In this document: positions 1-64,000 of the stretch, in pieces
Layout of the letters: each line of letters starts with the position of its first letter
Numbering within the stretch: position 1 is the stretch's first letter
Source of the DNA: Clostridiales bacterium PH28_bin88
GTDB lineage: Bacteria; Bacillota; PH28-bin88
Direction: 5' to 3'
Length of the DNA: 64,000 bases
Assembly: GCA_000987045.1 (NCBI GenBank)
Contig: LAKY01000049.1
Location: 37,735-101,734 of the forward strand
Notes under the pieces: model-generated
Seen by the model: the letters and a program-made list of their open reading frames with translations, nothing else
What the model was told of the DNA's origin: nothing
The model's database searches: none
Made by a program: the position numbers and the translations under genes

Positions 1-291
1 CACGGCTACAGTTACCGAGATGAGGTAGACAAAGATAAGGGCTAAGGGCAGCCAGTCCAGGGGGTGATCCAGGCGGTCGGGATCAAGTCTAACGAGCCGG
101 TCAGCCAGGGACACGAGAAACGTCGCAGCCACCACCTGGTGGGTCAGGAGCATCTCGGGAGCGAAAAACAATCCCCTAAGAAAGGGTGGATAGAAAAAAA
201 GCAGTGCCAGCCCGAACACGGCGAAGGGTCGCAGGCTTAGATTCAAGACCGGGGGACTTTTCGCAGGTGCTACAGTTCCACTGGGTACCAT
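1..291 (-). CDS. O-antigen ligase/polymerase-like membrane protein, N-terminal part (gene runs off the left edge)
   Basis: Not in the ORF track because it is at the edge. The reverse strand reads GGAGG-N6-ATG (ATG at 291), then MVPSGTVAPAKSPPVLNLSLRPFAVFGLALLFFYPPFLRGLFFAPE. This is paralogous to the N-terminus of the 3824-6244 protein (FGLALLMFYPPYFRGLFFPPE). Confidence 0.5.
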   Translation of the reverse strand, partial: MVPSGTVAPAKSPPVLNLSLRPFAVFGLALLFFYPPFLRGLFFAPEMLLTHQVVAATFLVSLADRLVRLDPDRLDHPLDWLPLALIFVYLISVTVAV

Positions 292-402
292 ACGCTTCCT
301 CCGAAGGGTGACAAATTCTCATTATTTAGCCAAACTAGTATAATTTTTCAACTAAACTGGCGATAGGAATTCGGCATCTAAATATAACCATTAAATTAAT
401 GT

Positions 403-447
403 TAAAAGCGCAAGAGCCCCGTCTTCCACCCGGGACAACGGGGCTCT
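403..447 (-). terminator. Rho-independent terminator of the 470-2239 gene
   Basis: Stem AGAGCCCCG / CGGGGCTCT at 413-447, followed on the minus strand by a T-run (plus-strand aaaagcg). Confidence 0.6.
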
Positions 448-469
448 AAATACCCCATTTTGACTGAAC

Positions 470-2239
470 CTAGATCTCGCCTACCTGGGCCAGCATCCGC
501 TTGATCATGACCACACTTTCAGCCCGGGTGGCGTTTACCAGCGGGGCTAACGTGGTAGCCGTGCGGCCCTTGGCGATGCCGGTGTTGACGGCCACCGCAA
601 CAGCGATGCGGGCCCAGGCCTTGATGCCGGATGCATCAGCATAACCAGCCAAGGCTTGTTCCACCTCGGCACCGGTCAAGGCAACCGGCTTGCCGGCTAC
701 TTCCAGGGCACGGGTAACCATGGCCGCCATCTCCTGGCGGGTGATCTTCTGGTCCGGCCTGAAGGTGTTGTCCTCGTAGCCGACCACCAGGCCTACCCGG
801 CGGGCGGTTTCCACCTCGCCAAAGTACCACTTGTCAGCGGATATATCCGCGAAGGTGGCCTTGGCCGACTTCTCCGCCTTGTACCCGAGGGACCTTAACA
901 GCAGGGCCGCGAACTCGGCACGGGTGATCTCCCGGTCAGGCTCGAAGCGGGTGGAATCCACACCCTGGGCGACGTGCCTGGCCGCCATGATCTCGATGTC
1001 CTTCCAGCCCCAGTGGCCCTTGATGTCGGCAAAGGTCTTGTCGTAGGCCATCACGGTGTACTTGCTGAAGGAACTCAGACCCACGGATACCGTCCCATCG
1101 GCATTAACTTTACCGCCCACGTAGTCCCACGTTCCGGTGGTTTCGTTGTAACGGTAGACACCCAGCTTCCATGCGGGCACATCGCCCAGCTTACCCTTGT
1201 CAACGGGTAGGGTAACCCATACCCGCTGGGTAAAGGAACTGATCCTGGTCGACGTCCCGGTAGCGCTAACCACGTTCAGGTTAAACTCCAGGACTTTACC
1301 CGCGGGAACCGCTTCGGGAGCCTTGGTTTCCAGCAATGGCGCGGCCTGGGTATCTTCCACCACCTTGGCGGCCAGCTCCAGTTTGGCGCCGGTTACCAGG
1401 AGGTTCTTGACCTCCGGTGCGGCCAGTAAGGCCGGGGGCAGCAGGAAGGTACCCACCTGGGTTTCCACCCGGATGGCTTTCTGGGCGTTAGCCACGGCCG
1501 TTACCGCCTGGGCGGGAATCTGGGTTTTCACCTCGGAAACGCCGGCGGTTTCAGGCACCTTGATGGCAATCGCCGTGGCCTGACTGTCCTGCTTCAACTG
1601 TTTTGTCACTGACTCGGCATCCACAGTGGCCGTGGCGGTATTGCCGCTGACCACCGGTTTGGTCTCGATGGGCTGTCCGGGTGTGACTGCCGGAGGTGCG
1701 GCTATACCGCCGCCACCACCGCCCTCAGGTGGTTTCCCCTTGAACTCGAGGTAGACGCTTTTCAGGTTTCCGCTGTCGTCGTAGAAAGCGAGTTCATAAA
1801 CCCCTGGGGGGAAGACCTGGCCGTCGCAAACAAAAGTGTAGACCAGCTCGTAAACAGCATAACCGGTATAGGTGGCGCCACTAACATCCTCCAGGTAAAC
1901 AGTCTGGTAAACAAAGCTGCCAACCTTAAGCTGCATCCACATGTTCTCAAACTCCGTGGGAGTAACGGGTTGCAACTTGATCTTCACCTTGTACTCCTTA
2001 CCCTGGCTGTCGGACTGGTAGATGGTGGCCAGCGATTCCTGAGTGGGATTCTCCGTGTTTTGGGAACCCTTCGACGGGTTGCCTTCATCACTAATAGTCA
2101 CTTTCCCATTGGAATCTTTCAAACCGGCATGCGCGGCGTCTACCCCGACGGTGGAAAACACCATGGAGAAAAGGAGGGCCGCAAAGACAATCAGGCAGAC
2201 GTTGCCCGCCCATTGCTTATTGAGGCGTAAGATGCTCAT
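470..2239 (-). CDS. Secreted cell-surface protein with three C-terminal SLH domains
   Basis: N-terminal signal peptide and a poly-Gly linker. Three SLH repeats are present (FADIKGHWGWKDIEIM...ITRAEFAALLLRSLG; FADISADKWYFGEV...ITRQEMAAMVTRAL; NATRAESVVMIKRML). Confidence 0.85.
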   Translation of the reverse strand: MSILRLNKQWAGNVCLIVFAALLFSMVFSTVGVDAAHAGLKDSNGKVTISDEGNPSKGSQNTENPTQESLATIYQSDSQGKEYKVKIKLQPVTPTEFENMWMQLKVGSFVYQTVYLEDVSGATYTGYAVYELVYTFVCDGQVFPPGVYELAFYDDSGNLKSVYLEFKGKPPEGGGGGGIAAPPAVTPGQPIETKPVVSGNTATATVDAESVTKQLKQDSQATAIAIKVPETAGVSEVKTQIPAQAVTAVANAQKAIRVETQVGTFLLPPALLAAPEVKNLLVTGAKLELAAKVVEDTQAAPLLETKAPEAVPAGKVLEFNLNVVSATGTSTRISSFTQRVWVTLPVDKGKLGDVPAWKLGVYRYNETTGTWDYVGGKVNADGTVSVGLSSFSKYTVMAYDKTFADIKGHWGWKDIEIMAARHVAQGVDSTRFEPDREITRAEFAALLLRSLGYKAEKSAKATFADISADKWYFGEVETARRVGLVVGYEDNTFRPDQKITRQEMAAMVTRALEVAGKPVALTGAEVEQALAGYADASGIKAWARIAVAVAVNTGIAKGRTATTLAPLVNATRAESVVMIKRMLAQVGEI

Positions 2240-2378
2240 TTTCTCACCTCCTTTCTTCCTGCTATAGCTTTTTTAAACTATTCATAAAAATAATACCACA
2301 GTTGGTCCCTTTTTCCAAGACATTTCTCAACATTATTAAGGCCTTCCCCGCTTTTTTTAGGAAGGCCCTCTCATTGCG

Positions 2379-3680
2379 TTATGAACTTGCCGTCCTCCCG
2401 CCAGCGGCATTGGTTGCAGGCGCGGAGGTGCGCCAGTACTCCAGGAAGTAGGCCAGGAACACGCTCACCATTACCCCCAGCACCCCGGCAATGGCCACGT
2501 TCAGCATCTTCCGGGGAGCTACCGGGTGTTTGGGTTCCATGGCCGGGGCAGCCACGCTGATCTGGGTGTCGCTCCGCTCCAGGGAGCCGGCGATGCGGGA
2601 CTCCTCGTACTTGGAGGAGAGCAGGTTGTAATTGCCTCTAAGCTGGTTGATCTTGGTAAGCAGCTTATCCTGTTCCGCCTGCTTTTGCGCCAGCTCCACC
2701 TGCAGGCCTTCCAGTTCCTGCCGGGTGGCCTTGATAGCCTCTTGAACGGCTTTCTCCTCGGCTTTTAACTGGGTAACGCGCAGGTTAAAGTCATTGATCT
2801 TTTGCTCCAGGTTTATGTAAGTAGGATTGATCTCCTCGCTCCGCATGTTGACAAGGGCAGCTTCTTCGGGTTTGGCCTGGAGCCTTTCCCGGACTACCTC
2901 CTGCAGGAAGGGGTCGTCGGACAGACTCTTACTTGTAACGAGCTTGTCCGGGGTCTGTTTTAGCCGCGCGCGGGCCTCTTCCAATCCCCTGATGTTGCTC
3001 TCCAGCTCTACCTGGTTGGTAACAGTTCTCGACTTGAATTCAGTGAGAAGCTTGGTCTTGGCTTCAATTTCCTGCTGGATCTCCGCTACACCCCGGGGCT
3101 GGCTGAGAAACTGCTTGTACCTGTCCATGGCAGCGTTAAGTTCCTCTTCCTCCTTTGTCACCTGGACCTTCAACACCTCGGTGGAGGTAGACAAAAGCTT
3201 GCGGTTTTCGCTGTTGACATAGGTGACAAACTCCTCGGCCACGGTGTTGGCCAGCTGCTGGGCCAGTTTGGGGTCATCAGACCTAACGATCACTCGCAGC
3301 AGGTTGGTGTCTTTCGGGGCTTCTATGGTGATGGCCTTCTGCAGCGATTCCACGTCGTATTTCCCGGGATCCAACTGCAGCTTGCTGATCACCTGATTTA
3401 AGACCACCGGGTTGCGGGCGATAAATTTGTATGATTCCATGGACATCTGCCAGTTCTGGGCCAGAGACTCCACAATGGCAGTGAGCGAGGTGGCGGCCTC
3501 GTCCCGGATCTTCAGATTGGGCAGGTTAACCCAGAGGGTGGCCCTGGCTTCGTAGGTGGGGGCAAGGACAAAAAAGCTCAACACCCCGCTGGTCAACACG
3601 GCAACTATTGTCAGGATGGCGATCATCCATTTCCACTTGAGCAGTACCTCGATCAATTCTCTCAGGGATACTTCTTCCAT
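2379..3680 (-). CDS. Wzz/polysaccharide co-polymerase (chain-length determinant) family protein
   Basis: N-terminal Wzz motif and TM segment (LKWKWMIAILTIVAVLTSGVLSFFVLAPTYEA), a long coiled-coil periplasmic region, and a C-terminal TM segment. Confidence 0.75.
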   Translation of the reverse strand: MEEVSLRELIEVLLKWKWMIAILTIVAVLTSGVLSFFVLAPTYEARATLWVNLPNLKIRDEAATSLTAIVESLAQNWQMSMESYKFIARNPVVLNQVISKLQLDPGKYDVESLQKAITIEAPKDTNLLRVIVRSDDPKLAQQLANTVAEEFVTYVNSENRKLLSTSTEVLKVQVTKEEEELNAAMDRYKQFLSQPRGVAEIQQEIEAKTKLLTEFKSRTVTNQVELESNIRGLEEARARLKQTPDKLVTSKSLSDDPFLQEVVRERLQAKPEEAALVNMRSEEINPTYINLEQKINDFNLRVTQLKAEEKAVQEAIKATRQELEGLQVELAQKQAEQDKLLTKINQLRGNYNLLSSKYEESRIAGSLERSDTQISVAAPAMEPKHPVAPRKMLNVAIAGVLGVMVSVFLAYFLEYWRTSAPATNAAGGRTASS

Positions 3681-3823
3681 TTACCCCGGCTCCTCTCTTC
3701 CTTTGCTGCTTTGCTGCAACGTCCCCTTGCATAGGTTTCTACAGTTACCCCGGATCTCCTGCCAAAAATCCAGTTAAATTGAGGCAACACCCACCAGCCA
3801 AGTACTTTTCTAGTGGAGTGCCG

Positions 3824-6244
3824 TTAAGGAATAACAGGAAGCTTCTTCAGGTTTTCAAACTCTTTTACCATAGTGGAACCGGCTTCAATGGACTGCTGGA
3901 AGAATTTTTTTGCTTCCTCGGTCTTGCCCTGCTTTTCCCGCAGAAGACTTAGCCACAGAAGAGCGTCGCCTTTCGTGGTCTGGTTTTTGGACGCTGCGCT
4001 CAACTGGGCTTCAGCCTCTTTCCACTGGTTGAGGAAGTAGTTGCTGATACCGGCGCTCAGCTGCACCCGGGGGGCGTTTTGGAAGCTCTTCCACCCCGGC
4101 CAGAGTTTCTTTTCGGTCTCGCCCAAATTTGTCGCTCTGCCGGCCATTTCACCCGGGAGGGCGGCGGCTTTGCGTAAATAGTCCTTCGCCTTACCGGCGT
4201 CTCCCCCAGCCAGGGAATTGATACCAGAGATGGTGTAGGCCCAGGCGAGGTTCTCCCACGGGTCATCCAGCCAGGGGGCCAGGTCCCTGGCTTCCTCCAG
4301 CAGGGCCATCCCCTGCTCCGGCTCCCGGTTGTTGAATACTATTTCCGCCTTGATGGCGGGCATTTTCCAGTTCATCCGATCCTTGGAAATAGCTTGGTCA
4401 ATCAGCTGCATTGCTTTATCCCGCTTGCCCTGGGCGGCATAGAATTTACCCAGGTCCGCCAGGTAGCTGGCCGAAAAACGGTCGTATACCCTTGCTTTTT
4501 CAAACATGGCGATAGACTGTCCCAGGTTGTTGTTATTCAGCTCTGTAATTCCTTTTCTTGCATAGGAATTCCCTGCCAATAGCGTACCTGCCACTATTAC
4601 CAGGAGCAGAGAGGCGGCCGCAGTACCACCCAGGTATCCCCACCGGCTGCTGAAAAACTGCCTGGCAGGCAGGGCCGTTCCAGCGGGTTCCGTGGTCCGC
4701 TGCTCCGCCCTGGTGAGGCCGAATAACGCCCATAATAATATGGCTACGGAGGACAACGCCAGGTCGAAGTCGATGAAGGCATGGGCCCCCAGGCTCACCA
4801 TAGCAGCCAAAACCGCCCCCTGGCGCAGCCGCTCAGAAGGAGAGCCACGGCGGTAGTTCCGCCACCCGGTGTATAAAGTGAGCAGCCACACACCTATAAA
4901 CAGCAACAGCCCGATGGTGCCCACTTCCAGCCACAACTGCACCCAGTCGTTGTGCACCTGGGTGGAGTTATACTGGTAGCCCTGGTAGCTGCGGTAGGTA
5001 GCCTCCCAGGCCCCCCCGCCCAGGCCCACCACCGGGTTTTGCTTCAAGATCCTCAAGGCGTCTTTGGTCCAGTAGATCCGGTCCTGGCTGCTCTTGGTCT
5101 CCAGGCTGATGTCCTGGATCCTTGCGAGCACTTGCTTGGGGAGCACTTTTTGCGCCAGGGTACCTTCCGCCTTCAGGTCAATCCTGGAACCCGTCACGGC
5201 AATACCGGCGACGAAAACAGCCACCAGTCCTATTGCAACAATAATTTTGCCAAACTTGACTCTTTCAATCAACAACCGCACTAGTAAAAGAAGTGCCTGT
5301 CCCACCAGGGCCGCAGCCGCCCCCAGACCCACCCAGGTCCAGGCGCCGGCCATGTTCTTGGCCAAGATCGAGGGGAGCATCTTGTAGTTGCCAATTACGG
5401 CAGCGAGGGCGGTCAAGGCCATATGGGCTGCCAGGTACCCCCAATATACCCGCGGTGTCAGGGCGAATAAAAGGATTACCGCCAGGGGATAGACCAGGTA
5501 GCCGCCCCGGGAACCGGTGGCGATAAAGATCAACAGCAGGATATAGTTGCCCACCGCATAGGGGAAGCGCCAGGGAGTAGATGCCTTACCCCACAGGTAG
5601 AACCCCAGGAGGCTGACCGCGCCCAGGTAGCTGGCTAAAGTGTTGGGGTACTGCATGGTGGAAAAAATCCGCCCGCCGACGAAGCCGTCTTTGATATGTA
5701 CTACACCCACGGCGGTGAGGAAACCAGCCGCCGCCACCCCGACGGCGCTTAGGTAGATGACGTTAATCAGGACGTCCGCCCGGCGGCTGTCCCTCGCCAG
5801 CTGGGATACCAGCCAGAAGACCAGGAAGTAGATGGAGGCCTTGACGGCGCCGTCCACCGCCAGGCGCTTGTTGGCGGCCCAGAAGACAGCCAGCCAGTAG
5901 AGCACGGCCAGCCCCACGGCCAGCCAGTCCACCGGCCGGGCTAAAAATGAGACCTCCCGCCGGCTGAGCTTCCACAGCCAGGTGACAAAGAAAAGGACTG
6001 AAGCGACAATGAGCGTCCATTCCTGCTCGGGCGGGAAGAAAAGACCGCGGAAATACGGGGGGTAAAACATGAGTAACGCTAGGCCGAAAAATGCGATTTC
6101 GTAGAAGATGGGATTACCCTTAACGCTGCCGGATGCGGCGTGTTTCACGCCGGTCTTTTCAGGAGCAGAGTCCGGCGTCGCTCCGACAGTTTTTTTCCCT
6201 TTGCTAACTTTACCCGTATTACCTTTACTCGCCGCTTTAACCAT
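3824..6244 (-). CDS. O-antigen ligase/polymerase (Wzy_C) family membrane protein with C-terminal TPR repeats
   Basis: Polytopic membrane protein with a GSRGGYL motif and a TPR-like C-terminus. I prefer the start MVKAASKG at 6244 (GGAGG upstream) over the track start at 6331. Confidence 0.7.
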   Translation of the reverse strand: MVKAASKGNTGKVSKGKKTVGATPDSAPEKTGVKHAASGSVKGNPIFYEIAFFGLALLMFYPPYFRGLFFPPEQEWTLIVASVLFFVTWLWKLSRREVSFLARPVDWLAVGLAVLYWLAVFWAANKRLAVDGAVKASIYFLVFWLVSQLARDSRRADVLINVIYLSAVGVAAAGFLTAVGVVHIKDGFVGGRIFSTMQYPNTLASYLGAVSLLGFYLWGKASTPWRFPYAVGNYILLLIFIATGSRGGYLVYPLAVILLFALTPRVYWGYLAAHMALTALAAVIGNYKMLPSILAKNMAGAWTWVGLGAAAALVGQALLLLVRLLIERVKFGKIIVAIGLVAVFVAGIAVTGSRIDLKAEGTLAQKVLPKQVLARIQDISLETKSSQDRIYWTKDALRILKQNPVVGLGGGAWEATYRSYQGYQYNSTQVHNDWVQLWLEVGTIGLLLFIGVWLLTLYTGWRNYRRGSPSERLRQGAVLAAMVSLGAHAFIDFDLALSSVAILLWALFGLTRAEQRTTEPAGTALPARQFFSSRWGYLGGTAAASLLLVIVAGTLLAGNSYARKGITELNNNNLGQSIAMFEKARVYDRFSASYLADLGKFYAAQGKRDKAMQLIDQAISKDRMNWKMPAIKAEIVFNNREPEQGMALLEEARDLAPWLDDPWENLAWAYTISGINSLAGGDAGKAKDYLRKAAALPGEMAGRATNLGETEKKLWPGWKSFQNAPRVQLSAGISNYFLNQWKEAEAQLSAASKNQTTKGDALLWLSLLREKQGKTEEAKKFFQQSIEAGSTMVKEFENLKKLPVIP

Positions 6245-6373
6245 AATAAAATAATACCTCCACTGACTCCGCAAAGTTATAAAATGAGCTTTCAGGTAGT
6301 TTTCGTTTCGCTCAATCAAATCCAAAGCCATCGGTTTTAATTCTGCATTATGTACTTTTCTCCTTTTTTCGGG

Positions 6374-7816
6374 TTAAGAAAAATGTTGGATTAGGATGCT
6401 CAATACGGGAAAACAAAGAGGGACCAGCCCGACCGGCCTGTCCTCTTCCCAGCCTTTTAAAATGCGGTACATCTCATCCTGGCGGGAAGCCATCACCTGT
6501 TGCCATTCCTTGATGCCCTTGTATTCCTCTCTGAAATGTTCCTGATCCTGTCTGATAAGATACGTGTAGGTCACAACCGGTGACGATACCGGCAGGTGGC
6601 GCAGTTTGGACCATGCGCCGGCGCCGTCCAGCGCCCCGGCCCCTGCTTCCACAGGGTTAAAGTGATCAATTGGGCGTGCGCCGGCGATAATGGCCTGTTT
6701 GATAGAAGCAGGCGACGTCTTTAGACCAGACCTGGAGGCACTGTCCAGAAGAAGGGCGACCACGCCCGCCGTGTGGGCGGATGCGATACTGGTCCCCTCT
6801 ACCAGGGAGTAACCGGTGCCCTTCCAGGTCGGGAAGGTGGAAACAGCGCCTCCCGGGGCAATCACTGTAGGTCCCATCATCCCATCCTGCCTGGGCCCCA
6901 CGGAACTGAAGTACCACAAGGTCTCGCGGGGCACCTGGTAACCGTAGTCTTCCTGCCACATGGCCGGGGATATGTACGCCCCCACGCCGATAGCGCTCCT
7001 GGCATTTCCGGGAGTCGCCAGCGAAGCAAGACCCGGCCCCTTGTTGCCAGCCGCGACGGTAAAAACGACGCCATATTGCTCCGTAACCTTGTCAACCAGT
7101 TGGGTAAGGGTATTGTAACCGGAAGTTAAGTCCCTGTAGTCAGCAAGGCTGAGGTTAATCACCCTCGCACCCGCCTGGGCAGCATAACGAATGGCTTCCG
7201 CCACTTTATCCCAGTCCGACTTCCCGTTTTTGTCGAGAGCCTTAATAACCAGAAGTTGGGCGCCCGGGGCAACACCTTTGACGGTACCGTTAGCGGCCAC
7301 CACGCCAGCAACCTGGGTGCCGTGACTGTTTCCGTCGAACCCCAGGATTACCTCGCGAGCCCCGGTTTTTATCTCACTGATCACGAAGGAAATACCCATA
7401 TTTCCGCTGGAGCCCGGAAAACTGGCGGTTCCCTGGGCTAACCGGTACTCGCGGAGCGGAACCTCGTTGCCCAGGTTCCGGTCACCATCGGTGTCGACAT
7501 ACACCAGGTCAAAACGGCCCGCCTCCCACGGGTCGGTCACTACCACCAGGAACCGGTCTGAAGTTACACCGTTGTTATTCAAGTCCAGTCCAGCTCTGGC
7601 TTCCTCCCAAAACCCGTAATAGAAACTGCCGCTCTGGGAGTACAGTCTTTTAAAGTTATACTGCTGTCCACCAATGGTATAGCTGTCTTGCCCAGAAGCG
7701 ACCCTTTGGCCGTTTAATAATGTGAACCCCATCTTGCCCGATTTTCCATCCACACTTTCCAGTTCACCATAAAAATCATATTTACTTCCAAACTGCTCCA
7801 TCAAGCGGTTGACCAT
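6374..7816 (-). pseudogene. Fragment of an SLH/S8 subtilisin-like protease paralogue; lacks the SLH domains and the Asp-box region and has a divergent C-terminus
   Basis: Aligns to residues of roughly 195-690 of the 10066-13299 protein (MVNRLMEQFGSKYDFY..., GHGTQVAGV, GTSIASAHTAG). The segment carrying IAIIDTGID is missing. Homology stops abruptly near 7850, where a PIN fragment on the other strand begins. Confidence 0.7.
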
Positions 7817-8033
7817 GGCCGCGGCCTCAGCCCTGGTGGCTAACTCGCTGCGGAGGTTGCAAGAGGCCGGATTAACGGCTATGGACGCCCTTCACATATC
7901 ATGTGCCGAAAAAGGTAAAGCCGACGCCTTGCTCACTACCGATGACAAGTTGGTCCGACAGTCTGCGCGAACGAAAGCTCTGATCAAAATCAAGGTAGCA
8001 AATCCGATTAACTGGCTAATGGAGGTGCTTTGA
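7809..8033 (+). pseudogene. C-terminal fragment of a PIN-domain nuclease (copy of 16987-17427)
   Basis: From LQEAGL onward (about 7856) it is near-identical to the C-terminal third of the 146-aa PIN protein. The N-terminal catalytic part is absent. Confidence 0.75.
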
Positions 8034-8239
8034 TGATACAGGATCAAGCCGCAACTCCCAATCAAATCAGGAAAGCCGGGATAGATGCCTTATCTAAAAC
8101 CCTCGGTCCCGTAGGGATGACACGGTTTTTACAGCAGTTCGACCCAGGAAAAGGTGATTATACCAAAGAAAGAGAGCAGTGGCTTGGCGGAATAAGCATC
8201 GAACAGGTCGTCAAAGAGGTTCATCGAGAGATGGATTAA
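8030..8239 (+). CDS. Small protein partnered with the PIN nuclease (putative antitoxin), orphan copy
   Basis: 69 aa, near-identical to 17428-17634. Its start overlaps the stop of the PIN fragment (TGATG). Confidence 0.6.
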   Translation: MMIQDQAATPNQIRKAGIDALSKTLGPVGMTRFLQQFDPGKGDYTKEREQWLGGISIEQVVKEVHREMD

Positions 8240-8352
8240 CCAGTCTTCTGGGGAGCAACTTGGCCTATTACCAGGTCCGAATTTTCGATTTGAAGGTCGG
8301 GATCAGAGAGTTGCCTTGATGCTATGACACCTAACGTATTCTTCTTATGATA

Positions 8353-8386
8353 GGGCTTACCTTTAATTCAAGGGAAAGCCCTTTTC
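8353..8386 (+). terminator. Rho-independent terminator after 8030-8239
   Basis: GGGCTTACC...GGGAAAGCCC stem followed by TTTT. The equivalent structure follows the second copy at 17643-17680. Confidence 0.6.
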
Positions 8387-8589
8387 ACATCGCAAGGAGG
8401 ACCTTCAAGCATAATAACAGTTGCTCCGAATGGGGGAATGCGGTATCGCCCATCCCGTCTGAAGGTTGCGGCTACTGCCGCTGCCGCGAGTGGCCGCCAT
8501 GTTTGTACGCACTGTGCTCAAATTTTATTCGCGCTATCTTCGCCATCTTTAATCACCCACTAAACTTCTATCTTCTATCAAAACTTCTA

Positions 8590-9054
8590 TCGAAACCGCC
8601 CATTCACCTCTCGCCTCTATAGGCGAGAGGATAAATGGGCGGTCGGGCGTTAGCCCGGTAATGTTTGTTGATAATTGCTAAAAGTTGCTGAAAATATAAT
8701 CAGTAACTCATTCGCTAAAGTTCTGGTGTAATAATGAAACTTGACAGCAATTATCATTCAGTGTTCAAGCTGACTTATCACCTTGTCCTGGTGGTCAAGT
8801 ACCGCCGGAAGGTGATTAACGACCAGGTTGCTGCACGCATCAAGGAAATTGGCGAGTATATCGCGCCAAGTTACGCCAAAGGGAAAAGATTGAATCCCCA
8901 TAGTCCTGGCGCACGCGACTTCGTTCTTCTGGGTCAATCGAAAATTTTGCCAGCAGGTAGTAGGTATAAGAATTATGGCTCAACAATCAGTAAATACCTG
9001 ACTATTGAGCCTTTTACGCAAAACTTCCGATTGTCCCCTCTAAGAACCGTCCCG
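8590..9054 (+). mobile_element. Degenerate IS200/IS605-family element (left-end hairpin, truncated tnpA, conserved right-end module)
   Basis: Long imperfect palindrome CCGCCCATT..CTCTCGCC-tctata-GGCGAGAG..AAATGGGCGG at about 8598-8645. A tnpA N-terminal fragment follows, then a module (8839-9054) that recurs at 14283-14437 and 17811-18030. Confidence 0.55.
8734..8880 (+). pseudogene. tnpA: IS200/IS605 Y1 transposase TnpA, N-terminal about 48 aa only
   Basis: MKLDSNYHSVFKLTYHLVLVVKYRRKVINDQVAARIKEIGEYIA matches the conserved YHxVxxxKYRRKV start of IS200-type TnpA. The HUH and catalytic Tyr regions are absent. Confidence 0.6.
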
Positions 9055-9060
9055 ATTCCC

Positions 9061-9399
9061 TTAAACAATTTCAACAAACCCTATTAAAATATCTGCCACT
9101 TCTTTCACGATGTCTTTTGGTGCTTTTTCATAAAAAGATACATTTCTAGCGTGTATGTCTAAAGCTTTTACCTGTTCACATATAATAACTCCTGTTGTTT
9201 TAGTTCTTTCATCCAGTTCTATATGAAGAGGAAAATCTCTGTTTGTGTTAGTAATAGGGCATACCATGGCTATTTTAGTAAATTTATTATAGGAATTATT
9301 ACTAACAACCAATGCAGGTCTTGTTCCTTTTTGTTCATGTCCTGCTTGTGGATCAAATTCTAAAAATACAATATCACCTTGCTCTGGTATATATCCCAT
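9061..9399 (-). CDS. mazF: MazF/PemK-family endoribonuclease toxin
   Basis: YIPEQGDIVFLEFDPQAGHEQKGTRPALVVSNNSYNKFTKIAMVCPITN is the classic MazF/PemK signature. The region is AT-rich. Confidence 0.9.
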   Translation of the reverse strand: MGYIPEQGDIVFLEFDPQAGHEQKGTRPALVVSNNSYNKFTKIAMVCPITNTNRDFPLHIELDERTKTTGVIICEQVKALDIHARNVSFYEKAPKDIVKEVADILIGFVEIV

Positions 9400-9647
9400 T
9401 AAAACACCTCTTTACCCGTTGGTTTTCCAGTATCCCATTCGCTACACGTATAATCTCCTTTATACTCGGCTATTCTTTCTTCTAATGTTTTATGTTTTTT
9501 AACGGGAACAATGACCAGATTGCCATCTATAACTTTTATTTCTACCTTATCATTTTCATTGAGTTGTGCCATTTCAAGAATAGCCTTCGGGAGTCTTACC
9601 GCCTGACTATTTCCCCACTTTTGAATTGTGGTATACATATCCATCAC
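9399..9647 (-). CDS. mazE: MazE/AbrB-fold antitoxin
   Basis: IQKWGNSQAVRLPKAILEMAQL is a SpoVT/AbrB swapped-hairpin motif. Its stop overlaps the mazF start. Confidence 0.85.
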   Translation of the reverse strand: MMDMYTTIQKWGNSQAVRLPKAILEMAQLNENDKVEIKVIDGNLVIVPVKKHKTLEERIAEYKGDYTCSEWDTGKPTGKEVF

Positions 9648-9658
9648 CTCTCACTCGA

Positions 9659-9687
9659 AGTATATACCTTGTATCTACATCTGTCAA
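9659..9687 (-). promoter_or_regulatory. Sigma-A type promoter of mazEF
   Basis: The minus strand reads TTGACA-17 nt-TATACT about 12 nt upstream of the mazE ORF region. Confidence 0.6.
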
Positions 9688-9741
9688 TGATTGTTTTGCC
9701 TTAAAACATGTCTCGGAGTACCAGTCACCATCTCCAATAGG

Positions 9742-9808
9742 CTATCTTTCCTGTTTAATTTTTTCTGCCAACCACAACTTAATCATGGTCTGATAAAGGT
9801 TCCCTTTA
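9742..9808 (-). pseudogene. 3-prime fragment of a BrnA-like antitoxin gene
   Basis: Nucleotide-level copy of the last 65 nt or so of 16155-16484. It is fused at about 9809 to a DUF4258 fragment. Confidence 0.55.
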
Positions 9809-9960
9809 CCTCGGGAGGCAGAGAGAGTTGAACATGTAAAGGTCTTCCCTTCTTTGTTTGACGTAAATAAGGCAGCTTGGTGAATATTTATCTTCAGGAT
9901 ACTCTTCGACAATTTCTCCGGTTAAAATCACTTCTTCTACTTCCAACCTATCGATCGACC
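9809..9960 (-). pseudogene. DUF4258-family toxin fragment (1-nt deletion, 3-prime end missing)
   Basis: Copy of the internal part of 15664-15960 (DRLEVEEVILTGEIVEEYPEDKYSPSCLIY). A frameshift follows, and the C-terminal IVVITIYEPDP part is lost. Confidence 0.65.
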
Positions 9961-9980
9961 TCCGGTGATTGTTTTCAGTG

Positions 9981-10048
9981 CCTGCAAGACACAGGAACCG
10001 TCCCCATGTCTTCTGCCTGCAAGACACCGGGAACCGTCCCCATGTCTT
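9981..10048 (+). repeat. Two tandem units of the GAACCGTCCCCATGTCTT arm motif
   Basis: cctgcaagacacaggaaccgtccccatgtctt followed by ctgcctgcaagacaccgggaaccgtccccatgtctt. Confidence 0.9.
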
Positions 10049-10065
10049 AAGCACAATATGCACAA

Positions 10066-13000
10066 CTAGTTGATGCTAATGGTTATATCCTTGGATGAAG
10101 GGGTAATGGGAAAAGTAACCCGCCCCCTCTGCACTTCCATCACCCGACCGTCAATCTCCAGCACCGTGTCGACGGGACGCAGGGTCTGGGGGTCGCGCAC
10201 CTGGAGGGTGACATAGGTGGGTCTGCCAGGAACCAGTTCCCGGGGAAGCAACCCGATCACCCAGCGAGGCTTAAGGCTGTCCTTTTCATTGATCTCATCC
10301 AGTTGAACAGCCAGTTGGTAAGAAGAAAGGTCTTTGCCGAACAAGCTCAAAGCAGCTGAACTGTACACCACCATTTCCCAGTTGCCCGGCTTGGGATTCT
10401 CCACCGTTTTGGTAACATACCCCTGCACGATAGTGCCCTCAGGTCCCAGGCCGACATAATCGCTCATGATTACTTCCTGCCCGTCGGGGCTGATCAGGTG
10501 AAAACGCACCCGTCCCTCGTACTGGCCCTGGGTCAGCGGGACTTTAAGGCTAAAGGTAGCACGGTTTGTACCCGGGGGAACGCGGAAGAAGTACCTGCGA
10601 TGCTGGCCCGCCTCCAAACCCCCCTCCAGCTCTTGCCGGAAGTCGTTTTGTGGTGTCAAAAGGTACGGTCGAATGACCGTGGACATTAACCTCAATTCCA
10701 TTCCAGGGGTAGTTGGCACTATTCCCTTGATAAAACCTGTGTACACACCCGGTTCATCCGGTACCTGGTACTCCAATGCCACCCTGCGGTTAATACCGGT
10801 TGGCAGCAAGGTCTGGCGCGGCACTGTACGCATCCATGGAACCATGGTTTCCCAGAAAACTGTGATGGGTTCGTTTCCCTGGTTAACCATGTTATAGGAC
10901 AACTGCCCGGGGATAAAATCCCTGGCGTACAGCCCTTCCCCCATACCTAATTGGCGGTTATAGGTATAAGCTACGACCGGAGAAGTAGGAGGGAGGTCAC
11001 GCAACTTGGTCCAGGCAGCGGCTGCATCCAGCGCCCCGGCGCCTGCTTCTACAGCATTAAAATGCTTAATCGCGCGTGCCCCGGAGATAATCGCCTGTTT
11101 AATAGAAGCGGGTGAGACATTAAGTTTCGACCTGGAGGCACTGTCCAACAACATGGCGGCCACCCCTGCCGTGTGGGCGGCAGCAACACTGGTCCCCTCT
11201 ACCAGGGAGTACCCGGTCCCCATCCAGGTGGGAGAAGTGGAAACAGTGCTGCCCGGGGCCACCACCGTAGGTCCCATCATCCCGTCCTGCCGGGGCCCTA
11301 CGGAACTGAAATACCACAAGGTCTCGCGGGGCACCCGGTACCCGTAGTCTTCCAGCCACATGGCCGGAGAGATGTACGCCCCCACGCCGATAGCGCTCCT
11401 GGCATTTCCCGGGGTCGCCAGGGAAGCAAGCCCGGGCCCCTTGTTGCCCGCCGCGACAGTAAAGACGATTCCATTTTGTGCCGAAACCCGATCCACAAGT
11501 TGGGTGAGGCTGTTGTAGCCTGAAGTCATGTCCTGGTAGTTGGCGAGGCTGAGGTTAATGACCTTCGCCCCCGCCTGGGCGGCATACCGGATGGCTTCCG
11601 CCAACCTGTCCCAGGCCGCCTGCCCGTTTTTGTCCAGGGCTTTAATAACCAACAGCTGCGCTCCTGGGGCAACGCCTTTGACGGTACCGTTCGCGGCAAC
11701 CACGCCAGCAACCTGGGTACCGTGCCCGTTTCCGTCAAAACCCAGGACTACCTCACGCGCCCCGGTTTTGATCTCGCTGATGACAAAAGATACACCTGTT
11801 GCCTGGCCGGTAGAAGGGAAGCTGGCTGTTCCGCGGGCCAAACGGTACTCGCGCAGCGGGACCTCGTTGGCAAGGTTGCGATCACCATCGGTATCTACAT
11901 ATACCAAGTCATAACGGCCCGCTTCCCACGGGTCGGTTACTACCACCAGGAACCTGTCCGAGGTTGAACCGTTACCATTTAAGTCTACGCCGGCCCTGGC
12001 TTCTTCCAGGAATCCGTAACGGAAATTCCCGCTCTGGGAGTACAATCCCTTAAAACTGTACTGCTGACCGCCAATGGTATAGCTCTCATGACCGGACGGC
12101 AAGGTTCCGGCAGTCGCCACACGTCCCTCGTCAGTATAGTCTTTAAAGTCAACCACCTTGCCCGAACCTGTGCTGGTAACCTGCAGGTCCGGGTGGGTAG
12201 GATCAATCCCGGTGTCAATAATAGCAATAAGCACACCCCGGCCGTCGGCGCCGGTAAGGGAGGCCAACTTGCTGGCACCGGCTTCCTGTTTGGTGATCTC
12301 CAGGCTCCGCCCCGGGGATGCTGCCGATAGCTCTCCCGAGGCGCTCACTATCTCTTCTCCGAGCTTACGGGTATAATTTGTTGCTTCAGAGCTAAACCCA
12401 GCCGCCGAAGAGGACCACTTCAGTTGAACAGCGTCATCCAGCGGTGCGGTCAGTACCTGGACAAAAGTGGCGGCACCCTCCGAGTCCAGATTAACAAAGG
12501 CGGGCCGGGGTAGGTCCTTCGCTGCATCTTCCAACCGGGCAGGCTGACCGCCGAGATAAGTTTTGGCCTTTGCAGAAAGGTTCACCTCGACCCTTTGGCC
12601 GTTTAATGTAAAACCAATCTTGCCGGATTTCCCATCCACACTTTCCAAGTTGCTGTAAAAATCATATTTAGATCCGAACTCATCCATCAGGCGGTTGACC
12701 ATTGCCGCAGCTTCGGCCCTGGTGGCCAGCTCACGAGGTCGAAAGGTATTGTCGGGGAACCCCCCTACCAGCTTTCTTTCAGAAGCAATCGTGATGTCAT
12801 GCTGTGCCCATGCCGGAATCTGAGCCGCATCTGTATAAGCCGGGAGCACACCGCTTTGTCCATCAATTCGCAGCGCCCGCACCAGCATAGTGGCCATGTC
12901 CATCCGGCGGATATAGTCCCCCGGGCGGAAGCTGCCGTCGTCAAACCCCCGGATAATGCCCAGTTCATAAGCCAACTGAATATATCCCCTGGCCCAGTGC

Positions 13001-13299
13001 TCAGCCCCCACGTCCCTGAAGACAGACGGCACAGTTTCCAGCGTCCAGACCTCGTCCTCCGCACCCAGGGCTTTAATGAGGATCTTGGCGAACTCAGCCC
13101 TGGTCACGTAATTTTTTGGCTGGAAAGCGCCGTTGGTATAGCCGTCGATTACCCCGTGACTGGACAGTAGATCTATATCAAGTTGCGCCCAGTGGCCTTT
13201 GACGTCTTCGAAGGCCAGGGCAGAACCAGCAACGAGAAAAACATAACCTGTCAAACAAAAAGCCAGGAAGAAGCCAACAAATGCAATCCGGCGTTTCAT
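10066..13299 (-). CDS. Cell-wall-anchored subtilisin-like (S8) serine protease with three N-terminal SLH domains
   Basis: Signal peptide, SLH repeats, Asp box IAIIDTGID, His box GHGTQVAGV, Ser box GTSVAAAHTAG, and a long C-terminal beta-rich region. Confidence 0.9.
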   Translation of the reverse strand: MKRRIAFVGFFLAFCLTGYVFLVAGSALAFEDVKGHWAQLDIDLLSSHGVIDGYTNGAFQPKNYVTRAEFAKILIKALGAEDEVWTLETVPSVFRDVGAEHWARGYIQLAYELGIIRGFDDGSFRPGDYIRRMDMATMLVRALRIDGQSGVLPAYTDAAQIPAWAQHDITIASERKLVGGFPDNTFRPRELATRAEAAAMVNRLMDEFGSKYDFYSNLESVDGKSGKIGFTLNGQRVEVNLSAKAKTYLGGQPARLEDAAKDLPRPAFVNLDSEGAATFVQVLTAPLDDAVQLKWSSSAAGFSSEATNYTRKLGEEIVSASGELSAASPGRSLEITKQEAGASKLASLTGADGRGVLIAIIDTGIDPTHPDLQVTSTGSGKVVDFKDYTDEGRVATAGTLPSGHESYTIGGQQYSFKGLYSQSGNFRYGFLEEARAGVDLNGNGSTSDRFLVVVTDPWEAGRYDLVYVDTDGDRNLANEVPLREYRLARGTASFPSTGQATGVSFVISEIKTGAREVVLGFDGNGHGTQVAGVVAANGTVKGVAPGAQLLVIKALDKNGQAAWDRLAEAIRYAAQAGAKVINLSLANYQDMTSGYNSLTQLVDRVSAQNGIVFTVAAGNKGPGLASLATPGNARSAIGVGAYISPAMWLEDYGYRVPRETLWYFSSVGPRQDGMMGPTVVAPGSTVSTSPTWMGTGYSLVEGTSVAAAHTAGVAAMLLDSASRSKLNVSPASIKQAIISGARAIKHFNAVEAGAGALDAAAAWTKLRDLPPTSPVVAYTYNRQLGMGEGLYARDFIPGQLSYNMVNQGNEPITVFWETMVPWMRTVPRQTLLPTGINRRVALEYQVPDEPGVYTGFIKGIVPTTPGMELRLMSTVIRPYLLTPQNDFRQELEGGLEAGQHRRYFFRVPPGTNRATFSLKVPLTQGQYEGRVRFHLISPDGQEVIMSDYVGLGPEGTIVQGYVTKTVENPKPGNWEMVVYSSAALSLFGKDLSSYQLAVQLDEINEKDSLKPRWVIGLLPRELVPGRPTYVTLQVRDPQTLRPVDTVLEIDGRVMEVQRGRVTFPITPSSKDITISIN

Positions 13300-13511
13300 A
13301 CCGATAACCCCATTTCAACCCGTCCTGTCAGAATCAAAGACATCTGTTTAATTCTTCACAAGGCGCTGTTCTCCTCTTACCGGGCCAGGAAAAATATTGG
13401 GAATAACCCCATTTCTTATTAAACGCTAAAGAAAACTCGGCTTGCGCTAAAAAGACTTGCCCATTTATGGGATTAGTCGCGTTGATGCCTCCACAAAGGA
13501 ATAGCCAATTT

Positions 13512-13712
13512 CTAGGTGCGGAAGCCTAGTTGCACAAAAATATATCGGCCTAATCCGCTCTGACCATAAGCATAGTATCTTCCATCCCGGCCTTTGCGAA
13601 TCAGGGGCTGACGATAGAAAACTTCTTCTACCTCTTCTACGCTAATACCTTGGCGCACAGGTTTCCAGTAGTGATTTAATTTCATAAATTCACATTCAAG
13701 AACCGCCCCCAA
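13512..13712 (-). pseudogene. BrnT-like (DUF497-type) toxin, C-terminally truncated copy
   Basis: YWKPVRQGISVEEVEEVFYRQPLIRKGRDGRYYAYGQSGLGRYIFV matches the 16444-16727 copy. It then diverges and lacks the ...RPITARGMTDDER end. Confidence 0.5.
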
Positions 13713-13860
13713 TGTGTTTTTCTAGACAGACAAGATGAAGAGAGCCGAAGCTCTCCTTTGGAAAGGTTTGTGCGGACGATCCCACTACCTGTGCAAGACA
13801 GGAGAACCGTCGCCATGTCTCCCATGTCTCCTGTCTCCCCAAAACTTCCGATTGTCCCCT

Positions 13861-14133
13861 CTAAGAACCGTCTCCTGCGTTAATCGCATAATGGAGCATC
13901 ATTCGAATAAATGCAGTATAACCAAGTCCATGTTTTCTGGCGACCCTCTTAATAGCCACCAAGTCTTCCTTCGGGATCCTAACAGTAATGTGAACCATTT
14001 CCGGCCTTTCAAACTCTATTTGGCTATCTTGCCATTCTAGTTCTTCTGTGTCTATACTGTCAAAGTACTCTGCCATCTCCTCAACACCAGCAAACTTTGG
14101 CATCTGTCTGTTATTGTTTTCTCCTTCCATCAT
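13861..14133 (-). CDS. BrnA/CopG-like RHH antitoxin
   Basis: C-terminus ITVRIPKEDLVAIKRVARKHGLGYTAFIRMMLHYAI resembles BrnA antitoxins (isiRl...K..A...G.gYQt). It lies downstream of a toxin fragment. Confidence 0.55.
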   Translation of the reverse strand: MMEGENNNRQMPKFAGVEEMAEYFDSIDTEELEWQDSQIEFERPEMVHITVRIPKEDLVAIKRVARKHGLGYTAFIRMMLHYAINAGDGS

Positions 14134-14154
14134 AGCGCCTCCTTTCAGAAGTAG

Positions 14155-14282
14155 TCATATCTCTTGCGTAACCGGATAGATGATACCATGACCTTCGTAG
14201 ATGAAAATAAAGGTTATGTACCTGCCTTCACCCGTTTTACCCAGGAAGCGATATGCTTTTTCCTTCGGGTTGCGATCAGCTA
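14155..14282 (-). pseudogene. C-terminal fragment of a BrnT-like toxin, truncated by the 155-nt repeat module
   Basis: KEKAYRFLGKTGEGRYITFIFIYEGHGIIYPVTQEI. The upstream part of the track ORF (14283-14373) is repeat-derived. Confidence 0.5.
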
Positions 14283-14437
14283 ATCCCCATAGTCCTGGCG
14301 CACGCGACTTCGTTCTTCTGGGGCCAATCGAAAATTTTGCCAGCAGGTAGTAGGTATAAGAATTACGGCTCAACAGTCAGAAAACACCTGACTATCGAGC
14401 CTTTTTGACGGGCAAAACTTCCGATTGATCCCTGTAC
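14283..14437 (+). repeat. Copy b of the conserved IS-associated module
   Basis: About 155 nt, near-identical to 8885-9054 and 17857-18030. It includes the hairpin GGCTCAACAGTCAG-aaaacac-CTGACTATCGAGCC plus TTTTT. Confidence 0.9.
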
Positions 14438-14461
14438 GAACCGTCCGCAATAACCCATAGT

Positions 14462-14761
14462 TTAGGAGTGCCAGGCACCATCCGACCCTTTTAAGTAAAT
14501 CGAATCAGGACAGATATCCAGAATTCTACCGTCCAACTCCCAGGTAATTGCTCCGTTTCCTTTGGAAATGAACACACGCTTGAATTTGTTCCAATCCTTT
14601 AAGGGTTCAAAAACTCCATATAGTTTGTCCTTCATATGGTATTTCCTTATTTCGCCATTATTAAATTCCACGACAAGTGTGTAATCGGGCCTGGCTTCAA
14701 CTCTGGTAGCCTTCTTTATTCCGGTTTCGAAATACTTCTTGGCAATAGCAATCTCGTCCAT
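14462..14761 (-). CDS. DUF2442-family protein
   Basis: VEARPDYTLVVEFNNGEIRKYHMKD...FEPLKD...ITWELDGRILDICPDSIY fits the DUF2442 pattern. Confidence 0.7.
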   Translation of the reverse strand: MDEIAIAKKYFETGIKKATRVEARPDYTLVVEFNNGEIRKYHMKDKLYGVFEPLKDWNKFKRVFISKGNGAITWELDGRILDICPDSIYLKGSDGAWHS

Positions 14762-14773
14762 CTTTCTTCACTC

Positions 14774-15034
14774 CTATTTTAGACCTTCAATGGGGAATAA
14801 TTCCTGATTTTTCGAAGCCAAATTCCACTCTTCAAAAAGCTCTTCTTGATGCAACGCCGCCCACCCTAAGACCATCTTTTCAATCTTGTTTGGAAGTTTA
14901 CCATGTAGTATTTCCAGTTCTCTTATATCAACTACCGCTTCTTGACCGGCATACTCAGCATGAAAATGTGGAGGCAAATGGTCTTCCCAGTACATGTAAA
15001 TCTTAATGCCTCTAAACTGGCAGATTATTGGCAA
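14774..15034 (-). CDS. DUF4160-family protein
   Basis: FRGIKIYMYWEDHLPPHFHAEYAGQEAVVDI is the DUF4160 signature. It is paired with a downstream DUF2442 gene, as is usual. Confidence 0.75.
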   Translation of the reverse strand: MPIICQFRGIKIYMYWEDHLPPHFHAEYAGQEAVVDIRELEILHGKLPNKIEKMVLGWAALHQEELFEEWNLASKNQELFPIEGLK

Positions 15035-15175
15035 TGGCTGTTACCTCCTTTTCTTGCCTTATTTTCTATTATACCATAAAAACTAGTGGAAACAACAAAT
15101 CCCTCCACGGCTCTACGGCCGGGGCGCCAAAAGGAAAAGGGATCCGCCCGAAGTCCGAACCCCTTCCCCTGTAAT

Positions 15176-15243
15176 AACCTTCCCCATGTCTTCCTCAATG
15201 TGTTTCCTGCCTGCAAGACAGCGGAACCGTCCCCCTTGTCTCA
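15176..15243 (+). repeat. Solo arm motifs of the GGGGAC-hairpin family
   Basis: ttccccatgtcttcc ... cctgcctgcaagacagcggaaccgtcccccttgtctc. Confidence 0.8.
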
Positions 15244-15400
15244 ATCGCCTCAAACAAGCCATAATCGCCGAAAATGGAACTTGACAAAATGGTGTGATGG
15301 TGTTCTCGCTGGGAGAGGTGTAAGAAATAATCCTGAGGATGGCCTCGAAACTATTGATTTAACAAGGGGTTGTATTTTTCGGCAATGGCTCTAAGGAGAA

Positions 15401-15658
15401 TTAAGGAGTACTAGGCACCGTCCCTCGTTTTTTCTGGCTATAATCGAAAACCGGTACCATAACCTTTTTCACTGGCTTATATTCCTGCTTCGCAAACTTC
15501 AGCAACATGTCCGTAACATCACAAGAATAAGTTCTCTCCCCGCATTTAGTGCAAACATCAGCAGGTACATTTTCCACAAAAATATACTTTCCGTCATCTT
15601 CATAACTAAATGTTACAGTTCGCTTTTCGGTTTTACCTCCGCAGAAAACACACTGCAT
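15401..15658 (-). CDS. YgiT/MqsA-type zinc-finger protein (putative antitoxin)
   Basis: CVFCGG...VENVPADVCTKCGERTY is a four-Cys YgiT-type finger. Confidence 0.7.
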   Translation of the reverse strand: MQCVFCGGKTEKRTVTFSYEDDGKYIFVENVPADVCTKCGERTYSCDVTDMLLKFAKQEYKPVKKVMVPVFDYSQKKRGTVPSTP

Positions 15659-15663
15659 AGCAA

Positions 15664-15960
15664 TTACCTCCTGATTTTATAGTCAATCCACTGTCCAGGA
15701 TCAGGTTCATAAATTGTAATAACTACTATCCTGGGAGGCAGAGAGAGTTGAACATGTAAAGGTCTTCCCTTCTTTGTTTGACCGTAAATAAGGCAGCTTG
15801 GTGAATACTTATCTTCAGGATACTCTTCGACAATTTCTCCGGTCAAAATCACTTCTTCTACTTCCAACCTATCGACCTGTCCCCATGTCTCTATAATGGT
15901 TCTCCCGAACCGTTGACATGACATGACTAGATCAACGGAATTCCATTGTATTAAAAACAT
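15664..15960 (-). CDS. DUF4258-family protein (putative toxin); N-terminus partly repeat-derived
   Basis: LEVEEVILTGEIVEEYPEDKYSPSCLIYGQTKKGRPLHVQLSLPPRIVVITIYEPDPGQW. The codons ETWGQV upstream are the gagacatggggaca repeat motif, so the true start is uncertain. Confidence 0.6.
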   Translation of the reverse strand: MFLIQWNSVDLVMSCQRFGRTIIETWGQVDRLEVEEVILTGEIVEEYPEDKYSPSCLIYGQTKKGRPLHVQLSLPPRIVVITIYEPDPGQWIDYKIRR

Positions 15961-16154
15961 CAGACTCTTTCAATTCACATTGAAGAAACATCCCCAATAT
16001 GCTGTTATTTTCAATCCAGTAACTGTTTTGAATGATAAATGAAGATAATTTCTATAATTCCCGTTTTTTTTAACCGGTAGACTATCCGAAATGGGTGAAG
16101 TAAGACATGGGAACTGTCCCCTTGTCTCCCTCCCAAAGTATTCTGTCTTTCCCC

Positions 16155-16484
16155 CTATCTTTCCTGCTTAATTTTCTCTGCCAACCACATCTTGATCATG
16201 GTCTGATAAGGGATCCCTTTACCCTCGGCGATTTTTTTTATTTGATTTAGATGCTTACTGTTGACCCGTATGTTTATTCTTGTAGTAGTGGGCCTTTCCC
16301 CTTCCATCTCGAAATCTACCGGCTCCAGTTGATTCCAATATGGTGCTGTGGAATGCGTTTCCCAATATTCGGCCGCCTGCTCGTCATCATGAATTCGGGG
16401 CATCTCAGGCACATTTTTCTTTTCTGGAAAGTTTTCTCCTTTTCTACCCACGTTGATGCTCCCTCCTGTAGAGTTTTCTTTCAT
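16155..16484 (-). CDS. BrnA/CopG-like RHH antitoxin
   Basis: INIRVNSKHLNQIKKIAEGKGIPYQTMIKMWLAEKI matches the BrnA C-terminal pattern. Confidence 0.6.
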   Translation of the reverse strand: MKENSTGGSINVGRKGENFPEKKNVPEMPRIHDDEQAAEYWETHSTAPYWNQLEPVDFEMEGERPTTTRINIRVNSKHLNQIKKIAEGKGIPYQTMIKMWLAEKIKQER

Positions 16485-16727
16485 CGTCAGTCATTCCCCT
16501 GGCAGTGATTGGTCTGATTATTCCTCTACCCTTGTACACAAATACCACAAAAATATATCGCCCTAATCCGCTCTGACCATAAGCATAGTACTATATCTTT
16601 CATCACGTCCTTTGCGAATCATGGGCTGATGATAGAAAACTTCTTCTGCCTCTTCTACGCTAATACCATGGCGTACAGGTTTCCAGTAGTTTGCTTCGTC
16701 CCATTTAAACGTCCTGCCCTTCAACAT
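16444..16727 (-). pseudogene. BrnT-like toxin with an internal frameshift (about 5-nt insertion)
   Basis: MLKGRTFKWDEANYWKPVRHGISVEEAEEVFYHQPMIRKGRDERY, then a stop. The shifted frame continues YAYGQSGLGRYIFVVFVYKGRGIIRPITARGMTDDERKLYRR. It overlaps the brnA-like start. Confidence 0.6.
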
Positions 16728-16986
16728 CAATTACCCCAACACCGCTGTACGTACATTGTACCCACGCATAAGACATTTGTCAACAACCAGCAGAAAGACA
16801 CTTCTTTGAAGTTATGAAGTTGTCTGTGACTTAATTTCGAAATTCACATTCAAGTACCGTCCCCATGTCTCCTCACACTCAACAATTTCTTTATTTTATT
16901 GGGATATGGATATGGAAAAGCTTCAGCGAAAGTACTATAATATAATAAGTAGAAGGGTTGACCCTGATTGAGGGGAATGACTTTTC

Positions 16987-17427
16987 GTGAGAATCTATCT
17001 TGATGCTTGCTGTCTCAACCGCCCTTTTGACGATCAGACCCAAGACCGAATCAGGTTGGAATCGGAGGCGGTTCTTTCAATTTTGAACCGTTGCCAGATG
17101 GGAGAATGGCAATTAATAGGCAGCGAAGCCCTAGATTATGAAATATTCAAGATACCGGATGATGACCGTAAGCAAAAAGTATTGATCCTCGCTGGTCTTG
17201 TCCAGTCGAAGGTATTCCTTGACGTAAAGGTGGTGCAACAGGCCAACCTGTTGCAGGAGGCCGGGTTAGCGGCTTTAGACGCCCTTCACATATCATGTGC
17301 CGAAAAAGGTGGGGCCAACGCCTTGCTTACTACTGATGACAGGTTGGTCCGACAGGCTGCGCGAACGAAAGCTCTAATCAAAATCACGGTGGCAAATCCG
17401 ATTAGCTGGCTAATGGAGGTGTTTTGA
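16987..17427 (+). CDS. PIN-domain nuclease (146 aa, GTG start)
   Basis: MRIYLDACCLNRPFDD... and ...LDALHISCAEKGGANALLTTDDRL show PIN-like acidic residues. Confidence 0.7.
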   Translation: MRIYLDACCLNRPFDDQTQDRIRLESEAVLSILNRCQMGEWQLIGSEALDYEIFKIPDDDRKQKVLILAGLVQSKVFLDVKVVQQANLLQEAGLAALDALHISCAEKGGANALLTTDDRLVRQAARTKALIKITVANPISWLMEVF

Positions 17428-17634
17428 ATGATACAAGATCAAGCCGCAACTCCCAACCAAATCAGGAAAGCTGGGATAGATGCCTTATCTAAAACCCTCG
17501 GTCCCGTAGGTATGACACGGTTTTTACAGCAGTTTGACCCAGGAAAAGGTGATTATACTAAAGAAAGAGAGCAGTGGCTTGGCAGAATAAGCATTGAACA
17601 GGTCGCCAAAGAGGTTCAGCGAGAGAAGGAGTAA
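17428..17634 (+). CDS. 68-aa partner of the PIN nuclease (putative antitoxin encoded downstream)
   Basis: The ATG follows the PIN stop with no gap. It is near-identical to 8030-8239. Confidence 0.55.
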   Translation: MIQDQAATPNQIRKAGIDALSKTLGPVGMTRFLQQFDPGKGDYTKEREQWLGRISIEQVAKEVQREKE

Positions 17635-17642
17635 AAATAAAT

Positions 17643-17680
17643 GGCCTTACCCTCAATTCAATGGGAAGGCCTTTTTTTTT
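17643..17680 (+). terminator. Rho-independent terminator
   Basis: GGCCTTACCC...GGGAAGGCC stem followed by T9. Confidence 0.75.
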
Positions 17681-17810
17681 GATAAGGTGGACCTTTTCGT
17701 CTTAGAGGTACCAGACCCTCCCGCCATTTACCAGGGTGTTCTTTTGTCGAATTTTTGGATTATCAGGTACCATTCTTTACGCGCAAGGGGAACCGTCCCC
17801 ATGTCTTCAC

Positions 17811-18030
17811 ATCAAGGAAATTGGCGAGTATATCCCGCCAAGTTACGCCAAAGGGAAAAGATTGAATCCCCATAGTCCTGGCGCACGCGACTTCGTTCTT
17901 CTGGGCCAATCGAAAATTTTGCCAGCAGGTAGTAAGTACAAGAATTACGGCTCAACAGTCAGTAAACACCTGACTATTGAGCCTTTTTGACGGGCAAAAC
18001 TTCCGATTGATCCCTGTAAGAACCGTCCCC
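17811..18030 (+). repeat. Copy c of the IS-associated module (includes tnpA codons IKEIGEY...)
   Basis: Near-identical to 8839-9054. It starts immediately after a gaaccgtccccatgtcttcac motif. Hairpin plus T5 at 17949-17988. Confidence 0.9.
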
Positions 18031-18791
18031 AGTGTCTCATGCACGGTCTGCCGTCCCCATGTCTTTGTAGACAGGAGAACCGTCCCCTTGTCTCCCAACT
18101 GTATCCATATCTTTCTAGATACTTCATCAATACCTTCCAGGCTGCCGTAAAAATCGTATTTTGTTCCATAAATATGCATCATTCGGTTGACCATAGCTAC
18201 GGCCTCAGCTCTAGTGGCTAGATGACGAGGGCGAAAGGTTTTGTCGGGGAACCCCCCTACCAGCTTTCTTTCAGAGGCAATCGCGATGCTTTGCTGTGCC
18301 CAAGCCGGAATTTGTTCTAAGTCTGCGTAAGCTGGTAGTACGGAGCGTTCTTCTTCAATCCGCAGGGCCCTCACCAGCATAACGGCCATGTCCATCCGGC
18401 GAATGTTTTCATTCGGCCGAAAGGTTCCATCGTCAAACCCCCTGATCATGCCTAGTTCGTAAGCGAGTTGAATATAACCCCTTGCCCAATGCTCGGCTCC
18501 CACGTCCCCAAAAACGGAAGGTACCGTTTCTAGAGCCCAGACCTCGTCCTCCATACCAAGCGCCTTAATTAGGATTTTGGCGAACTCTGCGCGAGTTATG
18601 TTATTTTTAGGTAGGAAAGTACCATTAGGATAACCGTCAACTACCCCCTGACTAGAAAGCAAGTCTATATCAAGCTGAGCCCAATGACCCTTTACGTCAT
18701 CAAAGGCAAGGGCAGCACCAGCAATACTAAACGTAGCACCAAGCAAACATAAAGAAAGGAAAAGACCAAGAAATATGAGTCTACGAGTCAT
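17952..18791 (-). pseudogene. N-terminal (signal peptide plus three SLH domains) fragment of an SLH/S8 protease paralogue
   Basis: Aligns to residues 1-225 or so of the 10066-13299 protein. Homology ends near 18095, where the reading frame runs into GGGGAC-family repeats. Confidence 0.7.
18017..18100 (+). repeat. Cluster of three GAACCGTCCCC-type arm motifs
   Basis: gaaccgtccccagtgtctc, ctgccgtccccatgtctt, gagaaccgtccccttgtctcc. Confidence 0.85.
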
Positions 18792-18895
18792 AATAAGCTC
18801 AACCCCGTCTCAAATAGTCTCAGCAAATCAAAATACATCTGTTTAATTCTTCATCAGACACTTTTCTCCTTTTATCAGGCTGGGAAAAATATTGA

Positions 18896-18938
18896 CAAAA
18901 AAGAAGGGCTCCAGGTAGAAACCTGAAACCCCTCTTCT
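18896..18938 (-). terminator. Probable terminator of the S-layer gene
   Basis: The minus strand shows an imperfect stem GAAGAGGGGTTTCAGG / CCTGGAGCCCTTC followed by T6. Confidence 0.5.
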
Positions 18939-18975
18939 ACTCGCCTCCGGTATTTCCTGTCCGGAAATTCCTTGG

Positions 18976-21546
18976 TTAGTTCTTGATGATGAGGTAGCGC
19001 AGGATGTTGTTGGTGTCGGACATTTCGGATCCGTCACCCTTGTCGATCGGGGTCAGAGAGTTGACCTTGTTGCCTTCAAAGATTTCGTCGAAGGCGATCG
19101 TCTTGGGCGTACCGGTCACGTCGTAGAGCTGAGTATCGCTGTTGACAAAGTACCATTCTCCGCCGATCTTAACAGCCTTGCTGCTGTAGTTGATTTCCTC
19201 AACAGTGTAAACAGTGTTTGACACGTCAATCTTGGTCACACTGGTGAGGTCGGTGCCGCTGGCCTGGAAGGTCACGAAGCTCTTGTAAGCAGAGTTAGTG
19301 TAACCAGCCGTCTCATCAACATCGTCGGCGTCGTAACGGGATACGGTGCCGTTCACGTTAAGCTTCAGGTAGTAGCCGTCAGCATCCCTACCCTTTTCTT
19401 GAACGACCGCGAACTTAGCCGCAGCAGCCGGGTTGCCAGAGAGTACCAAGTACTGCAGGTCTACACCGTCAGCCTTGAAGTAGTAGTAGGCATTGGCACC
19501 GTAAGTCTTCAACTCGGTCCAGTTGGAAACCTTCGGATCGGAAGCAACGTTCTTGAAGATTACGGTGCTGTCGGTCACGTTGTAGAAGGTTCCGTTGAGT
19601 TTCACGCGCTTGTTGTCGGTGTCGTAGCCGCCTACGTTACCATCGCTGGTGTTGGCATCCAGGATTTCAAGATTGTCGATGGCGCCATCGCTGGTGAGGT
19701 CGTACTTCACGAAGTAGCCCTTAACGATTTCGGCTACCGCGGCAACATCGTCACCGTCGTAAACAGTGCCGCCAACAGTCTTGATATTACTGTCAGCATT
19801 GACAGTGTAGGTCACCTTGCTGCCGTCGCCCAGTAAGAGCTTCACGTTGGCCAGGATGTCATAGGCAGCGCCGCCCTTGTAGACGAGGTCACGGCCGCGG
19901 ATAACGCCATACTGCTTGCTGGCAGCGCCGGTGTTACCTTTTACGAATTCGACATCGCCGTTGCTGTTCAGGGTCAGGGTAACAGCCTTGCCAAGCAGGC
20001 TCTCGAGGTCAGCCGTCATGGAAGCATTGGACTTATAGGTTTCGCCGCCGTCCAGAGAAACTATTGTCCGCTGAGCGGTGCCGTTGCTGGTGGCGAGTTC
20101 GTACTTGGTACCAGTTACCTTAATCCTCCAAGCACTGTCGGAGTCGTATTCCATGGACTCGAGGGTACCTTCTACCTTCTTGCCGCCGATGGTGACCTTG
20201 TAGTCAAGACCTTCGGCAGTGTTAGGGGAAATGCTAATGGTGTCGCCAGCCTGGATGGCGTCGAAACCAACTTCCTTGCCGCCCTTGAAGATCTTGTAGA
20301 CAGTCTCGTCGTCGCTGGCGTCGGTATTGAAGTTAGCCAGGTTAGCGTTCGTAGTTCCGGAAACAACAGTGATCCGCTTGGTGGTGGTGTTCACGCTCTT
20401 CACAATACCCGGTTGTGTCCCAGGGCTGCCCAGGCCGATGTAGTAAACCTGGTTGTCCTTGTTGAACTGCAGGGTGATGCTCGGAGCTTCGAGAGCGTAT
20501 GAGTAAGTACTACCACTTACAGTCAGAGTCCCCAGGCTTCCGGAGAGAATAGCATTGGTGGCCACAGTATAAGTCTTGTCGTCGTTCTTAACCTTAAAGC
20601 CACTGTTGGTCCCGCTGACAAATGCGCCAGTACCTTCCAAGGTGGCAGTAGCGTAGTCACTATTGCTCTTATCTTGTTCAGTGTCCTTCACTACGGTGAA
20701 ATCCTGAACGGTGGCAACAGCCACTTCGCCGTCCTTGTTGAGAACGAAGTCAACAAACTTGTTCTTCAGGCCATCGATGTTGCTTGCACCTGCGAAAGTG
20801 ACGGTCTTAGCAGCCTTCTTAGAGCCGCCAACGTAGCTGATGGTGTATTCGCCGTTACTTACGGTCCAGCCAGTCACGAAAGCGTCATCAATGACAGAAC
20901 CCTTGTAGTTCTTAACAACCAACTTTTCGGCCGGGGTCTTCCCGTCAACAAAGCTGTCGGTGTCTTTGTCGTACTTGACCCAGTTTTGGTCTAGTGTTGC
21001 GTCAACAATAGCAAACACATCGCCACGTACCGAAGGAGCCTTGGCATCGAAGCTCAGGTCATCGGTAATCCCAAGCTCAACGGCCTTTGCGAGGTAATCT
21101 ACCGGCCAACTGCCAGGTAGGTTGTCGTTGTAGCCAAGGATGCGCAGTACGACTGTCAGAACCTCGGCGTAGCTGATTTTGTCGTTGGGACGGAAGGTAC
21201 CAGCAGGATCGCCCTTCACAAACCCTTTTGCAGCTGCCAGGTTAATCCAACCAGTATACCATTCGCCGGTCTTAACGTCGCTGAACTGGGAAGGAGTATT
21301 CTTCATCAGGTCAGCAGCTTCTTTTAGACCTGCAGTCACTATTGCAACTTTAGCAAATTCTGCACGAGTAATGTTCTTGTCTAGGCCAAAGGTCCCATCG
21401 GGATACCCTTCAACGATTCCCATCGCGTTCAGCTTAGTAGCGGCGTTTTCTTGAATGGTAGCCGCGCCAGCCGTCATGGGAACAGCCAAGCTGAGAACGA
21501 AGGTTAGTGCGACGATTAGAGCGATGAGTTTCTTGTGGCTCTTCAT
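18976..21546 (-). CDS. S-layer protein (three N-terminal SLH domains, large Thr/Gly/Asp/Val-rich body)
   Basis: Signal peptide ending AGA. SLH repeats are present (GIVEGYPDGTFGLDKNITRAEFAKV; FSDVKTGEWYTGWINLAAAKGFVKG). The acidic low-complexity body is typical of S-layer proteins, and there is a long upstream untranslated region. Confidence 0.8.
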   Translation of the reverse strand: MKSHKKLIALIVALTFVLSLAVPMTAGAATIQENAATKLNAMGIVEGYPDGTFGLDKNITRAEFAKVAIVTAGLKEAADLMKNTPSQFSDVKTGEWYTGWINLAAAKGFVKGDPAGTFRPNDKISYAEVLTVVLRILGYNDNLPGSWPVDYLAKAVELGITDDLSFDAKAPSVRGDVFAIVDATLDQNWVKYDKDTDSFVDGKTPAEKLVVKNYKGSVIDDAFVTGWTVSNGEYTISYVGGSKKAAKTVTFAGASNIDGLKNKFVDFVLNKDGEVAVATVQDFTVVKDTEQDKSNSDYATATLEGTGAFVSGTNSGFKVKNDDKTYTVATNAILSGSLGTLTVSGSTYSYALEAPSITLQFNKDNQVYYIGLGSPGTQPGIVKSVNTTTKRITVVSGTTNANLANFNTDASDDETVYKIFKGGKEVGFDAIQAGDTISISPNTAEGLDYKVTIGGKKVEGTLESMEYDSDSAWRIKVTGTKYELATSNGTAQRTIVSLDGGETYKSNASMTADLESLLGKAVTLTLNSNGDVEFVKGNTGAASKQYGVIRGRDLVYKGGAAYDILANVKLLLGDGSKVTYTVNADSNIKTVGGTVYDGDDVAAVAEIVKGYFVKYDLTSDGAIDNLEILDANTSDGNVGGYDTDNKRVKLNGTFYNVTDSTVIFKNVASDPKVSNWTELKTYGANAYYYFKADGVDLQYLVLSGNPAAAAKFAVVQEKGRDADGYYLKLNVNGTVSRYDADDVDETAGYTNSAYKSFVTFQASGTDLTSVTKIDVSNTVYTVEEINYSSKAVKIGGEWYFVNSDTQLYDVTGTPKTIAFDEIFEGNKVNSLTPIDKGDGSEMSDTNNILRYLIIKN

Positions 21547-22054
21547 TCTTTCTAAATCCCCCTTTTTTGGTTTCTCACTTTCCCAAACACTTTAGACTAC
21601 GAGCGACATTTAGAACCTGTTTCCCTTTTTGGGGCCATCACTCCCTCCGGGTAGATTTTATGCAATTAACCTAAAGGCTCTTTTATTATCAGTGATTGCG
21701 ATGGTCACAATCACCAATAACCTATTGAAAATGAAGTAAAGCGATTTAAGCGGTATTTGGTTTTCAAAGAGCTTTGGATTTGTCCACTCACCAATTAACT
21801 ACGCGAGGGGGGGTGGAAAACTTGCAGGTTTTTTTCAAGTTTCCCAAGGAATTTTTTGCCCTAAAATATGACATCCCCGCGTGGAACCAAGTTATGTTAA
21901 GGTTGCCGAAGGTTGCTATGTTATACTTTTTCTCTACTGGCGGGGAGGTGCAAATTCCGCCGATTTTAGCCTACACTGATCATTATAGCCAACCGCGTGG
22001 GACAAGTCAATTACCTTTAAGTAAGGTTTTGCCAGGGAAATAATGTTAGTTAGG

Positions 22055-22783
22055 TCATTTTTTCAAGGATTCTTTGAGGACGAGCAAAGCGAACTTGGGG
22101 AGGGCCAGCATGCGGCCGGCGCGCCTGGGTTCTTTTAAGAGGCGGTAGAGCCACTCCAGTTTAAGCCTCTGGAAGGCCTCGGGGGCGCGTTTGGCCTTGC
22201 CCGCCAGCACGTCCAGGGTGCCGCCGATGCCGATGAGGACCGGGACCTTAAGTTGGTCCATGTGCTCCCGGATCCAGTACTCCTGCTTGGGCGCCCCCAG
22301 GGCGACCAGGAGGATGTCGGGTTTTGTTTTTTGTATACTGCTCAACAGGCCTTTTTGCCCCTGGGCGTCCAGGTAGCCGTGGGAGGTGCCCGCGATCTGG
22401 ATGCCGGGGTATTCCTCCACCATTTTACGGGCGGCTTCCTCGGCGACGCCGGGGGCGGCGCCGTAGAGGAAGATGCGCCAGCCCTTGATGGCCGCGGTGG
22501 GGAGGATGGCCTGCACCAGGTCGATGCCGGTCACCCGCTCGGGTACGGGGGTACCCAGTTTTCCGGCGGCCCACACCACCCCGGCCCCGTCGGGGGTAAC
22601 CAGGTGGGCGGAGTTGATGATATCCTTTAAAGCGGGCTCGTGCTGGGCCCGATAAATGATTTCGGCGTTAAGGGTGATGATGTGGTGGGGGGTACCTTCC
22701 TTGATATACTCCTCCACCTTTTCCAGGGTACCTTGCATGTCCACGGGGTCAACCAGGGTCCCCAGGACGGATACTTTCTTCAT
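22055..22783 (-). CDS. tagA: WecG/TagA/CpsF family (GT26) glycosyltransferase
   Basis: VTPDGAGVVWAAGKLG, LLVALGAPKQEYWI, LEWLYRLLKEPRR. I prefer the start MKKVSVLG at 22783. Confidence 0.85.
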   Translation of the reverse strand: MKKVSVLGTLVDPVDMQGTLEKVEEYIKEGTPHHIITLNAEIIYRAQHEPALKDIINSAHLVTPDGAGVVWAAGKLGTPVPERVTGIDLVQAILPTAAIKGWRIFLYGAAPGVAEEAARKMVEEYPGIQIAGTSHGYLDAQGQKGLLSSIQKTKPDILLVALGAPKQEYWIREHMDQLKVPVLIGIGGTLDVLAGKAKRAPEAFQRLKLEWLYRLLKEPRRAGRMLALPKFALLVLKESLKK

Positions 22784-22813
22784 TCCCACTTCTAACCTCT
22801 CACTTCTCACTTC
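22784..22813. repeat. Tandem heptamers (minus strand GAGAAGT x3-4) filling the LCP-tagA spacer
   Basis: cccacttctaacctctcacttctcacttct. Confidence 0.8.
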
Positions 22814-23794
22814 TCAATTGGCTGCCATCTTGTTGACTATTTCTTTCGTCTTTTCGTCGGAAGGGACCCAGTAGCTGATGCCCTTGATGTACTCGGGGTT
22901 GCCGGGCAGGGTGGCGGTTTCTATCTTGGCGGCGCCGGCGTCCTTGAACACCTTGGCCAGGCCAAGCATTTCTTTGAAGTTCAGGTCGGTGCGCACCTGG
23001 GCCTGCACTTCCTTGATCAGTTCGGGCAGCTTCCACACGGTGCTGATGCTTAAAGCCTGGTCCGCCAGGGCAACCAGGAACTTCTGCTGGCGTTTGATGC
23101 GGGTGGTATCGTCCCCGTCATTCCTGTAGCGGACGTACTGCAGGGCCTTATCCCCGTCCAGGCGCTGGAGGCCGGGGTAGAGGTCGATGCCCTCAAGGGC
23201 GTACTCCATGCGCTTCTCCACCTCTATTTCCACTCCGCCCAGGATGTCGATCACCGCGGCAAAGCCCTGGAAATTGACCTCCACAGACCGCTTGACGTCT
23301 ATGTCCAGGAAGTCTTCCACCGTCTGGGCCAAGAGACTTGGCCCGCCATAGGCGTGGGCGTGGCCGATCTTCTCCTTGCTGGACCTGCCGGGGATCTTGA
23401 CATAGGTGTCCCGGGGGATGGAGAGGACGCTGATCCTGGATTCCTTGTCGTCGATAAAGGCCACCATGATGGTGTCCGCCCGGGAAGGCTCGTTGGCGCG
23501 CTGGTCGACCCCTATTAAAAGGATGCCGCCGGGCCGCTTTTCTTCGGCGGGCGTGCCGGTTTTATCCGGTTTTTGGGAATCATCGGGATCGTTAATTACG
23601 CTGCCGATAAAGTTGTCCGCCAGCTGGTACCCCACGTAGGCGAAGGCGAAAAAGGCAAGCAGGATTAACGCTAAAGCAGGTAAAATATAAGAAGACTTTC
23701 TCCGCTTCTTTTTTCTCAGTTGCGGACGCCGCGGGGAATCGCCCCAGAATTCGTCGTATTCGTAATGCCTGTAGTCTTTGGGCACGGGATACAC
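22814..23794 (-). CDS. LytR-CpsA-Psr (LCP) family cell-wall polymer transferase
   Basis: TM anchor, then ILLIGVDQRANEPSRADTIMVAFIDDKESRISVLSIPRDTYV. GTG start with a GGGGGG RBS. Confidence 0.85.
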   Translation of the reverse strand: MYPVPKDYRHYEYDEFWGDSPRRPQLRKKKRRKSSYILPALALILLAFFAFAYVGYQLADNFIGSVINDPDDSQKPDKTGTPAEEKRPGGILLIGVDQRANEPSRADTIMVAFIDDKESRISVLSIPRDTYVKIPGRSSKEKIGHAHAYGGPSLLAQTVEDFLDIDVKRSVEVNFQGFAAVIDILGGVEIEVEKRMEYALEGIDLYPGLQRLDGDKALQYVRYRNDGDDTTRIKRQQKFLVALADQALSISTVWKLPELIKEVQAQVRTDLNFKEMLGLAKVFKDAGAAKIETATLPGNPEYIKGISYWVPSDEKTKEIVNKMAAN

Positions 23795-23804
23795 CCCCCA
23801 TTTT

Positions 23805-23833
23805 GTGACTGGCTGCTAGTGACCGGTGACTAT
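23805..23833. repeat. Heptamer-type repeats (GTGACTN)
   Basis: gtgactggctgctagtgaccggtgactat, directly upstream of the LCP RBS. Confidence 0.7.
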
Positions 23834-24003
23834 GGAGACATGGGGACTGGAGACATGGGCGAGACATGGGGACGGTTCCATCGTCTTCCCGATTAAGGAA
23901 TGGGGACACACCTGCTGAAGCCCGGGCTGGTCTTTGGGGACAGGAATGTCCCCAACTATGCTTCGCTACGCTCCGGGGACAATCGAACCGTCCCCATGTC
24001 TCC
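23834..24003 (+). repeat. GGGGAC-hairpin palindromic element, full form with extra left-arm units
   Basis: gagacatgggg x3, then GGGGACGGTTCCATCG...central module...GGGGACAATCGAACCGTCCCCATGTCTCC. Confidence 0.9.
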
Positions 24004-24093
24004 TTCAGTATAATGATAGCCGGTTACGTTTTATAGTAGACGTTTGATGAGACCGGTTTGTTCCCGGAACGCATAAATTTTTTCTCTGGGAGT

Positions 24094-24708
24094 TTATGGG
24101 TAGATGCTGGCGGTGCGGGTGTTATTGTCCCACTCCACCCTTGCTCCCAGGAGTTCGCTGATGGCCCTCAAGGGGACCATGGTACGGTTGTTGACCAGCT
24201 GGGGCGGGGAGTCCAGCTGCACTTTCCTGCCGTCCACGGTGGCGGTCGGGCTGCCGATCCGCATGGTGACCGTCCGGCCGCCCAGGCGGTAGATGACGCT
24301 CCGGGTGCTGTTCTCCCAGTCCACCTGGGCCCCGAGGGCCTCCCCCAGGAAACGGAAGGGGAGCATGGTCCGCCCGCTGTCACTCAAGTACGGGGGGGCA
24401 TCCAGGGTTTTGGGCTTGTTGCCGATATAGGCGACGTTGTTTCCTATTGTCAAGGTGACCCGCAGCTCAAGGCGGGCCTTTAACGGGGCGACCCGCTTCT
24501 CCAGTTCCACCACTTTGGCACTCAGGTCCTCCACCTGCTGGACCAGGGGGCTTAACTGCTCGGCCAGGTATAGCTGCAAGAACGCCCTGGAGACAAAGGG
24601 GTCGGCCTCGCTGCCGGCAGGGGCCGCCAGCACCGCCCGCCCTAATATGTAGGAAAGGGAAAATAGGAGAACGGCCGCTGAAGTTAGCCGTATAAGACGC
24701 GATGTCAT
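24094..24708 (-). CDS. Secreted protein with copper-amine-oxidase N-terminal-like (stalk) domain
   Basis: TMLPFRFLGEALGAQVDWENSTRSVIY and RTMVPLRAISELLGARVEWDNNTRTASI. I prefer the start MTSRLIRL at 24708 (GGAGG-N9). Confidence 0.7.
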   Translation of the reverse strand: MTSRLIRLTSAAVLLFSLSYILGRAVLAAPAGSEADPFVSRAFLQLYLAEQLSPLVQQVEDLSAKVVELEKRVAPLKARLELRVTLTIGNNVAYIGNKPKTLDAPPYLSDSGRTMLPFRFLGEALGAQVDWENSTRSVIYRLGGRTVTMRIGSPTATVDGRKVQLDSPPQLVNNRTMVPLRAISELLGARVEWDNNTRTASIYP

Positions 24709-24742
24709 CGAAAGAGTCCTCCGCACTCACGCGCACGCTACG

Positions 24743-24877
24743 CCACGGGGACGGTTCCATCGTCTCCCCGATTAAGGAATGGGGACACACCTGCTGAAGC
24801 CCGGGCTGGTCTTTTGGGACAGGAATGTCCCCAACTATGCTTCGCTTCGCTCCGGGGACAATCGAACCGTCCCCATG
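24743..24877 (+). repeat. GGGGAC-hairpin palindromic element, full about 135-bp form
   Basis: CCACGGGGACGGTTCCATCGTCTCCCCGATTAAGGAATGGGGACAC...TGTCCCC...GGGGACAATCGAACCGTCCCCATGG. Near-identical to 49778-49913. Confidence 0.95.
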
Positions 24878-25238
24878 GCTCCGCTCGCATACTCGCGCAT
24901 ACTTTAGATTAGATTTCCTGTTAGCTGCCGCTATATAGGTTTCGACAGCAGGCGGGGTTTTCCTGTCCGCTCCGATGGGAAAATCCATGGTACATCAGGA
25001 AAAAATCAGCTTAAAAAAATTTTTAAAAAAATTAAAATTGGAGAAGGATTCTTAGCAAGCAAGTGGAATATAATAAACCGAGAGAAGTTTGGTAGTGTAG
25101 AGATTTGTACTAGTTTTCACTTAGTCAGCGCTACCGTCACAGTAACAACTTTTTATTTATCCGTGGTTTGTGCTTGTGTTCACATGTTTTAACAGTCTTA
25201 CCGAAGTCTTACTTAAATCGAAAGGGGGCGTTGGAGAG

Positions 25239-25406
25239 ATGAAAGATCCGTTCGCAGCACTCAGAAAAGAGCGTAACTACCTGCTTAACCAGTGGATCAA
25301 CGCCAGAGACCATGAGAAAGCCACGATCCTGGTCAAAATCATGGACATTGACGAACAGTTGGAAGCGGCGAAGCCGAAGATCCGGAAACGCAAGCAGGTG
25401 AGCTAG
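25239..25406 (+). CDS. Small hypothetical protein (55 aa, helical, basic C-terminus)
   Basis: AAAGGGGG RBS, then ATG at 25239 (MKDPFAALRKERNYLLNQWINARDHEK...). A strong terminator follows. Confidence 0.45.
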   Translation: MKDPFAALRKERNYLLNQWINARDHEKATILVKIMDIDEQLEAAKPKIRKRKQVS

Positions 25407-25410
25407 AAGT

Positions 25411-25434
25411 TAGTGACTAGTGACTGGTGACTGG
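25411..25434. repeat. Tandem heptamers GTGACTA/GTGACTG
   Basis: tagtgactagtgactggtgactgg, between convergent gene ends. Confidence 0.85.
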
Positions 25435-26403
25435 CAAAGGACGCGAAAACGCGTCCTTTTCTCTTTTGGTAAGGTCGTAGATGATGCCGCCGAGCCAGGT
25501 GGAGGGAATCAGGAGCACCGGTTCCCCCGCCTGCAAAGTAACGGTCCCCCAGGCGACCACCTTGGGGATGGCGGCGGTGTCCACCTCCCGGGCAATGCGG
25601 TAATGGAGCCAGAGGTTTTCCGGGTTGATGGCGAAGTCGGTCTCCAGGTAGCGGTGAAAGGCCAGCACCAGCGCGGGCAGGTGGATAAAGTACACCCGGG
25701 GGCGGGTGAGTTCGGCCAGGAGGGCTCCCAGGATGCGGTCGTCCCGGGGGCTGATCTCCATGGTAAAAAGGTTTTCCAGCTCCACCTCCTGGCCGTCCAC
25801 CACGATCGGGTTGACAAACTTTTTGACCTCGGACAGGACCCGGCGGTCGATGCGGACGTAGTACGCAATGTCCACTGAAAGTGCTTCCTCCAACAGCGGC
25901 ACGAGGGCTTTTGGTCCGGCTTCCCGGAAAACGCTTTCCAGGGGGGACGTCCGGTCAAGGGCCGTCCTGACCGGGAAAAAGACCGCCCCGGAACGGAAGT
26001 CTTCCTTATAATTGATGCTGTACACCGCGGTCATGAGCAGTTGGTCGCCGTCGGCCCCCAGGAAGAGGACGTTCAGGTTGTCGGTTTCCCGGTTCCTTAG
26101 CGGCAGGTTTGGCGCGAGTTGGGCCGGTTGTTTCACCGGCAGGGGGGTAGCATTGTCTGGCCGGGCTGAAGTGACGGGGTTAATGGGAGCAGGCGCCGGG
26201 GGTGCCGCCACCTCCGGGGGTTCCGGGACGGTGGACGGCGAAGACTCCGGTTCGGTAAATTTGTATTCCGCCAGGGTGATCGTACCGGCAGGCGGGTATG
26301 AAGGGGGAGCGGCGTGTTTCGTTTGAAACGACAGGGGTTCCGGACCTGCCAGGGTGATGACAAGAAACAGGCTGAAAGAAATAAGCCATCCGGCTTTTTT
26401 CAT
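25417..26403 (-). CDS. Secreted/membrane-anchored protein with a divergent LCP-like region
   Basis: Start MKKAGWLISFSLFLVITLAG (GGGAGG RBS), a Pro-rich linker, then NVLFLGADGDQLLMTAVYSINYKEDFRSGAVFFPVRT, which resembles the LCP core. The 3-prime end reads through the heptamer and terminator sequence, so the stop is uncertain. Confidence 0.5.
   Translation of the reverse strand: MKKAGWLISFSLFLVITLAGPEPLSFQTKHAAPPSYPPAGTITLAEYKFTEPESSPSTVPEPPEVAAPPAPAPINPVTSARPDNATPLPVKQPAQLAPNLPLRNRETDNLNVLFLGADGDQLLMTAVYSINYKEDFRSGAVFFPVRTALDRTSPLESVFREAGPKALVPLLEEALSVDIAYYVRIDRRVLSEVKKFVNPIVVDGQEVELENLFTMEISPRDDRILGALLAELTRPRVYFIHLPALVLAFHRYLETDFAINPENLWLHYRIAREVDTAAIPKVVAWGTVTLQAGEPVLLIPSTWLGGIIYDLTKREKDAFSRPLPVTSH
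25436..25468 (+). terminator. Rho-independent terminator
   Basis: AAAGGACGCG-aaaa-CGCGTCCTTT followed by TCTCTTTTGG. Confidence 0.75.
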
Positions 26404-26442
26404 GATATCCTCCCACTCTACGTCATGGGGACTACGCCAAGG

Positions 26443-26595
26443 GAGACACGGGGACGGTTCCATCGGGAGAGACACGGGGACGGTTCCATCGTCTTCCCTT
26501 CGGCCCTTCGCTACGCTTCGGGGACGCTCGAACCGTCCCCATGTCTCCTCGAACCGTCCCCATGTCTCCTCGGGACGATCGAACCGTCCCCATGG
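26443..26595 (+). repeat. GGGGAC-hairpin element, short form (2 left arms, no central module, 3 right arms)
   Basis: gagacacggggacggttccatcg x2 ... cgaaccgtccccatgtctcct x2, then cgaaccgtccccatgg. Confidence 0.9.
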
Positions 26596-26720
26596 CTACG
26601 CTTTCTTTTTGCTTTGGGCAATTCTTTCCTATTTTTTACCTCCCCTGTGCTTCATATACATGGGATTCCGGGCATACTGGTGTATAATAGAGGTATTATA
26701 AGCCAAAGGAGTTGGAAGAG

Positions 26721-27338
26721 ATGAAACGGATCCTGATCCTGGGTTTCCTGGCCCTGCTGATTGCCCTGGTGTTGATTTCCCCGGTAACCGCCTCCAACCC
26801 CGTGAAGGTGTTGCTGAACGGGCTGGAGTCCCCGGTGGACGGCCTCCTGATCGAGGACCGCACCTACGTCCCCTTGAGGTGGGTTTCGGAGCAGATGGGC
26901 GCCTATGTGGAGTGGAAAGACGGGCAGGTGCGGATCAGCACCACGGACCACCCCATCGCCAAGGACCTGGCGGCCGACCTGAAGGTGCTGGGCGCCGGTG
27001 AATACATGGAGGTCGGAGGCATCCGGTACCGGGTTGACAAGGTGATCTTCGAGACCAAGAACGGCAAAGACTACGCGGCGGTTACCTGGATTGAGGAAGG
27101 GAACGTGAATACTGAGTTCGGCGCCCTGCCTGCCTTCGCTTACGAGATCCAGGGTCTGGACCGGCCCATGAAGCTGGCGGAGTACTCGGTGACGGTCAAC
27201 TCGTCGTTCAACAACAAGACCCAGCGCAGTCTCACCTACACCTTCGCCGTGCCGGGAACGCTCTCTTCCGTTATCTACTTCCCGAACGGCAGTAAGGACC
27301 TGAACGCCAGGCCCATCGCCAAGTGGCGGACGTGGTAA
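26721..27338 (+). CDS. Secreted protein with copper-amine-oxidase N-terminal-like domain
   Basis: AAGGAG-N9-ATG, a signal peptide, and VKVLLNGLESPVDGLLIEDRTYVPLRWVSEQMGAYVEWKDGQVRI. Confidence 0.7.
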   Translation: MKRILILGFLALLIALVLISPVTASNPVKVLLNGLESPVDGLLIEDRTYVPLRWVSEQMGAYVEWKDGQVRISTTDHPIAKDLAADLKVLGAGEYMEVGGIRYRVDKVIFETKNGKDYAAVTWIEEGNVNTEFGALPAFAYEIQGLDRPMKLAEYSVTVNSSFNNKTQRSLTYTFAVPGTLSSVIYFPNGSKDLNARPIAKWRTW

Positions 27339-27420
27339 CGAAAACTTTAAGGCAGCCCAGGGGGCTGCCATTTTGCTAACTGAATCATGTTTTAATTATT
27401 GGGATGCAACCAGAGCGGGT

Positions 27421-27870
27421 TTAACGGATGAACATGGGTATCAAGATGCCGGCAAAGCCGACTACCAGCGCCACAAAAATCCCGATGATCCAGCGGCTGA
27501 TTGAATGGATCTCTTGATGCAAGGAGTCCACTTTCTGATCGACTGTTTTAATTTCGCCGCGGAGCTTCGCTTCTACGATATCAATTTTGTTGCTTAAGGA
27601 TTTTTCTACGTTGTCAATCCGGTTGCTTAAGGATTTTTCTACGTTATCAATTCTGTTGCTCAAGGATGTTTCAACGTTATCAGTTCTGTTGCCTAGAGAA
27701 TCGATCCTTGCACTTAATTTTTCGTCAAATGCCTTGATTTCGCTACGGAGATTCGCTTCCATGGTGTCCATACGGTGGAGCAGGTATCCCAGGAAATCGA
27801 AGCCCCGTGGAAACCTGGGAAAATCGTCGTCAGTCCCGGCGGCTATTTCCTTTCTGGTCTCATCCGGCAT
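27421..27870 (-). CDS. Coiled-coil protein with 11-residue tandem repeats and a C-terminal TM anchor (DUF1640-like)
   Basis: GGGAGGGAGG RBS, then MPDETRKE. Repeats SNRIDNVEKSL x3-4. C-terminal IIGIFVALVVGFAGILIPMFI. Confidence 0.6.
   Translation of the reverse strand: MPDETRKEIAAGTDDDFPRFPRGFDFLGYLLHRMDTMEANLRSEIKAFDEKLSARIDSLGNRTDNVETSLSNRIDNVEKSLSNRIDNVEKSLSNKIDIVEAKLRGEIKTVDQKVDSLHQEIHSISRWIIGIFVALVVGFAGILIPMFIR
27589..27707. repeat. 33-bp in-frame tandem repeat (3.6 units)
   Basis: gttgcttaaggatttttctacgttgtcaatccg repeated with a few substitutions. Confidence 0.9.
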
Positions 27871-27987
27871 TGCCAGGGCACCTCCCTCCCTTACGCCCAT
27901 CATAACATGTTTGAACCCTTGCTACAATGTTAGACGATCTTCCTGGTGGCGGCCACCAGGCCGTTGTTCTGGAGCACCAGCTATTAT

Positions 27988-28398
27988 TCATTCTTTCCCC
28001 ATCCATATTACCGAAATCGTGCTCTCAAGGTGGGAAAATTCCGGGTCTCCGGTCACAACCGGAAGGTCTCCACGCTGGGCCAATGCGGCGGCAAAAGCAT
28101 CAGCATACGATATGGGGTACTCCGCCTTAATACGCGAAGCCGCTAAGGTCAATTCCCTGTCGGCATTAATGACTTTGATGGGCAAGTACCCGAGCATGGC
28201 CAGCATTTCCTCAGCCCGCTGCTTACCGAAACTCCGAGCTGTGATATAATACACCTCTCCCAGGTTGACAACCGTCATCTCTACCGAGAACTTGCCACTG
28301 GCCGCTCTGCGAAGAAACTCCTTTACCTCCAAAGCGCCTTGCTCCCCTTGCAGGTAAGCAAGCAAGGCAAAACTGTCTAAAACCACTCCATCAGCCAT
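27988..28398 (-). CDS. vapC: VapC-type PIN-domain toxin
   Basis: VVLDSFALLAYL..., YADAFAAALA, VVTGDPEF: PIN acidic residues in the standard order. Confidence 0.8.
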   Translation of the reverse strand: MADGVVLDSFALLAYLQGEQGALEVKEFLRRAASGKFSVEMTVVNLGEVYYITARSFGKQRAEEMLAMLGYLPIKVINADRELTLAASRIKAEYPISYADAFAAALAQRGDLPVVTGDPEFSHLESTISVIWMGKE

Positions 28399-28401
28399 GT
28401 A

Positions 28402-28680
28402 TCAGTCACCTTTTCCTGAACGTGAAGGTGATTGAATGAGCTTCCGTTCTTCGAGAGTTCTTTCTTCCTGCCTGGAACGCAGCAATTCTTTCGTAAGTGA
28501 TGTTCTCCCTCTCAACATTCCCATTGCTTCTTCCACAGGATCCTCCGGAACCAATCGCAACATGATACGATCCCCGCCGTCTATTACCTCCACTACCGAG
28601 CCAGGACCTATACCATACTTCTTGCGTAATGGCGCAGGTATGACAATTTGACCTTTAGGCGACAACTTGACCTTCCCCAT
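28402..28680 (-). CDS. vapB: AbrB/SpoVT-fold antitoxin (VapB)
   Basis: KLSPKGQIVIPAPLRKKYGIGPGSVVEV. It lies immediately upstream of vapC. Confidence 0.8.
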   Translation of the reverse strand: MGKVKLSPKGQIVIPAPLRKKYGIGPGSVVEVIDGGDRIMLRLVPEDPVEEAMGMLRGRTSLTKELLRSRQEERTLEERKLIQSPSRSGKGD

Positions 28681-28762
28681 GTTTAACTTCCTCCCCTCAT
28701 GTTAAACTTTTGTGCTATCAGTTTAACACAAAGAACTTTGTTGAGCAATAACAACTCTGAAG

Positions 28763-29797
28763 TTATACAATCTTCCGGGTGGCGGCGACGACGCCGCTGG
28801 ACTGGAGGACGTGGAGCATGGAGAGGGCCTTGCCGGTGCCCAGGGCGACGCAGGAGATGGCGTCGTCGGCCACGTGGACCGGGAGGCCGGTGCGCTTGCT
28901 GAGGAGGGTGTCCAGGCCGTTCAACAGGGACCCCCCGCCGGTCAGGACGATGCCCTTGTTGATGATGTCCGAGGCCAGTTCGGGCGGGGTGCGCTCCAGC
29001 ACCTCTTTCACCCCGGCGATCACCGCTTCCACCGGCTCCTGCATGGCTTCCCAGGCCTGCTGGGAGGTGACGGTGACCGTCTTGGGCAGCCCGCTGACCA
29101 GGTCGCGGCCGCGGATCTCCATGGAGGTTTCCCCCACCTTGCCCTCCGGGAAGGCGGTGCCCACGGTGATCTTCAGTTCTTCGGCGGTGCGTTCGCCCAC
29201 CATCAGGTTGTACTCCCGGCGGATGTAGCGGACGACGGCCTCGTCAAACTTGTCCCCGCCCACCCGCAGGGACTTGGAAACAACAATGCCCCCCAGGGAC
29301 AGCACCGCGATGTCGGCGGTGCCGCCGCCGATGTCCACCACGATGGAGCCGCTGGCCTCGGAGATGTCCAGCCCGGCGCCCAGGGCCGCCGCCAATGGTT
29401 CCTCGATGAGGTAGGCCTGTTTGGCCCCCGCCTGCATGGTGGCCTGGCGCACCGCCCGCTCCTCCACGCTGGTGACGCCCGCCGGGATGCAGACCATCAC
29501 CCGGGGCCGGAAGAACATCCGCCGGCCGCAGGCCTTTTCGATAAAATACCGGAGCATGCGTTCAGTGGTGTCGTAGTCGGCGATAACCCCCTCCCGCAGG
29601 GGCCGGATGGCCACGATGTTACCCGGGGTGCGCCCCAGCATGCGGCGGGCGTCCTCCCCTACCGCGATGATCTGTCCCGTGGTTTTGTCGATAGCCACCA
29701 CGGAGGGCTCATTCAGAACAATCCCCTTCCCCTTGACGTACACCAGCACGCTGGCCGTCCCCAGGTCCACCCCGATGTCCATGTTCCACCCGAACAT
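28763..29797 (-). CDS. mbl: Rod-shape-determining actin homologue MreB/Mbl
   Basis: DIGVDLGTASVLVY, DIGGGTADIAVLSLGG. Its position next to spoIIID matches mbl in Bacillus. Confidence 0.9.
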   Translation of the reverse strand: MFGWNMDIGVDLGTASVLVYVKGKGIVLNEPSVVAIDKTTGQIIAVGEDARRMLGRTPGNIVAIRPLREGVIADYDTTERMLRYFIEKACGRRMFFRPRVMVCIPAGVTSVEERAVRQATMQAGAKQAYLIEEPLAAALGAGLDISEASGSIVVDIGGGTADIAVLSLGGIVVSKSLRVGGDKFDEAVVRYIRREYNLMVGERTAEELKITVGTAFPEGKVGETSMEIRGRDLVSGLPKTVTVTSQQAWEAMQEPVEAVIAGVKEVLERTPPELASDIINKGIVLTGGGSLLNGLDTLLSKRTGLPVHVADDAISCVALGTGKALSMLHVLQSSGVVAATRKIV

Positions 29798-29840
29798 GCG
29801 CCCGACTCCCTTCTCGCATTAGTGACTAGCTGTTAAGTAC

Positions 29841-29880
29841 GCCATGCTACGCTTCGGGGACGCTCGAACCGTCCCCATGG
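29841..29880 (+). repeat. Solo right-arm hairpin of the GGGGAC family
   Basis: gctacgcttcGGGGACgctcgaaccGTCCCCatgg, 44 nt upstream of the mbl start. Confidence 0.85.
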
Positions 29881-30040
29881 CTCCCGTTGGAAATTTGAAA
29901 TGAGAAGATGAAGAAAATGAGAAAAGTCCCGAGAAAGCGTTCCGATTGCAGGCTGTGGGTGCTTGTCTACCGTAAGCCTCTCCTGAACGCTCTAGGACTT
30001 TTCTATTTCGGCAGAAGGGAGGGAAATTCCTCCAAAATTT

Positions 30041-30298
30041 TTAGGAAACTGAGGTTTCTTTGTATTTTTTTCGCGTGGCTTCGCCGCCCCGGATGTGCCG
30101 CTCCGCCTTGTTCACGTCCAGGATGTTGCGGACCTTTTCCGCCAGTTCCTCGTTCATTTCCGGCAGCCGCTCGGTAACATCCTTGTGCACGGTGCTCTTG
30201 CTGACCCCAAAGACAAGGGCAGTCTGGCGCACCGTGGCGTTAGAATCGAGTATGTAGGCGCTGATTTCCATAACCCGCTTGCGAATATACTCCTGCAT
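30041..30298 (-). CDS. spoIIID: Stage III sporulation transcriptional regulator SpoIIID
   Basis: FGVSKSTVHKDVTERLPEMNEELAEKVRNILD...RHIRGGEATRKKY is near-identical in pattern to B. subtilis SpoIIID. Confidence 0.95.
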   Translation of the reverse strand: MQEYIRKRVMEISAYILDSNATVRQTALVFGVSKSTVHKDVTERLPEMNEELAEKVRNILDVNKAERHIRGGEATRKKYKETSVS

Positions 30299-30369
30299 AG
30301 GGCGGCCTCCCCCTCTGCTGTACGTTTTTGCTTAATGTATATGAGGGGGGCGGGGAAAAAAGACCTAGG

Positions 30370-31260
30370 TTATGGGAGCAGGTACCTGGCGGGGTCGAGG
30401 GGTTTACCGTCCTGGCGCAGCTCGAAGTGCAGGTGGGTGCCGTCGCGCTGTTCTTCCAGGCCGGGTTCGCCGACAAGGGCCATGGTTTCACCTGCCGGCA
30501 CCCGCTGGCCTTTACGGACCTGGACCTGGTCGACGTGGGCATAGCGGGTCTGCCAGCCGTCGCCGTGGTCAAGGGTGATCCGGTAGCGGAACAGGTCGCT
30601 GTACTCCACCGCCTCCACACGGCCGTCCAGCACCGCGTTTACAGGCGTTCCCTTGGGGGCGCCCAGGTCGATCCCCGCGTGCAGCCGGTAGTCCCCGTAC
30701 AGGTCAGAGAACTGGAAGCCGAAGCTCCGCAACAGGTCGCCTTCCACCGGGGCCAGCATGGCGCCGGGTTCGACCACCGGTCCGGTGGGTAGGGCCTCGG
30801 GGGCAGCAGGCTGGGCCGGGGCTGTTTCCGCCACAGGCGCCTGGTTAACCTCCACCGGTTTGTTCACGGAAGGGGCGCTGGGGGACCCTGAAGGTTTGGG
30901 ACCCACCGGCTGGGGCATTTCAGCCAGAGGCCTGGAAAAATCGTTTTGGGGTTGAGTCTCCACCGTGACGGTGGGGGTTACAGGCCTGCCGCGAAAGATG
31001 GCGTTATTGGTGATGAGCCATACATCCGCCGCCACCAGTACCAGGACCATCGCCACCCAGTACCACCGGCGGCGCAGTAAGGACGCGCCCCGCCGGAGAA
31101 AACTCCAGGCGGACTTAACCCCCGCCGCGACCACAGCCGGGCGAAAAGGGGTCTTGAAGGGTCTTGCCAGGGAATTAATCAGGGCTGAAGGTTTTAACAC
31201 TTTGCCAATCACCTCAGCCCTAGTATATCCCATATTTTTCCTGACTAAACCCGGCGTCAT
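30370..31260 (-). CDS. M23/LytM peptidase with N-terminal TM anchor (SpoIIQ-like by position)
   Basis: YRLHAGIDLGAPKGTPV and GTHLHFELR zinc-site motifs. It lies between spoIID and spoIIID, as spoIIQ does in clostridia. Confidence 0.65.
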   Translation of the reverse strand: MTPGLVRKNMGYTRAEVIGKVLKPSALINSLARPFKTPFRPAVVAAGVKSAWSFLRRGASLLRRRWYWVAMVLVLVAADVWLITNNAIFRGRPVTPTVTVETQPQNDFSRPLAEMPQPVGPKPSGSPSAPSVNKPVEVNQAPVAETAPAQPAAPEALPTGPVVEPGAMLAPVEGDLLRSFGFQFSDLYGDYRLHAGIDLGAPKGTPVNAVLDGRVEAVEYSDLFRYRITLDHGDGWQTRYAHVDQVQVRKGQRVPAGETMALVGEPGLEEQRDGTHLHFELRQDGKPLDPARYLLP

Positions 31261-32237
31261 TTGCCGTACTGGGTGATTTGAGTGCCTGTGTAGTAGTGGG
31301 CCAGGATCTGGCGGAAGTCCTTGCCCTCTTTGGCCATGCCGTTCGCCCCGTACTGGCTCATGCCTACCCCGTGGCCGTTGCCCACGGTGGTGAAAACCAG
31401 GCGGCCGTCCTTCACTTCCCAGGTAAGATTGGTGGAGTTTAAACCCAGGAGGCGGCGCAGGTCGTTACCGGTAAAGGGTTTACCGGTGATCCTTACCTCC
31501 TTGATCCTGCCGGTGGCGCTGTAGGATGTAACCTGGAGGGCGGGCGCCTTGGGGCCGGTGAGCTTGGCCACCGGCTGGGCGGCCAGGGAGGTCCCCAGCT
31601 TCCGGTCGACCTCTTCCAGGGTATAGGAGGTCACGTTCTGCAGCCTGGGTGCTTCCTTGTCCCACGGGGAATCTACGCTGCGCAGGTAGGGAATCTTATA
31701 CTTCCACACGTCCTCGGAGTTTTCGGTACGCCCGCCGGCGTTGGAATGGTATACCGGGTCGATGAGCTGGCCCTGGTAGCTGATCACCATGTTCCTGGTG
31801 GCAAATACCGCCATGTCCATCTTTTCCTTGTATCCGATATAGCGCCAGAGGCCCCAGCGCTTTTGCATCTCATCCGTCGAGACCCACCCCTGGCAGTGGG
31901 CGGGGTTGGTACAGACGTCGGCTTCCGGGTGATGCGGGTTGGGCGTCCCCAGCATCACCTTTTTCAGCACATAGGTGCGGGAGGCCACCGCCTGGGCCTT
32001 TAAGGCCTCCAGTTCAAATTCGGCAGGCATTTCCGCCGCCACAACTCCCACCAGGTACTGCTCCAGCGGCACTTCCCTGATCTGGCCGGTTTCGTGGAAC
32101 AGCACCTTGATGCTGGGACCCCCCAACTCTACCCGGACGCCGGTACCGGGCAGGCGGAGCAGGTGCACCACGGCGGCGGGAATGATGATGACCACCATGA
32201 AGACCAGAACGATAATCAGGGCCATGTAGCGTTTCAC
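31257..32237 (-). CDS. spoIID: Stage II sporulation lytic transglycosylase SpoIID
   Basis: ALKAQAVASRTYVL, VCTNPAHCQGW, HSNAGGRTENSEDVW, GHGVGMSQYGANGMA. Confidence 0.9.
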   Translation of the reverse strand: MKRYMALIIVLVFMVVIIIPAAVVHLLRLPGTGVRVELGGPSIKVLFHETGQIREVPLEQYLVGVVAAEMPAEFELEALKAQAVASRTYVLKKVMLGTPNPHHPEADVCTNPAHCQGWVSTDEMQKRWGLWRYIGYKEKMDMAVFATRNMVISYQGQLIDPVYHSNAGGRTENSEDVWKYKIPYLRSVDSPWDKEAPRLQNVTSYTLEEVDRKLGTSLAAQPVAKLTGPKAPALQVTSYSATGRIKEVRITGKPFTGNDLRRLLGLNSTNLTWEVKDGRLVFTTVGNGHGVGMSQYGANGMAKEGKDFRQILAHYYTGTQITQYGK

Positions 32238-32539
32238 GCCAGGGACCTCCTATTTGTACAGGCCTTTTGGGACATGTTTATGCGCCGGAGAGAGCAGTTA
32301 TGCTCTATTTCCAATTTTTAGGGGTGATAAAAAGTTCAGCAGGCAGGGATTGGTTTCCTGCCTGCTGCTTAAGTTTATTAACCAAACATCTGTTCCCGTT
32401 TTTTATTGTAGCCCGTAGCATATTATGGTAAGATGTAGGCAAGGCTTGCAGGTGCCCCGCAGTATAATGACAGCAACAAATAGCTCCTCCTCTCATCCCG
32501 TGGGTTGGCTGAGGGACAGGTAACGAGAGGAGGAAGCCT

Positions 32540-32638
32540 ATGGTAGAAGTGACGATTACAGTCAAAGTCGTTGCGTTGGCGATCGTAGTAGTACCTATGA
32601 TCACCGTCATCGCAGTAATGCGTCGTTACAAAAGATAA
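32540..32638 (+). CDS. 32-aa hydrophobic peptide with basic tail (candidate type-I toxin, locus L1)
   Basis: GAGAGGAGG-N6-ATG; MVEVTITVKVVALAIVVVPMITVIAVMRRYKR. An upstream CTCCTCCTCTC (32484-32494) can pair with the SD. Confidence 0.5.
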   Translation: MVEVTITVKVVALAIVVVPMITVIAVMRRYKR

Positions 32639-32728
32639 CGGGTATCGCGACATACCCGTCTAAGTAAAAAAAACACTCAAATAAACCTGCACCTCAGCCA
32701 ACCCTTTTCAGGGCCGGCATCCGGCTCT
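32628..32728 (-). ncRNA. Candidate cis-antisense small RNA (antitoxin-like) of L1
   Basis: Minus-strand promoter TTGACG-17-TAAAAT (32758-32763 / 32735-32740). Hairpin ACGGGTAT-N6-ATACCCGT (32638-32659) followed by TATCTTTTGT. It overlaps the 3-prime end and UTR of the peptide mRNA. Confidence 0.4.
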
Positions 32729-32741
32729 GTTTTTATTTTAC
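32711..32741 (+). terminator. Terminator of the L1 peptide mRNA
   Basis: GGCCGG-cat-CCGGC stem followed by TGTTTTTATTTT. Confidence 0.55.
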
Positions 32742-32983
32742 CCTTATTATTCCTCTTCGTCAATATTCCAAAACTCCGGCTGGACGCATATACACTCACA
32801 ATCTATGCGTGTCTTATAACGTGCCGAACTTTTGTTCGCTTTCATCTTGTCCACGATTGCGTACTATAGTAAAATAAAGGCAGGGCCTGCAGGTGCCCCG
32901 CAGCATAGCTACATCAAAAGAAAAACCCTCCTCTCTATCATGGGTTGGCTGAGTGAACAGCAGGTAACGAGAGGAGGGGGCGG

Positions 32984-33078
32984 ATGATCGAAGTAACCAT
33001 CACCGTTAAACTGGTTGCGCTGTAGTCATAGTACCTATGATTGCCGTTGTCAGAACCGTTAATCGCAAAAAGAAGTAG
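32984..33078 (+). pseudogene. Disrupted paralogue of the L1 peptide (locus L2)
   Basis: MIEVTITVKLVAL, then TAG. The -1 frame continues VVIVPMIAVVRTVNRKKK, consistent with a 1-nt deletion relative to L1. Confidence 0.5.
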
Positions 33079-33174
33079 CGGGTATGTTGCCGTATGCATA
33101 CCCGCCAAACCCAAGATAATACCCTAAAATAAACCTGCACCTCAGCCAACCCCTTATGGATCAGCTTTAGTGTC
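33066..33174 (-). ncRNA. Candidate cis-antisense small RNA of L2
   Basis: Promoter TTGACG-17-TACAAT (33204-33209 / 33181-33186). Hairpin GCGGGTATG...CATACCCGC (33078-33104) followed by TACTTCTTTTTG. The stem changes relative to L1 are compensatory. Confidence 0.4.
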
Positions 33175-33228
33175 ATTATTATTGTAACCATATTATTCCC
33201 ATTCGTCAACCAGATCAACAAATATGGC

Positions 33229-34512
33229 TCAGTCGCACAGGCGGCATTCTTCGCCGTCCCGCTCCTCGCGGGTGATGTCGGCGCCGACGGCCTGCAGCTT
33301 TTGCACCATGTTCTCGTAGCCCCGGTCGATGTGCTGCACCGCGGCGATCTCGGTCTCCCCGTCGGCCATCAGTCCGGCCACCACCAGGGCCGCCCCGGCC
33401 CGCAAATCGGTGGCCTTTACCTTCGCCCCGGTGAGCCGCGGCACCCCTTTCACCACCGCGCTGTGGCCCTCGATGATGATGCTGGCCCCCATGCGTTTCA
33501 GTTCGTTGACGTGCATAAACCGGTTTTCAAACACCGTTTCGGTGACCACGCTGGTTCCCTGGGCACCGGTCATCAGGGCCATTGTCTGGGCCTGCATGTC
33601 GGTGGGGAAACCGGGGTAGGGGAGGGTCTTGATGTCTACCGCGCACAGCGGCCGGGAACTCCTCACCCGGATGCCGGAACCCTCTTCCTTTACCTGCACT
33701 CCCGCCTCGGCCAGCTTGGCCACCACCGGCTTCAGGTGGTCGGTGATGACGTTGTCCACCAGCACGTCCCCGCCGGTGGCGGCAGCCATCACCATGTAGG
33801 TACCCGCCTCAATGCGGTCGGGGATCACGCCGTGGGTAACCCCCCGCATGTGTTTAACACCTTCGATTTTGATGATCTTGGTACCGGCGCCCATCACCCG
33901 CGCGCCCATGCTGCATAAAAAGTTGGCCAGGTCGACGATTTCCGGTTCCTCGGCGGCGTTTTCAATCACCGTGACACCTTTAGCCAGGGCGGCGGCCATC
34001 ATGATATTCTCGGTGGCACCCACACTGGGGAAGTCCAGGTAAACCCGGGCCCCGACCAGTTCAGGCGCCGTGGCTTCGATGCTGCCGTGGCCGATGCTGA
34101 TGCTTGCCCCCAGGGCGGCAAACCCTTTTAGATGGAGGTCGATCGGCCGGGTGCCAATAGCACAGCCTCCGGGCAGGGACATGCGCGCCCTTCCCACCCG
34201 GGCCAGCAGCGGTCCCATGACAAGGAAGGAAGCCCGCATGCGGCGCACGTACTCGTAGGGGGCTTCCACGCTGGTGATCTCGCTGCAGTCTATCTCCATC
34301 TCCTGGGGGCCTTCGGGCACAATGCGGCCCCCCAGGAAGCCGAGCACTTCCGACATGGTTGTCACGTCCGCCAGGCGAGGAATGTCCATCAGCCGGCAGG
34401 GACCTTCGGCCAGGAGGGAGGCGGCCATAATGGGCAGCACGGCGTTCTTGGCGCCGCTGACCGTGATGGTACCCTTTAAGGGGTTGCCGCCGTTAATGAT
34501 GATTTTTTCCAA
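33229..34512 (-). CDS. murA: UDP-N-acetylglucosamine 1-carboxyvinyltransferase
   Basis: [61 protein letters not shown] start with a GGGAGG RBS. Confidence 0.95.
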
Positions 34513-34530
34513 GCTGATTGCCTCCCGATT

Positions 34531-34550
34531 CAGTGACTGGTGACCAGTGG
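34531..34550. repeat. Heptamer-type repeats just upstream of the murA RBS
   Basis: cagtgactggtgaccagtgg. Confidence 0.7.
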
Positions 34551-34640
34551 GACAGGAACATAGACGAAACCGTTATTTATGTTCAACAAAAGGTTGCTTG
34601 TTCCTGCCATACTTGTCCCCATATTCTCAAATTTAGCCTG

Positions 34641-35378
34641 TTAATATTCTCCACCCAAAAGCGGCGACCCCACCTGCAGGTAGGTGCGATTGTCAGTGGC
34701 ATGGTACCGGAGGGCGACCTGGATGTTGATCAGCCGCCCCGCCACCTGCAGGGGACCGGAAACGGCGGGTGTGTAGCCGCTGGTACTCACCATTTCTCCT
34801 TCCGCAATGCCCTCCACCCGCTTGGTCCCGACCGCGCCAAAGGCCTGGTCCACCCGCTCCTCCATCTCTTGCCGGGACAGGCGGCCGGGGAAGCTACCGG
34901 TAATCGCTACCGCCAGGTGAGGGCTGACACCCTCCTCCCGGAAGGCCTGTTCAACCTTATCCCGCCATATGGAAAGGGCATCAGGCGCACCCCGGTTAGT
35001 TATGTTAACCACCAGGTAGGTCTGGTCCAGGGACGCAAGCGATACCAGCAGGTGGGTGTTTGCATCCAGGTCACCTGCCAGGGAATATCCCCGGGAGTTA
35101 TGGCCCGTGTTGCCGGCGGAGGTAAATTCCCCCGAAGCCCCCAGGAGGGAAGCCACACGGGTTACCAGCTCCTTCCCCCTGCTTTCCGGCACAGGCTGCG
35201 GGTCTACCGCCGCCCACCCGGTGACCCTGGATTCAACGAATTCGGCCCCGGTGGCGTTAAAGGCCCGGTAGACCGGTGCTGCCTGGGTGCCGTTGGTGCT
35301 GAACCGGCTGGCCTGGGGGTTGATCAAGATTAAAGCGCCAATCACCGGTAAAATGACGGCAAGACGTCTTTTGGGCAA
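34641..35378 (-). CDS. YwmB-like (DUF1779) secreted protein
   Basis: About 245 aa with a signal peptide, directly next to murA as ywmB is in Bacillus. TTG start after GGAGGGAGG. This is a call from position and size, with no strong motif. Confidence 0.5.
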   Translation of the reverse strand: MPKRRLAVILPVIGALILINPQASRFSTNGTQAAPVYRAFNATGAEFVESRVTGWAAVDPQPVPESRGKELVTRVASLLGASGEFTSAGNTGHNSRGYSLAGDLDANTHLLVSLASLDQTYLVVNITNRGAPDALSIWRDKVEQAFREEGVSPHLAVAITGSFPGRLSRQEMEERVDQAFGAVGTKRVEGIAEGEMVSTSGYTPAVSGPLQVAGRLINIQVALRYHATDNRTYLQVGSPLLGGEY

Positions 35379-35530
35379 CCCTGTCCCTCCCTCCGGGAGA
35401 CATTACTACCTCTAGTCTTGCCACAAGTTACCTGGTTATTCCCCCCGTTCCTGTTCATGTTGAAAAACAAACCCCGTTTAAGTCGTTATGTAAATAATTC
35501 GTAACGACCACCGAAAGGCTGTCCGTAAGC

Positions 35531-35562
35531 ACAAAAATCGCCGCTCTTTTTCCAGGCGGCGA
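35531..35562 (-). terminator. Rho-independent terminator after vapC
   Basis: The minus strand reads TCGCCGCC-tggaaaaaga-GCGGCGA followed by TTTTTGT. Confidence 0.65.
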
Positions 35563-35587
35563 CTCCGGATAGCTACCGGCAAAGGGA

Positions 35588-35983
35588 CTACTTTAAAGGG
35601 TTTACCACAAGCAAATTGGGAATGTATTTGAAGTGTTTTTCATTTCGCGTAAGCAGGACCGCATCTGATCGAATGGCTGTGGCCGCAATGAGGGCATCCA
35701 CAGGCTCCAGGCCGTGAGACTTCTGGTACATGGCAATAAGCTTTCCGGCTGTTTGGGCGATAAATAAGTCTACCGGTACTATCACGTGAAATATTTCTAA
35801 CAGACGAGAAATCTTTTCTATGTTTTCAGGGCCAAGCTTTGGGGCGGCATATAGCTCCATCACCGTTAACACACTTATTGCGCCCTCCATGTTACCATCC
35901 TCTATACCGGCAAGGTAACGGGATGCCTCTGGAATTCCTCTTAAGTGATCAATAAGAATGTTTGTGTCAACTAAAATCTTCAA
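35588..35983 (-). CDS. vapC: VapC-type PIN-domain toxin
   Basis: MKILVDTNILIDHLRG..., PVDALIAATA, LLTRNEKHF. Confidence 0.85.
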   Translation of the reverse strand: MKILVDTNILIDHLRGIPEASRYLAGIEDGNMEGAISVLTVMELYAAPKLGPENIEKISRLLEIFHVIVPVDLFIAQTAGKLIAMYQKSHGLEPVDALIAATAIRSDAVLLTRNEKHFKYIPNLLVVNPLK

Positions 35984-36257
35984 GTTCCTCTAACCTCCTT
36001 CCGGAGGCTTTCCGCAACTCGTCCACATAATCAGGATCAATGTCGTCGTTTTTCCAAAGCCCCGCGGTTTCCGCAACAATGCTACCGCCCTTTTTGTTGG
36101 ACCTGAGGGATTTCGGCCGCAAGCCGATAACCAGTTTTTGGTCATCAACGAATTCAACGTAAAGTTCGTCTCCCTGCTTGATATTAAGTTTTTCTCTGAT
36201 ACTTTTAGGCAGGGTTACCTGCCCCTTACTGGTAACTTTAATCCCCACTCTGGTCAT
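35967..36257 (-). CDS. vapB: AbrB/SpoVT-fold antitoxin (VapB)
   Basis: KVTSKGQVTLPKSIREKLNIKQGDELYV. It overlaps the vapC start. Confidence 0.8.
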   Translation of the reverse strand: MTRVGIKVTSKGQVTLPKSIREKLNIKQGDELYVEFVDDQKLVIGLRPKSLRSNKKGGSIVAETAGLWKNDDIDPDYVDELRKASGRRLEELEDFS

Positions 36258-36384
36258 TCTTACCTCTCCTTACTTGGTATGCTTTCTCTTACTTCTGATA
36301 ATACCTCACGGATTGATTCTAATCAAGTATTAAAACCTATAGATTATAATAGATTCCGCAGGCCGGTAGTTGTCCGTTAAGAGG

Positions 36385-36417
36385 CAAAAAAACCGCCGCT
36401 CCTTTGGGGAAGCGGCA
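36385..36417 (-). terminator. Probable terminator of the opp operon
   Basis: The minus strand reads GCCGCTTCC-ccaaa-GGAGCGGC followed by GGTTTTTTT. Confidence 0.6.
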
Positions 36418-36453
36418 ACAAAGAGGTACGATTAAGAAAGTTACAGAGGTTTG

Positions 36454-37419
36454 CTACATCAAATGGCAGGCCACCCAGTGGTTCTCCGTCTTCTGTACCA
36501 GCCGGGGTTCTTCTACCTCGCACCTGCCATAGGCATAGCGGCACCGGGTACGGAAACGGCAGCCGCTGGGAGGGTCGACGGGGCTGGGGACATCCCCTTC
36601 CAGCACGACCCGTTCAAGCTTAATGTCTACACTGGGAATTGGTATGGCCGACAGGAGCGCCTGGGTATAAGGGTGGCATGGGTTTTGAAAAAGTTCTTTT
36701 TTGCCGGCAAGCTCCACCAGTTTCCCCAGGTACATGACAGCGACCCGGTCGCTGATATACTTGACCACGCTCAGGTCGTGGGAGATGAAGATATAGGTCA
36801 GCCCGAACTCCCGTTGGAGTTTCTTTAACAGGTTGATCACCTGGGACTGGATGGACACGTCCAGGGCTGATACCGGTTCGTCACACACGATCAGCCTGGG
36901 ATGCAGGGCCAGCGCCCTGGCGATGCCGATGCGCTGCCGCTGGCCCCCGCTGAATTCATGGGGGTATTTCTTGGCGTGCCCGGGCGTCAGGCCAACCACT
37001 TCCAGCAGGTAGTTGACCCGTTCCTCTCTCGCTTTGCGGTCCTTCACGCCGTTAACCAGCATGGGTTCCCCGATAATGGAGCCCACGGTCATCCGGCTGT
37101 TAAGGGAGGCATAGGGGTCCTGAAAGATTATCTGCATGCTGCGGCGCAACTGCCGCAGCTCATTCTTGTCCAGCTCAAAAATGTTCCTGCCTTCAAAGAA
37201 GGCCTGCCCGCCGGTGGGTTCCAAAAGCCGCAAGATCACCCTGCCCAGGGTGCTCTTGCCGCACCCGCTCTCGCCCACGATGCCGAAGGTTTCCCCGGGG
37301 TTGACGTGGAAGCTGACCCCGTCTACCGCCTTGACAAAGCGCTGCTGCCGGGCCAGGAGACCCGCCTCTACCGGAAACCACTTCTTCAAGTCCTTGACTT
37401 GCAGTAACCCTTGCTGCAT
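36454..37419 (-). CDS. oppF: Oligopeptide/dipeptide ABC transporter ATP-binding protein
   Basis: Walker [10 protein letters not shown], signature [15 protein letters not shown], and C-terminal oligopeptide-type CxxxC motifs. Confidence 0.85.
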
Positions 37420-37420
37420 C

Positions 37421-38407
37421 TCACGCCACCTGCCTGCCCGGTTGATCTTTCAGCCAGCACCTGACCCAGTGCCCCTCGGCTGCTTGACGCAACGGGGGTT
37501 CCTCTTTAACGCAACGGTCTTGCTTGTAGGAACAGCGCGGGTTAAAGCGGCAGCCCGGGGGCATGTGGAGCGGACTGGGAACGGTCCCCGGAATGGCATG
37601 CAGTTGCTCGTTGTCCTGAGCCAGGTAGGGGATGGACCGCATCAGGCCCTCGGTGTAGGGGTGCATCGGGCTGCGAAAAAGGGTGGGCACATCGCTCTCC
37701 TCCACCACCTTACCGGCATACATGACCACCACCCGCTGGGCCATTTCGGCCACCACACCAAGGTCGTGGGTGATCAGCATGATAGATGTATGAAGGTCTT
37801 CTTTCAACTTTTTCATTAATTGCAGTATCTGGGCCTGGATGGTTACATCCAGGGCGGTGGTCGGCTCATCGGCGATCAGAAGCTTCGGGTTGCATGACAG
37901 GGCCATGGCAATCATCACCCTCTGCCGCATCCCGCCCGACAACTGGTGGGGGTATTCCTTTACCCGGCGGTCAGGAAGGGGTATGCCCACCATCTTCAGG
38001 GCTTCAACGGCTTTTTCGATGGCCTCTTTTTTATTCAGGCCCTGGTGCAACCGGATGGCCTCGGCTACCTGGTCTCCGACAGTGTAAACCGGGTTCAGGG
38101 AGGTCATGGGCTCCTGGAATATCATGGAGATGTCGTTGCCCCTGATACCCCTCATCTCGGCCGCGGTCTTGGTCACCAGGTCTTCGCCCTGGAACAGGAT
38201 GCGCCCGCCCACGATGCGGCCCGCGTAGGGCAGCAGCCGCATGACGGACAGGGCGGTGATGCTCTTGCCGCACCCGCTCTCGCCCACAACGCCCAGGGTT
38301 TCACCCCGGTTAATGCGGAAGCTGACCCCGTCTACCGCCGGGACTACTCCTTCATCGGTATGGAAGTGTGTGCGCAGATCCTGGATGTCTACCAGTGGAT
38401 GGTCCAT
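37421..38407 (-). CDS. oppD: Oligopeptide/dipeptide ABC transporter ATP-binding protein
   Basis: [36 protein letters not shown]. Confidence 0.85.
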
Positions 38408-38424
38408 GATCTTCCCTCCCTTCC

Positions 38425-39330
38425 CTAATTCTTCTTCTTTCTGATCTTAGGATCTAGAATGTCCCGCAGCCCGTCGCCAAACATGTTCAACGACAACACG
38501 CACAGGGTGATGGCCAGCCCGGGAAAGATGCTGACCCACGGGGCGCGCCACATAAACACCCTTCCCTCGTTGAGGGTGGCGCCCCAGCTGGGGATCTCCG
38601 GCGGGACCCCGACGCCGAGAAAGCTCAAGGATGCCTCCGCCAGGATGGAGTAGGCGAAGATCATGGTTGCCTGGACGATCACGGGGGCGATACAGTTGGG
38701 CAGGATATGCAGCAGGTTGATCCTGAGGTCGGAAGCCCCGATAGCCCTGGCGGCCTCCACGTACTGCTGTTCCCGCTGCACCAGCACCGCGCTCCTGACC
38801 ACCCTGGCCATCCGGGGGGCGTACACGATGGATAAGGCCATAATCACGTTGGACAGCCTGGCCCCCAGGGCGGCCATGATGGCGATCTGCAGGATGATGG
38901 CGGGAAAGGCCATCAAGCCGTCCAGAACGCGCATCAGGATGTTGTCCAGTTTGCGGTAGTAACCGGCCAGCAACCCCAGAATGATGCCCAAAGCGGTGGT
39001 GACCACCACCACGCTGCCGCCTACGGCAAGAGAGATGCGGGTGCCGAAAATGACCCTGGACAGGATGTCCCGGCCAAAACCGTCCGTGCCGAAGACATGC
39101 TCACCACCCGGCGGGAGCAGCCGCCGGCCCGGCTGGATGTCCCCCGGGTCAAAGGGGCTGATGAGAGGAGCGCCGGCGGCAACCAGTACCAGCAGGCAAA
39201 ACACCACGGCCCCTGCCAGGGCGCCCTTGTTCTTGCTCAAAAGCCACAGCCAGTACCGGAAAGTCCCCGGGGATGGGGCTGACAGTATGCGCTTTTGCTC
39301 CCGCGCTGCGATTTCTGCCATGGGCCTCAC
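38425..39330 (-). CDS. oppC: ABC transporter permease (OppC/DppC type)
   Basis: Six TM segments and EAA-like loop [23 protein letters not shown]. Confidence 0.8.
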
Positions 39331-39338
39331 TCACCTAG

Positions 39339-40280
39339 TCAGATTTTAATCCTCGGATCTACGTACATGTAAACGATGTCCACGATGAGATTGATGAGCA
39401 CGTAAGCGGCCGCGATGTACAGGACAATCCCCTCGATCACCGGGTAATCCCGCCCGGCCACCGAGGTGATGAGCAGCCGGCCGATGCCCGGAATGTTGAA
39501 GATCTGTTCGGTCACCACCGCGCCGCCCATCAGGTTGGCAAAGGTCAGCCCGATAACGGTGATGGTCGGTATCAGGGCGTTTTTCAGGGCGTGTTTGAAG
39601 ATAACAATCCTCTCTACCAGACCCTTGGCCCGGGCGGTCCTGATATAGTCGTTCTGCAGCACTTCCAGCATGTTGGCCCTGGTCATCCTGGCGATGACCG
39701 AGGCCTGGCCCAGGGCCAGCGCCAGGGCGGGCAGCGCCAGGTAGCGTAGGGTCAAGGGAACCCCTTTACTTAACGGGGCGTAGCCCGCTACCGGCAGCCA
39801 GCCCAGCGTCAGGGCAAAGACCAGGATGAACATCAACCCCAGCCAGAAATTGGGAACGGCCACGCCCAGCGAGGTCAGGAACATCACCAGTTGGTCCAAG
39901 AATTTGTTGTGCCGCACGGCGGCGATCACCCCGGCCACAATGCCGATGGTCACTGACAGCAAGAGAGACAGTCCCGTCAGCAGGAGAGTGGCCTGCAGGT
40001 GTTCATAAATGGCCCGGTTGACGCTGCGGTTTAAAAAAATGGATTCCCCCATGTCTCCCCGCAGGATCCTGGCGAACCACTCCACCATCTGCTGGGCCAG
40101 CGGCTTGTTGAGACCCATCTCTTCCCGCAGCCTGTCGATGGCTTCCTGGGTAGCCTCCTGGCCCAAAATGGCGGCAGCCGGGTCCCCCGGAGCCACGTGC
40201 ATGACCACAAACACCACCAGGCCCACGATCAGCATTACCGGGACGAGAGCCATGACGCGCTTCAACAAAAAGGATGGCAA
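39339..40280 (-). CDS. oppB: ABC transporter permease (OppB/DppB type)
   Basis: N-terminal FLLKRVMALVPVMLIV and YIRTARAKGL motifs. Confidence 0.8.
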   Translation of the reverse strand: MPSFLLKRVMALVPVMLIVGLVVFVVMHVAPGDPAAAILGQEATQEAIDRLREEMGLNKPLAQQMVEWFARILRGDMGESIFLNRSVNRAIYEHLQATLLLTGLSLLLSVTIGIVAGVIAAVRHNKFLDQLVMFLTSLGVAVPNFWLGLMFILVFALTLGWLPVAGYAPLSKGVPLTLRYLALPALALALGQASVIARMTRANMLEVLQNDYIRTARAKGLVERIVIFKHALKNALIPTITVIGLTFANLMGGAVVTEQIFNIPGIGRLLITSVAGRDYPVIEGIVLYIAAAYVLINLIVDIVYMYVDPRIKI

Positions 40281-40351
40281 CGGTTATCTCACTCCCTGGG
40301 TGAAAAGGGGCTGGCGGCGGGTCCAGTGCTCCGGCCACCAGCCCTACCCGT

Positions 40352-41926
40352 TTATTTCTTCAGCCATACGTTCCAGAAGAAGAGGTCCATCTTGTTGGCA
40401 AAACCCTCGACTTCGTCTGAATAAATCCGCAAGTTGGAGTAGTCCCCGATCTTGACGGCGGGAACCTCCTCGTAGAAGAGGGTCTGCACCTGCTTCCAGA
40501 GCTCATAACGCTTCTGGAAGTCCGATTCTTTACGCAGCTGGTCCATCAGGGCCTCCAGCTGGTCGTTTTCCCACCAGCCCGCGTATGATGAACTCACGAT
40601 CACCATCTGGGTGGGGTCGGGGCGAGCGGTCATCCCGGTGCTGAAGGCGTCCCACTGCTCCGGTTTACCGCGCTTGTCGGTGAGAGTTGCCCACTCCATC
40701 GACTGCAGGTCGATGTTAAACCCGGCTTTCTCCAGCTGGCTTTTGGCCGCCAGGGAAAAGTTATACTCCAGGGGGCCGGTCATCCAGCGGACGGGCTCGC
40801 CCTTGTACCCCGCTTCCGTCAACAACTGTTTAGCTTTCTCGATATTCTTCTGGTTGTACTTGTCCGCGCCGGCATCGGTCCACCAGGCCTGTTCCTTGAA
40901 CATGATGCTGGGGTCCAGGCGCCAGAAGTCCTTGTGGCCGTACCCGGCTGTCATGATGGGATCCATGTCCAGGGCGGCGAGGAACGCCTGCCGGATGAGC
41001 TTATCGCTCATAATGCCCTGCTTTTTGTTAAAGACCACGGCGAACCATCCCCTGGGCTGGGAGGCTACCGCCTTGATACCCTTGGCGGATTTCAAGCGGT
41101 CGTACTCGTCCACGGGGACGAAATCCGCGAAGTGGTACTCCTTACCTTCCACCCCGGCCACCCGTACCGCGGCATCGGAAATGGGAACGAACAGGATCTC
41201 GTCCAAGTAAGCCACCTTCTTACCGCCGTAACCCGTGGCCTCAAAGTCAACCGGCTGGTAATCGTCATACCGCTGGAGCTTGATATGCTGGTTGGGTACC
41301 CATTCCACAAACTTGTACGGGCCGGTGCCGATGAACTCCTTCACAGGTTCAGCCCCCGCGGCTTCCACGATTTCCTTCGGGTAGATGACCGCGCCGCCGT
41401 TGGGCATGGCCAGGAAGACCAGCAACAGGTTGGTGGGCTGGGATAAAGTGATCTTCACGCCGTATTTACCGTCGGGCTCCACCGAAGAAATGCTCTTGAA
41501 AATGCTTTTTCCATTGCTGGAGGTTTCCCCCCATCTTTTAAGGGATGCCACCACGTCCTCGGAGGTGAGTTCTTTGCCGTTATGGAACTTCACCCCTTCG
41601 CGCAGGGCGATGCTGTACACCAGGCCGTCCCCGCTGACCTGGTGATCCTTGGCCAGCATGGGAATGACTTCCCACTTGTCGTTTAGCGTGAACAACCCTT
41701 CAAAGATGTGCCAGCCCACCTGGAATACCAGGTTGGTGGTGGAGAGGTGGGAGTCCAGGGTGGGAGGCGCCGCATCGATAACCACCTTCAGACTCCCGCC
41801 CATCTTCGAGTCAACGCCTGGTGCGGCCGTCCCGCCGTCCTTGGGAGACCCACAGGCGGTCACCAAAAACACCGCTAACAGCATCAACACCGCCAGTTTC
41901 GTTAATGTTGTCTTTCTCACTCTCAC
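40352..41926 (-). CDS. oppA: Family-5 extracellular solute-binding lipoprotein (peptide/nickel/opine type)
   Basis: Lipobox LVTACGS and SBP_bac_5-like length and composition. Confidence 0.8.
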   Translation of the reverse strand: MRVRKTTLTKLAVLMLLAVFLVTACGSPKDGGTAAPGVDSKMGGSLKVVIDAAPPTLDSHLSTTNLVFQVGWHIFEGLFTLNDKWEVIPMLAKDHQVSGDGLVYSIALREGVKFHNGKELTSEDVVASLKRWGETSSNGKSIFKSISSVEPDGKYGVKITLSQPTNLLLVFLAMPNGGAVIYPKEIVEAAGAEPVKEFIGTGPYKFVEWVPNQHIKLQRYDDYQPVDFEATGYGGKKVAYLDEILFVPISDAAVRVAGVEGKEYHFADFVPVDEYDRLKSAKGIKAVASQPRGWFAVVFNKKQGIMSDKLIRQAFLAALDMDPIMTAGYGHKDFWRLDPSIMFKEQAWWTDAGADKYNQKNIEKAKQLLTEAGYKGEPVRWMTGPLEYNFSLAAKSQLEKAGFNIDLQSMEWATLTDKRGKPEQWDAFSTGMTARPDPTQMVIVSSSYAGWWENDQLEALMDQLRKESDFQKRYELWKQVQTLFYEEVPAVKIGDYSNLRIYSDEVEGFANKMDLFFWNVWLKK

Positions 41927-41952
41927 TTGACCTCCTTTGAAGAAATATGGGG

Positions 41953-43401
41953 CTAAGCGCTCGGTTCCTGTGCAGCCTGCCTTCCCGCTCCCTCCTTCCC
42001 TAGAAAGTAGGTGCTGTTGTCAAGGTCTATTTGCTGGTATGGAGCCTGCCGTTTCCGCATGTAGTTGACGCCTCTTTCGGTGGTCAGGATTTTACCCGGG
42101 TGGTTAATCAGCACCCCGGAAACCATGCATACTTTCCCGCCGATCATGGTCAGCGCCGCCTCACCGGTGTCCGGGTCCACCACGGCGACGTCCGCGTCGG
42201 CGCCCGGGCCCAGGTGGCCCTTGTTAATTAAACCAAACATCCGGGCCGGCTCGGATGAGCTTTTGGCTACCAGTTCCGCCAGGGTAAGGGCCCCGAAATG
42301 CACCAGGGCCATGCCGTAAGTCAGGATGCAGTTCCTGGGAATCATCCCCCCGTCGCTGCTCAGGGCATCCACCACGAACCGCCCGCCGTCATCTTTGGCG
42401 GTGGCGCAGACCATGGCGGTAACCCGCAGGTTGACCGGGAAGGAAAGGCCGGCCCTGGTGTTGTTTCTTTCCCACGCCAGCACCGCCTGCTCTCCCCACA
42501 ACTGCCTCACTTCGGCGCCCACGGGCACGTAGACGGAGGCGTACCCGTCCATGATCGCCTGCCTGATACCCTCCTGGGTCACGGGGTAGCCGCGTTTCCG
42601 CAAGCAGTTGCGGGTGACATGGCTGGCCGGTACCCCGTTTTCACATCGCCCGCTGGTCCCGTTAAAGGGAGCCAGGTGCGATTCGGAAACAACATTTGGC
42701 GACCGGGCAAGAAGGTCCATGGCCTGTCTCAGTTCCTCCAGGGGATCGCTGACCATACCCCTGCAGTAAGCGTTGATGTGGGCAATATGTACCGGAAAAC
42801 CCGCGGCCAGCCGGACCGCCTGTTCCAGCCCCAGGATGTCGCTTCCCGCCGTGGTGCTGCCCGCGTGAAAGGCGACGTACCCTCTCTCCCGGTAAGTAAG
42901 CTCGATGATTTTACTGATGGTGTCGGGGCTCAGCGGGTAGTGCCCACCCAGCACCTTCATCCCCAAAGCGCCGTGATCCATGGCCAGGTCGATGGCTGTT
43001 CGGATTTCCTCTTCCGTCCCCTCCTGCCCGGCCAACCCTTTCCCCGGCCAGATTCCTTCCAACACCGCCATGTTGAGGCCGGAACCATAGGCGGCGATCT
43101 CCTCGATCACCACGTCCACAGGTCCCTCCATGTCCACCGCCGTGGTCACTCCCGCCTTCACCAGCATCCGGTAGCCCGCCCCTCTGGCTTCGGGCCGGGC
43201 GGTGTGCACATGAGTATCCACCACCCCCGGGATCACCAGTTTGCCTGTCACGTCGATCACTTCGGCGCCCGGCGCGGCGCCGGCGCCGTGGTCCAGTCCG
43301 ACCACTTTGCCTTCCTGGATGACCAGGTTCCCGATGGTATCCACCCCGTTGGCAGGGTCGACAATTCTTCCTCCACTGAGGACAAGACAGGTAGCATGCA
43401 T
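41953..43401 (-). CDS. Amidohydrolase-superfamily metallohydrolase (dihydroorotase/deacylase-like)
   Basis: RIVDPANG...GKVVG...VIDVTGKLVIPGVVDTHVH is a typical amidohydrolase N-terminus. Confidence 0.7.
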   Translation of the reverse strand: MHATCLVLSGGRIVDPANGVDTIGNLVIQEGKVVGLDHGAGAAPGAEVIDVTGKLVIPGVVDTHVHTARPEARGAGYRMLVKAGVTTAVDMEGPVDVVIEEIAAYGSGLNMAVLEGIWPGKGLAGQEGTEEEIRTAIDLAMDHGALGMKVLGGHYPLSPDTISKIIELTYRERGYVAFHAGSTTAGSDILGLEQAVRLAAGFPVHIAHINAYCRGMVSDPLEELRQAMDLLARSPNVVSESHLAPFNGTSGRCENGVPASHVTRNCLRKRGYPVTQEGIRQAIMDGYASVYVPVGAEVRQLWGEQAVLAWERNNTRAGLSFPVNLRVTAMVCATAKDDGGRFVVDALSSDGGMIPRNCILTYGMALVHFGALTLAELVAKSSSEPARMFGLINKGHLGPGADADVAVVDPDTGEAALTMIGGKVCMVSGVLINHPGKILTTERGVNYMRKRQAPYQQIDLDNSTYFLGKEGAGRQAAQEPSA

Positions 43402-43420
43402 GAGTAAAACGCCTCCCGGT

Positions 43421-44275
43421 TTAGAGGTAAAAATCGAATTCTTTGTTGGCCTCGTCCAGGCCGGCCAGGGCGCGGGCCGCCTTTTCCTTGTTGTCCAGCG
43501 CGATGTTAAGCACCAGCGCGTCCAGGATCACCATGGTGGCCGCGTAGGAGTTGGCAAACCCCGTGGGGTTGGTGCTCTTGGCGGCAAGCACCAGATCGGC
43601 GCCCTGGCCAATGGGGGAGTGCATGTTATCGGTGATGGCGATAACCGAAGCTCCTTTCTTCTTTGCAAATACCATTCCTCTCAGGGTATCCCTGGAGTAC
43701 CTGGGGTAGCTGATGACCACCAAAACGTCTCCCGGCTGGAGGGTGCCCAGGGTTTCGAACATCCAAAATCCACCGGAGGTGATCTTCTCCACCGGCAGTC
43801 CCAACCTTTTCAGGTGAAAGCCCAAAAACTCCGCCAGGGAGGCGCAGCTGCCCACTCCCAAGAGGAGTATCCGGTGCGCTGTGGACAGCCTGCCGACAGC
43901 GGCCGCAAAGCTCCGGTGATCGAAAGCGGAAAAGGTTTTTTCTATGTTGGACAGGACATCTTTAAAGACCATGGCTACCGCTTCGTTCTTTTCTTTTACG
44001 TTCATCAGGGTCTTTTGCATTTTAATGGACGGGGGCTCTTCCTGCTTGACAATTTCATAAATCTCGTCTTTAAGCTGGCTGTAGCCGGAAAAGCCCACAG
44101 ACTGGCAGAACCTGATGACGCTGGCGTCACTTACCCCCACTCTTTCCGCGACTTCCTGAGCACTGAGAGAGGGGATATCCTTGTAGTTCCGCAGGATATA
44201 TTCGGCGATCGCCTGGTGGCCGGTTGAAAGTCCAGGTATTTTCTGTTCGATGATCTGGAACACGGGAGCAGCCAC
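43421..44275 (-). CDS. RpiR/MurR-family transcriptional regulator (HTH_6 plus SIS domain)
   Basis: GHQAIAEYILRNYKDIPSLSAQEVAERVGVSDASVIRFCQSVGFSGYSQLK, followed by a SIS-like domain. GTG start. Confidence 0.8.
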   Translation of the reverse strand: MAAPVFQIIEQKIPGLSTGHQAIAEYILRNYKDIPSLSAQEVAERVGVSDASVIRFCQSVGFSGYSQLKDEIYEIVKQEEPPSIKMQKTLMNVKEKNEAVAMVFKDVLSNIEKTFSAFDHRSFAAAVGRLSTAHRILLLGVGSCASLAEFLGFHLKRLGLPVEKITSGGFWMFETLGTLQPGDVLVVISYPRYSRDTLRGMVFAKKKGASVIAITDNMHSPIGQGADLVLAAKSTNPTGFANSYAATMVILDALVLNIALDNKEKAARALAGLDEANKEFDFYL

Positions 44276-44383
44276 GTTATCACTCCTTGTAGTGTTTACT
44301 ATGTTTTATGTCGTCCTGTAGCGCGTGCTACATGTTATTCGACCAGCATCGTCCATATTCCTGCCTGGCCGGGAACTATTTTC

Positions 44384-44418
44384 GAAAAATTAGCCCCCGG
44401 GGGACGAACCCCGGGGGT
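44384..44418 (-). terminator. Rho-independent terminator of the sigma-54 activator gene
   Basis: CCCCCGGGG-ttcgt-CCCCCGGGGG followed by CTAATTTTT on the minus strand. Confidence 0.75.
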
Positions 44419-44444
44419 GGGAAGTGAATTAAGATGTTCTGTTG

Positions 44445-46154
44445 TCAGGTGACAGGCTGCTCCAGGTCGTAGGCCTTCAGTTTCAGGTACAGGGTGGAGA
44501 GGGAGATGTCCAGCGCCCTGGCAGCGGCCCGTTTGCCCCGCACCGTCCAGCCGTATTTTTTCATGGCCCGCTCGATCATCAACCTCTCCGTCTGCTTTAA
44601 TGAAAGCACCTGGTCATCCCTGTCCTCCCCCACGTCGGGCAGTTCCAGGTGGGCGGTCACCCACCAGGCGGTGATGGATCCCTCGCCTACCAGCAGCACC
44701 GCCCGTTCCAGGAAGTTTTCCAGTTCCCGCACGTTGCCCGGCCAGGGGTAGCGCCGCAGGATCTCCATCGCCTCCGGCTCCACGCCGCGGACCAACTTGC
44801 CGAGCTTCCGGTTCATCTGCCGGATGAAGTGGTCGGCCAAGAGGGGCAGGTCGTCTTTCCTCTCCCTGAGGGGCGGGATTTCCAGCTTCAAGACATTCAG
44901 GCGGTAGTACAGGTCCTTCCGGAAGGTCCCTTCCTCTACCATCTTCTCCAGGTTCCGGTTGGTGGCGGCAATGATGCGCACATCCGCCCGGATGGTCTCG
45001 TTGCCCCCCACCCGTTCGAACTCCCGCTCCTGCAGCACCCTGAGCAGCTTGGCCTGCAGGTAGGGCGACATGTCCCCGATCTCGTCGAGGAAGATGGTCC
45101 CCTCGTGGGCCAGCTCGAACTTGCCCACCTTGGTGCGGGTGGCCCCGGTAAAGGCGCCTTTTTCATAGCCAAAGAGTTCGCTCTCCAGGAGGTTCTCGGG
45201 GATGGCGGCGCAGTTGATCTTGACAAAGGGCCGTTCCCGCCGCTGGCTGGCGTGGTGGATGGCCTGGGCCAGCACCTCCTTGCCGGTGCCGCTCTCCCCC
45301 AGCAGTAAAACAGTGGAGTTGGACTCGGCGGCGGATTCCGCCAGGGATAACAACGCCACCAGGGAAGGGCTGCATCCGATAATGTCCTGGAAGGTGTAGC
45401 GGGTACTGGTGAACCGGTCCAGTTCCTCGTGCAGGTGACGGATGAGTTCGGTGCGCTGCTCCAGTTCCCGGGTCAGGCGCCGCAGTTCGGTGATGTCGTT
45501 GAAGATGACCACCGCTCCTTCCATCTTCCCATCCACCATGATGGGGGCGGCGTTGGAGATCACTTCGATGTCCGTCCCTGTGACGGAGTTGCGCCACCGC
45601 CGCACCATCCGGCCGGTGCGCAGCACCTGGGCCAGCGCCCCCCGGGGGGAGACGTCGTACACGCTTTTCCCGATGCGCTGCTCCGCCGGGATGCCGGTGA
45701 TCTCGGTGAAGGCGGGGTTGACGTACTTTACCAGCCCGTTTTTGTCGGCGACCTGGATCCCCTCCTGGGCCGAGTTGAGGATGGTGCTAAGTTCCTCCTG
45801 GATCTCCTTGATGTGCAGCAGCCGCTCCCGGTCCTCGATGAGGGTCATCATCAGGTTGGCGGCCTCGGCCTCCATGACGGTAACGGTGGGCGGCGCCGCC
45901 TCCCGGATGGCCTGCTGCACTTCCGGACTGCCGGTGGCCTCGATCAGGACGTTCAGCCCCGGGATACTGAGGATGTCCCTGAAGCCGGCGGAGTAGAAGA
46001 TGCCCAGTTCCCGGGCCAGGGCCACCCCTGGCGCCTCCGGGTTGATGTCAGCCGCCCCCACCACCTGGATACGCTCTACGCCCTTCAAGTTTTTCAGGAT
46101 GGAGGTGCCGCCCTTGCCCAGACCCACAATGCCGGCTTTGATGGTGCGGGACAC
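44445..46154 (-). CDS. Sigma-54-dependent transcriptional activator (N-terminal Rossmann-like domain, PAS, AAA+, Fis-type HTH)
   Basis: [14 protein letters not shown]-terminus and a PAS region. AAA+ motifs GESGTGKE and the GAFTGA loop (EKGAFTGA). C-terminal [20 protein letters not shown]. Confidence 0.9.
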
Positions 46155-46233
46155 ATCATTTCCTCCTCACGTTTCCGATTTTCATAAATGTTTTTCGACA
46201 CCAACCCCCAAACCCCTGCAGGAACATTTACGG

Positions 46234-46257
46234 AAAAAGGGAGGGCCTAGCCCTCCC
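46234..46257 (-). terminator. Rho-independent terminator after the symporter gene
   Basis: The minus strand reads GGGAGGGC-tag-GCCCTCCC followed by TTTTT. Confidence 0.75.
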
Positions 46258-46279
46258 ACTCTTGATTGCCGGTGAAGTT

Positions 46280-47719
46280 TTACTCGTCCTTGGTGGCCGC
46301 GACCTGTTCCACCGCCTGCAGGGCGGGCTGGGTGAACAGGGAGACCGCTACGGCAGACGCCGCCGAGGCGGCCACGCCCCAGAGGATGCCGTAAGAGGAC
46401 AGGGAGACGACAGCGCCGACCACCAGGCCCACCCGGGCGCCCCAGGGGGTGAGGCGGCTGTTGTGCACGCCCATCTTGAAGGCCTCGCCGGCGTTGCGCT
46501 TCCACAGGAGGCCCACCAGGAGGACCGGCACCACACTGCCGCCGGCCATGGTATAGGCCTTGGAGAACAGCCCGATGATGCTGCTGGCGTAAATGGCGGC
46601 GATGGCGGCAAAGATACCGACAATGACGGTCAGCCACTTGGCGTAGGTTACCAACTGCTTGTCATCGGCCTTGACAAAGGGCCGGATCAGGTCGTTGACG
46701 ATGATGACCGCCGCCGAGTTCAGGTTGGAGTCGGCGCTGGACATGGCCGCCGCCAGGATGAGGGTGAACACCACGGCGGTAACCCACATGGGCACCACGT
46801 TCATCATCAGCCAGGGCATGGCCTGCCCGGGGTCGCCGGTCGGGTTCAACGCGGCGGAAACCATCCCGACGATGGCGGTCAGGCTCACGGCCACCACGGC
46901 AAAGATACCGCTGAACAGCATCCCGTTGCGGGCGGTCCGGGCGTCCTTGGCGGCGAAGCAGCGCTGCCAGTAGATCTGGGCGGCCAGGTTGCCGAAGCAC
47001 CCGGTAACGAACATGGTAAGGATCTTTTTCAAGGGGATGGCGGTCTGGGTAATGCCCGTGAGGCCGGCCTCGGCCAGTTTCTGGTTCAGGACAGCGAAGC
47101 TGAAGTTAACTGGGGCTAAAGCGTAGGCGTAAAAGAGGACGCCGAACACCACCACGATGATGCCCTGCAGCAGGTCGGTCCACACCACGGCATAAATCCC
47201 GCCCAGCATGGTATAGAGGATGAAGACGGCGGAGAAGAACAGGATGACCGGCAGCGGGTCCATACCGGTAAAGGTGGCGAAGATCTGGCCCAGGCCCTTG
47301 CCCTGGCCGCCCACCCAGGCGATCATGATGGAAGCTGTCAAAAGGCCCACGATGGCACGGGTGACCTTGTCCCGGACCAGCAGGTCGTCCATCATCTCGG
47401 AGATAGTGTTATAGGTAAAGCGGCCGGCCAGGCCGGCGAACACCAGGGCGAAGATGATCTTGGAACCCTGCTCGCCGAATACGAAAGCGATCTGGCTGTA
47501 GCCGTTTTTGAAGGCGGCGGTGGCGTGGCCCATGAAATTGCCCGCCCCCATGATGGTTGCGATGTCGGTAAATAAGACCAGGATCAGGGGCAGGGTGCCG
47601 CCGGCGATGGCGAACTGAGTAAAGCTGGCGCTGGCCTCGTCCTTGGTCCTCAAGGCAATCCAAAGAAATACTCCACAAAAGATAATGGTAATGATCCAGG
47701 TGATTGCTCCTAAACTCAT
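46280..47719 (-). CDS. Sodium:solute symporter (SSS) family transporter
   Basis: About 13 TM segments. N-terminal and GG/AG-rich helix patterns are typical of the PutP/PanF-like SSS family. Confidence 0.75.
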   Translation of the reverse strand: MSLGAITWIITIIFCGVFLWIALRTKDEASASFTQFAIAGGTLPLILVLFTDIATIMGAGNFMGHATAAFKNGYSQIAFVFGEQGSKIIFALVFAGLAGRFTYNTISEMMDDLLVRDKVTRAIVGLLTASIMIAWVGGQGKGLGQIFATFTGMDPLPVILFFSAVFILYTMLGGIYAVVWTDLLQGIIVVVFGVLFYAYALAPVNFSFAVLNQKLAEAGLTGITQTAIPLKKILTMFVTGCFGNLAAQIYWQRCFAAKDARTARNGMLFSGIFAVVAVSLTAIVGMVSAALNPTGDPGQAMPWLMMNVVPMWVTAVVFTLILAAAMSSADSNLNSAAVIIVNDLIRPFVKADDKQLVTYAKWLTVIVGIFAAIAAIYASSIIGLFSKAYTMAGGSVVPVLLVGLLWKRNAGEAFKMGVHNSRLTPWGARVGLVVGAVVSLSSYGILWGVAASAASAVAVSLFTQPALQAVEQVAATKDE

Positions 47720-47799
47720 CTCTTAACCTCCTTCTCTAATTTTGCCGCTATTTCGCATTCCTTCCCTGATCAGTTCCCTTTTCCCAGGCATCACCTCCT

Positions 47800-48045
47800 T
47801 TAGCCGCCGCCCAGGGGCGGCAACAGCGCTATCTCATCCCCGTCGGCCAGGGGGCGCAGGGTTTCGGCCCGGCGCCCGTTCACCAGCACCAGCATTACCT
47901 CGCCGCGGGGAATGGAAAACCTGTCCAGGAGGTCACCCACGGTGACCCCTTCCTCTATCTCCAGGGCGGCCGCATTGTGATGGTAGCGCCGCCGCACATA
48001 TTCGCCCAGGGTGGCAATCCCTTTAACCCGCACTCGCATCTTCAC
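47800..48045 (-). CDS. MoaD/ThiS-family ubiquitin-like small protein
   Basis: 81 aa ending ...LLPPLGGG. Its ATG overlaps the AOR stop (ATGA). Confidence 0.7.
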   Translation of the reverse strand: MKMRVRVKGIATLGEYVRRRYHHNAAALEIEEGVTVGDLLDRFSIPRGEVMLVLVNGRRAETLRPLADGDEIALLPPLGGG

Positions 48046-49751
48046 GCACCCCCGTATACCGCGTCCAGTTCTTCTTCCGGAACGTCAAACACCGTCTCGT
48101 GGGGGTGCAGCCTCTCTTCCCCGAAGAACTCGGGCAGCCGGTCGTGAGCCCGGTCAAACCCCGCCCGCCGGTTGAAGCCCCTTTCCACTTCAATCACTCG
48201 AGCGCTTACGGCTTCCAGGTCCCCGGTCGTCCACTCCCGCCCGGTGAAGCCGCTCAGCAGTTCCGCAATTAGGCGCCGGTCTTCCAGGAAGGGTGCCCGG
48301 GTAAACCAGCAGAGGCCCAGGGTATCGAAGAGGGCGTGGGCCAGGCCGAAGAAGCGGGCGTACTCCCGCTGTCCCCCGGCCCCCAGGGGGTCTACCTTGC
48401 CCCCCAGGCCGTTGCCGTTGGTGTGGTCCGCCCCCATGGGAGACGTGGCGTAGGTGACGCCGGCCCCCTTCAAGGCCCTGGGGTCGTAGGCGGCCATACT
48501 CTGGCCCTTGACCACCGGCACCCGCCGCACCCCCAGCACCCGGCCGGTGATGGCGGCACCCTGGCCCAGGATCTTTCCCAGGTAGGTGCCCTGGACCATC
48601 TCCTCGATGAGTTCCCGCATCCCGCGGGAGTCGCCGAAGGGCAGCACGCCGGCCTCCATGGCTACCGCCAGGGCGGCCCCCACCTCCATGGTGTCCAGGC
48701 CCAAGTCGTCGCACAGTCGGTCCATGGCGGCGATGGCGTCCAGGTCGTCCACCCCGCAGTTGGACCCCAGCATGCCGATGGTCTCGTATTCCAACCCGGA
48801 GGTCAGGTAGCGCCCTGCCGCGTCGTTGTATACGTTGGAACACCTGATGATGCAGCCCGGGTGGCAGGGGTGGCCGGCTACGCCGCCCCGCTCCCTGACC
48901 AGCCGGAGAAAGGTGTCCCCGTTGATGCGGGAAGCCCCTTCGAACCGGCCGGTAGAATAGTTGCGGGTGGGCAGTGCGCCCGCTTCGTTGACAATATCCA
49001 CCAGGGCGGTGGTGCCGTAGGTAGGTAGGACCTTGGCGGTGGTGGGGTTGGTCCTCAAGGCGCTCACGAAACCCCGAAGCGCCTCCCGGAACCTTTCCGG
49101 GTCGCGGGGAGCTACCTGGCCGGGGGAGGGCTTGTCCAGCACAACGGCCTTGATCCCCTTGGACCCCAGGACGGCCCCCATTCCGCCCCTGCCCGCGTGG
49201 CGGGAGGGCTGGCCCTCGGTGTTGGTGACCGCCACACTGGCCAGGGGCAGCATCCGCTCGCCGGCAGGCCCGATGGAGATGACGGAAACCTGCCGGCCGT
49301 ACCACTCACGCAGGGCGGCGACCAGGTCGTAGTTGCCCAGCCCCACCAGGTCTCCGGCCGGCTCCAGCCTGGCCCCCTCCGGGGATATATATAAAAGATG
49401 CCAGTGCCCCGGCTCCGGGGAACCCGCAAAAACCACCGCCCGGTAACCCAGGCGCGCCAGCCGCTGGCCGGCGGTACCCCCCACATTGCTCTCCTTGATG
49501 GTCCCGGTAAGGGGGCTCTTCCCGCCCACGGAAAGCCGGCCGGAGCAGGGCACGGCGGACCCGGTCAACAGGCCGGGGGCGATGACCACCTTGTTGTGCC
49601 GGCCCAGGGGGTGGGCGGTTGGAGGCACTTCCCGGGCCACCAGGCGGGAGGCCAACCCCCGCCCTCCCAGGTGTTCCCATTCCGCGTCCAGGGGGTGGCT
49701 GGTTATGTTGCCTTTCTCTGTATTTACTCTTAATACCTGCAAAGAACTCAA
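48042..49751 (-). CDS. aor: Aldehyde:ferredoxin oxidoreductase (tungstopterin AOR family)
   Basis: N-terminus LRVNTEKGNITSHPL..., GGRGLASRL, and a 4Fe-4S ligand region. About 570 aa. The real start is probably the TTG at 49742 (GGGGG-N9). Confidence 0.8.
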   Translation of the reverse strand: MSSLQVLRVNTEKGNITSHPLDAEWEHLGGRGLASRLVAREVPPTAHPLGRHNKVVIAPGLLTGSAVPCSGRLSVGGKSPLTGTIKESNVGGTAGQRLARLGYRAVVFAGSPEPGHWHLLYISPEGARLEPAGDLVGLGNYDLVAALREWYGRQVSVISIGPAGERMLPLASVAVTNTEGQPSRHAGRGGMGAVLGSKGIKAVVLDKPSPGQVAPRDPERFREALRGFVSALRTNPTTAKVLPTYGTTALVDIVNEAGALPTRNYSTGRFEGASRINGDTFLRLVRERGGVAGHPCHPGCIIRCSNVYNDAAGRYLTSGLEYETIGMLGSNCGVDDLDAIAAMDRLCDDLGLDTMEVGAALAVAMEAGVLPFGDSRGMRELIEEMVQGTYLGKILGQGAAITGRVLGVRRVPVVKGQSMAAYDPRALKGAGVTYATSPMGADHTNGNGLGGKVDPLGAGGQREYARFFGLAHALFDTLGLCWFTRAPFLEDRRLIAELLSGFTGREWTTGDLEAVSARVIEVERGFNRRAGFDRAHDRLPEFFGEERLHPHETVFDVPEEELDAVYGGA

Positions 49752-49777
49752 CCCCCTTTGCTCAGAATTCAGCTACG

Positions 49778-49913
49778 CCATGGGGACGGTTCCATCGTCT
49801 CCCCGATTAAGGAATGGGGACACACCTGCTGAAGCCCGGGCTGGTCTTTTGGGACAGGAATGTCCCCAACTAAGCTTCGCTACGTTTCGGGGACGCTCGA
49901 ACCGTCCCCATGG
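49778..49913 (+). repeat. GGGGAC-hairpin palindromic element, full form, inside the operon
   Basis: CCATGGGGACGGTTCCATCG...GGGGACGCTCGAACCGTCCCCATGG. Near-identical to 24743-24877. Confidence 0.95.
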
Positions 49914-49945
49914 CTCCGCTTACTTTTACCAAACCGTTCTCTCAT

Positions 49946-49965
49946 TCTGACTCCTGACTCCTGAA
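49946..49965. repeat. Tandem heptamers (minus strand TCAGGAG)
   Basis: tctgactcctgactcctgaa, directly after the stop of 49966-51150. Confidence 0.8.
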
Positions 49966-51150
49966 TCAGGATGCTTCCTGCCTGGTTTGAAAACGGGTAA
50001 TGCTGAAGGGCCGCAGGGTTTCCGGCACCTGCCCGGCGGCCAGGCACTCCGCCATCAGCATCCCGGTAACCGGCGCCAGGGCAACCCCGTCTCCCTCGTG
50101 GCCGGCGGCCATGTAGAAACCTTTGATCTCCGGCACCGGGCCCAGGATGGGCAGGCCGTCGGGGGTGTAGGGCCTGAGGCCCGCAAAGGTACGGATCAGG
50201 TTGATGTGCTTGATGGCCGGCACCAGCCGGACGGCGTTGGTGGCGATAGCGGTGAGGGCGCCGTAGGTGGTACCGCGATCGTACCCCACGAACTCCCGGG
50301 TAGCCCCGATGAGGAGGTTGCCGCTGTGGGTCTGGCCGAGGGAAAGCCCCACCCCCATCCGGGCGGCCTTGCCCGTGGCCCTGGCCACCAGAGCCGGGTT
50401 GTGCTTGGCCACAATGTACTTGGCGCTCAAGATGTCCCCGTGGATGAGTTTGGGCACCGGTTCCGACACCAGGATCTGGCCCCGGCGGGGTTTGATGGGG
50501 ATCTCCAGCCCCACCATGCGGCCCACTTCGGGGGCATAGGCCCCGGCGCAGTTAACCACCTGCCGGGCCCGGATTTCGCCCCGGTCGGTAACCACCCCGG
50601 TTACCCGGCCCTGCTCCGTCAGGATGCCGGTAACATTGGTCCCCAGGGCGATCCGGGCGCCCAGCCGGCGGGCGGCCCGGGCAAAGGCCAGGGTGAGGTT
50701 GATGGGGTTCACCTCAGCGTCCATGGCGCTGTGGGTAGCGCCTACGATGTGCCGGCTCAGGGCAGGCTGGCGCGTGAGCGCCTCCTCCCTGTCCAGCAGG
50801 TCCACCGAGAGGCCAATCTCTTGCTGGCGGCGGACAAAATCCCGCATTACCGCCAGTTCTTCTTCGGTCTCGATGACGATCATGCCGCCGTCCCGGGAGT
50901 ATTCCAGGTCCGCACCCAGTTCATCCCCCAGAGCCGGGTAGATGGCGGCGCTTTTCAGGGCCAGCTGCAGGTGCAGGCCCGGGTTTTTGGACTGGAGGAT
51001 GACCGCCTTGTCGCACGCCCCGGAGGAACCAGCGGCCAGGTCGGCCCTCTCTACCAGCAGCACCTCGCGGCCCTGCCTGGCCAGGTAGTAAGCGATGGAG
51101 GTGCCGATGGCCCCACCGCCGATGATCACTGTTTCCGCAGCCGTCATCAC
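49966..51150 (-). CDS. FAD-dependent oxidoreductase, DAO family (beta/HcnC/OoxB-like subunit)
   Basis: VIIGGGAIGTSIAYYLARQGREVLLVE is a dinucleotide fold. The length and C-terminal HEGDG region are typical of sarcosine-oxidase-beta, proline-dehydrogenase-beta or HcnC proteins. Confidence 0.8.
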   Translation of the reverse strand: MMTAAETVIIGGGAIGTSIAYYLARQGREVLLVERADLAAGSSGACDKAVILQSKNPGLHLQLALKSAAIYPALGDELGADLEYSRDGGMIVIETEEELAVMRDFVRRQQEIGLSVDLLDREEALTRQPALSRHIVGATHSAMDAEVNPINLTLAFARAARRLGARIALGTNVTGILTEQGRVTGVVTDRGEIRARQVVNCAGAYAPEVGRMVGLEIPIKPRRGQILVSEPVPKLIHGDILSAKYIVAKHNPALVARATGKAARMGVGLSLGQTHSGNLLIGATREFVGYDRGTTYGALTAIATNAVRLVPAIKHINLIRTFAGLRPYTPDGLPILGPVPEIKGFYMAAGHEGDGVALAPVTGMLMAECLAAGQVPETLRPFSITRFQTRQEAS

Positions 51151-51428
51151 TCATCGTCTCCTTCCAGGAGAATGCCTATGGGGATGGTCCGCACCGGCGG
51201 GCGGCTGGTGGGCGGCAGCAGGTCCTCCACCTTTTGCCCGGTGGCCCCCGCCAGGATACCGGCTACCTGCTTGCGGCAGGTGCGGCCCTGGCACAGGCCC
51301 ATGCCGGCCCGGGTACGGCGCTTGACCCCGTTCAGGGTGACTGCGCCGTCGGCGACGGCTTCTTCTATCTCCCGCCGGGAGACTTCCTCGCAGCGGCAGA
51401 TGATTATCTCCTTATTCACGAGTTGCAC
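51147..51428 (-). CDS. BFD-like (2Fe-2S)-binding small subunit
   Basis: IIICRCEEVSRREIEEAV...RTRAGMGLCQGRTC. Confidence 0.75.
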   Translation of the reverse strand: MQLVNKEIIICRCEEVSRREIEEAVADGAVTLNGVKRRTRAGMGLCQGRTCRKQVAGILAGATGQKVEDLLPPTSRPPVRTIPIGILLEGDDE

Positions 51429-51931
51429 CTCCCCAGCCTGGCCATAGACCGGACCTGATCGGCGAACTCGCGGGGTACCGCCAGGGAAACCACCGCGGTG
51501 CCGTCGTTCCTGTCGGGTTTTCTCACCTTGATCACTTTACCGCCGGTGACCACCCGGCCGCCCCGGTCGGTGGCCTGTACCTCGTCCCCCTCGCGGGGAA
51601 GAGGCAGGTACTCGTAGGGGAAGGACACCAGGGCCTGCCCGTCCCCGTGGTTGTAGTCCACCTGGAAGATGGCCAGCCCGGGGCAGGCCGGTATGCAGGC
51701 GCCGCAGCCGGTGCACTTCTCCTCGTCCAGCCGGGGCAGCCCGGTGATGGGAACACCCACCCGGATGGCTCCCCGGGGGCAGGAGTACTCGCAGGGGTTG
51801 CACGGGATCTCCTGGACGCATTCAATCACCGCCACCGGCCCCCGCTCCAGCCGCCCGGGGCTGGGCCTCCCGGGGCACCGGGACAGTTCTTCCGCTGAGG
51901 GTTCACCTGTATAGACAATGCCTGACTTCAT
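51416..51931 (-). CDS. 4Fe-4S dicluster ferredoxin-like subunit
   Basis: I prefer the start MKSGIVYTG at 51931 (ATGA overlap with the upstream stop). Motifs CNPCEYSCP and CTGCGACIPACP. The longer track ORF to 52336 is an Arg/Gly-rich artefact. Confidence 0.75.
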   Translation of the reverse strand: MKSGIVYTGEPSAEELSRCPGRPSPGRLERGPVAVIECVQEIPCNPCEYSCPRGAIRVGVPITGLPRLDEEKCTGCGACIPACPGLAIFQVDYNHGDGQALVSFPYEYLPLPREGDEVQATDRGGRVVTGGKVIKVRKPDRNDGTAVVSLAVPREFADQVRSMARLGRCNS

Positions 51932-53019
51932 GCCTGACACCTCGCCTTGATCAGTTCCTGCTTGGCGTCCTGCCGGTGCTGCCCGAAGGGGCCGGTCCGC
52001 AGGGCCGCCAGTCTCTCGAGAACGGCTGTCTTTTTCTCCGCGGCCCGCTCCGGCGGGCAGCAGCCCAGGGCTTCCGCCGCGGCCACCCCGGCCAGCCGGC
52101 CTTCTTCCATGGCGGAGGAAGCCTCTTCCACGCCGGTGATGTCTCCGGCCACGTAGATGCCCTTGACGGTGGTCTCCATGTTCCCGTCGTGCAGGGGCAC
52201 GTGCCCGCCCAGTTTGGGGATGTAGGCAAAACGGCAGCCCGCCATCCAGGCCATTTCCGCCAGGGGGGTCAACCCTACCGCCAGGCAGACGGTGTCCACT
52301 TCCAGGGTTTTTTCGGTGCCGGGTACGGGGCGGCACCCCTCGTCCAGTTCCACGATGGTGGCGCTCTCCACTTCTTGGGAGCCGGACACCTCCCGGACAG
52401 TGTGAGAGGTAAGGATGGGCACGCCCGCCCGGCGTACCTTGGCGGCGTGCACCCCGTAGCCGCTGATGTGCGGCGCCGCCTCCACCAGGGCGACCACGTC
52501 AGCCCCCGCCTGCATCAACTGGTAGGAAACAATCAAACCCACGTTGCCCGATCCCACCATCAGCACCCGCCGGCCGGGCAGCACCCGGTGCAGGTTGATC
52601 AGGGTCTGGGCCGCCCCGGCGGTCATCACCCCCGGCAGGGTGGAACCGGGGAAGGAAAGGGCGTTCTCCGACGCCCCGGTGGCCAGGATCAGGGCCCCTG
52701 CCTGGTACAGGCTGCTGGCCATGTTTTCCATCACCGCCAGCTGCCTGTGCTGGTACAGCCCGTAGACGGTGGCGTTCAGGTGAACGTCCACCCCCAGCCT
52801 CCTGGTTTCCGCCAACAGATCTTCTCCTATCTTGAAACCCCTAGTCCCGGCCTGGTGTTCCCGGGAACCGAAGAACTTGTGGATCTGCTTGAAGAGCTGC
52901 CCTCCCGGCAGTCCGTTCTCGTCAAACACCGTCACCCGGGCCCCCGCCGCCGCGGCCTCGATGGCCGCCGCCAGCCCCGCCGGACCCGCGCCTACCACGG
53001 CAACCTGGATGTTTTTCAC
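51928..53019 (-). CDS. NAD(P)/FAD-dependent oxidoreductase (alpha/HcnB/OoxA-like subunit)
   Basis: VAVVGAGPAGLAAAIEAAAAGARVTVFDE plus a second dinucleotide fold VLMVGSGNVGL. Confidence 0.8.
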   Translation of the reverse strand: MKNIQVAVVGAGPAGLAAAIEAAAAGARVTVFDENGLPGGQLFKQIHKFFGSREHQAGTRGFKIGEDLLAETRRLGVDVHLNATVYGLYQHRQLAVMENMASSLYQAGALILATGASENALSFPGSTLPGVMTAGAAQTLINLHRVLPGRRVLMVGSGNVGLIVSYQLMQAGADVVALVEAAPHISGYGVHAAKVRRAGVPILTSHTVREVSGSQEVESATIVELDEGCRPVPGTEKTLEVDTVCLAVGLTPLAEMAWMAGCRFAYIPKLGGHVPLHDGNMETTVKGIYVAGDITGVEEASSAMEEGRLAGVAAAEALGCCPPERAAEKKTAVLERLAALRTGPFGQHRQDAKQELIKARCQA

Positions 53020-53336
53020 GCGCTGTCACCCCACCGTCCCAGGCCCAGTTGGGTCTCGATGACCATGCCGCCGCGCACCGGGGTGACGCAGGTCCGCACG
53101 TTGGGAACCCCGTCCACCGTCATCATGCAGTCGGTGCAGCGGCCGATACCGCAAAAGACACCCCTGGGTTCTCCTTTTTTGTGAGTGCGGCGGAACACCC
53201 GGATGCCCGCCGCCATTAACGCGGCGGCAATGGGCTCTCCCTCGTAGGCCTCGACAGGACGCCGGTCAACGGTAATGGTTACTCTGGTCCGTTCTGCAGG
53301 TAGTGCGCCCAATACTGGATGGTCTGTTACCCGCAC
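53016..53336 (-). CDS. (2Fe-2S)-binding small subunit (HcnA / sarcosine-oxidase-alpha N-terminal type)
   Basis: GTG start at 53336, 10 nt after AAAGGAGG. Motif GVFCGIGRCTDCMMTVDGVPNVRTC. The track extension to 53756 has non-coding character. Confidence 0.75.
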   Translation of the reverse strand: MRVTDHPVLGALPAERTRVTITVDRRPVEAYEGEPIAAALMAAGIRVFRRTHKKGEPRGVFCGIGRCTDCMMTVDGVPNVRTCVTPVRGGMVIETQLGLGRWGDSA

Positions 53337-53407
53337 GACAAGTGCGCCTCCTTTTAGCGTGTTGAGCAGTATAATTTGCTTTGTTACGACAAGCGTGTAT
53401 TTCTTAT

Positions 53408-53423
53408 TGCAAGATCCGTTCCA
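53408..53423 (-). promoter_or_regulatory. Sigma-54 (-24/-12) promoter
   Basis: The minus strand reads TGGAACGGATCTTGCA, against the consensus TGGCACG-N4-TTGCA. GG and GC have the exact spacing. It lies about 72 nt upstream of the GTG at 53336. Confidence 0.7.
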
Positions 53424-53542
53424 CGGCCTGCTGAGAGGGCAAATAAAAATACCAGGGCCCCTGGGAGCCTGGTATGACTGGCTCGGCCTGGTTGGCGGCA
53501 ATTGCCGGCCCAGTCCTCTCCGGTTGTTCCCGGTCGGCCTAT

Positions 53543-53557
53543 TTCCGATTTTCGGAA
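53543..53557. promoter_or_regulatory. Palindromic candidate enhancer (UAS) site 1
   Basis: TTCCGA-ttt-TCGGAA perfect inverted repeat, about 125 nt upstream of the sigma-54 promoter. Confidence 0.5.
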
Positions 53558-53599
53558 CTATCCGGGTACCCACCCCACTATACCACGCGACTGTTATCA

Positions 53600-53614
53600 T
53601 TCCGATAATCGGAA
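53600..53614. promoter_or_regulatory. Palindromic candidate enhancer (UAS) site 2
   Basis: TTCCGA-taa-TCGGAA. A third partial site, GATTATCGGAA, is at about 53624-53634. Confidence 0.5.
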
Positions 53615-53735
53615 ATATATTATGATTATCGGAAAAGGGCATCAGGGGGTACCCCCTCAACAACCCACACGGATCAAGAAAAAATAATCTGCAAAATGGG
53701 ATTGAAAGCTGAAGGAAAAAGGTTATAATATAAGC

Positions 53736-53861
53736 AAAGGGAAGGTGGTTACACACCCTCCCCGGCTTTGGGCAATGCGGCCCGGAGCACCAAACTCCAT
53801 TTGTGGTCTATTTACTGCGGGAAGAAGGACGTTTTGAGCGGAACGTCCTTCTTCTTTTTTT
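53736..53861 (+). ncRNA. Candidate about 125-nt small RNA (antitoxin-like, locus L3)
   Basis: TTGAAA-16-TATAAT at 53702-53729. Strong terminator GAAGAAGGACGTT-N8-AACGTCCTTCTTC plus T7 at 53821-53861. No convincing ORF. It overlaps the 3-prime 54 nt of the minus-strand small ORF. Confidence 0.45.
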
Positions 53862-53942
53862 CGCCCCGTTTCCGGAACGCCGGATCAAAGCCACAATAAC
53901 CTGGAAAACCCCAGTAATTATCGCGGCAGCGATTTGCGTCAT
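53808..53942 (-). CDS. 44-aa hydrophobic peptide with a highly basic tail (candidate type-I toxin, locus L3)
   Basis: GGAGG-N9-ATG at 53942; MTQIAAAIITGVFQVIVALIRRSGNGAKKRRRTFRSKRPSSRSK. An upstream CTTCCTCCTCTCTCCC (plus-strand coordinates 54011-54026) can sequester the SD. Promoter TGGTCA-17-TATAAT at 54076-54081 / 54053-54058. Confidence 0.4.
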   Translation of the reverse strand: MTQIAAAIITGVFQVIVALIRRSGNGAKKRRRTFRSKRPSSRSK

Positions 53943-54140
53943 AGGCCACCACCTCCTCTCCCCACAACTCCGAAGTACCGCCATACTCCGGGCTGCGCAC
54001 TGCCCCACGCGGGAGAGAGGAGGAAGCCGGAGGAAACATATTCCTAAAAAGCATTATAACCTATCCTTAAGATGGTGACCAGAGTAAAAATTGAAACACG
54101 CTTATAGGGCGGCTTGAAAGGCATCGTTTCCTGAACGGGC

Positions 54141-54175
54141 TAAAAACACGAATGCCGCGGTTTTTTGCCGCGGCG
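54141..54175 (-). terminator. Probable terminator of the saccharopine-dehydrogenase-like gene
   Basis: The minus strand reads GCCGCGGC-aaaaaa-CCGCGGC followed by ATTCGTGTTTTT. Confidence 0.55.
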
Positions 54176-54316
54176 CCCGTGCCCTTAGGTTAATTGCTTT
54201 GGTTAAAAGCAATCATACTACTAGTTCTACCCCTCGGCCGAATCTCCTGCCTGTCCACAGTGGTAATTTCTTATTATCTTGGGAAGACGCAGGGGCAAAT
54301 GACGACGTGGAAGAGG

Positions 54317-55429
54317 TTACTTAAGCCCCTGGGTACAGTGCACGTTGATGTTCCGTTCGGCCAGGGCGGCGATAAAGGCGTCAGGATCCACCGCCCCGGG
54401 AGCCTCGGGGGCGAAGACTCCCGCCCGCCGGATCTGGCCCCGGCCCAGCATCAGCGCGCCGATGGCCAGGGGCACCCCGGTAAGATTGTTCATGTGGTCA
54501 GCGGCCTGGTAAACCAGGTGCTGTGATTGGCCGGCCCGCTCGCCCTTGATATCCACCCGGATGCCCGAAATGGGCACACCCGGTTTGCCGACTTTCTCCA
54601 GGGCCGGCAGGATGGTCTTGATTATCTTGCCGACCACCTGTTTCTTGCGGCGGGTGTTGGTCAGCCGGAGGCGGGCGATGGCCACTGCCAGGCTGTTCAA
54701 GAACTCTTCCGTAAGCCCGCCCTTCAGGGTGACTGTTTTGACTCCGGGAATATAGCGGGGAAGGGTGACCGGTTCGGGGTGGCCCAGGTGAAACATGGAT
54801 ACCCGGCCCAGGGGCTCGATAAACTCCACCCGCTCCTTGCCGCTGCCCGCCGCTACCCGCACCTGCCGGCCGCCAGTAAAGCTGGGGACCTGCCCGGTAA
54901 AGATGTGGATGGTGTGCAGGACCACCGCAAATCCGGTGGAATCGGCGGAGGCTCCGGCCCAGTAGATATTGATCTCGTCCACCCGGTCCAACTGGTCTGC
55001 TCCTTTGCGGGCCAGCACGTTGCTAAGACCGGGCGTCCACCCCATGCCGGTCAGTACCTTGACCCCCAGTTCCCCGGCCCGCCCGTCCAGCGGCAGGATG
55101 CTTTCCACCGCGTCGTAGTCGTCGCAGATGCTGGTGTAGTTGACCCGGGCCTCCAAAGCGGCCTCCACCATCACCTTTTCGTACCTGTAAAAGGGACCGA
55201 TGGCGCCGGCGGCCACATCGTGACCGCGCATCGCCTCCACCAGGGTGCGGGGTTGGTTGGCATCCACCTGAACTACCTTGACCTTCTCCCCCGACTCCGA
55301 GGCAAGCTTCCTGGCGGCGGCTAGGTTAAGGTCGGCGATGGTCAACTCCGTCACTTCCGGCTGGCGCGCCAGGTCCCGCACCGCCCGGCTGCCCATGTCC
55401 CCCGCCCCGCCCAGTACCACGACTTTCAT
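54317..55429 (-). CDS. Saccharopine dehydrogenase family NAD(P)-binding enzyme
   Basis: MKVVVLGGAGDMGSRAVRDLARQPEV N-terminal Rossmann fold. The 370-aa length and C-terminal domain pattern fit the Sacchrp_dh family. Confidence 0.7.
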   Translation of the reverse strand: MKVVVLGGAGDMGSRAVRDLARQPEVTELTIADLNLAAARKLASESGEKVKVVQVDANQPRTLVEAMRGHDVAAGAIGPFYRYEKVMVEAALEARVNYTSICDDYDAVESILPLDGRAGELGVKVLTGMGWTPGLSNVLARKGADQLDRVDEINIYWAGASADSTGFAVVLHTIHIFTGQVPSFTGGRQVRVAAGSGKERVEFIEPLGRVSMFHLGHPEPVTLPRYIPGVKTVTLKGGLTEEFLNSLAVAIARLRLTNTRRKKQVVGKIIKTILPALEKVGKPGVPISGIRVDIKGERAGQSQHLVYQAADHMNNLTGVPLAIGALMLGRGQIRRAGVFAPEAPGAVDPDAFIAALAERNINVHCTQGLK

Positions 55430-55710
55430 ATCCGCTTTTTCCTCCCCTCCGGTTGTTTTATGTTCCGCCTATGAGCCTCCCTCCCGGCTGCCCTGCATTA
55501 ACAGCCGGCTGAAAATCCTGGATACCTGTCTCAGCTCTGGAGCAGCCATCTTAATAAAAAGGCACCGGAGCTGTCATCCCGGTACCTACACCATATAATT
55601 TAGTCTCATAGTCGGTTGCTCCTTGCTTATCTGTTTTTAGAACTCACCAAATCTTGGTATTATTATATCACAATTACATTCCCCGGCAAACAGGTTTATA
55701 CCCTCTAAAG

Positions 55711-55753
55711 AAAAAAGCCGGGTGACTCTGCTGTTAGAGCACCTGGCTTTTTC
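55711..55753. terminator. Bidirectional-looking terminator after atpC
   Basis: AAAAAAGCCGGGTG...CACCTGGCTTTTTC: a stem flanked by A6 and T5. Confidence 0.7.
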
Positions 55754-55788
55754 TTTAAAATATTACCTTATAACCTTCCGGTTTATAA

Positions 55789-56193
55789 TCACTTGCCGGC
55801 AGCCCGGATGCGGGCAAGGGATCTCTGCAGGGCCGTCTCGGCCCTGGCCACGTCCAGGTCCGCGGTCCGCTCCTGCAGGCGCCGCTCGGCTCGTTCCTTG
55901 GCCCGGATGGCCCTGGCCACGTCGATCTCTTCCGCCCGCTCGGCGGTATCCGCCAGGAGCACCGCCTTGTTGTCTTTTACCTCCATGAAGCCGCCGCTCA
56001 CCGCCATGCGCTTGACTTCGCCGTTTACCCGGTACTTCACTACCCCGGGTTTCAGGCCGGTAACCAGGGGAGCATGGTCCGGCAAAACACCCAGGTAGCC
56101 CTGGGCAGCGGGCACCACCAGGGAGTCCACTTCCTCGCGGAGCACTAGGCGTTCGGGGCTGACAACCTCCATGGTGATTATTTTATCCGCCAT
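55789..56193 (-). CDS. atpC: F1 ATP synthase epsilon subunit
   Basis: Last gene of the atp operon; VVSPERLVLREEVDSLVVPAAQGYLGVLPDHAPL. Confidence 0.95.
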   Translation of the reverse strand: MADKIITMEVVSPERLVLREEVDSLVVPAAQGYLGVLPDHAPLVTGLKPGVVKYRVNGEVKRMAVSGGFMEVKDNKAVLLADTAERAEEIDVARAIRAKERAERRLQERTADLDVARAETALQRSLARIRAAGK

Positions 56194-56206
56194 ATTCCTT
56201 ACCTCC

Positions 56207-56264
56207 TGATTCGGTCGTCGGAAGTCAGATGTCAGAATTCAGGGTTCCTAATTCAGGGTTCCTG
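56207..56264. repeat. Heptamer/14-mer tandem repeats in the atpD-atpC spacer
   Basis: The minus strand reads AGGAACCCTGAATT x2, then CTGACAT CTGACTT CCGACGA CCGAATC, running into AGGAGG. Confidence 0.85.
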
Positions 56265-56269
56265 GCCCG

Positions 56270-56298
56270 CCATGGGGACGCTCGAACCGTCCCCATGG
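56270..56298. repeat. Minimal GGGGAC hairpin (10-bp stem)
   Basis: CCATGGGGAC-gctcgaacc-GTCCCCATGG. Confidence 0.95.
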
Positions 56299-56350
56299 CT
56301 CTGGTCGGGTTTCCCCTCCAACCTCCGACCTCTCACTTCCCACTTCCCAA

Positions 56351-58650
<2,300 letters not shown>

Positions 58651-58663
58651 ATCTTATCACCAC

Positions 58664-60740
<2,077 letters not shown>

Positions 60741-60744
<4 letters not shown>

Positions 60745-61247
60745 TGCAGATCGCCCACCTCTTGTACAAATTCTTTAGCCAGGCGCTCGTGATCCTCCGA
60801 GGTCAGGGAGCGCCCGATGACCTTGCCGGCGGCCAGTACCGCCAGGGTAGCCACCTCTTCCCGGATGGCTGAAAGGGCCTTGGCTTTTTCGCCCTCGATC
60901 TCCGCCTTGGCGCGGGTCACGGTCCGCTCGGCCTCCTGCCTGGCGCCGGTGACGATCTCTTCCCGCATTTCTTCACCCAGCTTGGTAGCCCGGGCCAGGA
61001 TTTCCTGAGCCTCCTGCTTGGCCCCTTTTACCTGGGTCTCGTACCGGGACAGCAGTTCCTCGGCGTTCTTCTTGGCCTCCGCGGCATCCGCCAACTGACT
61101 CTCGATGCGGTGTTCGCGTTCCTCCACCATCTTGGTGATGGGTTTGTACATAATTACGTATAAAAGGCCCATGACGACCAGCAGGTTGATGACCTGGAAC
61201 AAAAACGTCCACGGGTTCAGGTTTAAGGCTTGAAAGACAGCCGCCAA
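60741..61247 (-). CDS. atpF: Fo ATP synthase subunit b
   Basis: A single N-terminal TM segment followed by a long charged helix. TTG start after GGGAGG. Confidence 0.9.
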
Positions 61248-61266
61248 AACAATGAACCTCCCTTCT

Positions 61267-61300
61267 TAGTGGTCAGTAGTCAGGAGTCAGTAGTCAGGGG
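61267..61300. repeat. Tandem heptamers upstream of the atpF RBS
   Basis: The minus strand reads CTGACTA CTGACTC CTGACTA CTGACCA CTAAGAA GGGAGG. Confidence 0.9.
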
Positions 61301-61514
61301 AAAAAACCAAAAGACTGGAAAAGGAGCAACTTGAAACACCAGTCTTCGGTGGCTGACCACTGGCCACGATGAATGTTATCAGCAGCCGGTCCGCGAACCT
61401 GAAGCTAGCGTAACCGGCCAGTATTCCGGATCAGTGGGAAACAGCATTTGGGCGAATAAGAGTGGATCCCGGGGAAGCGCCTCTTATTCGCCCATGGTTC
61501 CTGCATCCTTCGAT

Positions 61515-61739
61515 TTAGAGCTTGGTCCACATCAGGATGGCAATAACGAAGGAAAAGAGCGTCAGCGCTTCCATGAACGCCAGAGACAGCAACAGTATGG
61601 TTTGGATGTTACCGGAGGCCTCCGGTTGACGGGCAATACCCTCCATGGCCCGGGCAGCGGCATTACCTTGACCCAGGGCAGACCCCAGAGCGGCCATACC
61701 GATAGCCAGACCTACACCGATGAAACCAAGAGCTTCCAT
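61515..61739 (-). CDS. atpE: Fo ATP synthase subunit c
   Basis: 74-aa hairpin proteolipid with ARQPE loop and conserved carboxylate helix (AFMEALTLF). Confidence 0.95.
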
Positions 61740-61766
61740 TGTATCGTTTCCCCCCTTTCAGATTCC

Positions 61767-61809
61767 AGTGACTAGTGACTAGTGACTGGTGACTAGTAGT
61801 GGTGACTAA
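61767..61809. repeat. Heptamer array GTGACTA x6 (left arm of inverted arrays)
   Basis: agtgactagtgactagtgactggtgactagtagtggtgactaa. Confidence 0.9.
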
Positions 61810-61974
61810 TAACCGTTAAGGTTATTAGTCGGGTTGAGGCTTTTAGCAGCTCCTGTATTAAAGAGCTTTTCAGTTGGGAAAAGCCGCCTACTCCAGTTAA
61901 CTTGACAGCCCCCCAACTTGTCCGCACGCGACCTTTCTGCTTCTCCTTGTGCCTAACTCTTCGCGCCCCCTGGG

Positions 61975-62009
61975 AACTAGTCACTAGTCACCAGTAACTA
62001 GTCACTAAC
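61975..62009. repeat. Heptamer array TAGTCAC x4 (right arm, inverted relative to 61767-61809)
   Basis: aactagtcactagtcaccagtaactagtcactaac. Confidence 0.9.
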
Positions 62010-62708
62010 TTAGTGCCCGTGCAAGTGGGTGGCGATGTAGGTTGTGGTTAGCAGTGTAAAGACGAAGGCCTGGATGAAACCCATTAATACCCCCAGGAGT
62101 TGCACCATGGTGGGAACAAACAGGGGGATCAGGATAAACAGGATAACCACCACCATCTCCTCCCCGAACATGTTACCGAAAAGACGGAGGGACAGGGATA
62201 CCGGCTTGACCAGTTCCTCGATGATGTTCAGGGGAGCCATCAGCGGGTTCGGGGCGAACCAGTGCTTGATATACGACTTGAGCCCTTTTTCCTTGATGTG
62301 AATTAACTGCACCAGGATAATGGTGGTTACGCCGAAGGCGGCGGTGGTGCTAAGGTCCATGGTAGGAGGCTTCATGCCCGGAATTACCCAGGACAGGTTG
62401 AGGAACAGGATAAAAATGAACAGGGTGCCCACCAGCGGCAGGAACTTGCGGCCGTGATGGCCCATCAGGTTTTCCAGAACGGACCAGATAAACTGCACCG
62501 CCAGTTCCGGCAGGTGCTGCCAGCCCCTGGGCTTGTCCTTTAAATTCCTGGTTACCAGGAAGGCGACCGCCAACAGGACCGCCATCATGATCCAGGTGTT
62601 CACCACCGTGGTAGTCACAGGGATATCGCCAATGTAAAAGACCGGTTGCGGTTTCAGGTGATTCATTACCTCTGCCAGTTGATGGAGTTTTTCTTCCATA
62701 CGTCTCAC
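62010..62708 (-). CDS. atpB: Fo ATP synthase subunit a
   Basis: LSLRLFGNMFGEEMVV (conserved Arg helix); polytopic. Confidence 0.95.
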   Translation of the reverse strand: MRRMEEKLHQLAEVMNHLKPQPVFYIGDIPVTTTVVNTWIMMAVLLAVAFLVTRNLKDKPRGWQHLPELAVQFIWSVLENLMGHHGRKFLPLVGTLFIFILFLNLSWVIPGMKPPTMDLSTTAAFGVTTIILVQLIHIKEKGLKSYIKHWFAPNPLMAPLNIIEELVKPVSLSLRLFGNMFGEEMVVVILFILIPLFVPTMVQLLGVLMGFIQAFVFTLLTTTYIATHLHGH

Positions 62709-63040
62709 CCCCTTTGATGGCGGCGAAATACCTGCCAGGCGTCTATGAAATAAGTCAGCATCTGGGTTGCCAGGGCCATGGCCACCCCAACCACAAACTC
62801 AACCCCCACCAGGGCGGCCACACCCAGGGTTACCATGGCGATCAGCATCCGGCTCATCGCCCGCCCCATGAATACAGCCTGGGCCCGCATGGGGTCGCCG
62901 GCCGGGGCCTTTTGTATGGCGGAAGCCACCAGCCAGTAGTTCAGAAAGCCCACCGGAAGGCCTGCCGTCACTCCCAGCGCCGCTTGCGGGAACCCCAGCA
63001 AGTAGGCTGCCGCACCCATCCCCAACCCCAGGAAGGTCAT
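62705..63040 (-). CDS. atpI: ATP synthase protein I
   Basis: Small four-helix membrane protein immediately upstream of atpB. Confidence 0.75.
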   Translation of the reverse strand: MTFLGLGMGAAAYLLGFPQAALGVTAGLPVGFLNYWLVASAIQKAPAGDPMRAQAVFMGRAMSRMLIAMVTLGVAALVGVEFVVGVAMALATQMLTYFIDAWQVFRRHQRG

Positions 63041-63094
63041 CTGGAGTATCTTCTTCCGGTCACCCTTAGTCAGGCCATAATCCCCCAGTCTGTA

Positions 63095-63113
63095 TTAGTG
63101 GTCAGTGGTCGGG
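63095..63113. repeat. Heptamer-type repeats
   Basis: ttagtggtcagtggtcggg. Confidence 0.7.
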
Positions 63114-63220
63114 AAAGCGTCTCATGGGAGGTTAGCCGGGGTACGGGTTTCCCCCACGAAAAAAGGGCTGCGCCCTTGGTTGGGCTATGGCACTTGACGG
63201 CTCCTGCCTGGATATTCTGC

Positions 63221-63484
63221 CTAGTTTTCTTTATCCGGCGGTTCCGGCCGGTCCTGCCGCGTCATTTTGGAAGTCACCTGGAGCATCTTGAGTTCAGTGA
63301 ATAGGCTGTAAAATGAAGCCGCCACTCCCAACAGGAGTCCCACCACCATCAGCAGCGGAGAAGTCCCCAATTTTGTGTCCAGCCAGTTGCCTCCGTAATA
63401 GCCCAGAAACAAACTGGCGGCCATGGTTACGCCGAAGGAAAAAGCAAAGTTGGCATAACGGGCGTATTCCAGGTAGCGTTTCAT
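63221..63484 (-). CDS. atpZ: AtpZ/AtpI-family small membrane protein
   Basis: YANFAFSFGVTMAASLFLGYYGGNWLDTKLGTSPLLMVVGLLLGVAASFYSL matches the AtpZ pattern. It is the first gene of the atp operon. Confidence 0.8.
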   Translation of the reverse strand: MKRYLEYARYANFAFSFGVTMAASLFLGYYGGNWLDTKLGTSPLLMVVGLLLGVAASFYSLFTELKMLQVTSKMTRQDRPEPPDKEN

Positions 63485-63576
63485 GGTTAAGCCCTCTTGG
63501 CAAGTTTATTCCATTTGAAGTTAAATTCTCCGTGGTGGAATGGAATTATGCATCCCGGCGTTTCCCCGGCGTTGTC

Positions 63577-63605
63577 AGTATACACAGTTTGGTATTATTC
63601 GACAA
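63577..63605 (-). promoter_or_regulatory. Sigma-A type promoter of the atp operon
   Basis: The minus strand reads TTGTCG-17 nt-TATACT, about 90 nt upstream of atpZ. Confidence 0.55.
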
Positions 63606-63660
63606 GGGTAAGACAAATCCTTTTTTCGCTCGTAAAAAAGTTTTGCCGTACCACGGCCGG

Positions 63661-63795
63661 TTATGGGAGGAAGCCCAGGGCGGCCAGGATCGGAAGGGCC
63701 ACCAGCAGGGCCAGGATGGCCAGAGGAAGCAAGAAGGCCACCACTAACACGGCGGCATAGATCAGTGAAGTGAGGTGTCCGATCTTGGCCTTCAC
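63661..63795 (-). CDS. 44-aa hydrophobic small membrane protein (below the ORF-track cutoff)
   Basis: AAAGGAGG-N6-GTG; VKAKIGHLTSLIYAAVLVVAFLLPLAILALLVALPILAALGFLP. Confidence 0.45.
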   Translation of the reverse strand: MKAKIGHLTSLIYAAVLVVAFLLPLAILALLVALPILAALGFLP

Positions 63796-63810
63796 GGGCT
63801 CGCCTCCTTT

Positions 63811-63836
63811 TAGTGGTTAGTGGCCACTGGTAGCGG
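63811..63836. repeat. Heptamer-type repeats upstream of the small ORF RBS
   Basis: tagtggttagtggccactggtagcgg. A further tcagatgtcaggagg is at 63906-63922. Confidence 0.7.
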
Positions 63837-64000
63837 TACGATGTGAGCGGGATGATGTCCCGGGACTTCCCGGGGGTTGGTTTGCCCGGTTGTCCTGGAC
63901 TAATGGGTCAGATGTCAGGAGGAAAATTAGAGTAAAACCGCATATTCTTTAGGTAAACCCTTTACCGGAATGCGCCGTAAAGCCTCTGGCTTTAGCCATG

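What the first reader, a model, noticed from the sequence alone, without database searches (positions are those of the whole stretch)
53702..54081. Third type-I TA-like locus: convergent small RNA and small hydrophobic ORF in the 0.9-kb gap upstream of the sigma-54 operon
On the plus strand, a near-consensus promoter (TTGAAA-16-TATAAT) is followed about 125 nt later by a very strong terminator (13-bp stem plus T7), with no credible ORF. On the minus strand, a TGGTCA-17-TATAAT promoter gives a 5-prime UTR of about 100 nt. In that UTR, CTTCCTCCTCTCTCCC can pair with the SD GGGGAGAGGAGG, followed by a 44-aa ORF with a TM helix and an Arg/Lys-rich tail. The two transcripts overlap by about 54 nt at their 3-prime ends, the geometry of Bacillus txpA/RatA and bsrG/SR4. 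There is a caveat. The basic tail of the ORF is encoded by the complement of the terminator hairpin, so it could be a by-product. The sRNA alone may be the functional unit.
Basis: partly seen in the sequence, partly recalled or inferred. Interest (0 to 1): 0.7.

Follow-up and report, generated by a model that had tools for sequence, protein, structure and literature searches.

The report
New type I toxin-antitoxin-like cassette
This 0.4-kb gap holds a self-contained cassette, found in at least six other places in anaerobic Clostridia, that encodes a small membrane peptide and an antisense RNA covering the end of its mRNA; it is built like the Bacillus bsrG/SR4 toxin-antitoxin system but has no detectable sequence relationship to any described family.

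Summary
One number needs correcting. The minus-strand mRNA must read past the shared hairpin to its stop codon. It then has its own terminator at 53763-53738, so the plus-strand RNA (about 127 nt) is probably overlapped completely, not over 54 nt only.

The cassette is conserved. A phmmer search and a profile search found six related peptides, one from the isolate Desulfotruncus arcticus. Their loci share a block of about 390 bp bounded by the two convergent promoters, in unrelated genomic contexts.

The ORF is intact in all 8 distinct loci. Indels inside it are in frame or compensated, and median pN/pS is 0.46. The RNA terminator shows compensatory changes. In every member the Shine-Dalgarno sequence (SD) is predicted to pair with an upstream pyrimidine tract. 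RNAalifold also predicts a 19-bp helix between the 5'UTR and the 3'UTR, inside the RNA's target region, as in the probed bsrG mRNA.

Rfam, Pfam, NCBIfam and PDB give no significant match.

Verdict: a real, unannotated type I toxin-antitoxin-like family. It is a new member of a known kind. Toxicity and transcription are untested.

The parts
54053..54081 (-). Promoter of the peptide (toxin) mRNA: TGGTCA-17-TATAAT
   Evidence: 10 of 12 matches. The same position in relatives carries TTGAC[AG]-17-TATAAT, and conservation starts just upstream of it.
53725..54046 (-). Predicted toxin mRNA, about 320 nt. Both ends are inferred from the promoter and the terminator, not mapped.
   Evidence: Fold z-score -7.3. 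Aligned with 6 relatives in A3.
54031..54045 (-). 5'-terminal hairpin AGGAA-N5-UUCCU
   Evidence: Present in the MFE fold of all 7 members and in the RNAalifold consensus (100% of cells paired).
54011..54030 (-). Anti-SD pyrimidine tract (CCGGCUUCCUCCUCUCUCCC)
   Evidence: Pairs with the SD in the MFE fold of every member, for the full mRNA and for the isolated 5'UTR. Of 12 pairs, 8 vary only by C<->U opposite an invariant G, and 98.8% of cells are paired.
53985..54006 (-). 5'UTR block A (GGGGCAGUGCGCAGCCCGGAGU), the most conserved stretch of the cassette
   Evidence: Read by eye from the printed sequences and visible in the alignment: a 27-nt stretch containing it is identical in W, L001 and L003. 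RNAalifold pairs it with block A'.
53952..53963 (-). Shine-Dalgarno region GGGGAGAGGAGG, 9 nt before the ATG
   Evidence: GGGAGAGGAGG is invariant in all loci.
53808..53942 (-). 44-aa ORF: hydrophobic helix (residues about 2-22), RR, then a basic tail
   Evidence: AlphaFold2 predicts a helix over residues 2-31, with pLDDT 87-90 for residues 1-20 and a low-confidence tail.
53770..53788 (-). 3'UTR block A', complementary to block A; on the plus strand the same bases are hairpin H2 of the small RNA
   Evidence: inverted repeat I6. 19 pairs. Pair 58:278 occurs as GC, GU and AU; pair 51:283 as GU, GC and AU.
53725..53763 (-). Terminator of the toxin mRNA: hairpin GGGGAGGGUG...CACCUUCCCU plus a U-rich tail
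   Evidence: Conserved, with G-U pairs on this strand that become A.C mismatches on the other strand.
53702..53729 (+). Promoter of the antisense RNA: TTGAAA-16-TATAAT
   Evidence: 11 of 12 matches. Conserved in 7 of 8 loci, and conservation ends just beyond its -35 box.
53736..53862 (+). Antisense small RNA (putative antitoxin), about 127 nt: H1 53739-53762, H2 53765-53788, variable linker 53789-53818, terminator H3 53819-53856 plus T7
   Evidence: H3 has compensatory AU<->GC changes at two pairs. H2 has G-U pairs on this strand. No Rfam match.

Best explanation
This is a chromosomal type I toxin-antitoxin cassette of the Gram-positive kind in which the two transcripts overlap at their 3' ends.

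The minus strand makes an mRNA of about 320 nt for a 44-aa single-helix membrane peptide. Translation of that mRNA is held off in cis, because an upstream pyrimidine tract pairs with the strong SD.

The plus strand makes an RNA of about 127 nt from a near-consensus promoter. That RNA is fully complementary to the last 17 codons and the 3'UTR of the mRNA.

Inferred steps, by analogy with bsrG/SR4 and txpA/RatA:
1. The two RNAs pair, probably starting from loop-loop contacts at the terminator or at H2.
2. Pairing creates a long duplex that RNase III cuts, removing the toxin mRNA.
3. Pairing also occupies 3'UTR block A', which can otherwise form a 19-bp helix with block A in the 5'UTR. In a nested model that helix excludes the anti-SD:SD pairing and mostly exposes the SD.
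4. With the RNA bound, block A can only fold locally, so the SD stays sequestered.

What is shown: the sequence features, their conservation as a unit, coding-type constraint on the ORF, and predicted structures with limited covariation. What is inferred: transcription, toxicity, RNase III cleavage and the conformational switch.
For: Family and cassette boundaries:
- phmmer against 1.84 billion proteins gave 2 hits (E 7e-5 and 1.4e-4).
- A profile search gave 6 clusters (E 1e-19 to 1e-23), including a 'hypothetical protein' of Desulfotruncus arcticus.
- The DNA alignment of 8 distinct loci shows conservation that starts at one promoter and ends at the other. The flanks are unrelated: cas genes, PemK/transposases, ABC ATPases, an RNase J-like gene.

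Coding signal:
- The ORF is intact in all 8 loci.
- Variable sites by codon position are 10/7/14.
- Median pN/pS is 0.46, against 0.64 and 1.18 in the other two frames.
- ORF indels are a whole codon (+3 in L001) or +1/+2 compensated within 21 nt (window). UTR indels are of 1-4 nt.
- Replacements in the helix are hydrophobic-conservative, and G11, F13, Q14 and R21-R22 are invariant.
- The peptide is predicted as a helix.

RNA signal:
- The terminator has two compensatory pairs.
- Anti-SD:SD is paired in the MFE fold of all 7 mRNAs, and stays paired when the 3' 125 nt are masked.
- 97.8% of cells are paired, against 54-61% when partners are slid.
- RNAalifold itself proposes the 5'-3' helix.

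Analogy: in bsrG mRNA, nt 1-35 pair with nt 232-262, right next to the terminator. SR4 binding frees the 5' strand and extends the SD helix from 4 to 8 bp (PMC3834814).

Accessory location: relatives with 89-91% AtpD identity have atpC next to spoIIT and murA. They lack the 21 kb that carries this locus.
Against: - There are no expression, toxicity or RNase data of any kind.
- Only 7 distinct mRNA sequences from a few lineages are available, so covariation is thin: 3 pairs with double changes. In the shuffle control, 74 of 500 shuffles reach that count.
- pN/pS of 0.46 is only moderate, and some pairs are near 1.
- Forcing the 5'-3' helix costs 7-13 kcal/mol relative to the MFE in every member. 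It may be a minor state, or it may coexist with anti-SD:SD as a pseudoknot. Its role is then unclear.
- The D. arcticus copy has 3 mismatches in that helix.
- L003 keeps block A although it has lost A'.
- No homology to any validated toxin was found.
Confidence: 0.7

Rival explanations
1. The cassette is a small membrane protein gene with a cis-antisense regulator, but not a toxin-antitoxin pair. The peptide would have a physiological role, for example a modulator of a membrane complex or a stress-induced small protein, and the antisense RNA would simply tune its level.
For: All the comparative evidence shows only that a small hydrophobic peptide and an antisense RNA are conserved together. 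Nothing tests toxicity. The tail is acidic/basic mixed in relatives (KKEEGRSAKRPSSRRK), not a uniform cationic tail.
Against: The cassette sits in a different, often accessory or defence-type neighbourhood in each genome, and it is missing from the syntenic site of close relatives. That is typical of TA modules and unusual for a housekeeping small protein. The SD occlusion (12-17 bp) and the strong constitutive-looking antisense promoter are the standard safeguards of type I toxins (PMC8594479).
Confidence: 0.18
2. The ORF is not translated. The functional unit is the plus-strand small RNA, or the RNA pair, and the ORF persists only because its sequence is constrained by RNA structure.
For: The last 17 codons are the complement of the RNA's terminator and linker, so they are constrained anyway. 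The ORF body also forms predicted hairpins. In L003 the tail frame is lost.
Against: Codons 1-26 lie outside the small RNA. They still show third-position-biased change, in-frame indels only, an invariant strong SD at 8-9 nt and a conserved ATG in 8 of 8 loci. The window copy restores the frame after a +1 indel with a +2 indel.
Confidence: 0.07
3. The arrangement is a chance juxtaposition of promoter-like and terminator-like motifs in an AT-richer intergenic gap.
For: Consensus scans alone are weak evidence, as itself warns.
Against: The same arrangement of about 390 bp is conserved in 7 other distinct loci in unrelated contexts. Fold z-scores are -5 and -7.3.
Confidence: 0.01

Closest known systems
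bsrG/SR4 (Bacillus subtilis SPbeta; also bsrE/SR5, bsrH/SR?)
   Same: The toxin mRNA and the antitoxin RNA are convergent. The antitoxin is complementary to the 3' part of the mRNA, including the end of the ORF (123 nt there, about 125 nt here). The mRNA is compact, with a long helix between its 5' part and a 3' segment directly next to the terminator. The SD lies in a double-stranded region. In bsrG, binding at the 3' end refolds the 5' end and tightens SD occlusion, in addition to RNase III-dependent decay (PMC3834814).
   Different: The peptide has no detectable similarity to BsrG (no Pfam or NCBIfam hit). Here the SD is occluded by a 12-17 bp upstream anti-SD even without the RNA (4 bp in bsrG). 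The RNA here is entirely complementary, whereas SR4 has a non-complementary SL1. The host is an anaerobic Clostridia MAG, not a Bacillus prophage.
txpA/RatA (B. subtilis skin element)
   Same: Convergent 3' overlap. A small single-helix membrane toxin. An antitoxin that triggers RNase III cleavage (my own knowledge; T1TAdb lists it with the 3'-overlapping Gram-positive families, PMC8594479).
   Different: There is no sequence match of either the RNA (Rfam) or the peptide.
Fst/RNAII (par of pAD1) and the Fst/Ldr superfamily
   Same: A peptide of about 33-44 aa with an N-terminal transmembrane helix and a charged, disordered tail. Convergent transcripts with a shared terminator hairpin. Intramolecular occlusion of translation initiation.
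   Different: One of 7 members hits NF033608 at E = 0.2. Neither is significant. In par the interaction uses dispersed direct repeats at the 5' ends, outside the overlap (PMC8594479). Here the complementarity is the contiguous overlap.
hok/Sok and aapA1/IsoA1
   Same: A 5'-3' long-distance interaction in the toxin mRNA, and SD sequestration by an anti-SD (PMC8594479).
   Different: In those systems the antisense RNA targets the 5' region and the mRNA is activated by 3' trimming. Here the antisense RNA covers the 3' partner of the long-distance helix. The toxins are unrelated.
Clostridioides difficile type I TA modules next to CRISPR arrays (Maikova et al. 2018, cited in PMC8594479)
   Same: Class Clostridia. 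Convergent toxin and antitoxin transcripts. One family member (D. arcticus, L005) lies directly upstream of a cas6...cas2 operon.
   Different: No sequence comparison with the C. difficile toxins was possible here. TRF found no CRISPR array in the 19 kb held. The other members are not next to cas genes.

Membership tests
Type I toxin-antitoxin systems (class) | Small (<60 aa) hydrophobic peptide with one predicted transmembrane helix | tested here: met
   44 aa. Residues 4-20 have a mean Kyte-Doolittle value of about 2.6 (calculated by hand from the sequence). AF2 predicts a helix over residues 2-31, with pLDDT 87-90 over residues 1-20. Conserved in 7 homologues.
Type I toxin-antitoxin systems (class) | Cis-encoded antisense RNA with its own promoter and terminator, base-pairing with the toxin mRNA | tested here: met
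   At sequence level only. The promoter TTGAAA-16-TATAAT and the hairpin+T7 terminator are conserved in 7 of 8 loci, with compensatory changes in the terminator. Transcription was not observed.
Type I toxin-antitoxin systems (class) | Cis elements that prevent premature translation (SD sequestration) | tested here: met
   The SD is paired to the upstream pyrimidine tract in the MFE fold of all 7 mRNAs and of the isolated 5'UTRs. Substitutions in the tract keep pairing.
Type I toxin-antitoxin systems (class) | Peptide is toxic on overexpression, and the RNA neutralises it | not testable with these tools
   Needs expression experiments.
BsrG/SR4 (BsrE-G-H) family | Toxin homologous to BsrG/BsrE/BsrH; antitoxin homologous to SR4/SR5 | tested here: not met
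   No Pfam, NCBIfam or Rfam match even at E <= 10.
BsrG/SR4 (BsrE-G-H) family | Architecture: antisense RNA overlapping the 3' end, 5'-3' helix P1 next to the terminator, SD in a helix | tested here: met
   compared with PMC3834814. On this side the structure is predicted, not probed.
Fst/RNAII (par) family | Match to the Fst toxin model (NF033608 / Pfam Fst_toxin) | tested here: not met
   1 of 7 members at E = 0.2, below any cut-off. Pfam gives none. hhalign probability 2.3%. No match in the sequence-profile search of all PDB chains, which should include any solved Fst structure.
TxpA/RatA family | RatA RNA or TxpA peptide homology | tested here: not met
   Rfam at gathering and at E <= 10 gives no RatA hit. 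No protein family hit.
Hok/Sok family | Hok peptide homology; Sok antisense RNA at the 5' leader (mok) | tested here: not met
   No Pfam or Rfam hit. The antisense RNA here is on the 3' side.

The most novel reading that the evidence does not exclude
The cassette may be the founding example of a type I TA family of uncultured and anaerobic Clostridia in which the antitoxin works as a strand-exchange mimic. Hairpin H2 of the RNA has nearly the same sequence as 5'UTR block A. The RNA and the mRNA's own 5'UTR would then compete for one 3'UTR partner (A'), and the outcome of that competition would decide whether the SD is exposed or locked. A second, unrelated-looking small-ORF locus in the same window (32.4-33.2 kb) shows the same 5'UTR/3'UTR complementarity. 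This may therefore be a general design rule for 3'-overlapping type I systems, of which bsrG helix P1 is the only probed case.
Probability: 0.3. Interest if true: 0.55.

Novelty: new member of a known kind. Interest (0 to 1): 0.42.

Why it matters
Type I TA modules are almost never annotated and are known mainly from a few model Firmicutes and Proteobacteria. T1TAdb lists 24 families (PMC8594479).

This finding adds a family with comparative support for both genes. It occurs in Desulfallaceae and in relatives of Moorella and Zhaonella, including one culturable isolate (D. arcticus DSM 17038) in which it could be tested.

If the peptide is toxic, it would be a compact counter-selection or containment tool for genetically difficult anaerobes.

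The conserved 5'-3' helix gives a second, independent system in which to test the action-at-a-distance translation control so far shown only for bsrG/SR4.

It does not change the general picture of how such systems work.

Tried and rejected
- **Rfam:** the whole window at gathering score and the gap at E <= 10 gave only chance-level hits to terminator-like hairpins.
- **Protein libraries:** Pfam, NCBIfam and PDB with the peptide and with all 7 members gave nothing significant. The resemblance to Fst that I recalled (VIAPIF versus VIAGIF) did not hold up.
- **Word-indexed protein search** with the single peptide found nothing. Only the exhaustive phmmer search opened the family.
- **Paralogues in the window:** none by blastn or tblastn.
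- **Genome-contig scan** with the 20-mer of block A returned one Erythrobacter contig (L004). About one chance match is expected for a 20-mer (my estimate); I did not inspect the locus.
- **Metagenome contigs and viral-contig scans** with GGGAGAGGAGG-N36-52-TTTTCCAGGT returned 30 and 4 hits, none of them family members. Several hits are coding sequence containing ...SVFQVH....
- **blastn against plasmids and phages:** no match.
- **Exact look-ups** of the neighbouring saccharopine dehydrogenase-like protein and of AtpC: not on record.
- **Idea that the L014 copy interrupts an ABC ATPase gene:** rejected. The upstream ATPase ORF ends naturally and the cassette is intergenic.
- **Idea that the RNA also targets the 5'UTR/SD in trans** through its CCCUCCCC arm: whole-length duplex energies are not better than shuffles in most members (z from -0.2 to -3.1), so this is unsupported.
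- **Second 5'-3' helix** (CCGGCUU:AAGCCGG, 54024-54030 with 53762-53768): perfect in the window and compensated in D. arcticus (G-C to A-U). It is mismatched at one position in 4 of 7 members, by my reading of A3, so it is not claimed.
- **CRISPR array next to the D. arcticus copy:** none found by TRF in the 19 kb held.

Full report
**1. What is in the sequence**

The gap lies between a saccharopine dehydrogenase-like gene (54317-55429, minus strand) and a Fer2_4 / flavoprotein operon (from about 53330 downward, minus strand). It divides into three parts:
- 54086-54316 holds the terminator of the upstream gene (54174-54154).
- 53300-53690 holds a sigma-54-type promoter (TGGAACGGATCTTGC, 53409-53423, minus) and upstream palindromes.
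- 53702-54081 is the finding.

- On the plus strand, TTGAAA-16-TATAAT (53702-53729) is followed by a 13-bp perfect hairpin with T7 (53819-53862). This predicts an RNA of about 127 nt.
- On the minus strand, TGGTCA-17-TATAAT (54081-54053) is followed by a leader of about 104 nt. In that leader, CCUCCUCUCUCCC (54011-54023) is complementary to the SD GGGGAGAGGAGG (53952-53963).
- A 44-aa ORF follows (ATG 53942, stop 53808-53810).

Both predicted RNAs fold far better than shuffles: z = -5.0 and z = -7.3. The MFE fold of the mRNA contains the anti-SD:SD helix.

One correction is needed. On the minus strand the shared hairpin has no U-tract, and the stop codon lies beyond it. A second hairpin (53763-53738) with a U-rich tail (53737-53725) is flagged as terminator-like, and it is the complement of the 5' hairpin of the plus RNA. 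The mRNA therefore most likely covers the whole small RNA, about 125 nt, not 54 nt.

**2. It is a conserved cassette**

The word-indexed protein search found nothing. An exhaustive phmmer search found two relatives. A profile of these found six clusters at E 1e-19 to 1e-23. All are 43-44 aa except one of 59 aa. One is a 'hypothetical protein' of the isolate Desulfotruncus arcticus. The rest come from MAGs and metagenome assemblies.

I fetched their contigs and aligned the DNA. Eight distinct loci share about 390 bp. Similarity begins at or just upstream of the toxin promoter (TTGAC[AG]-17-TATAAT in the relatives). It ends just beyond the -35 box of the antisense promoter (TTGAAA or TTGCAA, 16 nt, TATAAT).

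The flanks are unrelated in each case:
- a cas6...cas2 operon in D. arcticus;
- PemK genes, NFACT fragments and transposases in L008;
- two ABC ATPase genes in L014;
- a SEC-C protein and an RNase J-like gene in L003.

The window comes from 'Clostridiales bacterium PH28_bin88' (AtpD 100% identical). Relatives with 89-91% AtpD identity have atpC directly next to spoIIT and murA. The 21 kb that carries this locus is therefore accessory. Nothing similar was found in plasmid, phage or viral collections.

**3. The ORF behaves as coding sequence**

- It is intact, with an invariant SD (GGGAGAGGAGG) 8-9 nt upstream, in all 8 loci.
- In codons 1-26, which lie outside the small RNA, variable sites by codon position are 10/7/14. 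Median pairwise pN/pS is 0.46, against 0.64 and 1.18 in the two other frames.
- Replacements in the helix are I/V/A/L/M/F exchanges. G11, F13, Q14, V15, I16, A18, R21 and R22 are invariant.
- Indels in the ORF are a whole codon (L001) or a +1/+2 pair within 21 nt that restores the frame (window). UTR indels are of 1-4 nt.
- AlphaFold2 gives one helix (residues 2-31) with high confidence over residues 1-20, and a low-confidence tail.

The tail is doubly constrained. Its nucleotides are the complement of the RNA terminator, and they change in a compensatory way. Relatives read KKEEGRSAKRPSSRRK where the window reads KKRRRTFRSKRPSSRSK, and both rejoin at KRPSSR.K. In L003 a -1 change in the A-run is not compensated and the tail differs (59 aa). 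That locus has also replaced the 3' third of the cassette. By my reading of the sequence, it still carries an antisense promoter (ATGACA-17-TATAAT).

**4. RNA structures**

*Small RNA (A2).* It has a 5' hairpin H1, hairpin H2 (GCUUUGGGC...GCCCGGAGC, with G-U pairs that exist only on this strand), a variable unpaired linker, and terminator H3. H3 has compensatory AU<->GC changes at two pairs.

*mRNA (A3).* It has:
- a 5'-terminal hairpin;
- anti-SD:SD, paired in the MFE fold of all seven members, for the full mRNA and for the isolated leader; of 12 pairs, 8 vary only by C<->U opposite an invariant G, and 98.8% of cells are paired;
- H3;
- a terminator whose G-U pairs exist only on the mRNA strand.

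Over the whole named structure, 97.8% of cells are paired, against 54-61% for slid controls. The covariation score exceeds 498 of 500 shuffles. Only 3 pairs show double changes, however, and 74 of 500 shuffles reach that count. With seven related sequences this is supportive, not conclusive.

**5. A 5'-3' helix inside the antitoxin target**

The most conserved stretch of the cassette is not coding. It is a 5'UTR block (53985-54006). By eye, in the printed sequences, a 27-nt stretch containing it is identical in three loci whose peptides are only 53-56% identical to the window peptide.

The block is complementary to a 3'UTR block (53770-53788), which on the other strand is H2 of the small RNA. 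RNAalifold on the full mRNA alignment proposes this 19-bp helix with a 2-nt bulge by itself. One pair occurs as GC, GU and AU; another as GU, GC and AU. The D. arcticus copy has three mismatches.

In a nested model the helix is incompatible with anti-SD:SD. Forcing it costs 7-13 kcal/mol and leaves the SD mostly unpaired. Masking the 3' 125 nt, as the bound RNA would, leaves anti-SD:SD as the fold. 5'UTR versus 3'UTR duplex energies have z from -1.9 to -3.6.

This matches what was shown by probing for bsrG mRNA. There, nt 1-35 pair with nt 232-262, one nucleotide from the terminator. SR4 binding to the 3' region releases the 5' strand and extends the helix occluding the SD from 4 to 8 bp, in addition to promoting decay (PMC3834814).

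I therefore take the bsrG-type dual action as the most likely mechanism. I mark it as inference. The helix could instead be a stabilising lock, or it could coexist with anti-SD:SD as a pseudoknot.

**6. Comparison with known families**

No Rfam family matches either strand. No Pfam, NCBIfam or PDB entry matches the peptides. The only hint is one member at E = 0.2 to the Fst model, and an hhalign probability of 2.3%.

By geometry the cassette belongs with the Gram-positive families in which the antisense RNA lies on the 3' side and overlaps the ORF: TxpA/RatA, BsrE-G-H, YonT, SprG/SprF (PMC8594479). It is not a demonstrable member of any of them. No paper in the library links type I TA systems with Desulfotomaculum.

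**7. Verdict**

The locus is a new family of a well-known kind of system. It has good comparative support for both genes, and an mRNA architecture that parallels the best-studied Bacillus example.

What is missing is any evidence of expression or toxicity. Interest is moderate. It is useful for annotation, as a testable second case of 3'-to-5' communication in a toxin mRNA, and as a possible genetic tool. It is not surprising to a specialist.

Noticed in passing
window 32420-33220 (+ strand ORFs; antisense promoters on the - strand at 32763-32735 and 33209-33181): Two tandem copies of another small-ORF/antisense locus lie between spoIID and murA. Copy 1 encodes a 32-aa hydrophobic peptide (32540-32638, MVEVTITVKVVALAIVVVPMITVIAVMRRYKR) behind SD GAGAGGAGG, with an upstream CUCCUCCUCUC anti-SD. 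Copy 2 (about 32984-33080) has an in-frame stop. Each has a convergent promoter (TTGACG-17-TAAAAT / TACAAT). Each also has a 3' block (AAACCTGCACCTCAGCCAACCC, 32683-32706 and 33131-33154) complementary to its own 5'UTR (GGGTTGGCTGAGGGACAGGT). This is the same 5'-3' design as the locus studied here. The leader motifs CCUCCUCUC..CCGUGGG and GAGAGGAGG..GCCUAUG resemble those of the 53.9-kb locus.
   Followed up: partly
window 53409-53423 (-) and 53543-53634: A sigma-54-type promoter, TGGAACGGATCTTGC, lies upstream of the Fer2_4/flavoprotein operon. Upstream of it are two perfect TTCCGA-N3-TCGGAA palindromes (53543-53557, 53600-53614) and a degenerate third (53620-53634), probably enhancer-binding sites. 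A PAS/sigma-54 activator gene lies at 44445-46154, and a related half-palindrome sits at 46173-46187. The antisense-RNA promoter of the cassette abuts these sites.
   Followed up: partly
window about 34512-55789: The roughly 21 kb between murA and atpC is absent from the closest relatives. It holds the sigma-54 operon, an aldehyde:ferredoxin oxidoreductase, an SSF transporter, ABC-type genes and this cassette. In L049-L052 atpC is followed directly by spoIIT and murA, so this looks like an accessory island in a conserved sporulation/ATP synthase neighbourhood. In Zhaonella the murA-spoIID gap instead holds a HEPN/nucleotidyltransferase pair.
   Followed up: partly
L005 627-9270 (Desulfotruncus arcticus FOOX01000008.1): The D. 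arcticus copy of the cassette lies about 180 bp upstream of a cas6-cas8-cas7-cas5-cas3-cas4-cas1-cas2 operon. This recalls the type I TA modules next to CRISPR arrays in C. difficile. TRF found no array in the 19 kb held.
   Followed up: partly
L003 1380-1500: This variant copy has an uncompensated -1 frameshift in the A-run, giving a 59-aa product. The 3' third of the cassette (H1, H2, toxin terminator) has been replaced by unrelated AT-rich sequence. That sequence still carries an antisense promoter-like ATGACA-17-TATAAT. 5'UTR block A is retained unchanged.
   Followed up: partly
L001, L003, L006, L008 and L014, 30-45 nt upstream of the toxin -35 box: A conserved AT-rich element (CGCCTTAAATTCTTAAATTTCTCTAGCAC) lies upstream of the toxin promoter in relatives. 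It is missing from the window copy, whose -35 box is also degraded (TGGTCA instead of TTGACA). It may be an UP element or an operator, and the window copy may have a weakened toxin promoter.
   Followed up: no
L008 4383-4628 and 10385-10955: The P0004 copy sits among PemK-family toxin genes, IS91/IS66 transposase fragments and broken NFACT genes. This looks like a TA/mobile-element island.
   Followed up: no
window 53738-53763 and 53952-53963 (-): The toxin terminator hairpin is itself an SD-like/anti-SD-like pair. Its 5' arm GGGGAGGGUG resembles the SD, and its 3' arm ACCACCUUCCCU is 11/12 complementary to the real SD (inverted repeat I5). The mRNA thus has two purine and two pyrimidine tracts that could swap partners. 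I could not tell whether this matters.
   Followed up: partly

Follow-up and report, generated by a model that had tools for sequence, protein, structure and literature searches.

Heptanucleotide arrays in the window

The stretch of DNA analyzed here (the window, 64 kb) contains an atp operon and a number of unrelated genes, and short tandem arrays of 7-nt units are found in the spacers between them. Pfam supports the gene names given in the initial annotation (TagA/WecG, LCP, MurA-family and AtpC) and, among the genes that flank arrays, adds MreB, an aldehyde:ferredoxin oxidoreductase (AFOR) and an FAD-dependent oxidoreductase (DAO). That annotation had listed 13 repeat sites, and the heptamers it named are present at all of them. 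One clear array that it did not list (56315-56349) is located directly 3' of the atpD stop codon. The features are as follows, with sequences in mRNA sense unless stated otherwise.

22784-22813, minus strand: array in the LCP-tagA spacer, GAAGTGA, 4-5 units (4.9 copies in Tandem Repeats Finder)
23805-23833, minus strand: SD-proximal degenerate array upstream of the LCP gene, ATAGTCACCGGTCACTAGCAGCCAGTCAC
25411-25434, no strand assigned: array that reads TAGTGAC TAGTGAC TGGTGAC TGG on the plus strand
29819-29830, minus strand: weak site of 1.7 units, CTAGTCACTAA, 21 nt upstream of mreB
34531-34550, minus strand: SD-proximal array upstream of the murA-family gene, CCACTGGTCACCAGTCACTG followed by AATCGGGAGG
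49946-49965, minus strand: stop-proximal array directly 3' of the stop codon of the DAO gene, GGAGTCA, 2.6 units
56207-56242, minus strand: SD-proximal array upstream of atpC (Tandem Repeats Finder)
56315-56349, minus strand: stop-proximal array, 1 nt past the atpD stop codon (lag scan score 13)
61267-61300, minus strand: SD-proximal array upstream of atpF (3.9 copies in Tandem Repeats Finder)
61740-62009, minus strand: whole atpB-atpE spacer of 270 nt, a composite palindromic element
61767-61809, minus strand: SD-proximal array upstream of atpE (6.1 copies in Tandem Repeats Finder)
61975-62009, minus strand: stop-proximal array, 0 nt from the atpB stop codon (4.6 copies in Tandem Repeats Finder)
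63095-63113, minus strand: weak array of two units, GACCACT GACCACT AA, 54 nt upstream of atpI
63811-63836, minus strand: SD-proximal site upstream of a 44-aa ORF, CTACCAGTGGCCACTAACCACTAAAAGGAGG
63906-63922, minus strand: weak two-unit site ~110 nt upstream of the 44-aa ORF, CCTGACA TCTGACC

Tandem Repeats Finder reports period-7 arrays at 22783-22816, 25413-25434, 49947-49964, 56217-56242, 61272-61298, 61767-61808 and 61976-62007. Six of the 13 listed sites are weak, having 1.5-3 degenerate units (23805-23833, 29819-29830, 34531-34550, 63095-63113, 63811-63836 and 63906-63922). When the window was scanned for repeats by lag, seven arrays of period 7 reached a score of at least 10, and none was found for periods 4, 5, 6, 8 and 10. 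At a score of at least 8, nine arrays were found, whereas 100 Markov shuffles gave 1.4 on average and never more than 5. Some of the listed sites are no longer than 1.5-2 degenerate units, as would be expected if the arrays were chance matches or assembly artefacts. This explanation is, however, rejected by the shuffle and period controls; in addition, the same arrays occur in four independent assemblies, and arrays are also present in the finished genome of a cultured relative (see below). Its probability is negligible.

The window contains ~14 heptamer sites, all of them intergenic, and one more array is found past the window end in a 97%-identical strain (L001). The sole exception to the intergenic location is a 2.1-unit period-7 repeat within a gene (20166-20180); the intergenic share of positions 18.9-64 kb is 13%. 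At the level of short motifs, ACTAGT has nine intergenic occurrences and none in coding regions of the window (p=1e-8), and AGTCAC/GTGACT is intergenically enriched (p=6e-7). The spacers had been described as short, but most of those that host arrays have 128-299 nt. The arrays are found at the extreme edges of their spacers (Fisher-combined p=8e-4, or 8e-7 without the 16-nt SD zone). A Rfam scan of the whole window returned no family at the gathering score.

Array layout and predicted hairpins

About eight arrays abut an SD site; their mRNA-sense reading is YAGTCAC/CTGACTN. Another three or four begin 0-4 nt past a stop codon and read GTGACTR/GGAGTCA (61975-62009, 49946-49965 and 56315-56349, plus 25411-25434 if the plus-strand gene is real). 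The proposed location 5' of the SD of minus-strand genes thus applies to the first group, but not to the stop-proximal arrays. At every SD-proximal site (n=8), a canonical SD (GGAGG, GGGAGG or GGGGGG) is located between the array and the start codon. Upstream of atpF, the last unit merges into the SD, as had been pointed out. In mRNA sense, the SD-proximal arrays are rich in C and the stop-proximal ones in G (Fisher p=0.006 in the window), a rule that is confounded by nearly all genes being on one strand, so that the directions of transcription and replication are inseparable. The heptamer AGTCACT is a palindrome except for its center base.

Two spacers of the atp operon (atpB-atpE and atpD-atpC) contain both types of array, and the two arms are complementary and are predicted to form long hairpins. 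The atpB-atpE spacer consists of a G-type arm, a ~165-nt core with internal hairpins, and a C-type arm. Its 5' arm (61975-62009) has ~4.6 units of GTGACTA/GTTACTG. Its 3' arm (61767-61809) has ~6 units of TAGTCAC/CAGTCAC, which end 27 nt before the ATG and abut the GGGGGG SD; it is predicted to pair with the 5' arm (P(unpaired) 0.16). The minimum free energy of the spacer is -110.5 kcal/mol (z=-4.85), and 0 of 200 shuffles are as stable. In the atpD-atpC spacer, the 5' arm (GGGAAGT GGGAAGT GAGAGGT CGGAGGT TGGAGG) is predicted to pair with the 3' arm (TCTGACA TCTGACT TCCGACG ACCGAAT CAGGAGG), with a minimum free energy of -79.8 kcal/mol (z=-5.5). The 3' arm is adjoined by a separate 14-nt duplication (56236-56263). 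The array upstream of atpF (CTGACTA CTGACTC CTGACTA CTGACCA CTAAGAAGGGAGG) has a weak pairing partner, CCAGTGGTCAG, ~90 nt upstream. The site at 63811-63836 contains a perfect palindrome, AGTGGCCACT.

Outside the atp operon, the array in the LCP-tagA spacer has a different unit, occupies the whole spacer of 30 nt and is the source of an SD-like GAGG. It would be partly coding if tagA starts at the GTG at 22810. The array upstream of the LCP gene is 10 nt from a GTG start and adjoins a MITE-like repeat, while the weak site upstream of mreB adjoins a solo REP-like hairpin. A 78-aa ORF may be present on the plus strand, and the array at 25411-25434 begins 4 nt past its stop codon. A terminator-like hairpin comes after this array, which also overlaps with the end (the stop codon) of a minus-strand 352-aa ORF without Pfam hit. 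The array 3' of the DAO gene is 194 nt from the downstream AFOR gene. Upstream of the murA-family gene, there are ~2.7 degenerate units, and the predicted fold is not significant (z=-1.7).

The arrays may be selected cis-elements that act post-transcriptionally, by translational coupling, RNase III processing or segment stability within operons. This would cover both the stop-to-SD hairpins and the lone pyrimidine-rich leaders, and one outcome might be more ATP synthase c subunit. In favor of this, arrays lie inside the atp transcription unit (from a promoter-like site at ~63590 to a terminator at ~55570), they are positioned exactly at stop codons and SD sites, and whole spacers fall within predicted stems of 30-45 bp. 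It also has precedents in the proposals for cyanobacterial STRR repeats (PMC2670836) and in a Haemophilus repeat that involves RNase III (PMC12721329). However, lone arrays have no significant predicted fold (z=-0.2 and -1.7), and part of the comparative evidence described below is equally unfavorable.

Strain variation and recurrence in other genomes

Strains were compared in the atpE neighborhood. Upstream of atpF, L001 has exactly one 7-nt unit more than the array at 61267-61300. Copy-number polymorphism between strains, which the initial annotation had raised, is thus found, and the exact 7-nt difference supports the slippage origin that it had suggested. The sites at 63811-63836 and 63906-63922 are identical in L001, and the array at 63095-63113 has diverged. 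In place of the atpB-atpE spacer of the window, four independent assemblies (L001-L004) have an entirely different one. These have no stop-proximal array corresponding to 61975-62009; instead, ~12 units of the same orientation are found upstream of atpE. The absence of the inverted arrangement, with a predicted fold that is not significant (z=-1.3), speaks against selected cis-elements.

The closest named AtpB relatives are Thermanaeromonas, Zhaonella and Moorella, all from the Bacillota. Arrays are absent from relatives at 74-87% AtpB identity, and their spacers are tiny, which is again unfavorable for selected cis-elements. The atpD-atpC spacer has 12-17 nt in L125, L272 and L274, compared to 157 nt in the window; the atpB-atpE spacer has 55-102 nt in array-less closer relatives, compared to 270 nt. 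Because the nearest relatives have no arrays, an essential function is argued against.

Zhaonella formicivorans is cultured and has a finished genome (CP085524.1), of which 20.7 kb contain 11 arrays of period 7. The layout stop-(CAGCYNN)n...(GCTGRNN)n-SD applies to ~12 of 18 spacers, with a unit that differs from that of the window. Hairpins are predicted for these spacers, with z from -2.6 to -8.3. At 3468-3615, the predicted stem base pairs the stop-codon region with the SD, as would be expected for a cis-element. Arrays are found in the atpB-atpE and atpE-atpF spacers of both the window organism and Zhaonella. This independent occurrence in two lineages also fits cis-elements, and it could reflect selection rather than mere permissiveness. 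The G/C polarity relative to the SD is, however, the reverse of that in the window.

Two simple explanations of the layout were rejected. Providing stop codons in all three frames is not a general purpose, because GGAGTCA, GGGAAGT, CAGTCAC and the Zhaonella 5' arm CAGCTAT are devoid of stop codons in mRNA sense. A filter that keeps G-rich, SD-like arrays off the region upstream of the real SD is contradicted, because the SD-proximal arms in Zhaonella are of the G-rich GCTGRNG type.

Similar arrays are found in Zhaonella formicivorans, Dialister, Peptococcaceae, Clostridia genomes and many other phyla, and (YAGTCAC)3 itself occurs in many phyla. The initial annotation knew of no equivalent in Firmicutes. 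Our literature search found no paper on such arrays in Firmicutes, so this holds for published descriptions, but it does not hold for the genomes. Array-bearing loci from many phyla (855 kb) contain 166 exact arrays of at least three copies at period 7, but only 0-9 at other periods (4-11). In cyanobacterial and other-phylum loci, though not in the window, YAGTCAC arrays grade into CCCCAGT-type units. Arrays show no orientation bias relative to downstream starts across phyla (23 vs. 22), and stop-proximal arrays show none in low-GC loci (16 vs. 12), which is a further point against selected cis-elements. Taking both sides together, we consider such elements possible but somewhat unlikely. Gene calls at the comparison loci are crude, and a large excess of ORFs that end within G-type arrays proved to be an artefact of the arrays' own stop codons.

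Inverted pairs of arrays across phyla have one preferred polarity (15 vs. 4). This would be expected if the arrays were the terminal inverted repeats of a MITE- or REPIN-like non-autonomous element that is moved by a transposase into the stop/SD junction. Sharing of sequence beyond the arms points the same way. In Zhaonella, two array spacers have one AT-rich core (~100 nt) in common between their heptamer arms. L128, an unrelated metagenome contig from a different organism (48% GC), has the same layout with CTGACTA units, and it shares with the window one sequence (AGTCAGAATGAGAGAACGGTTTG) that comprises the array at 49946-49965 and a 17-nt flank. No common element emerges from the window spacers and L128, as the alignment is too mosaic. 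(YAGTCAC)3 was also found in 44 stretches on viral contigs; scrambled units gave 5 (YACGTCA) and 82 (YCAGACT) stretches, a control that is only partly informative because YCAGACT is itself a natural family.

Against such an element, the inverted arms enclose cores of very different length (11 to >500 nt), most of them without relation to one another, and arm length shifts by 7-nt steps, as in slippage. Target-site duplications and full-length autonomous copies were not found, and no transposase is tied to the heptamer arrays. The window does contain a truncated ORF for an IS200-like Y1 transposase (Y1_Tnp, 8734-9087). It also contains a separate REP-like family (GGGGACGGTTC hairpins), and a 150-nt element with inverted GGGGACGGTTC ends often adjoins arrays. 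However, the transposase fragment is flanked by GGGGACGGTTC-type hairpins and not by heptamer arrays. Movement as terminal inverted repeats is thus quite unlikely.

A further possibility is that the arrays are binding sites of a sequence-specific multimeric protein, either RNA-binding (of the HutP/TRAP type) or DNA-binding, and define a regulon. HutP binds UAG-N4 repeats, and in (UAGUCAC)n, a UAG recurs at 7-nt intervals. Many loci have one unit family in common, and MacGregor put forward the same idea for TAACTGA repeats (PMC4679880). But the units are heterogeneous and many have no UAG (CTGACTN, CCACTAA and GAAGTGA), transcripts carry both orientations, the flanked genes are functionally unrelated, and close relatives have no arrays. 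No candidate binding protein was found within the window. We regard this possibility as very unlikely.

Interpretation and comparison with known repeats

As a type of bacterial repeat, the arrays are not new, the best-known examples being those of cyanobacteria. We assign a probability of about 0.55 to the reading that the STRR-type heptamers are the arms of palindromic intergenic insertions, which change size by slippage and are for the most part selfish or near-neutral. The unit family (AGTSACY/CTGACTN and derivatives) would represent STRR-type heptanucleotide simple-sequence repeats. Insertion-like palindromic elements would lodge between the stop codon of one gene and the SD of the next, and their arms would lengthen, shorten and decay by 7-nt steps through slipped-strand mispairing and recombination. 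The arrays would survive only in untranslated spacers because a 7-nt unit, mostly with stop codons, is intolerable in coding DNA. If the original spacers were tiny, nearly all of a present spacer would be the element, which would place the arms right at the stop codon and the SD. With both arms retained, a long stem-loop between the cistrons is predicted for the transcript; a lone arm would be one half of an element. At most, the elements may provide a strain-variable tuning of mRNA segment stability or translational coupling.

What the data show directly is that the arrays exist, are specific to period 7, have the described location and orientation rule, are polymorphic between strains, are absent from the nearest relatives, recur in Zhaonella and other phyla, and are predicted to form hairpins. 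Slippage as the mechanism, an origin by insertion, near-neutrality and any effect at the RNA level are inferred. Purely neutral slippage leaves unexplained that one unit family is found at many loci and that the inverted pairs have a polarity bias. For these, some copying, mobility or selection is needed. It is tempting to speculate that heptamer-armed hairpins are an undescribed self-propagating class in many phyla, with tandem heptamers as terminal inverted repeats and precise stop-to-SD insertion, which tunes coupling, RNase III processing and subunit stoichiometry (e.g., of ATP synthase). If true, this would provide a long-missing function for STRR-type repeats, but we consider it rather unlikely.

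Heptanucleotide repeats of this type (STRR) have reportedly been known since 1990, when Mazel et al. are said to have described them from heterocystous cyanobacteria. What the window contributes is their occurrence in an uncultured, Moorella-like member of the Bacillota, a clear layout with one arm at the stop codon and a complementary arm at the SD, and their turnover between strains. Zhaonella formicivorans is a tractable place to discriminate between junk, mobile elements and intercistronic regulators. The arrays may also serve as hypervariable strain markers.

The likeness to STRR repeats that had been drawn initially is apt, as both consist of tandem 7-nt units from a related sequence family and, for the arrays within the 64 kb of the window, both are dispersed and intergenic. 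STRR repeats can form hairpins between operon genes, and such hairpins are predicted here. Neither has an established function. The window units (AGTCACY, CTGACTN, CCACTAA and GAAGTGA) are 1-2 bases off those which we take to be canonical (CCCCAGT, TTGGTCA and CAACAGT). The window host is not a heterocystous cyanobacterium, and the arrays are short (2-6 units) and strictly at the stop edge or SD edge. In cyanobacteria, STRR hairpins sit between hupS and hupL, and transcript stabilization or translation coupling has been proposed for them (PMC2670836).

The LSSRs of Mrazek et al. 2007 are, as far as the account in PMC4679880 goes, over-represented heptameric simple-sequence repeats in scattered bacterial lineages. 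Such heptamers, for example GGGAATC in Xanthomonas and GGGGAYT in Nostoc, are over-represented intergenically in some bacteria; their length differs among close relatives, and inverted pairs of them occur (PMC4692102). The window resembles them in several respects. Units of 5-11 nt exceed chance, with 7 as the only enriched short period; the repeats are intergenic and vary in length and sequence among close relatives; and the occasional inverted pair may form a stem-loop. Polymerase slippage has been proposed for those repeats, and polymorphism in unit steps is seen here as well (the 7-nt indel upstream of atpF and the differing unit numbers upstream of atpE). In contrast, the window units are not G-rich and are incapable of forming G-quadruplexes, and the stop-edge/SD-edge layout and the orientation rule are, as far as these accounts go, unreported for those repeats.

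TAACTGA direct repeats occur in marine Beggiatoaceae, cyanobacteria and Bacteroidetes (MacGregor 2015, PMC4679880). They share the unit length, the copy number (2-6), the mostly intergenic location, one orientation just 5' of starts, stop codons within units and a patchy phylogeny. Their composition is also similar (TAACTGA vs. TACTGAC), TACTGAC being the nearest unit in the window, which has no TAACTGA arrays. The Beggiatoaceae repeat usually replaces a recognizable ribosome-binding site and ends ~1 nt from the start, whereas the window arrays keep the SD and have inverted partner arrays 3' of stop codons.

REP elements can stabilize upstream mRNA. The REP/BIME/REPIN elements of proteobacteria (PMC3116915) are hairpin-forming and, like the arrays within the window, dispersed and intergenic; both occur within operons beside stop codons and as inverted doublets. 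Significant hairpins are predicted for two window spacers (z=-4.85 and -5.5), but not for the lone arrays (z=-0.2 and -1.7). REP is a fixed palindrome of 20-40 nt, whereas the window arms are tandem heptamers of variable copy number, and no link of the heptamers to a REP-associated tyrosine transposase (RAYT) was found.

Finally, phase-variable 7-bp repeats are found upstream of hmw1A and hmw2A in Haemophilus influenzae (PMC8262952, PMC12721329), and this 5'-UTR repeat acts through RNase III (PMC12721329). Both systems have a heptanucleotide repeat in a 5' untranslated region, with a copy number that changes by slippage (probably so in the window); at hmw1A/hmw2A, the effect is mediated by RNA structure and RNase III. 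Those are single contingency loci with long arrays that control adhesins of a host-adapted pathogen, whereas the window has many short arrays beside housekeeping genes of an environmental anaerobe.

Period-7 arrays at the edges of intergenic spacers

The period-7 heptamer arrays reported in the initial annotation are confirmed. Direct inspection of the sequence found the stated heptamers at all 13 listed sites, of which six are weak (1.5-3 degenerate units), and one good array had been overlooked.

Period-7 arrays in the window (found with Tandem Repeats Finder unless noted)
22783-22816
25413-25434
49947-49964
56217-56242
61272-61298
61767-61808
61976-62007
56315-56349, from the lag-identity scan; absent from the initial list

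In a lag-identity scan of the window, seven arrays with a score of at least 10 have period 7 and none has period 4, 5, 6, 8 or 10. At a score of at least 8, there are nine period-7 arrays, versus 1.4 on average and at most 5 in 100 second-order Markov shuffles; an artefact is practically out of the question. According to rough codon-usage gene calls and Pfam matches, nearly all genes are on the minus strand; tagA, LCP, mreB, murA-family, atpC and the remaining atp operon are confirmed. The arrays are intergenic, the sole exception being a 2.1-unit period-7 repeat within a gene (20166-20180). Intergenic DNA makes up 13% of positions 18.9-64 kb; in 18900-64000, the hexamer ACTAGT (containing CTAG) never occurs in coding DNA and occurs nine times in intergenic DNA, always within heptamer arrays. 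The atp arrays lie within the atp transcription unit, which runs from a promoter-like site close to 63590 to a terminator close to 55570.

The units in the window belong to one related family. Because AGTCACT would be a palindrome but for its centre base (reverse complement AGTGACT), the two array orientations differ at one of seven bases. In the mRNA (minus-strand) sense, arrays adjacent to the Shine-Dalgarno sequence (SD) are pyrimidine-rich (YAGTCAC, CTGACTN, CCACTAA or TCTGACA) and precede atpE, atpF, atpC, murA, LCP, mreB, atpI and the 44-aa ORF. Arrays starting 0-2 nt past a stop codon are of the complementary G-rich type and follow atpB, atpD and the DAO gene, which encodes an FAD-dependent oxidoreductase. 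Orientation is associated with position in the window (Fisher p=0.006). The spacers had been called short, but most are 128-299 nt long, and the arrays occupy their extreme edges (combined p=8e-4; 8e-7 without the 16-nt SD zone). Adjacency to the ribosome-binding site thus holds for the SD-side arrays and captures one half of a hairpin layout that has a stop edge and an SD edge. Both arms occur in the atpB-atpE and atpD-atpC spacers, where pairing is predicted (minimum free energy -110.5 kcal/mol, z=-4.85, and -79.8 kcal/mol, z=-5.5, respectively; 0 of 200 shuffles as stable in either case). Lone arrays have no significant predicted structure relative to shuffles.

Several other features were noted in the window.
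61450-61493, minus-strand transcript, directly downstream of the c-subunit gene atpE: strong hairpin GGGCGAATAAGAG...CTCTTATTCGCCC, whose sequence is conserved in all relatives examined (L125, L272, L274, L275), unlike the remainder of the spacer; a candidate for stabilising or attenuating the mRNA and so setting c-subunit stoichiometry
25435-25465, plus strand, directly after the 25411-25434 array: terminator-like hairpin GGACGCGAAAACGCGTCC with a T-run behind it, within the 3' end of a putative 352-aa minus-strand ORF without Pfam match
56236-56263, between the atpC-proximal array and a REP-like hairpin: exact 14-nt duplication AATTCAGGGTTCCT x2, which had wrongly been fused with the array
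27571-27692, overlapping ORF 27421-27903: 33-nt tandem repeat TTCTACGTTATCAATTCTGTTGCTTAAGGATTT (3.7 copies, 86% identity), which may encode a repeat protein, its period being a multiple of three

Probable insertion and strain turnover

By its AtpB homologues, the organism groups with Bacillota resembling Moorella, Thermanaeromonas and Zhaonella. Intergenic period-7 arrays were not found in metagenome-assembled genomes or contigs with 74-87% AtpB identity (L125, L272/L273, L275). Their atpD-atpC spacer has 12-17 nt (window: 157 nt) and their atpB-atpE spacer 55-102 nt (window: 270 nt). Since these relatives have short, array-free spacers, the window arrays, together with the DNA that separates them, are probably insertions between stop codon and SD, which would suffice by itself for the arms to touch both gene boundaries.

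Zhaonella formicivorans (cultured, finished genome, 69% AtpB identity) has 11 period-7 arrays in 20.7 kb, versus 0-2 for other short periods. With crude gene calls, as in all comparison loci, the layout stop-(CAGCYNN)n ... (GCTGRNN)n-SD-start is seen in about 12 of 18 spacers, among them atpB-atpE, atpE-atpF and delta-alpha. One AT-rich core is common to two spacers, and predicted hairpins have z from -2.6 to -8.3. With respect to the SD, G/C polarity is opposite to that in the window; the proposal that G-rich arrays resembling an SD are weeded out in front of the real one was therefore rejected. In the window, this locus and L128 (a metagenome contig from a different organism), nearly all genes share one strand, so that transcription and replication direction are confounded.

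The strain comparison is based on 64 kb from the source genome and a small set of strain contigs. Four contigs, each from a different sample and with about 97% coding-DNA identity to the window, encode the c-subunit protein. Upstream of atpF, strain contig L001 has exactly one additional 7-nt unit plus point changes, a copy-number difference between strains. The site upstream of atpI has diverged, and both sites in front of the 44-aa ORF are unchanged. The atpB-atpE spacer of the strain contigs is wholly unlike that of the window: it has about 12 same-orientation units, no array past the stop codon and no significant fold (z=-1.3). Hairpins selected for coupling or processing would be in line with the stable folds predicted in the window, less so with this spacer, and are a possible but clearly less probable explanation.

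We favour, with a probability of roughly 0.55, that the arrays are heptanucleotide repeats of STRR type and make up the arms of palindromic insertions between genes. Slippage would resize these arms, which would be tolerated only in untranslated spacer and be largely selfish or neutral, possibly altering intercistronic RNA structure in a way that varies between strains. A unit family shared within one genome and a preferred polarity of inverted pairs are not accounted for by neutral slippage on its own.

Wider distribution and a second repeat family

The repeats are not restricted to the window: an exact scan with one genome per species found (YAGTCAC)3 in at least 120 stretches. Matches listed include Dialister (many), Acidaminococcus, Peptococcaceae, Clostridia, cyanobacteria, Bacteroidota, Planctomycetota, Acidobacteriota, Gemmatimonadota, Streptomyces and others; the pattern also occurs on 44 viral-contig stretches. 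Among the matches listed (855 kb), exact arrays of at least three copies number 166 for period 7 and 0-9 for the other periods from 4 to 11, with CCCCAGT, AATCCCT and AACCCTG among further period-7 units. Inverted pairs at most 600 nt apart prefer the polarity 5'-(GTGACTR)n...(YAGTCAC)n-3' by 15 to 4, and in crude ORF-based tests array orientation showed no general bias with respect to genes. Arrays serving as protein-binding sites might share a unit within a genome; given the variety of units, we consider this very improbable.

Arrays in five loci (L013, L022, L057, L089, L090; Dialister and one contig binned to Fusicatenibacter) follow a conserved, roughly 30-nt motif, TAAATANGGCGATGCCNGAAAGNNGCATTT, suggesting a dispersed element that ends in an array. 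That the arrays are the terminal repeats of truly mobile elements is unlikely. The window also contains an element of some 150 nt that resembles a MITE or REPIN (small mobile inverted-repeat elements) and has inverted GGGGACGGTTC ends (CCATGGGGACGGTTC...GAACCGTCCCCATGG). It is often within 30 nt of heptamer arrays and apparently placed in the loop between their arms.

23858-24006, 24737-24885, 49772-49920: copies of the element (91-95% identity)
29835-29884, 56253-56302, 26499-26599, 9979-10048: solo hairpins

In a metagenome scan, the element's end matched 14 contigs (GC 41-60%), in which period 7 dominates (10 arrays, versus 0-2 for others). One of them, L128 (48% GC), has stop-(TCAGTAG)n...(CTGACTA)n-SD pairs and shares array-plus-flank sequence with the window.

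Paralogous S-layer-homology (SLH) subtilase genes flank a toxin-antitoxin-rich island (7800-18100). It carries several segmental duplications (families D2-D19), and its toxin-antitoxin genes include a DUF4258/DUF2442 pair.
9061-9399: MazF/PemK toxin
7809-8033, 16987-17427: PIN domains
16155-16484: CopG antitoxin
8734-9087: truncated IS200-like Y1 transposase ORF, which may be a REP-associated transposase for the flanking GGGGACGGTTC hairpins

Comparison with known repeats

A literature search found no description of such arrays for Firmicutes or Zhaonella. The kind of object is already described, and the proposed analogy to the STRR heptamers of heterocystous cyanobacteria is supported. TAACTGA repeats are positioned just upstream of start codons (PMC4679880). 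In Xanthomonas and Nostoc, intergenic DNA is enriched in heptameric repeats, which vary in length among relatives and form inverted pairs; polymerase slippage was proposed as a hypothesis for them (PMC4692102). Between hupS and hupL, STRR heptamers form hairpins, for which a role in transcript stability or translational coupling was suggested (PMC2670836).
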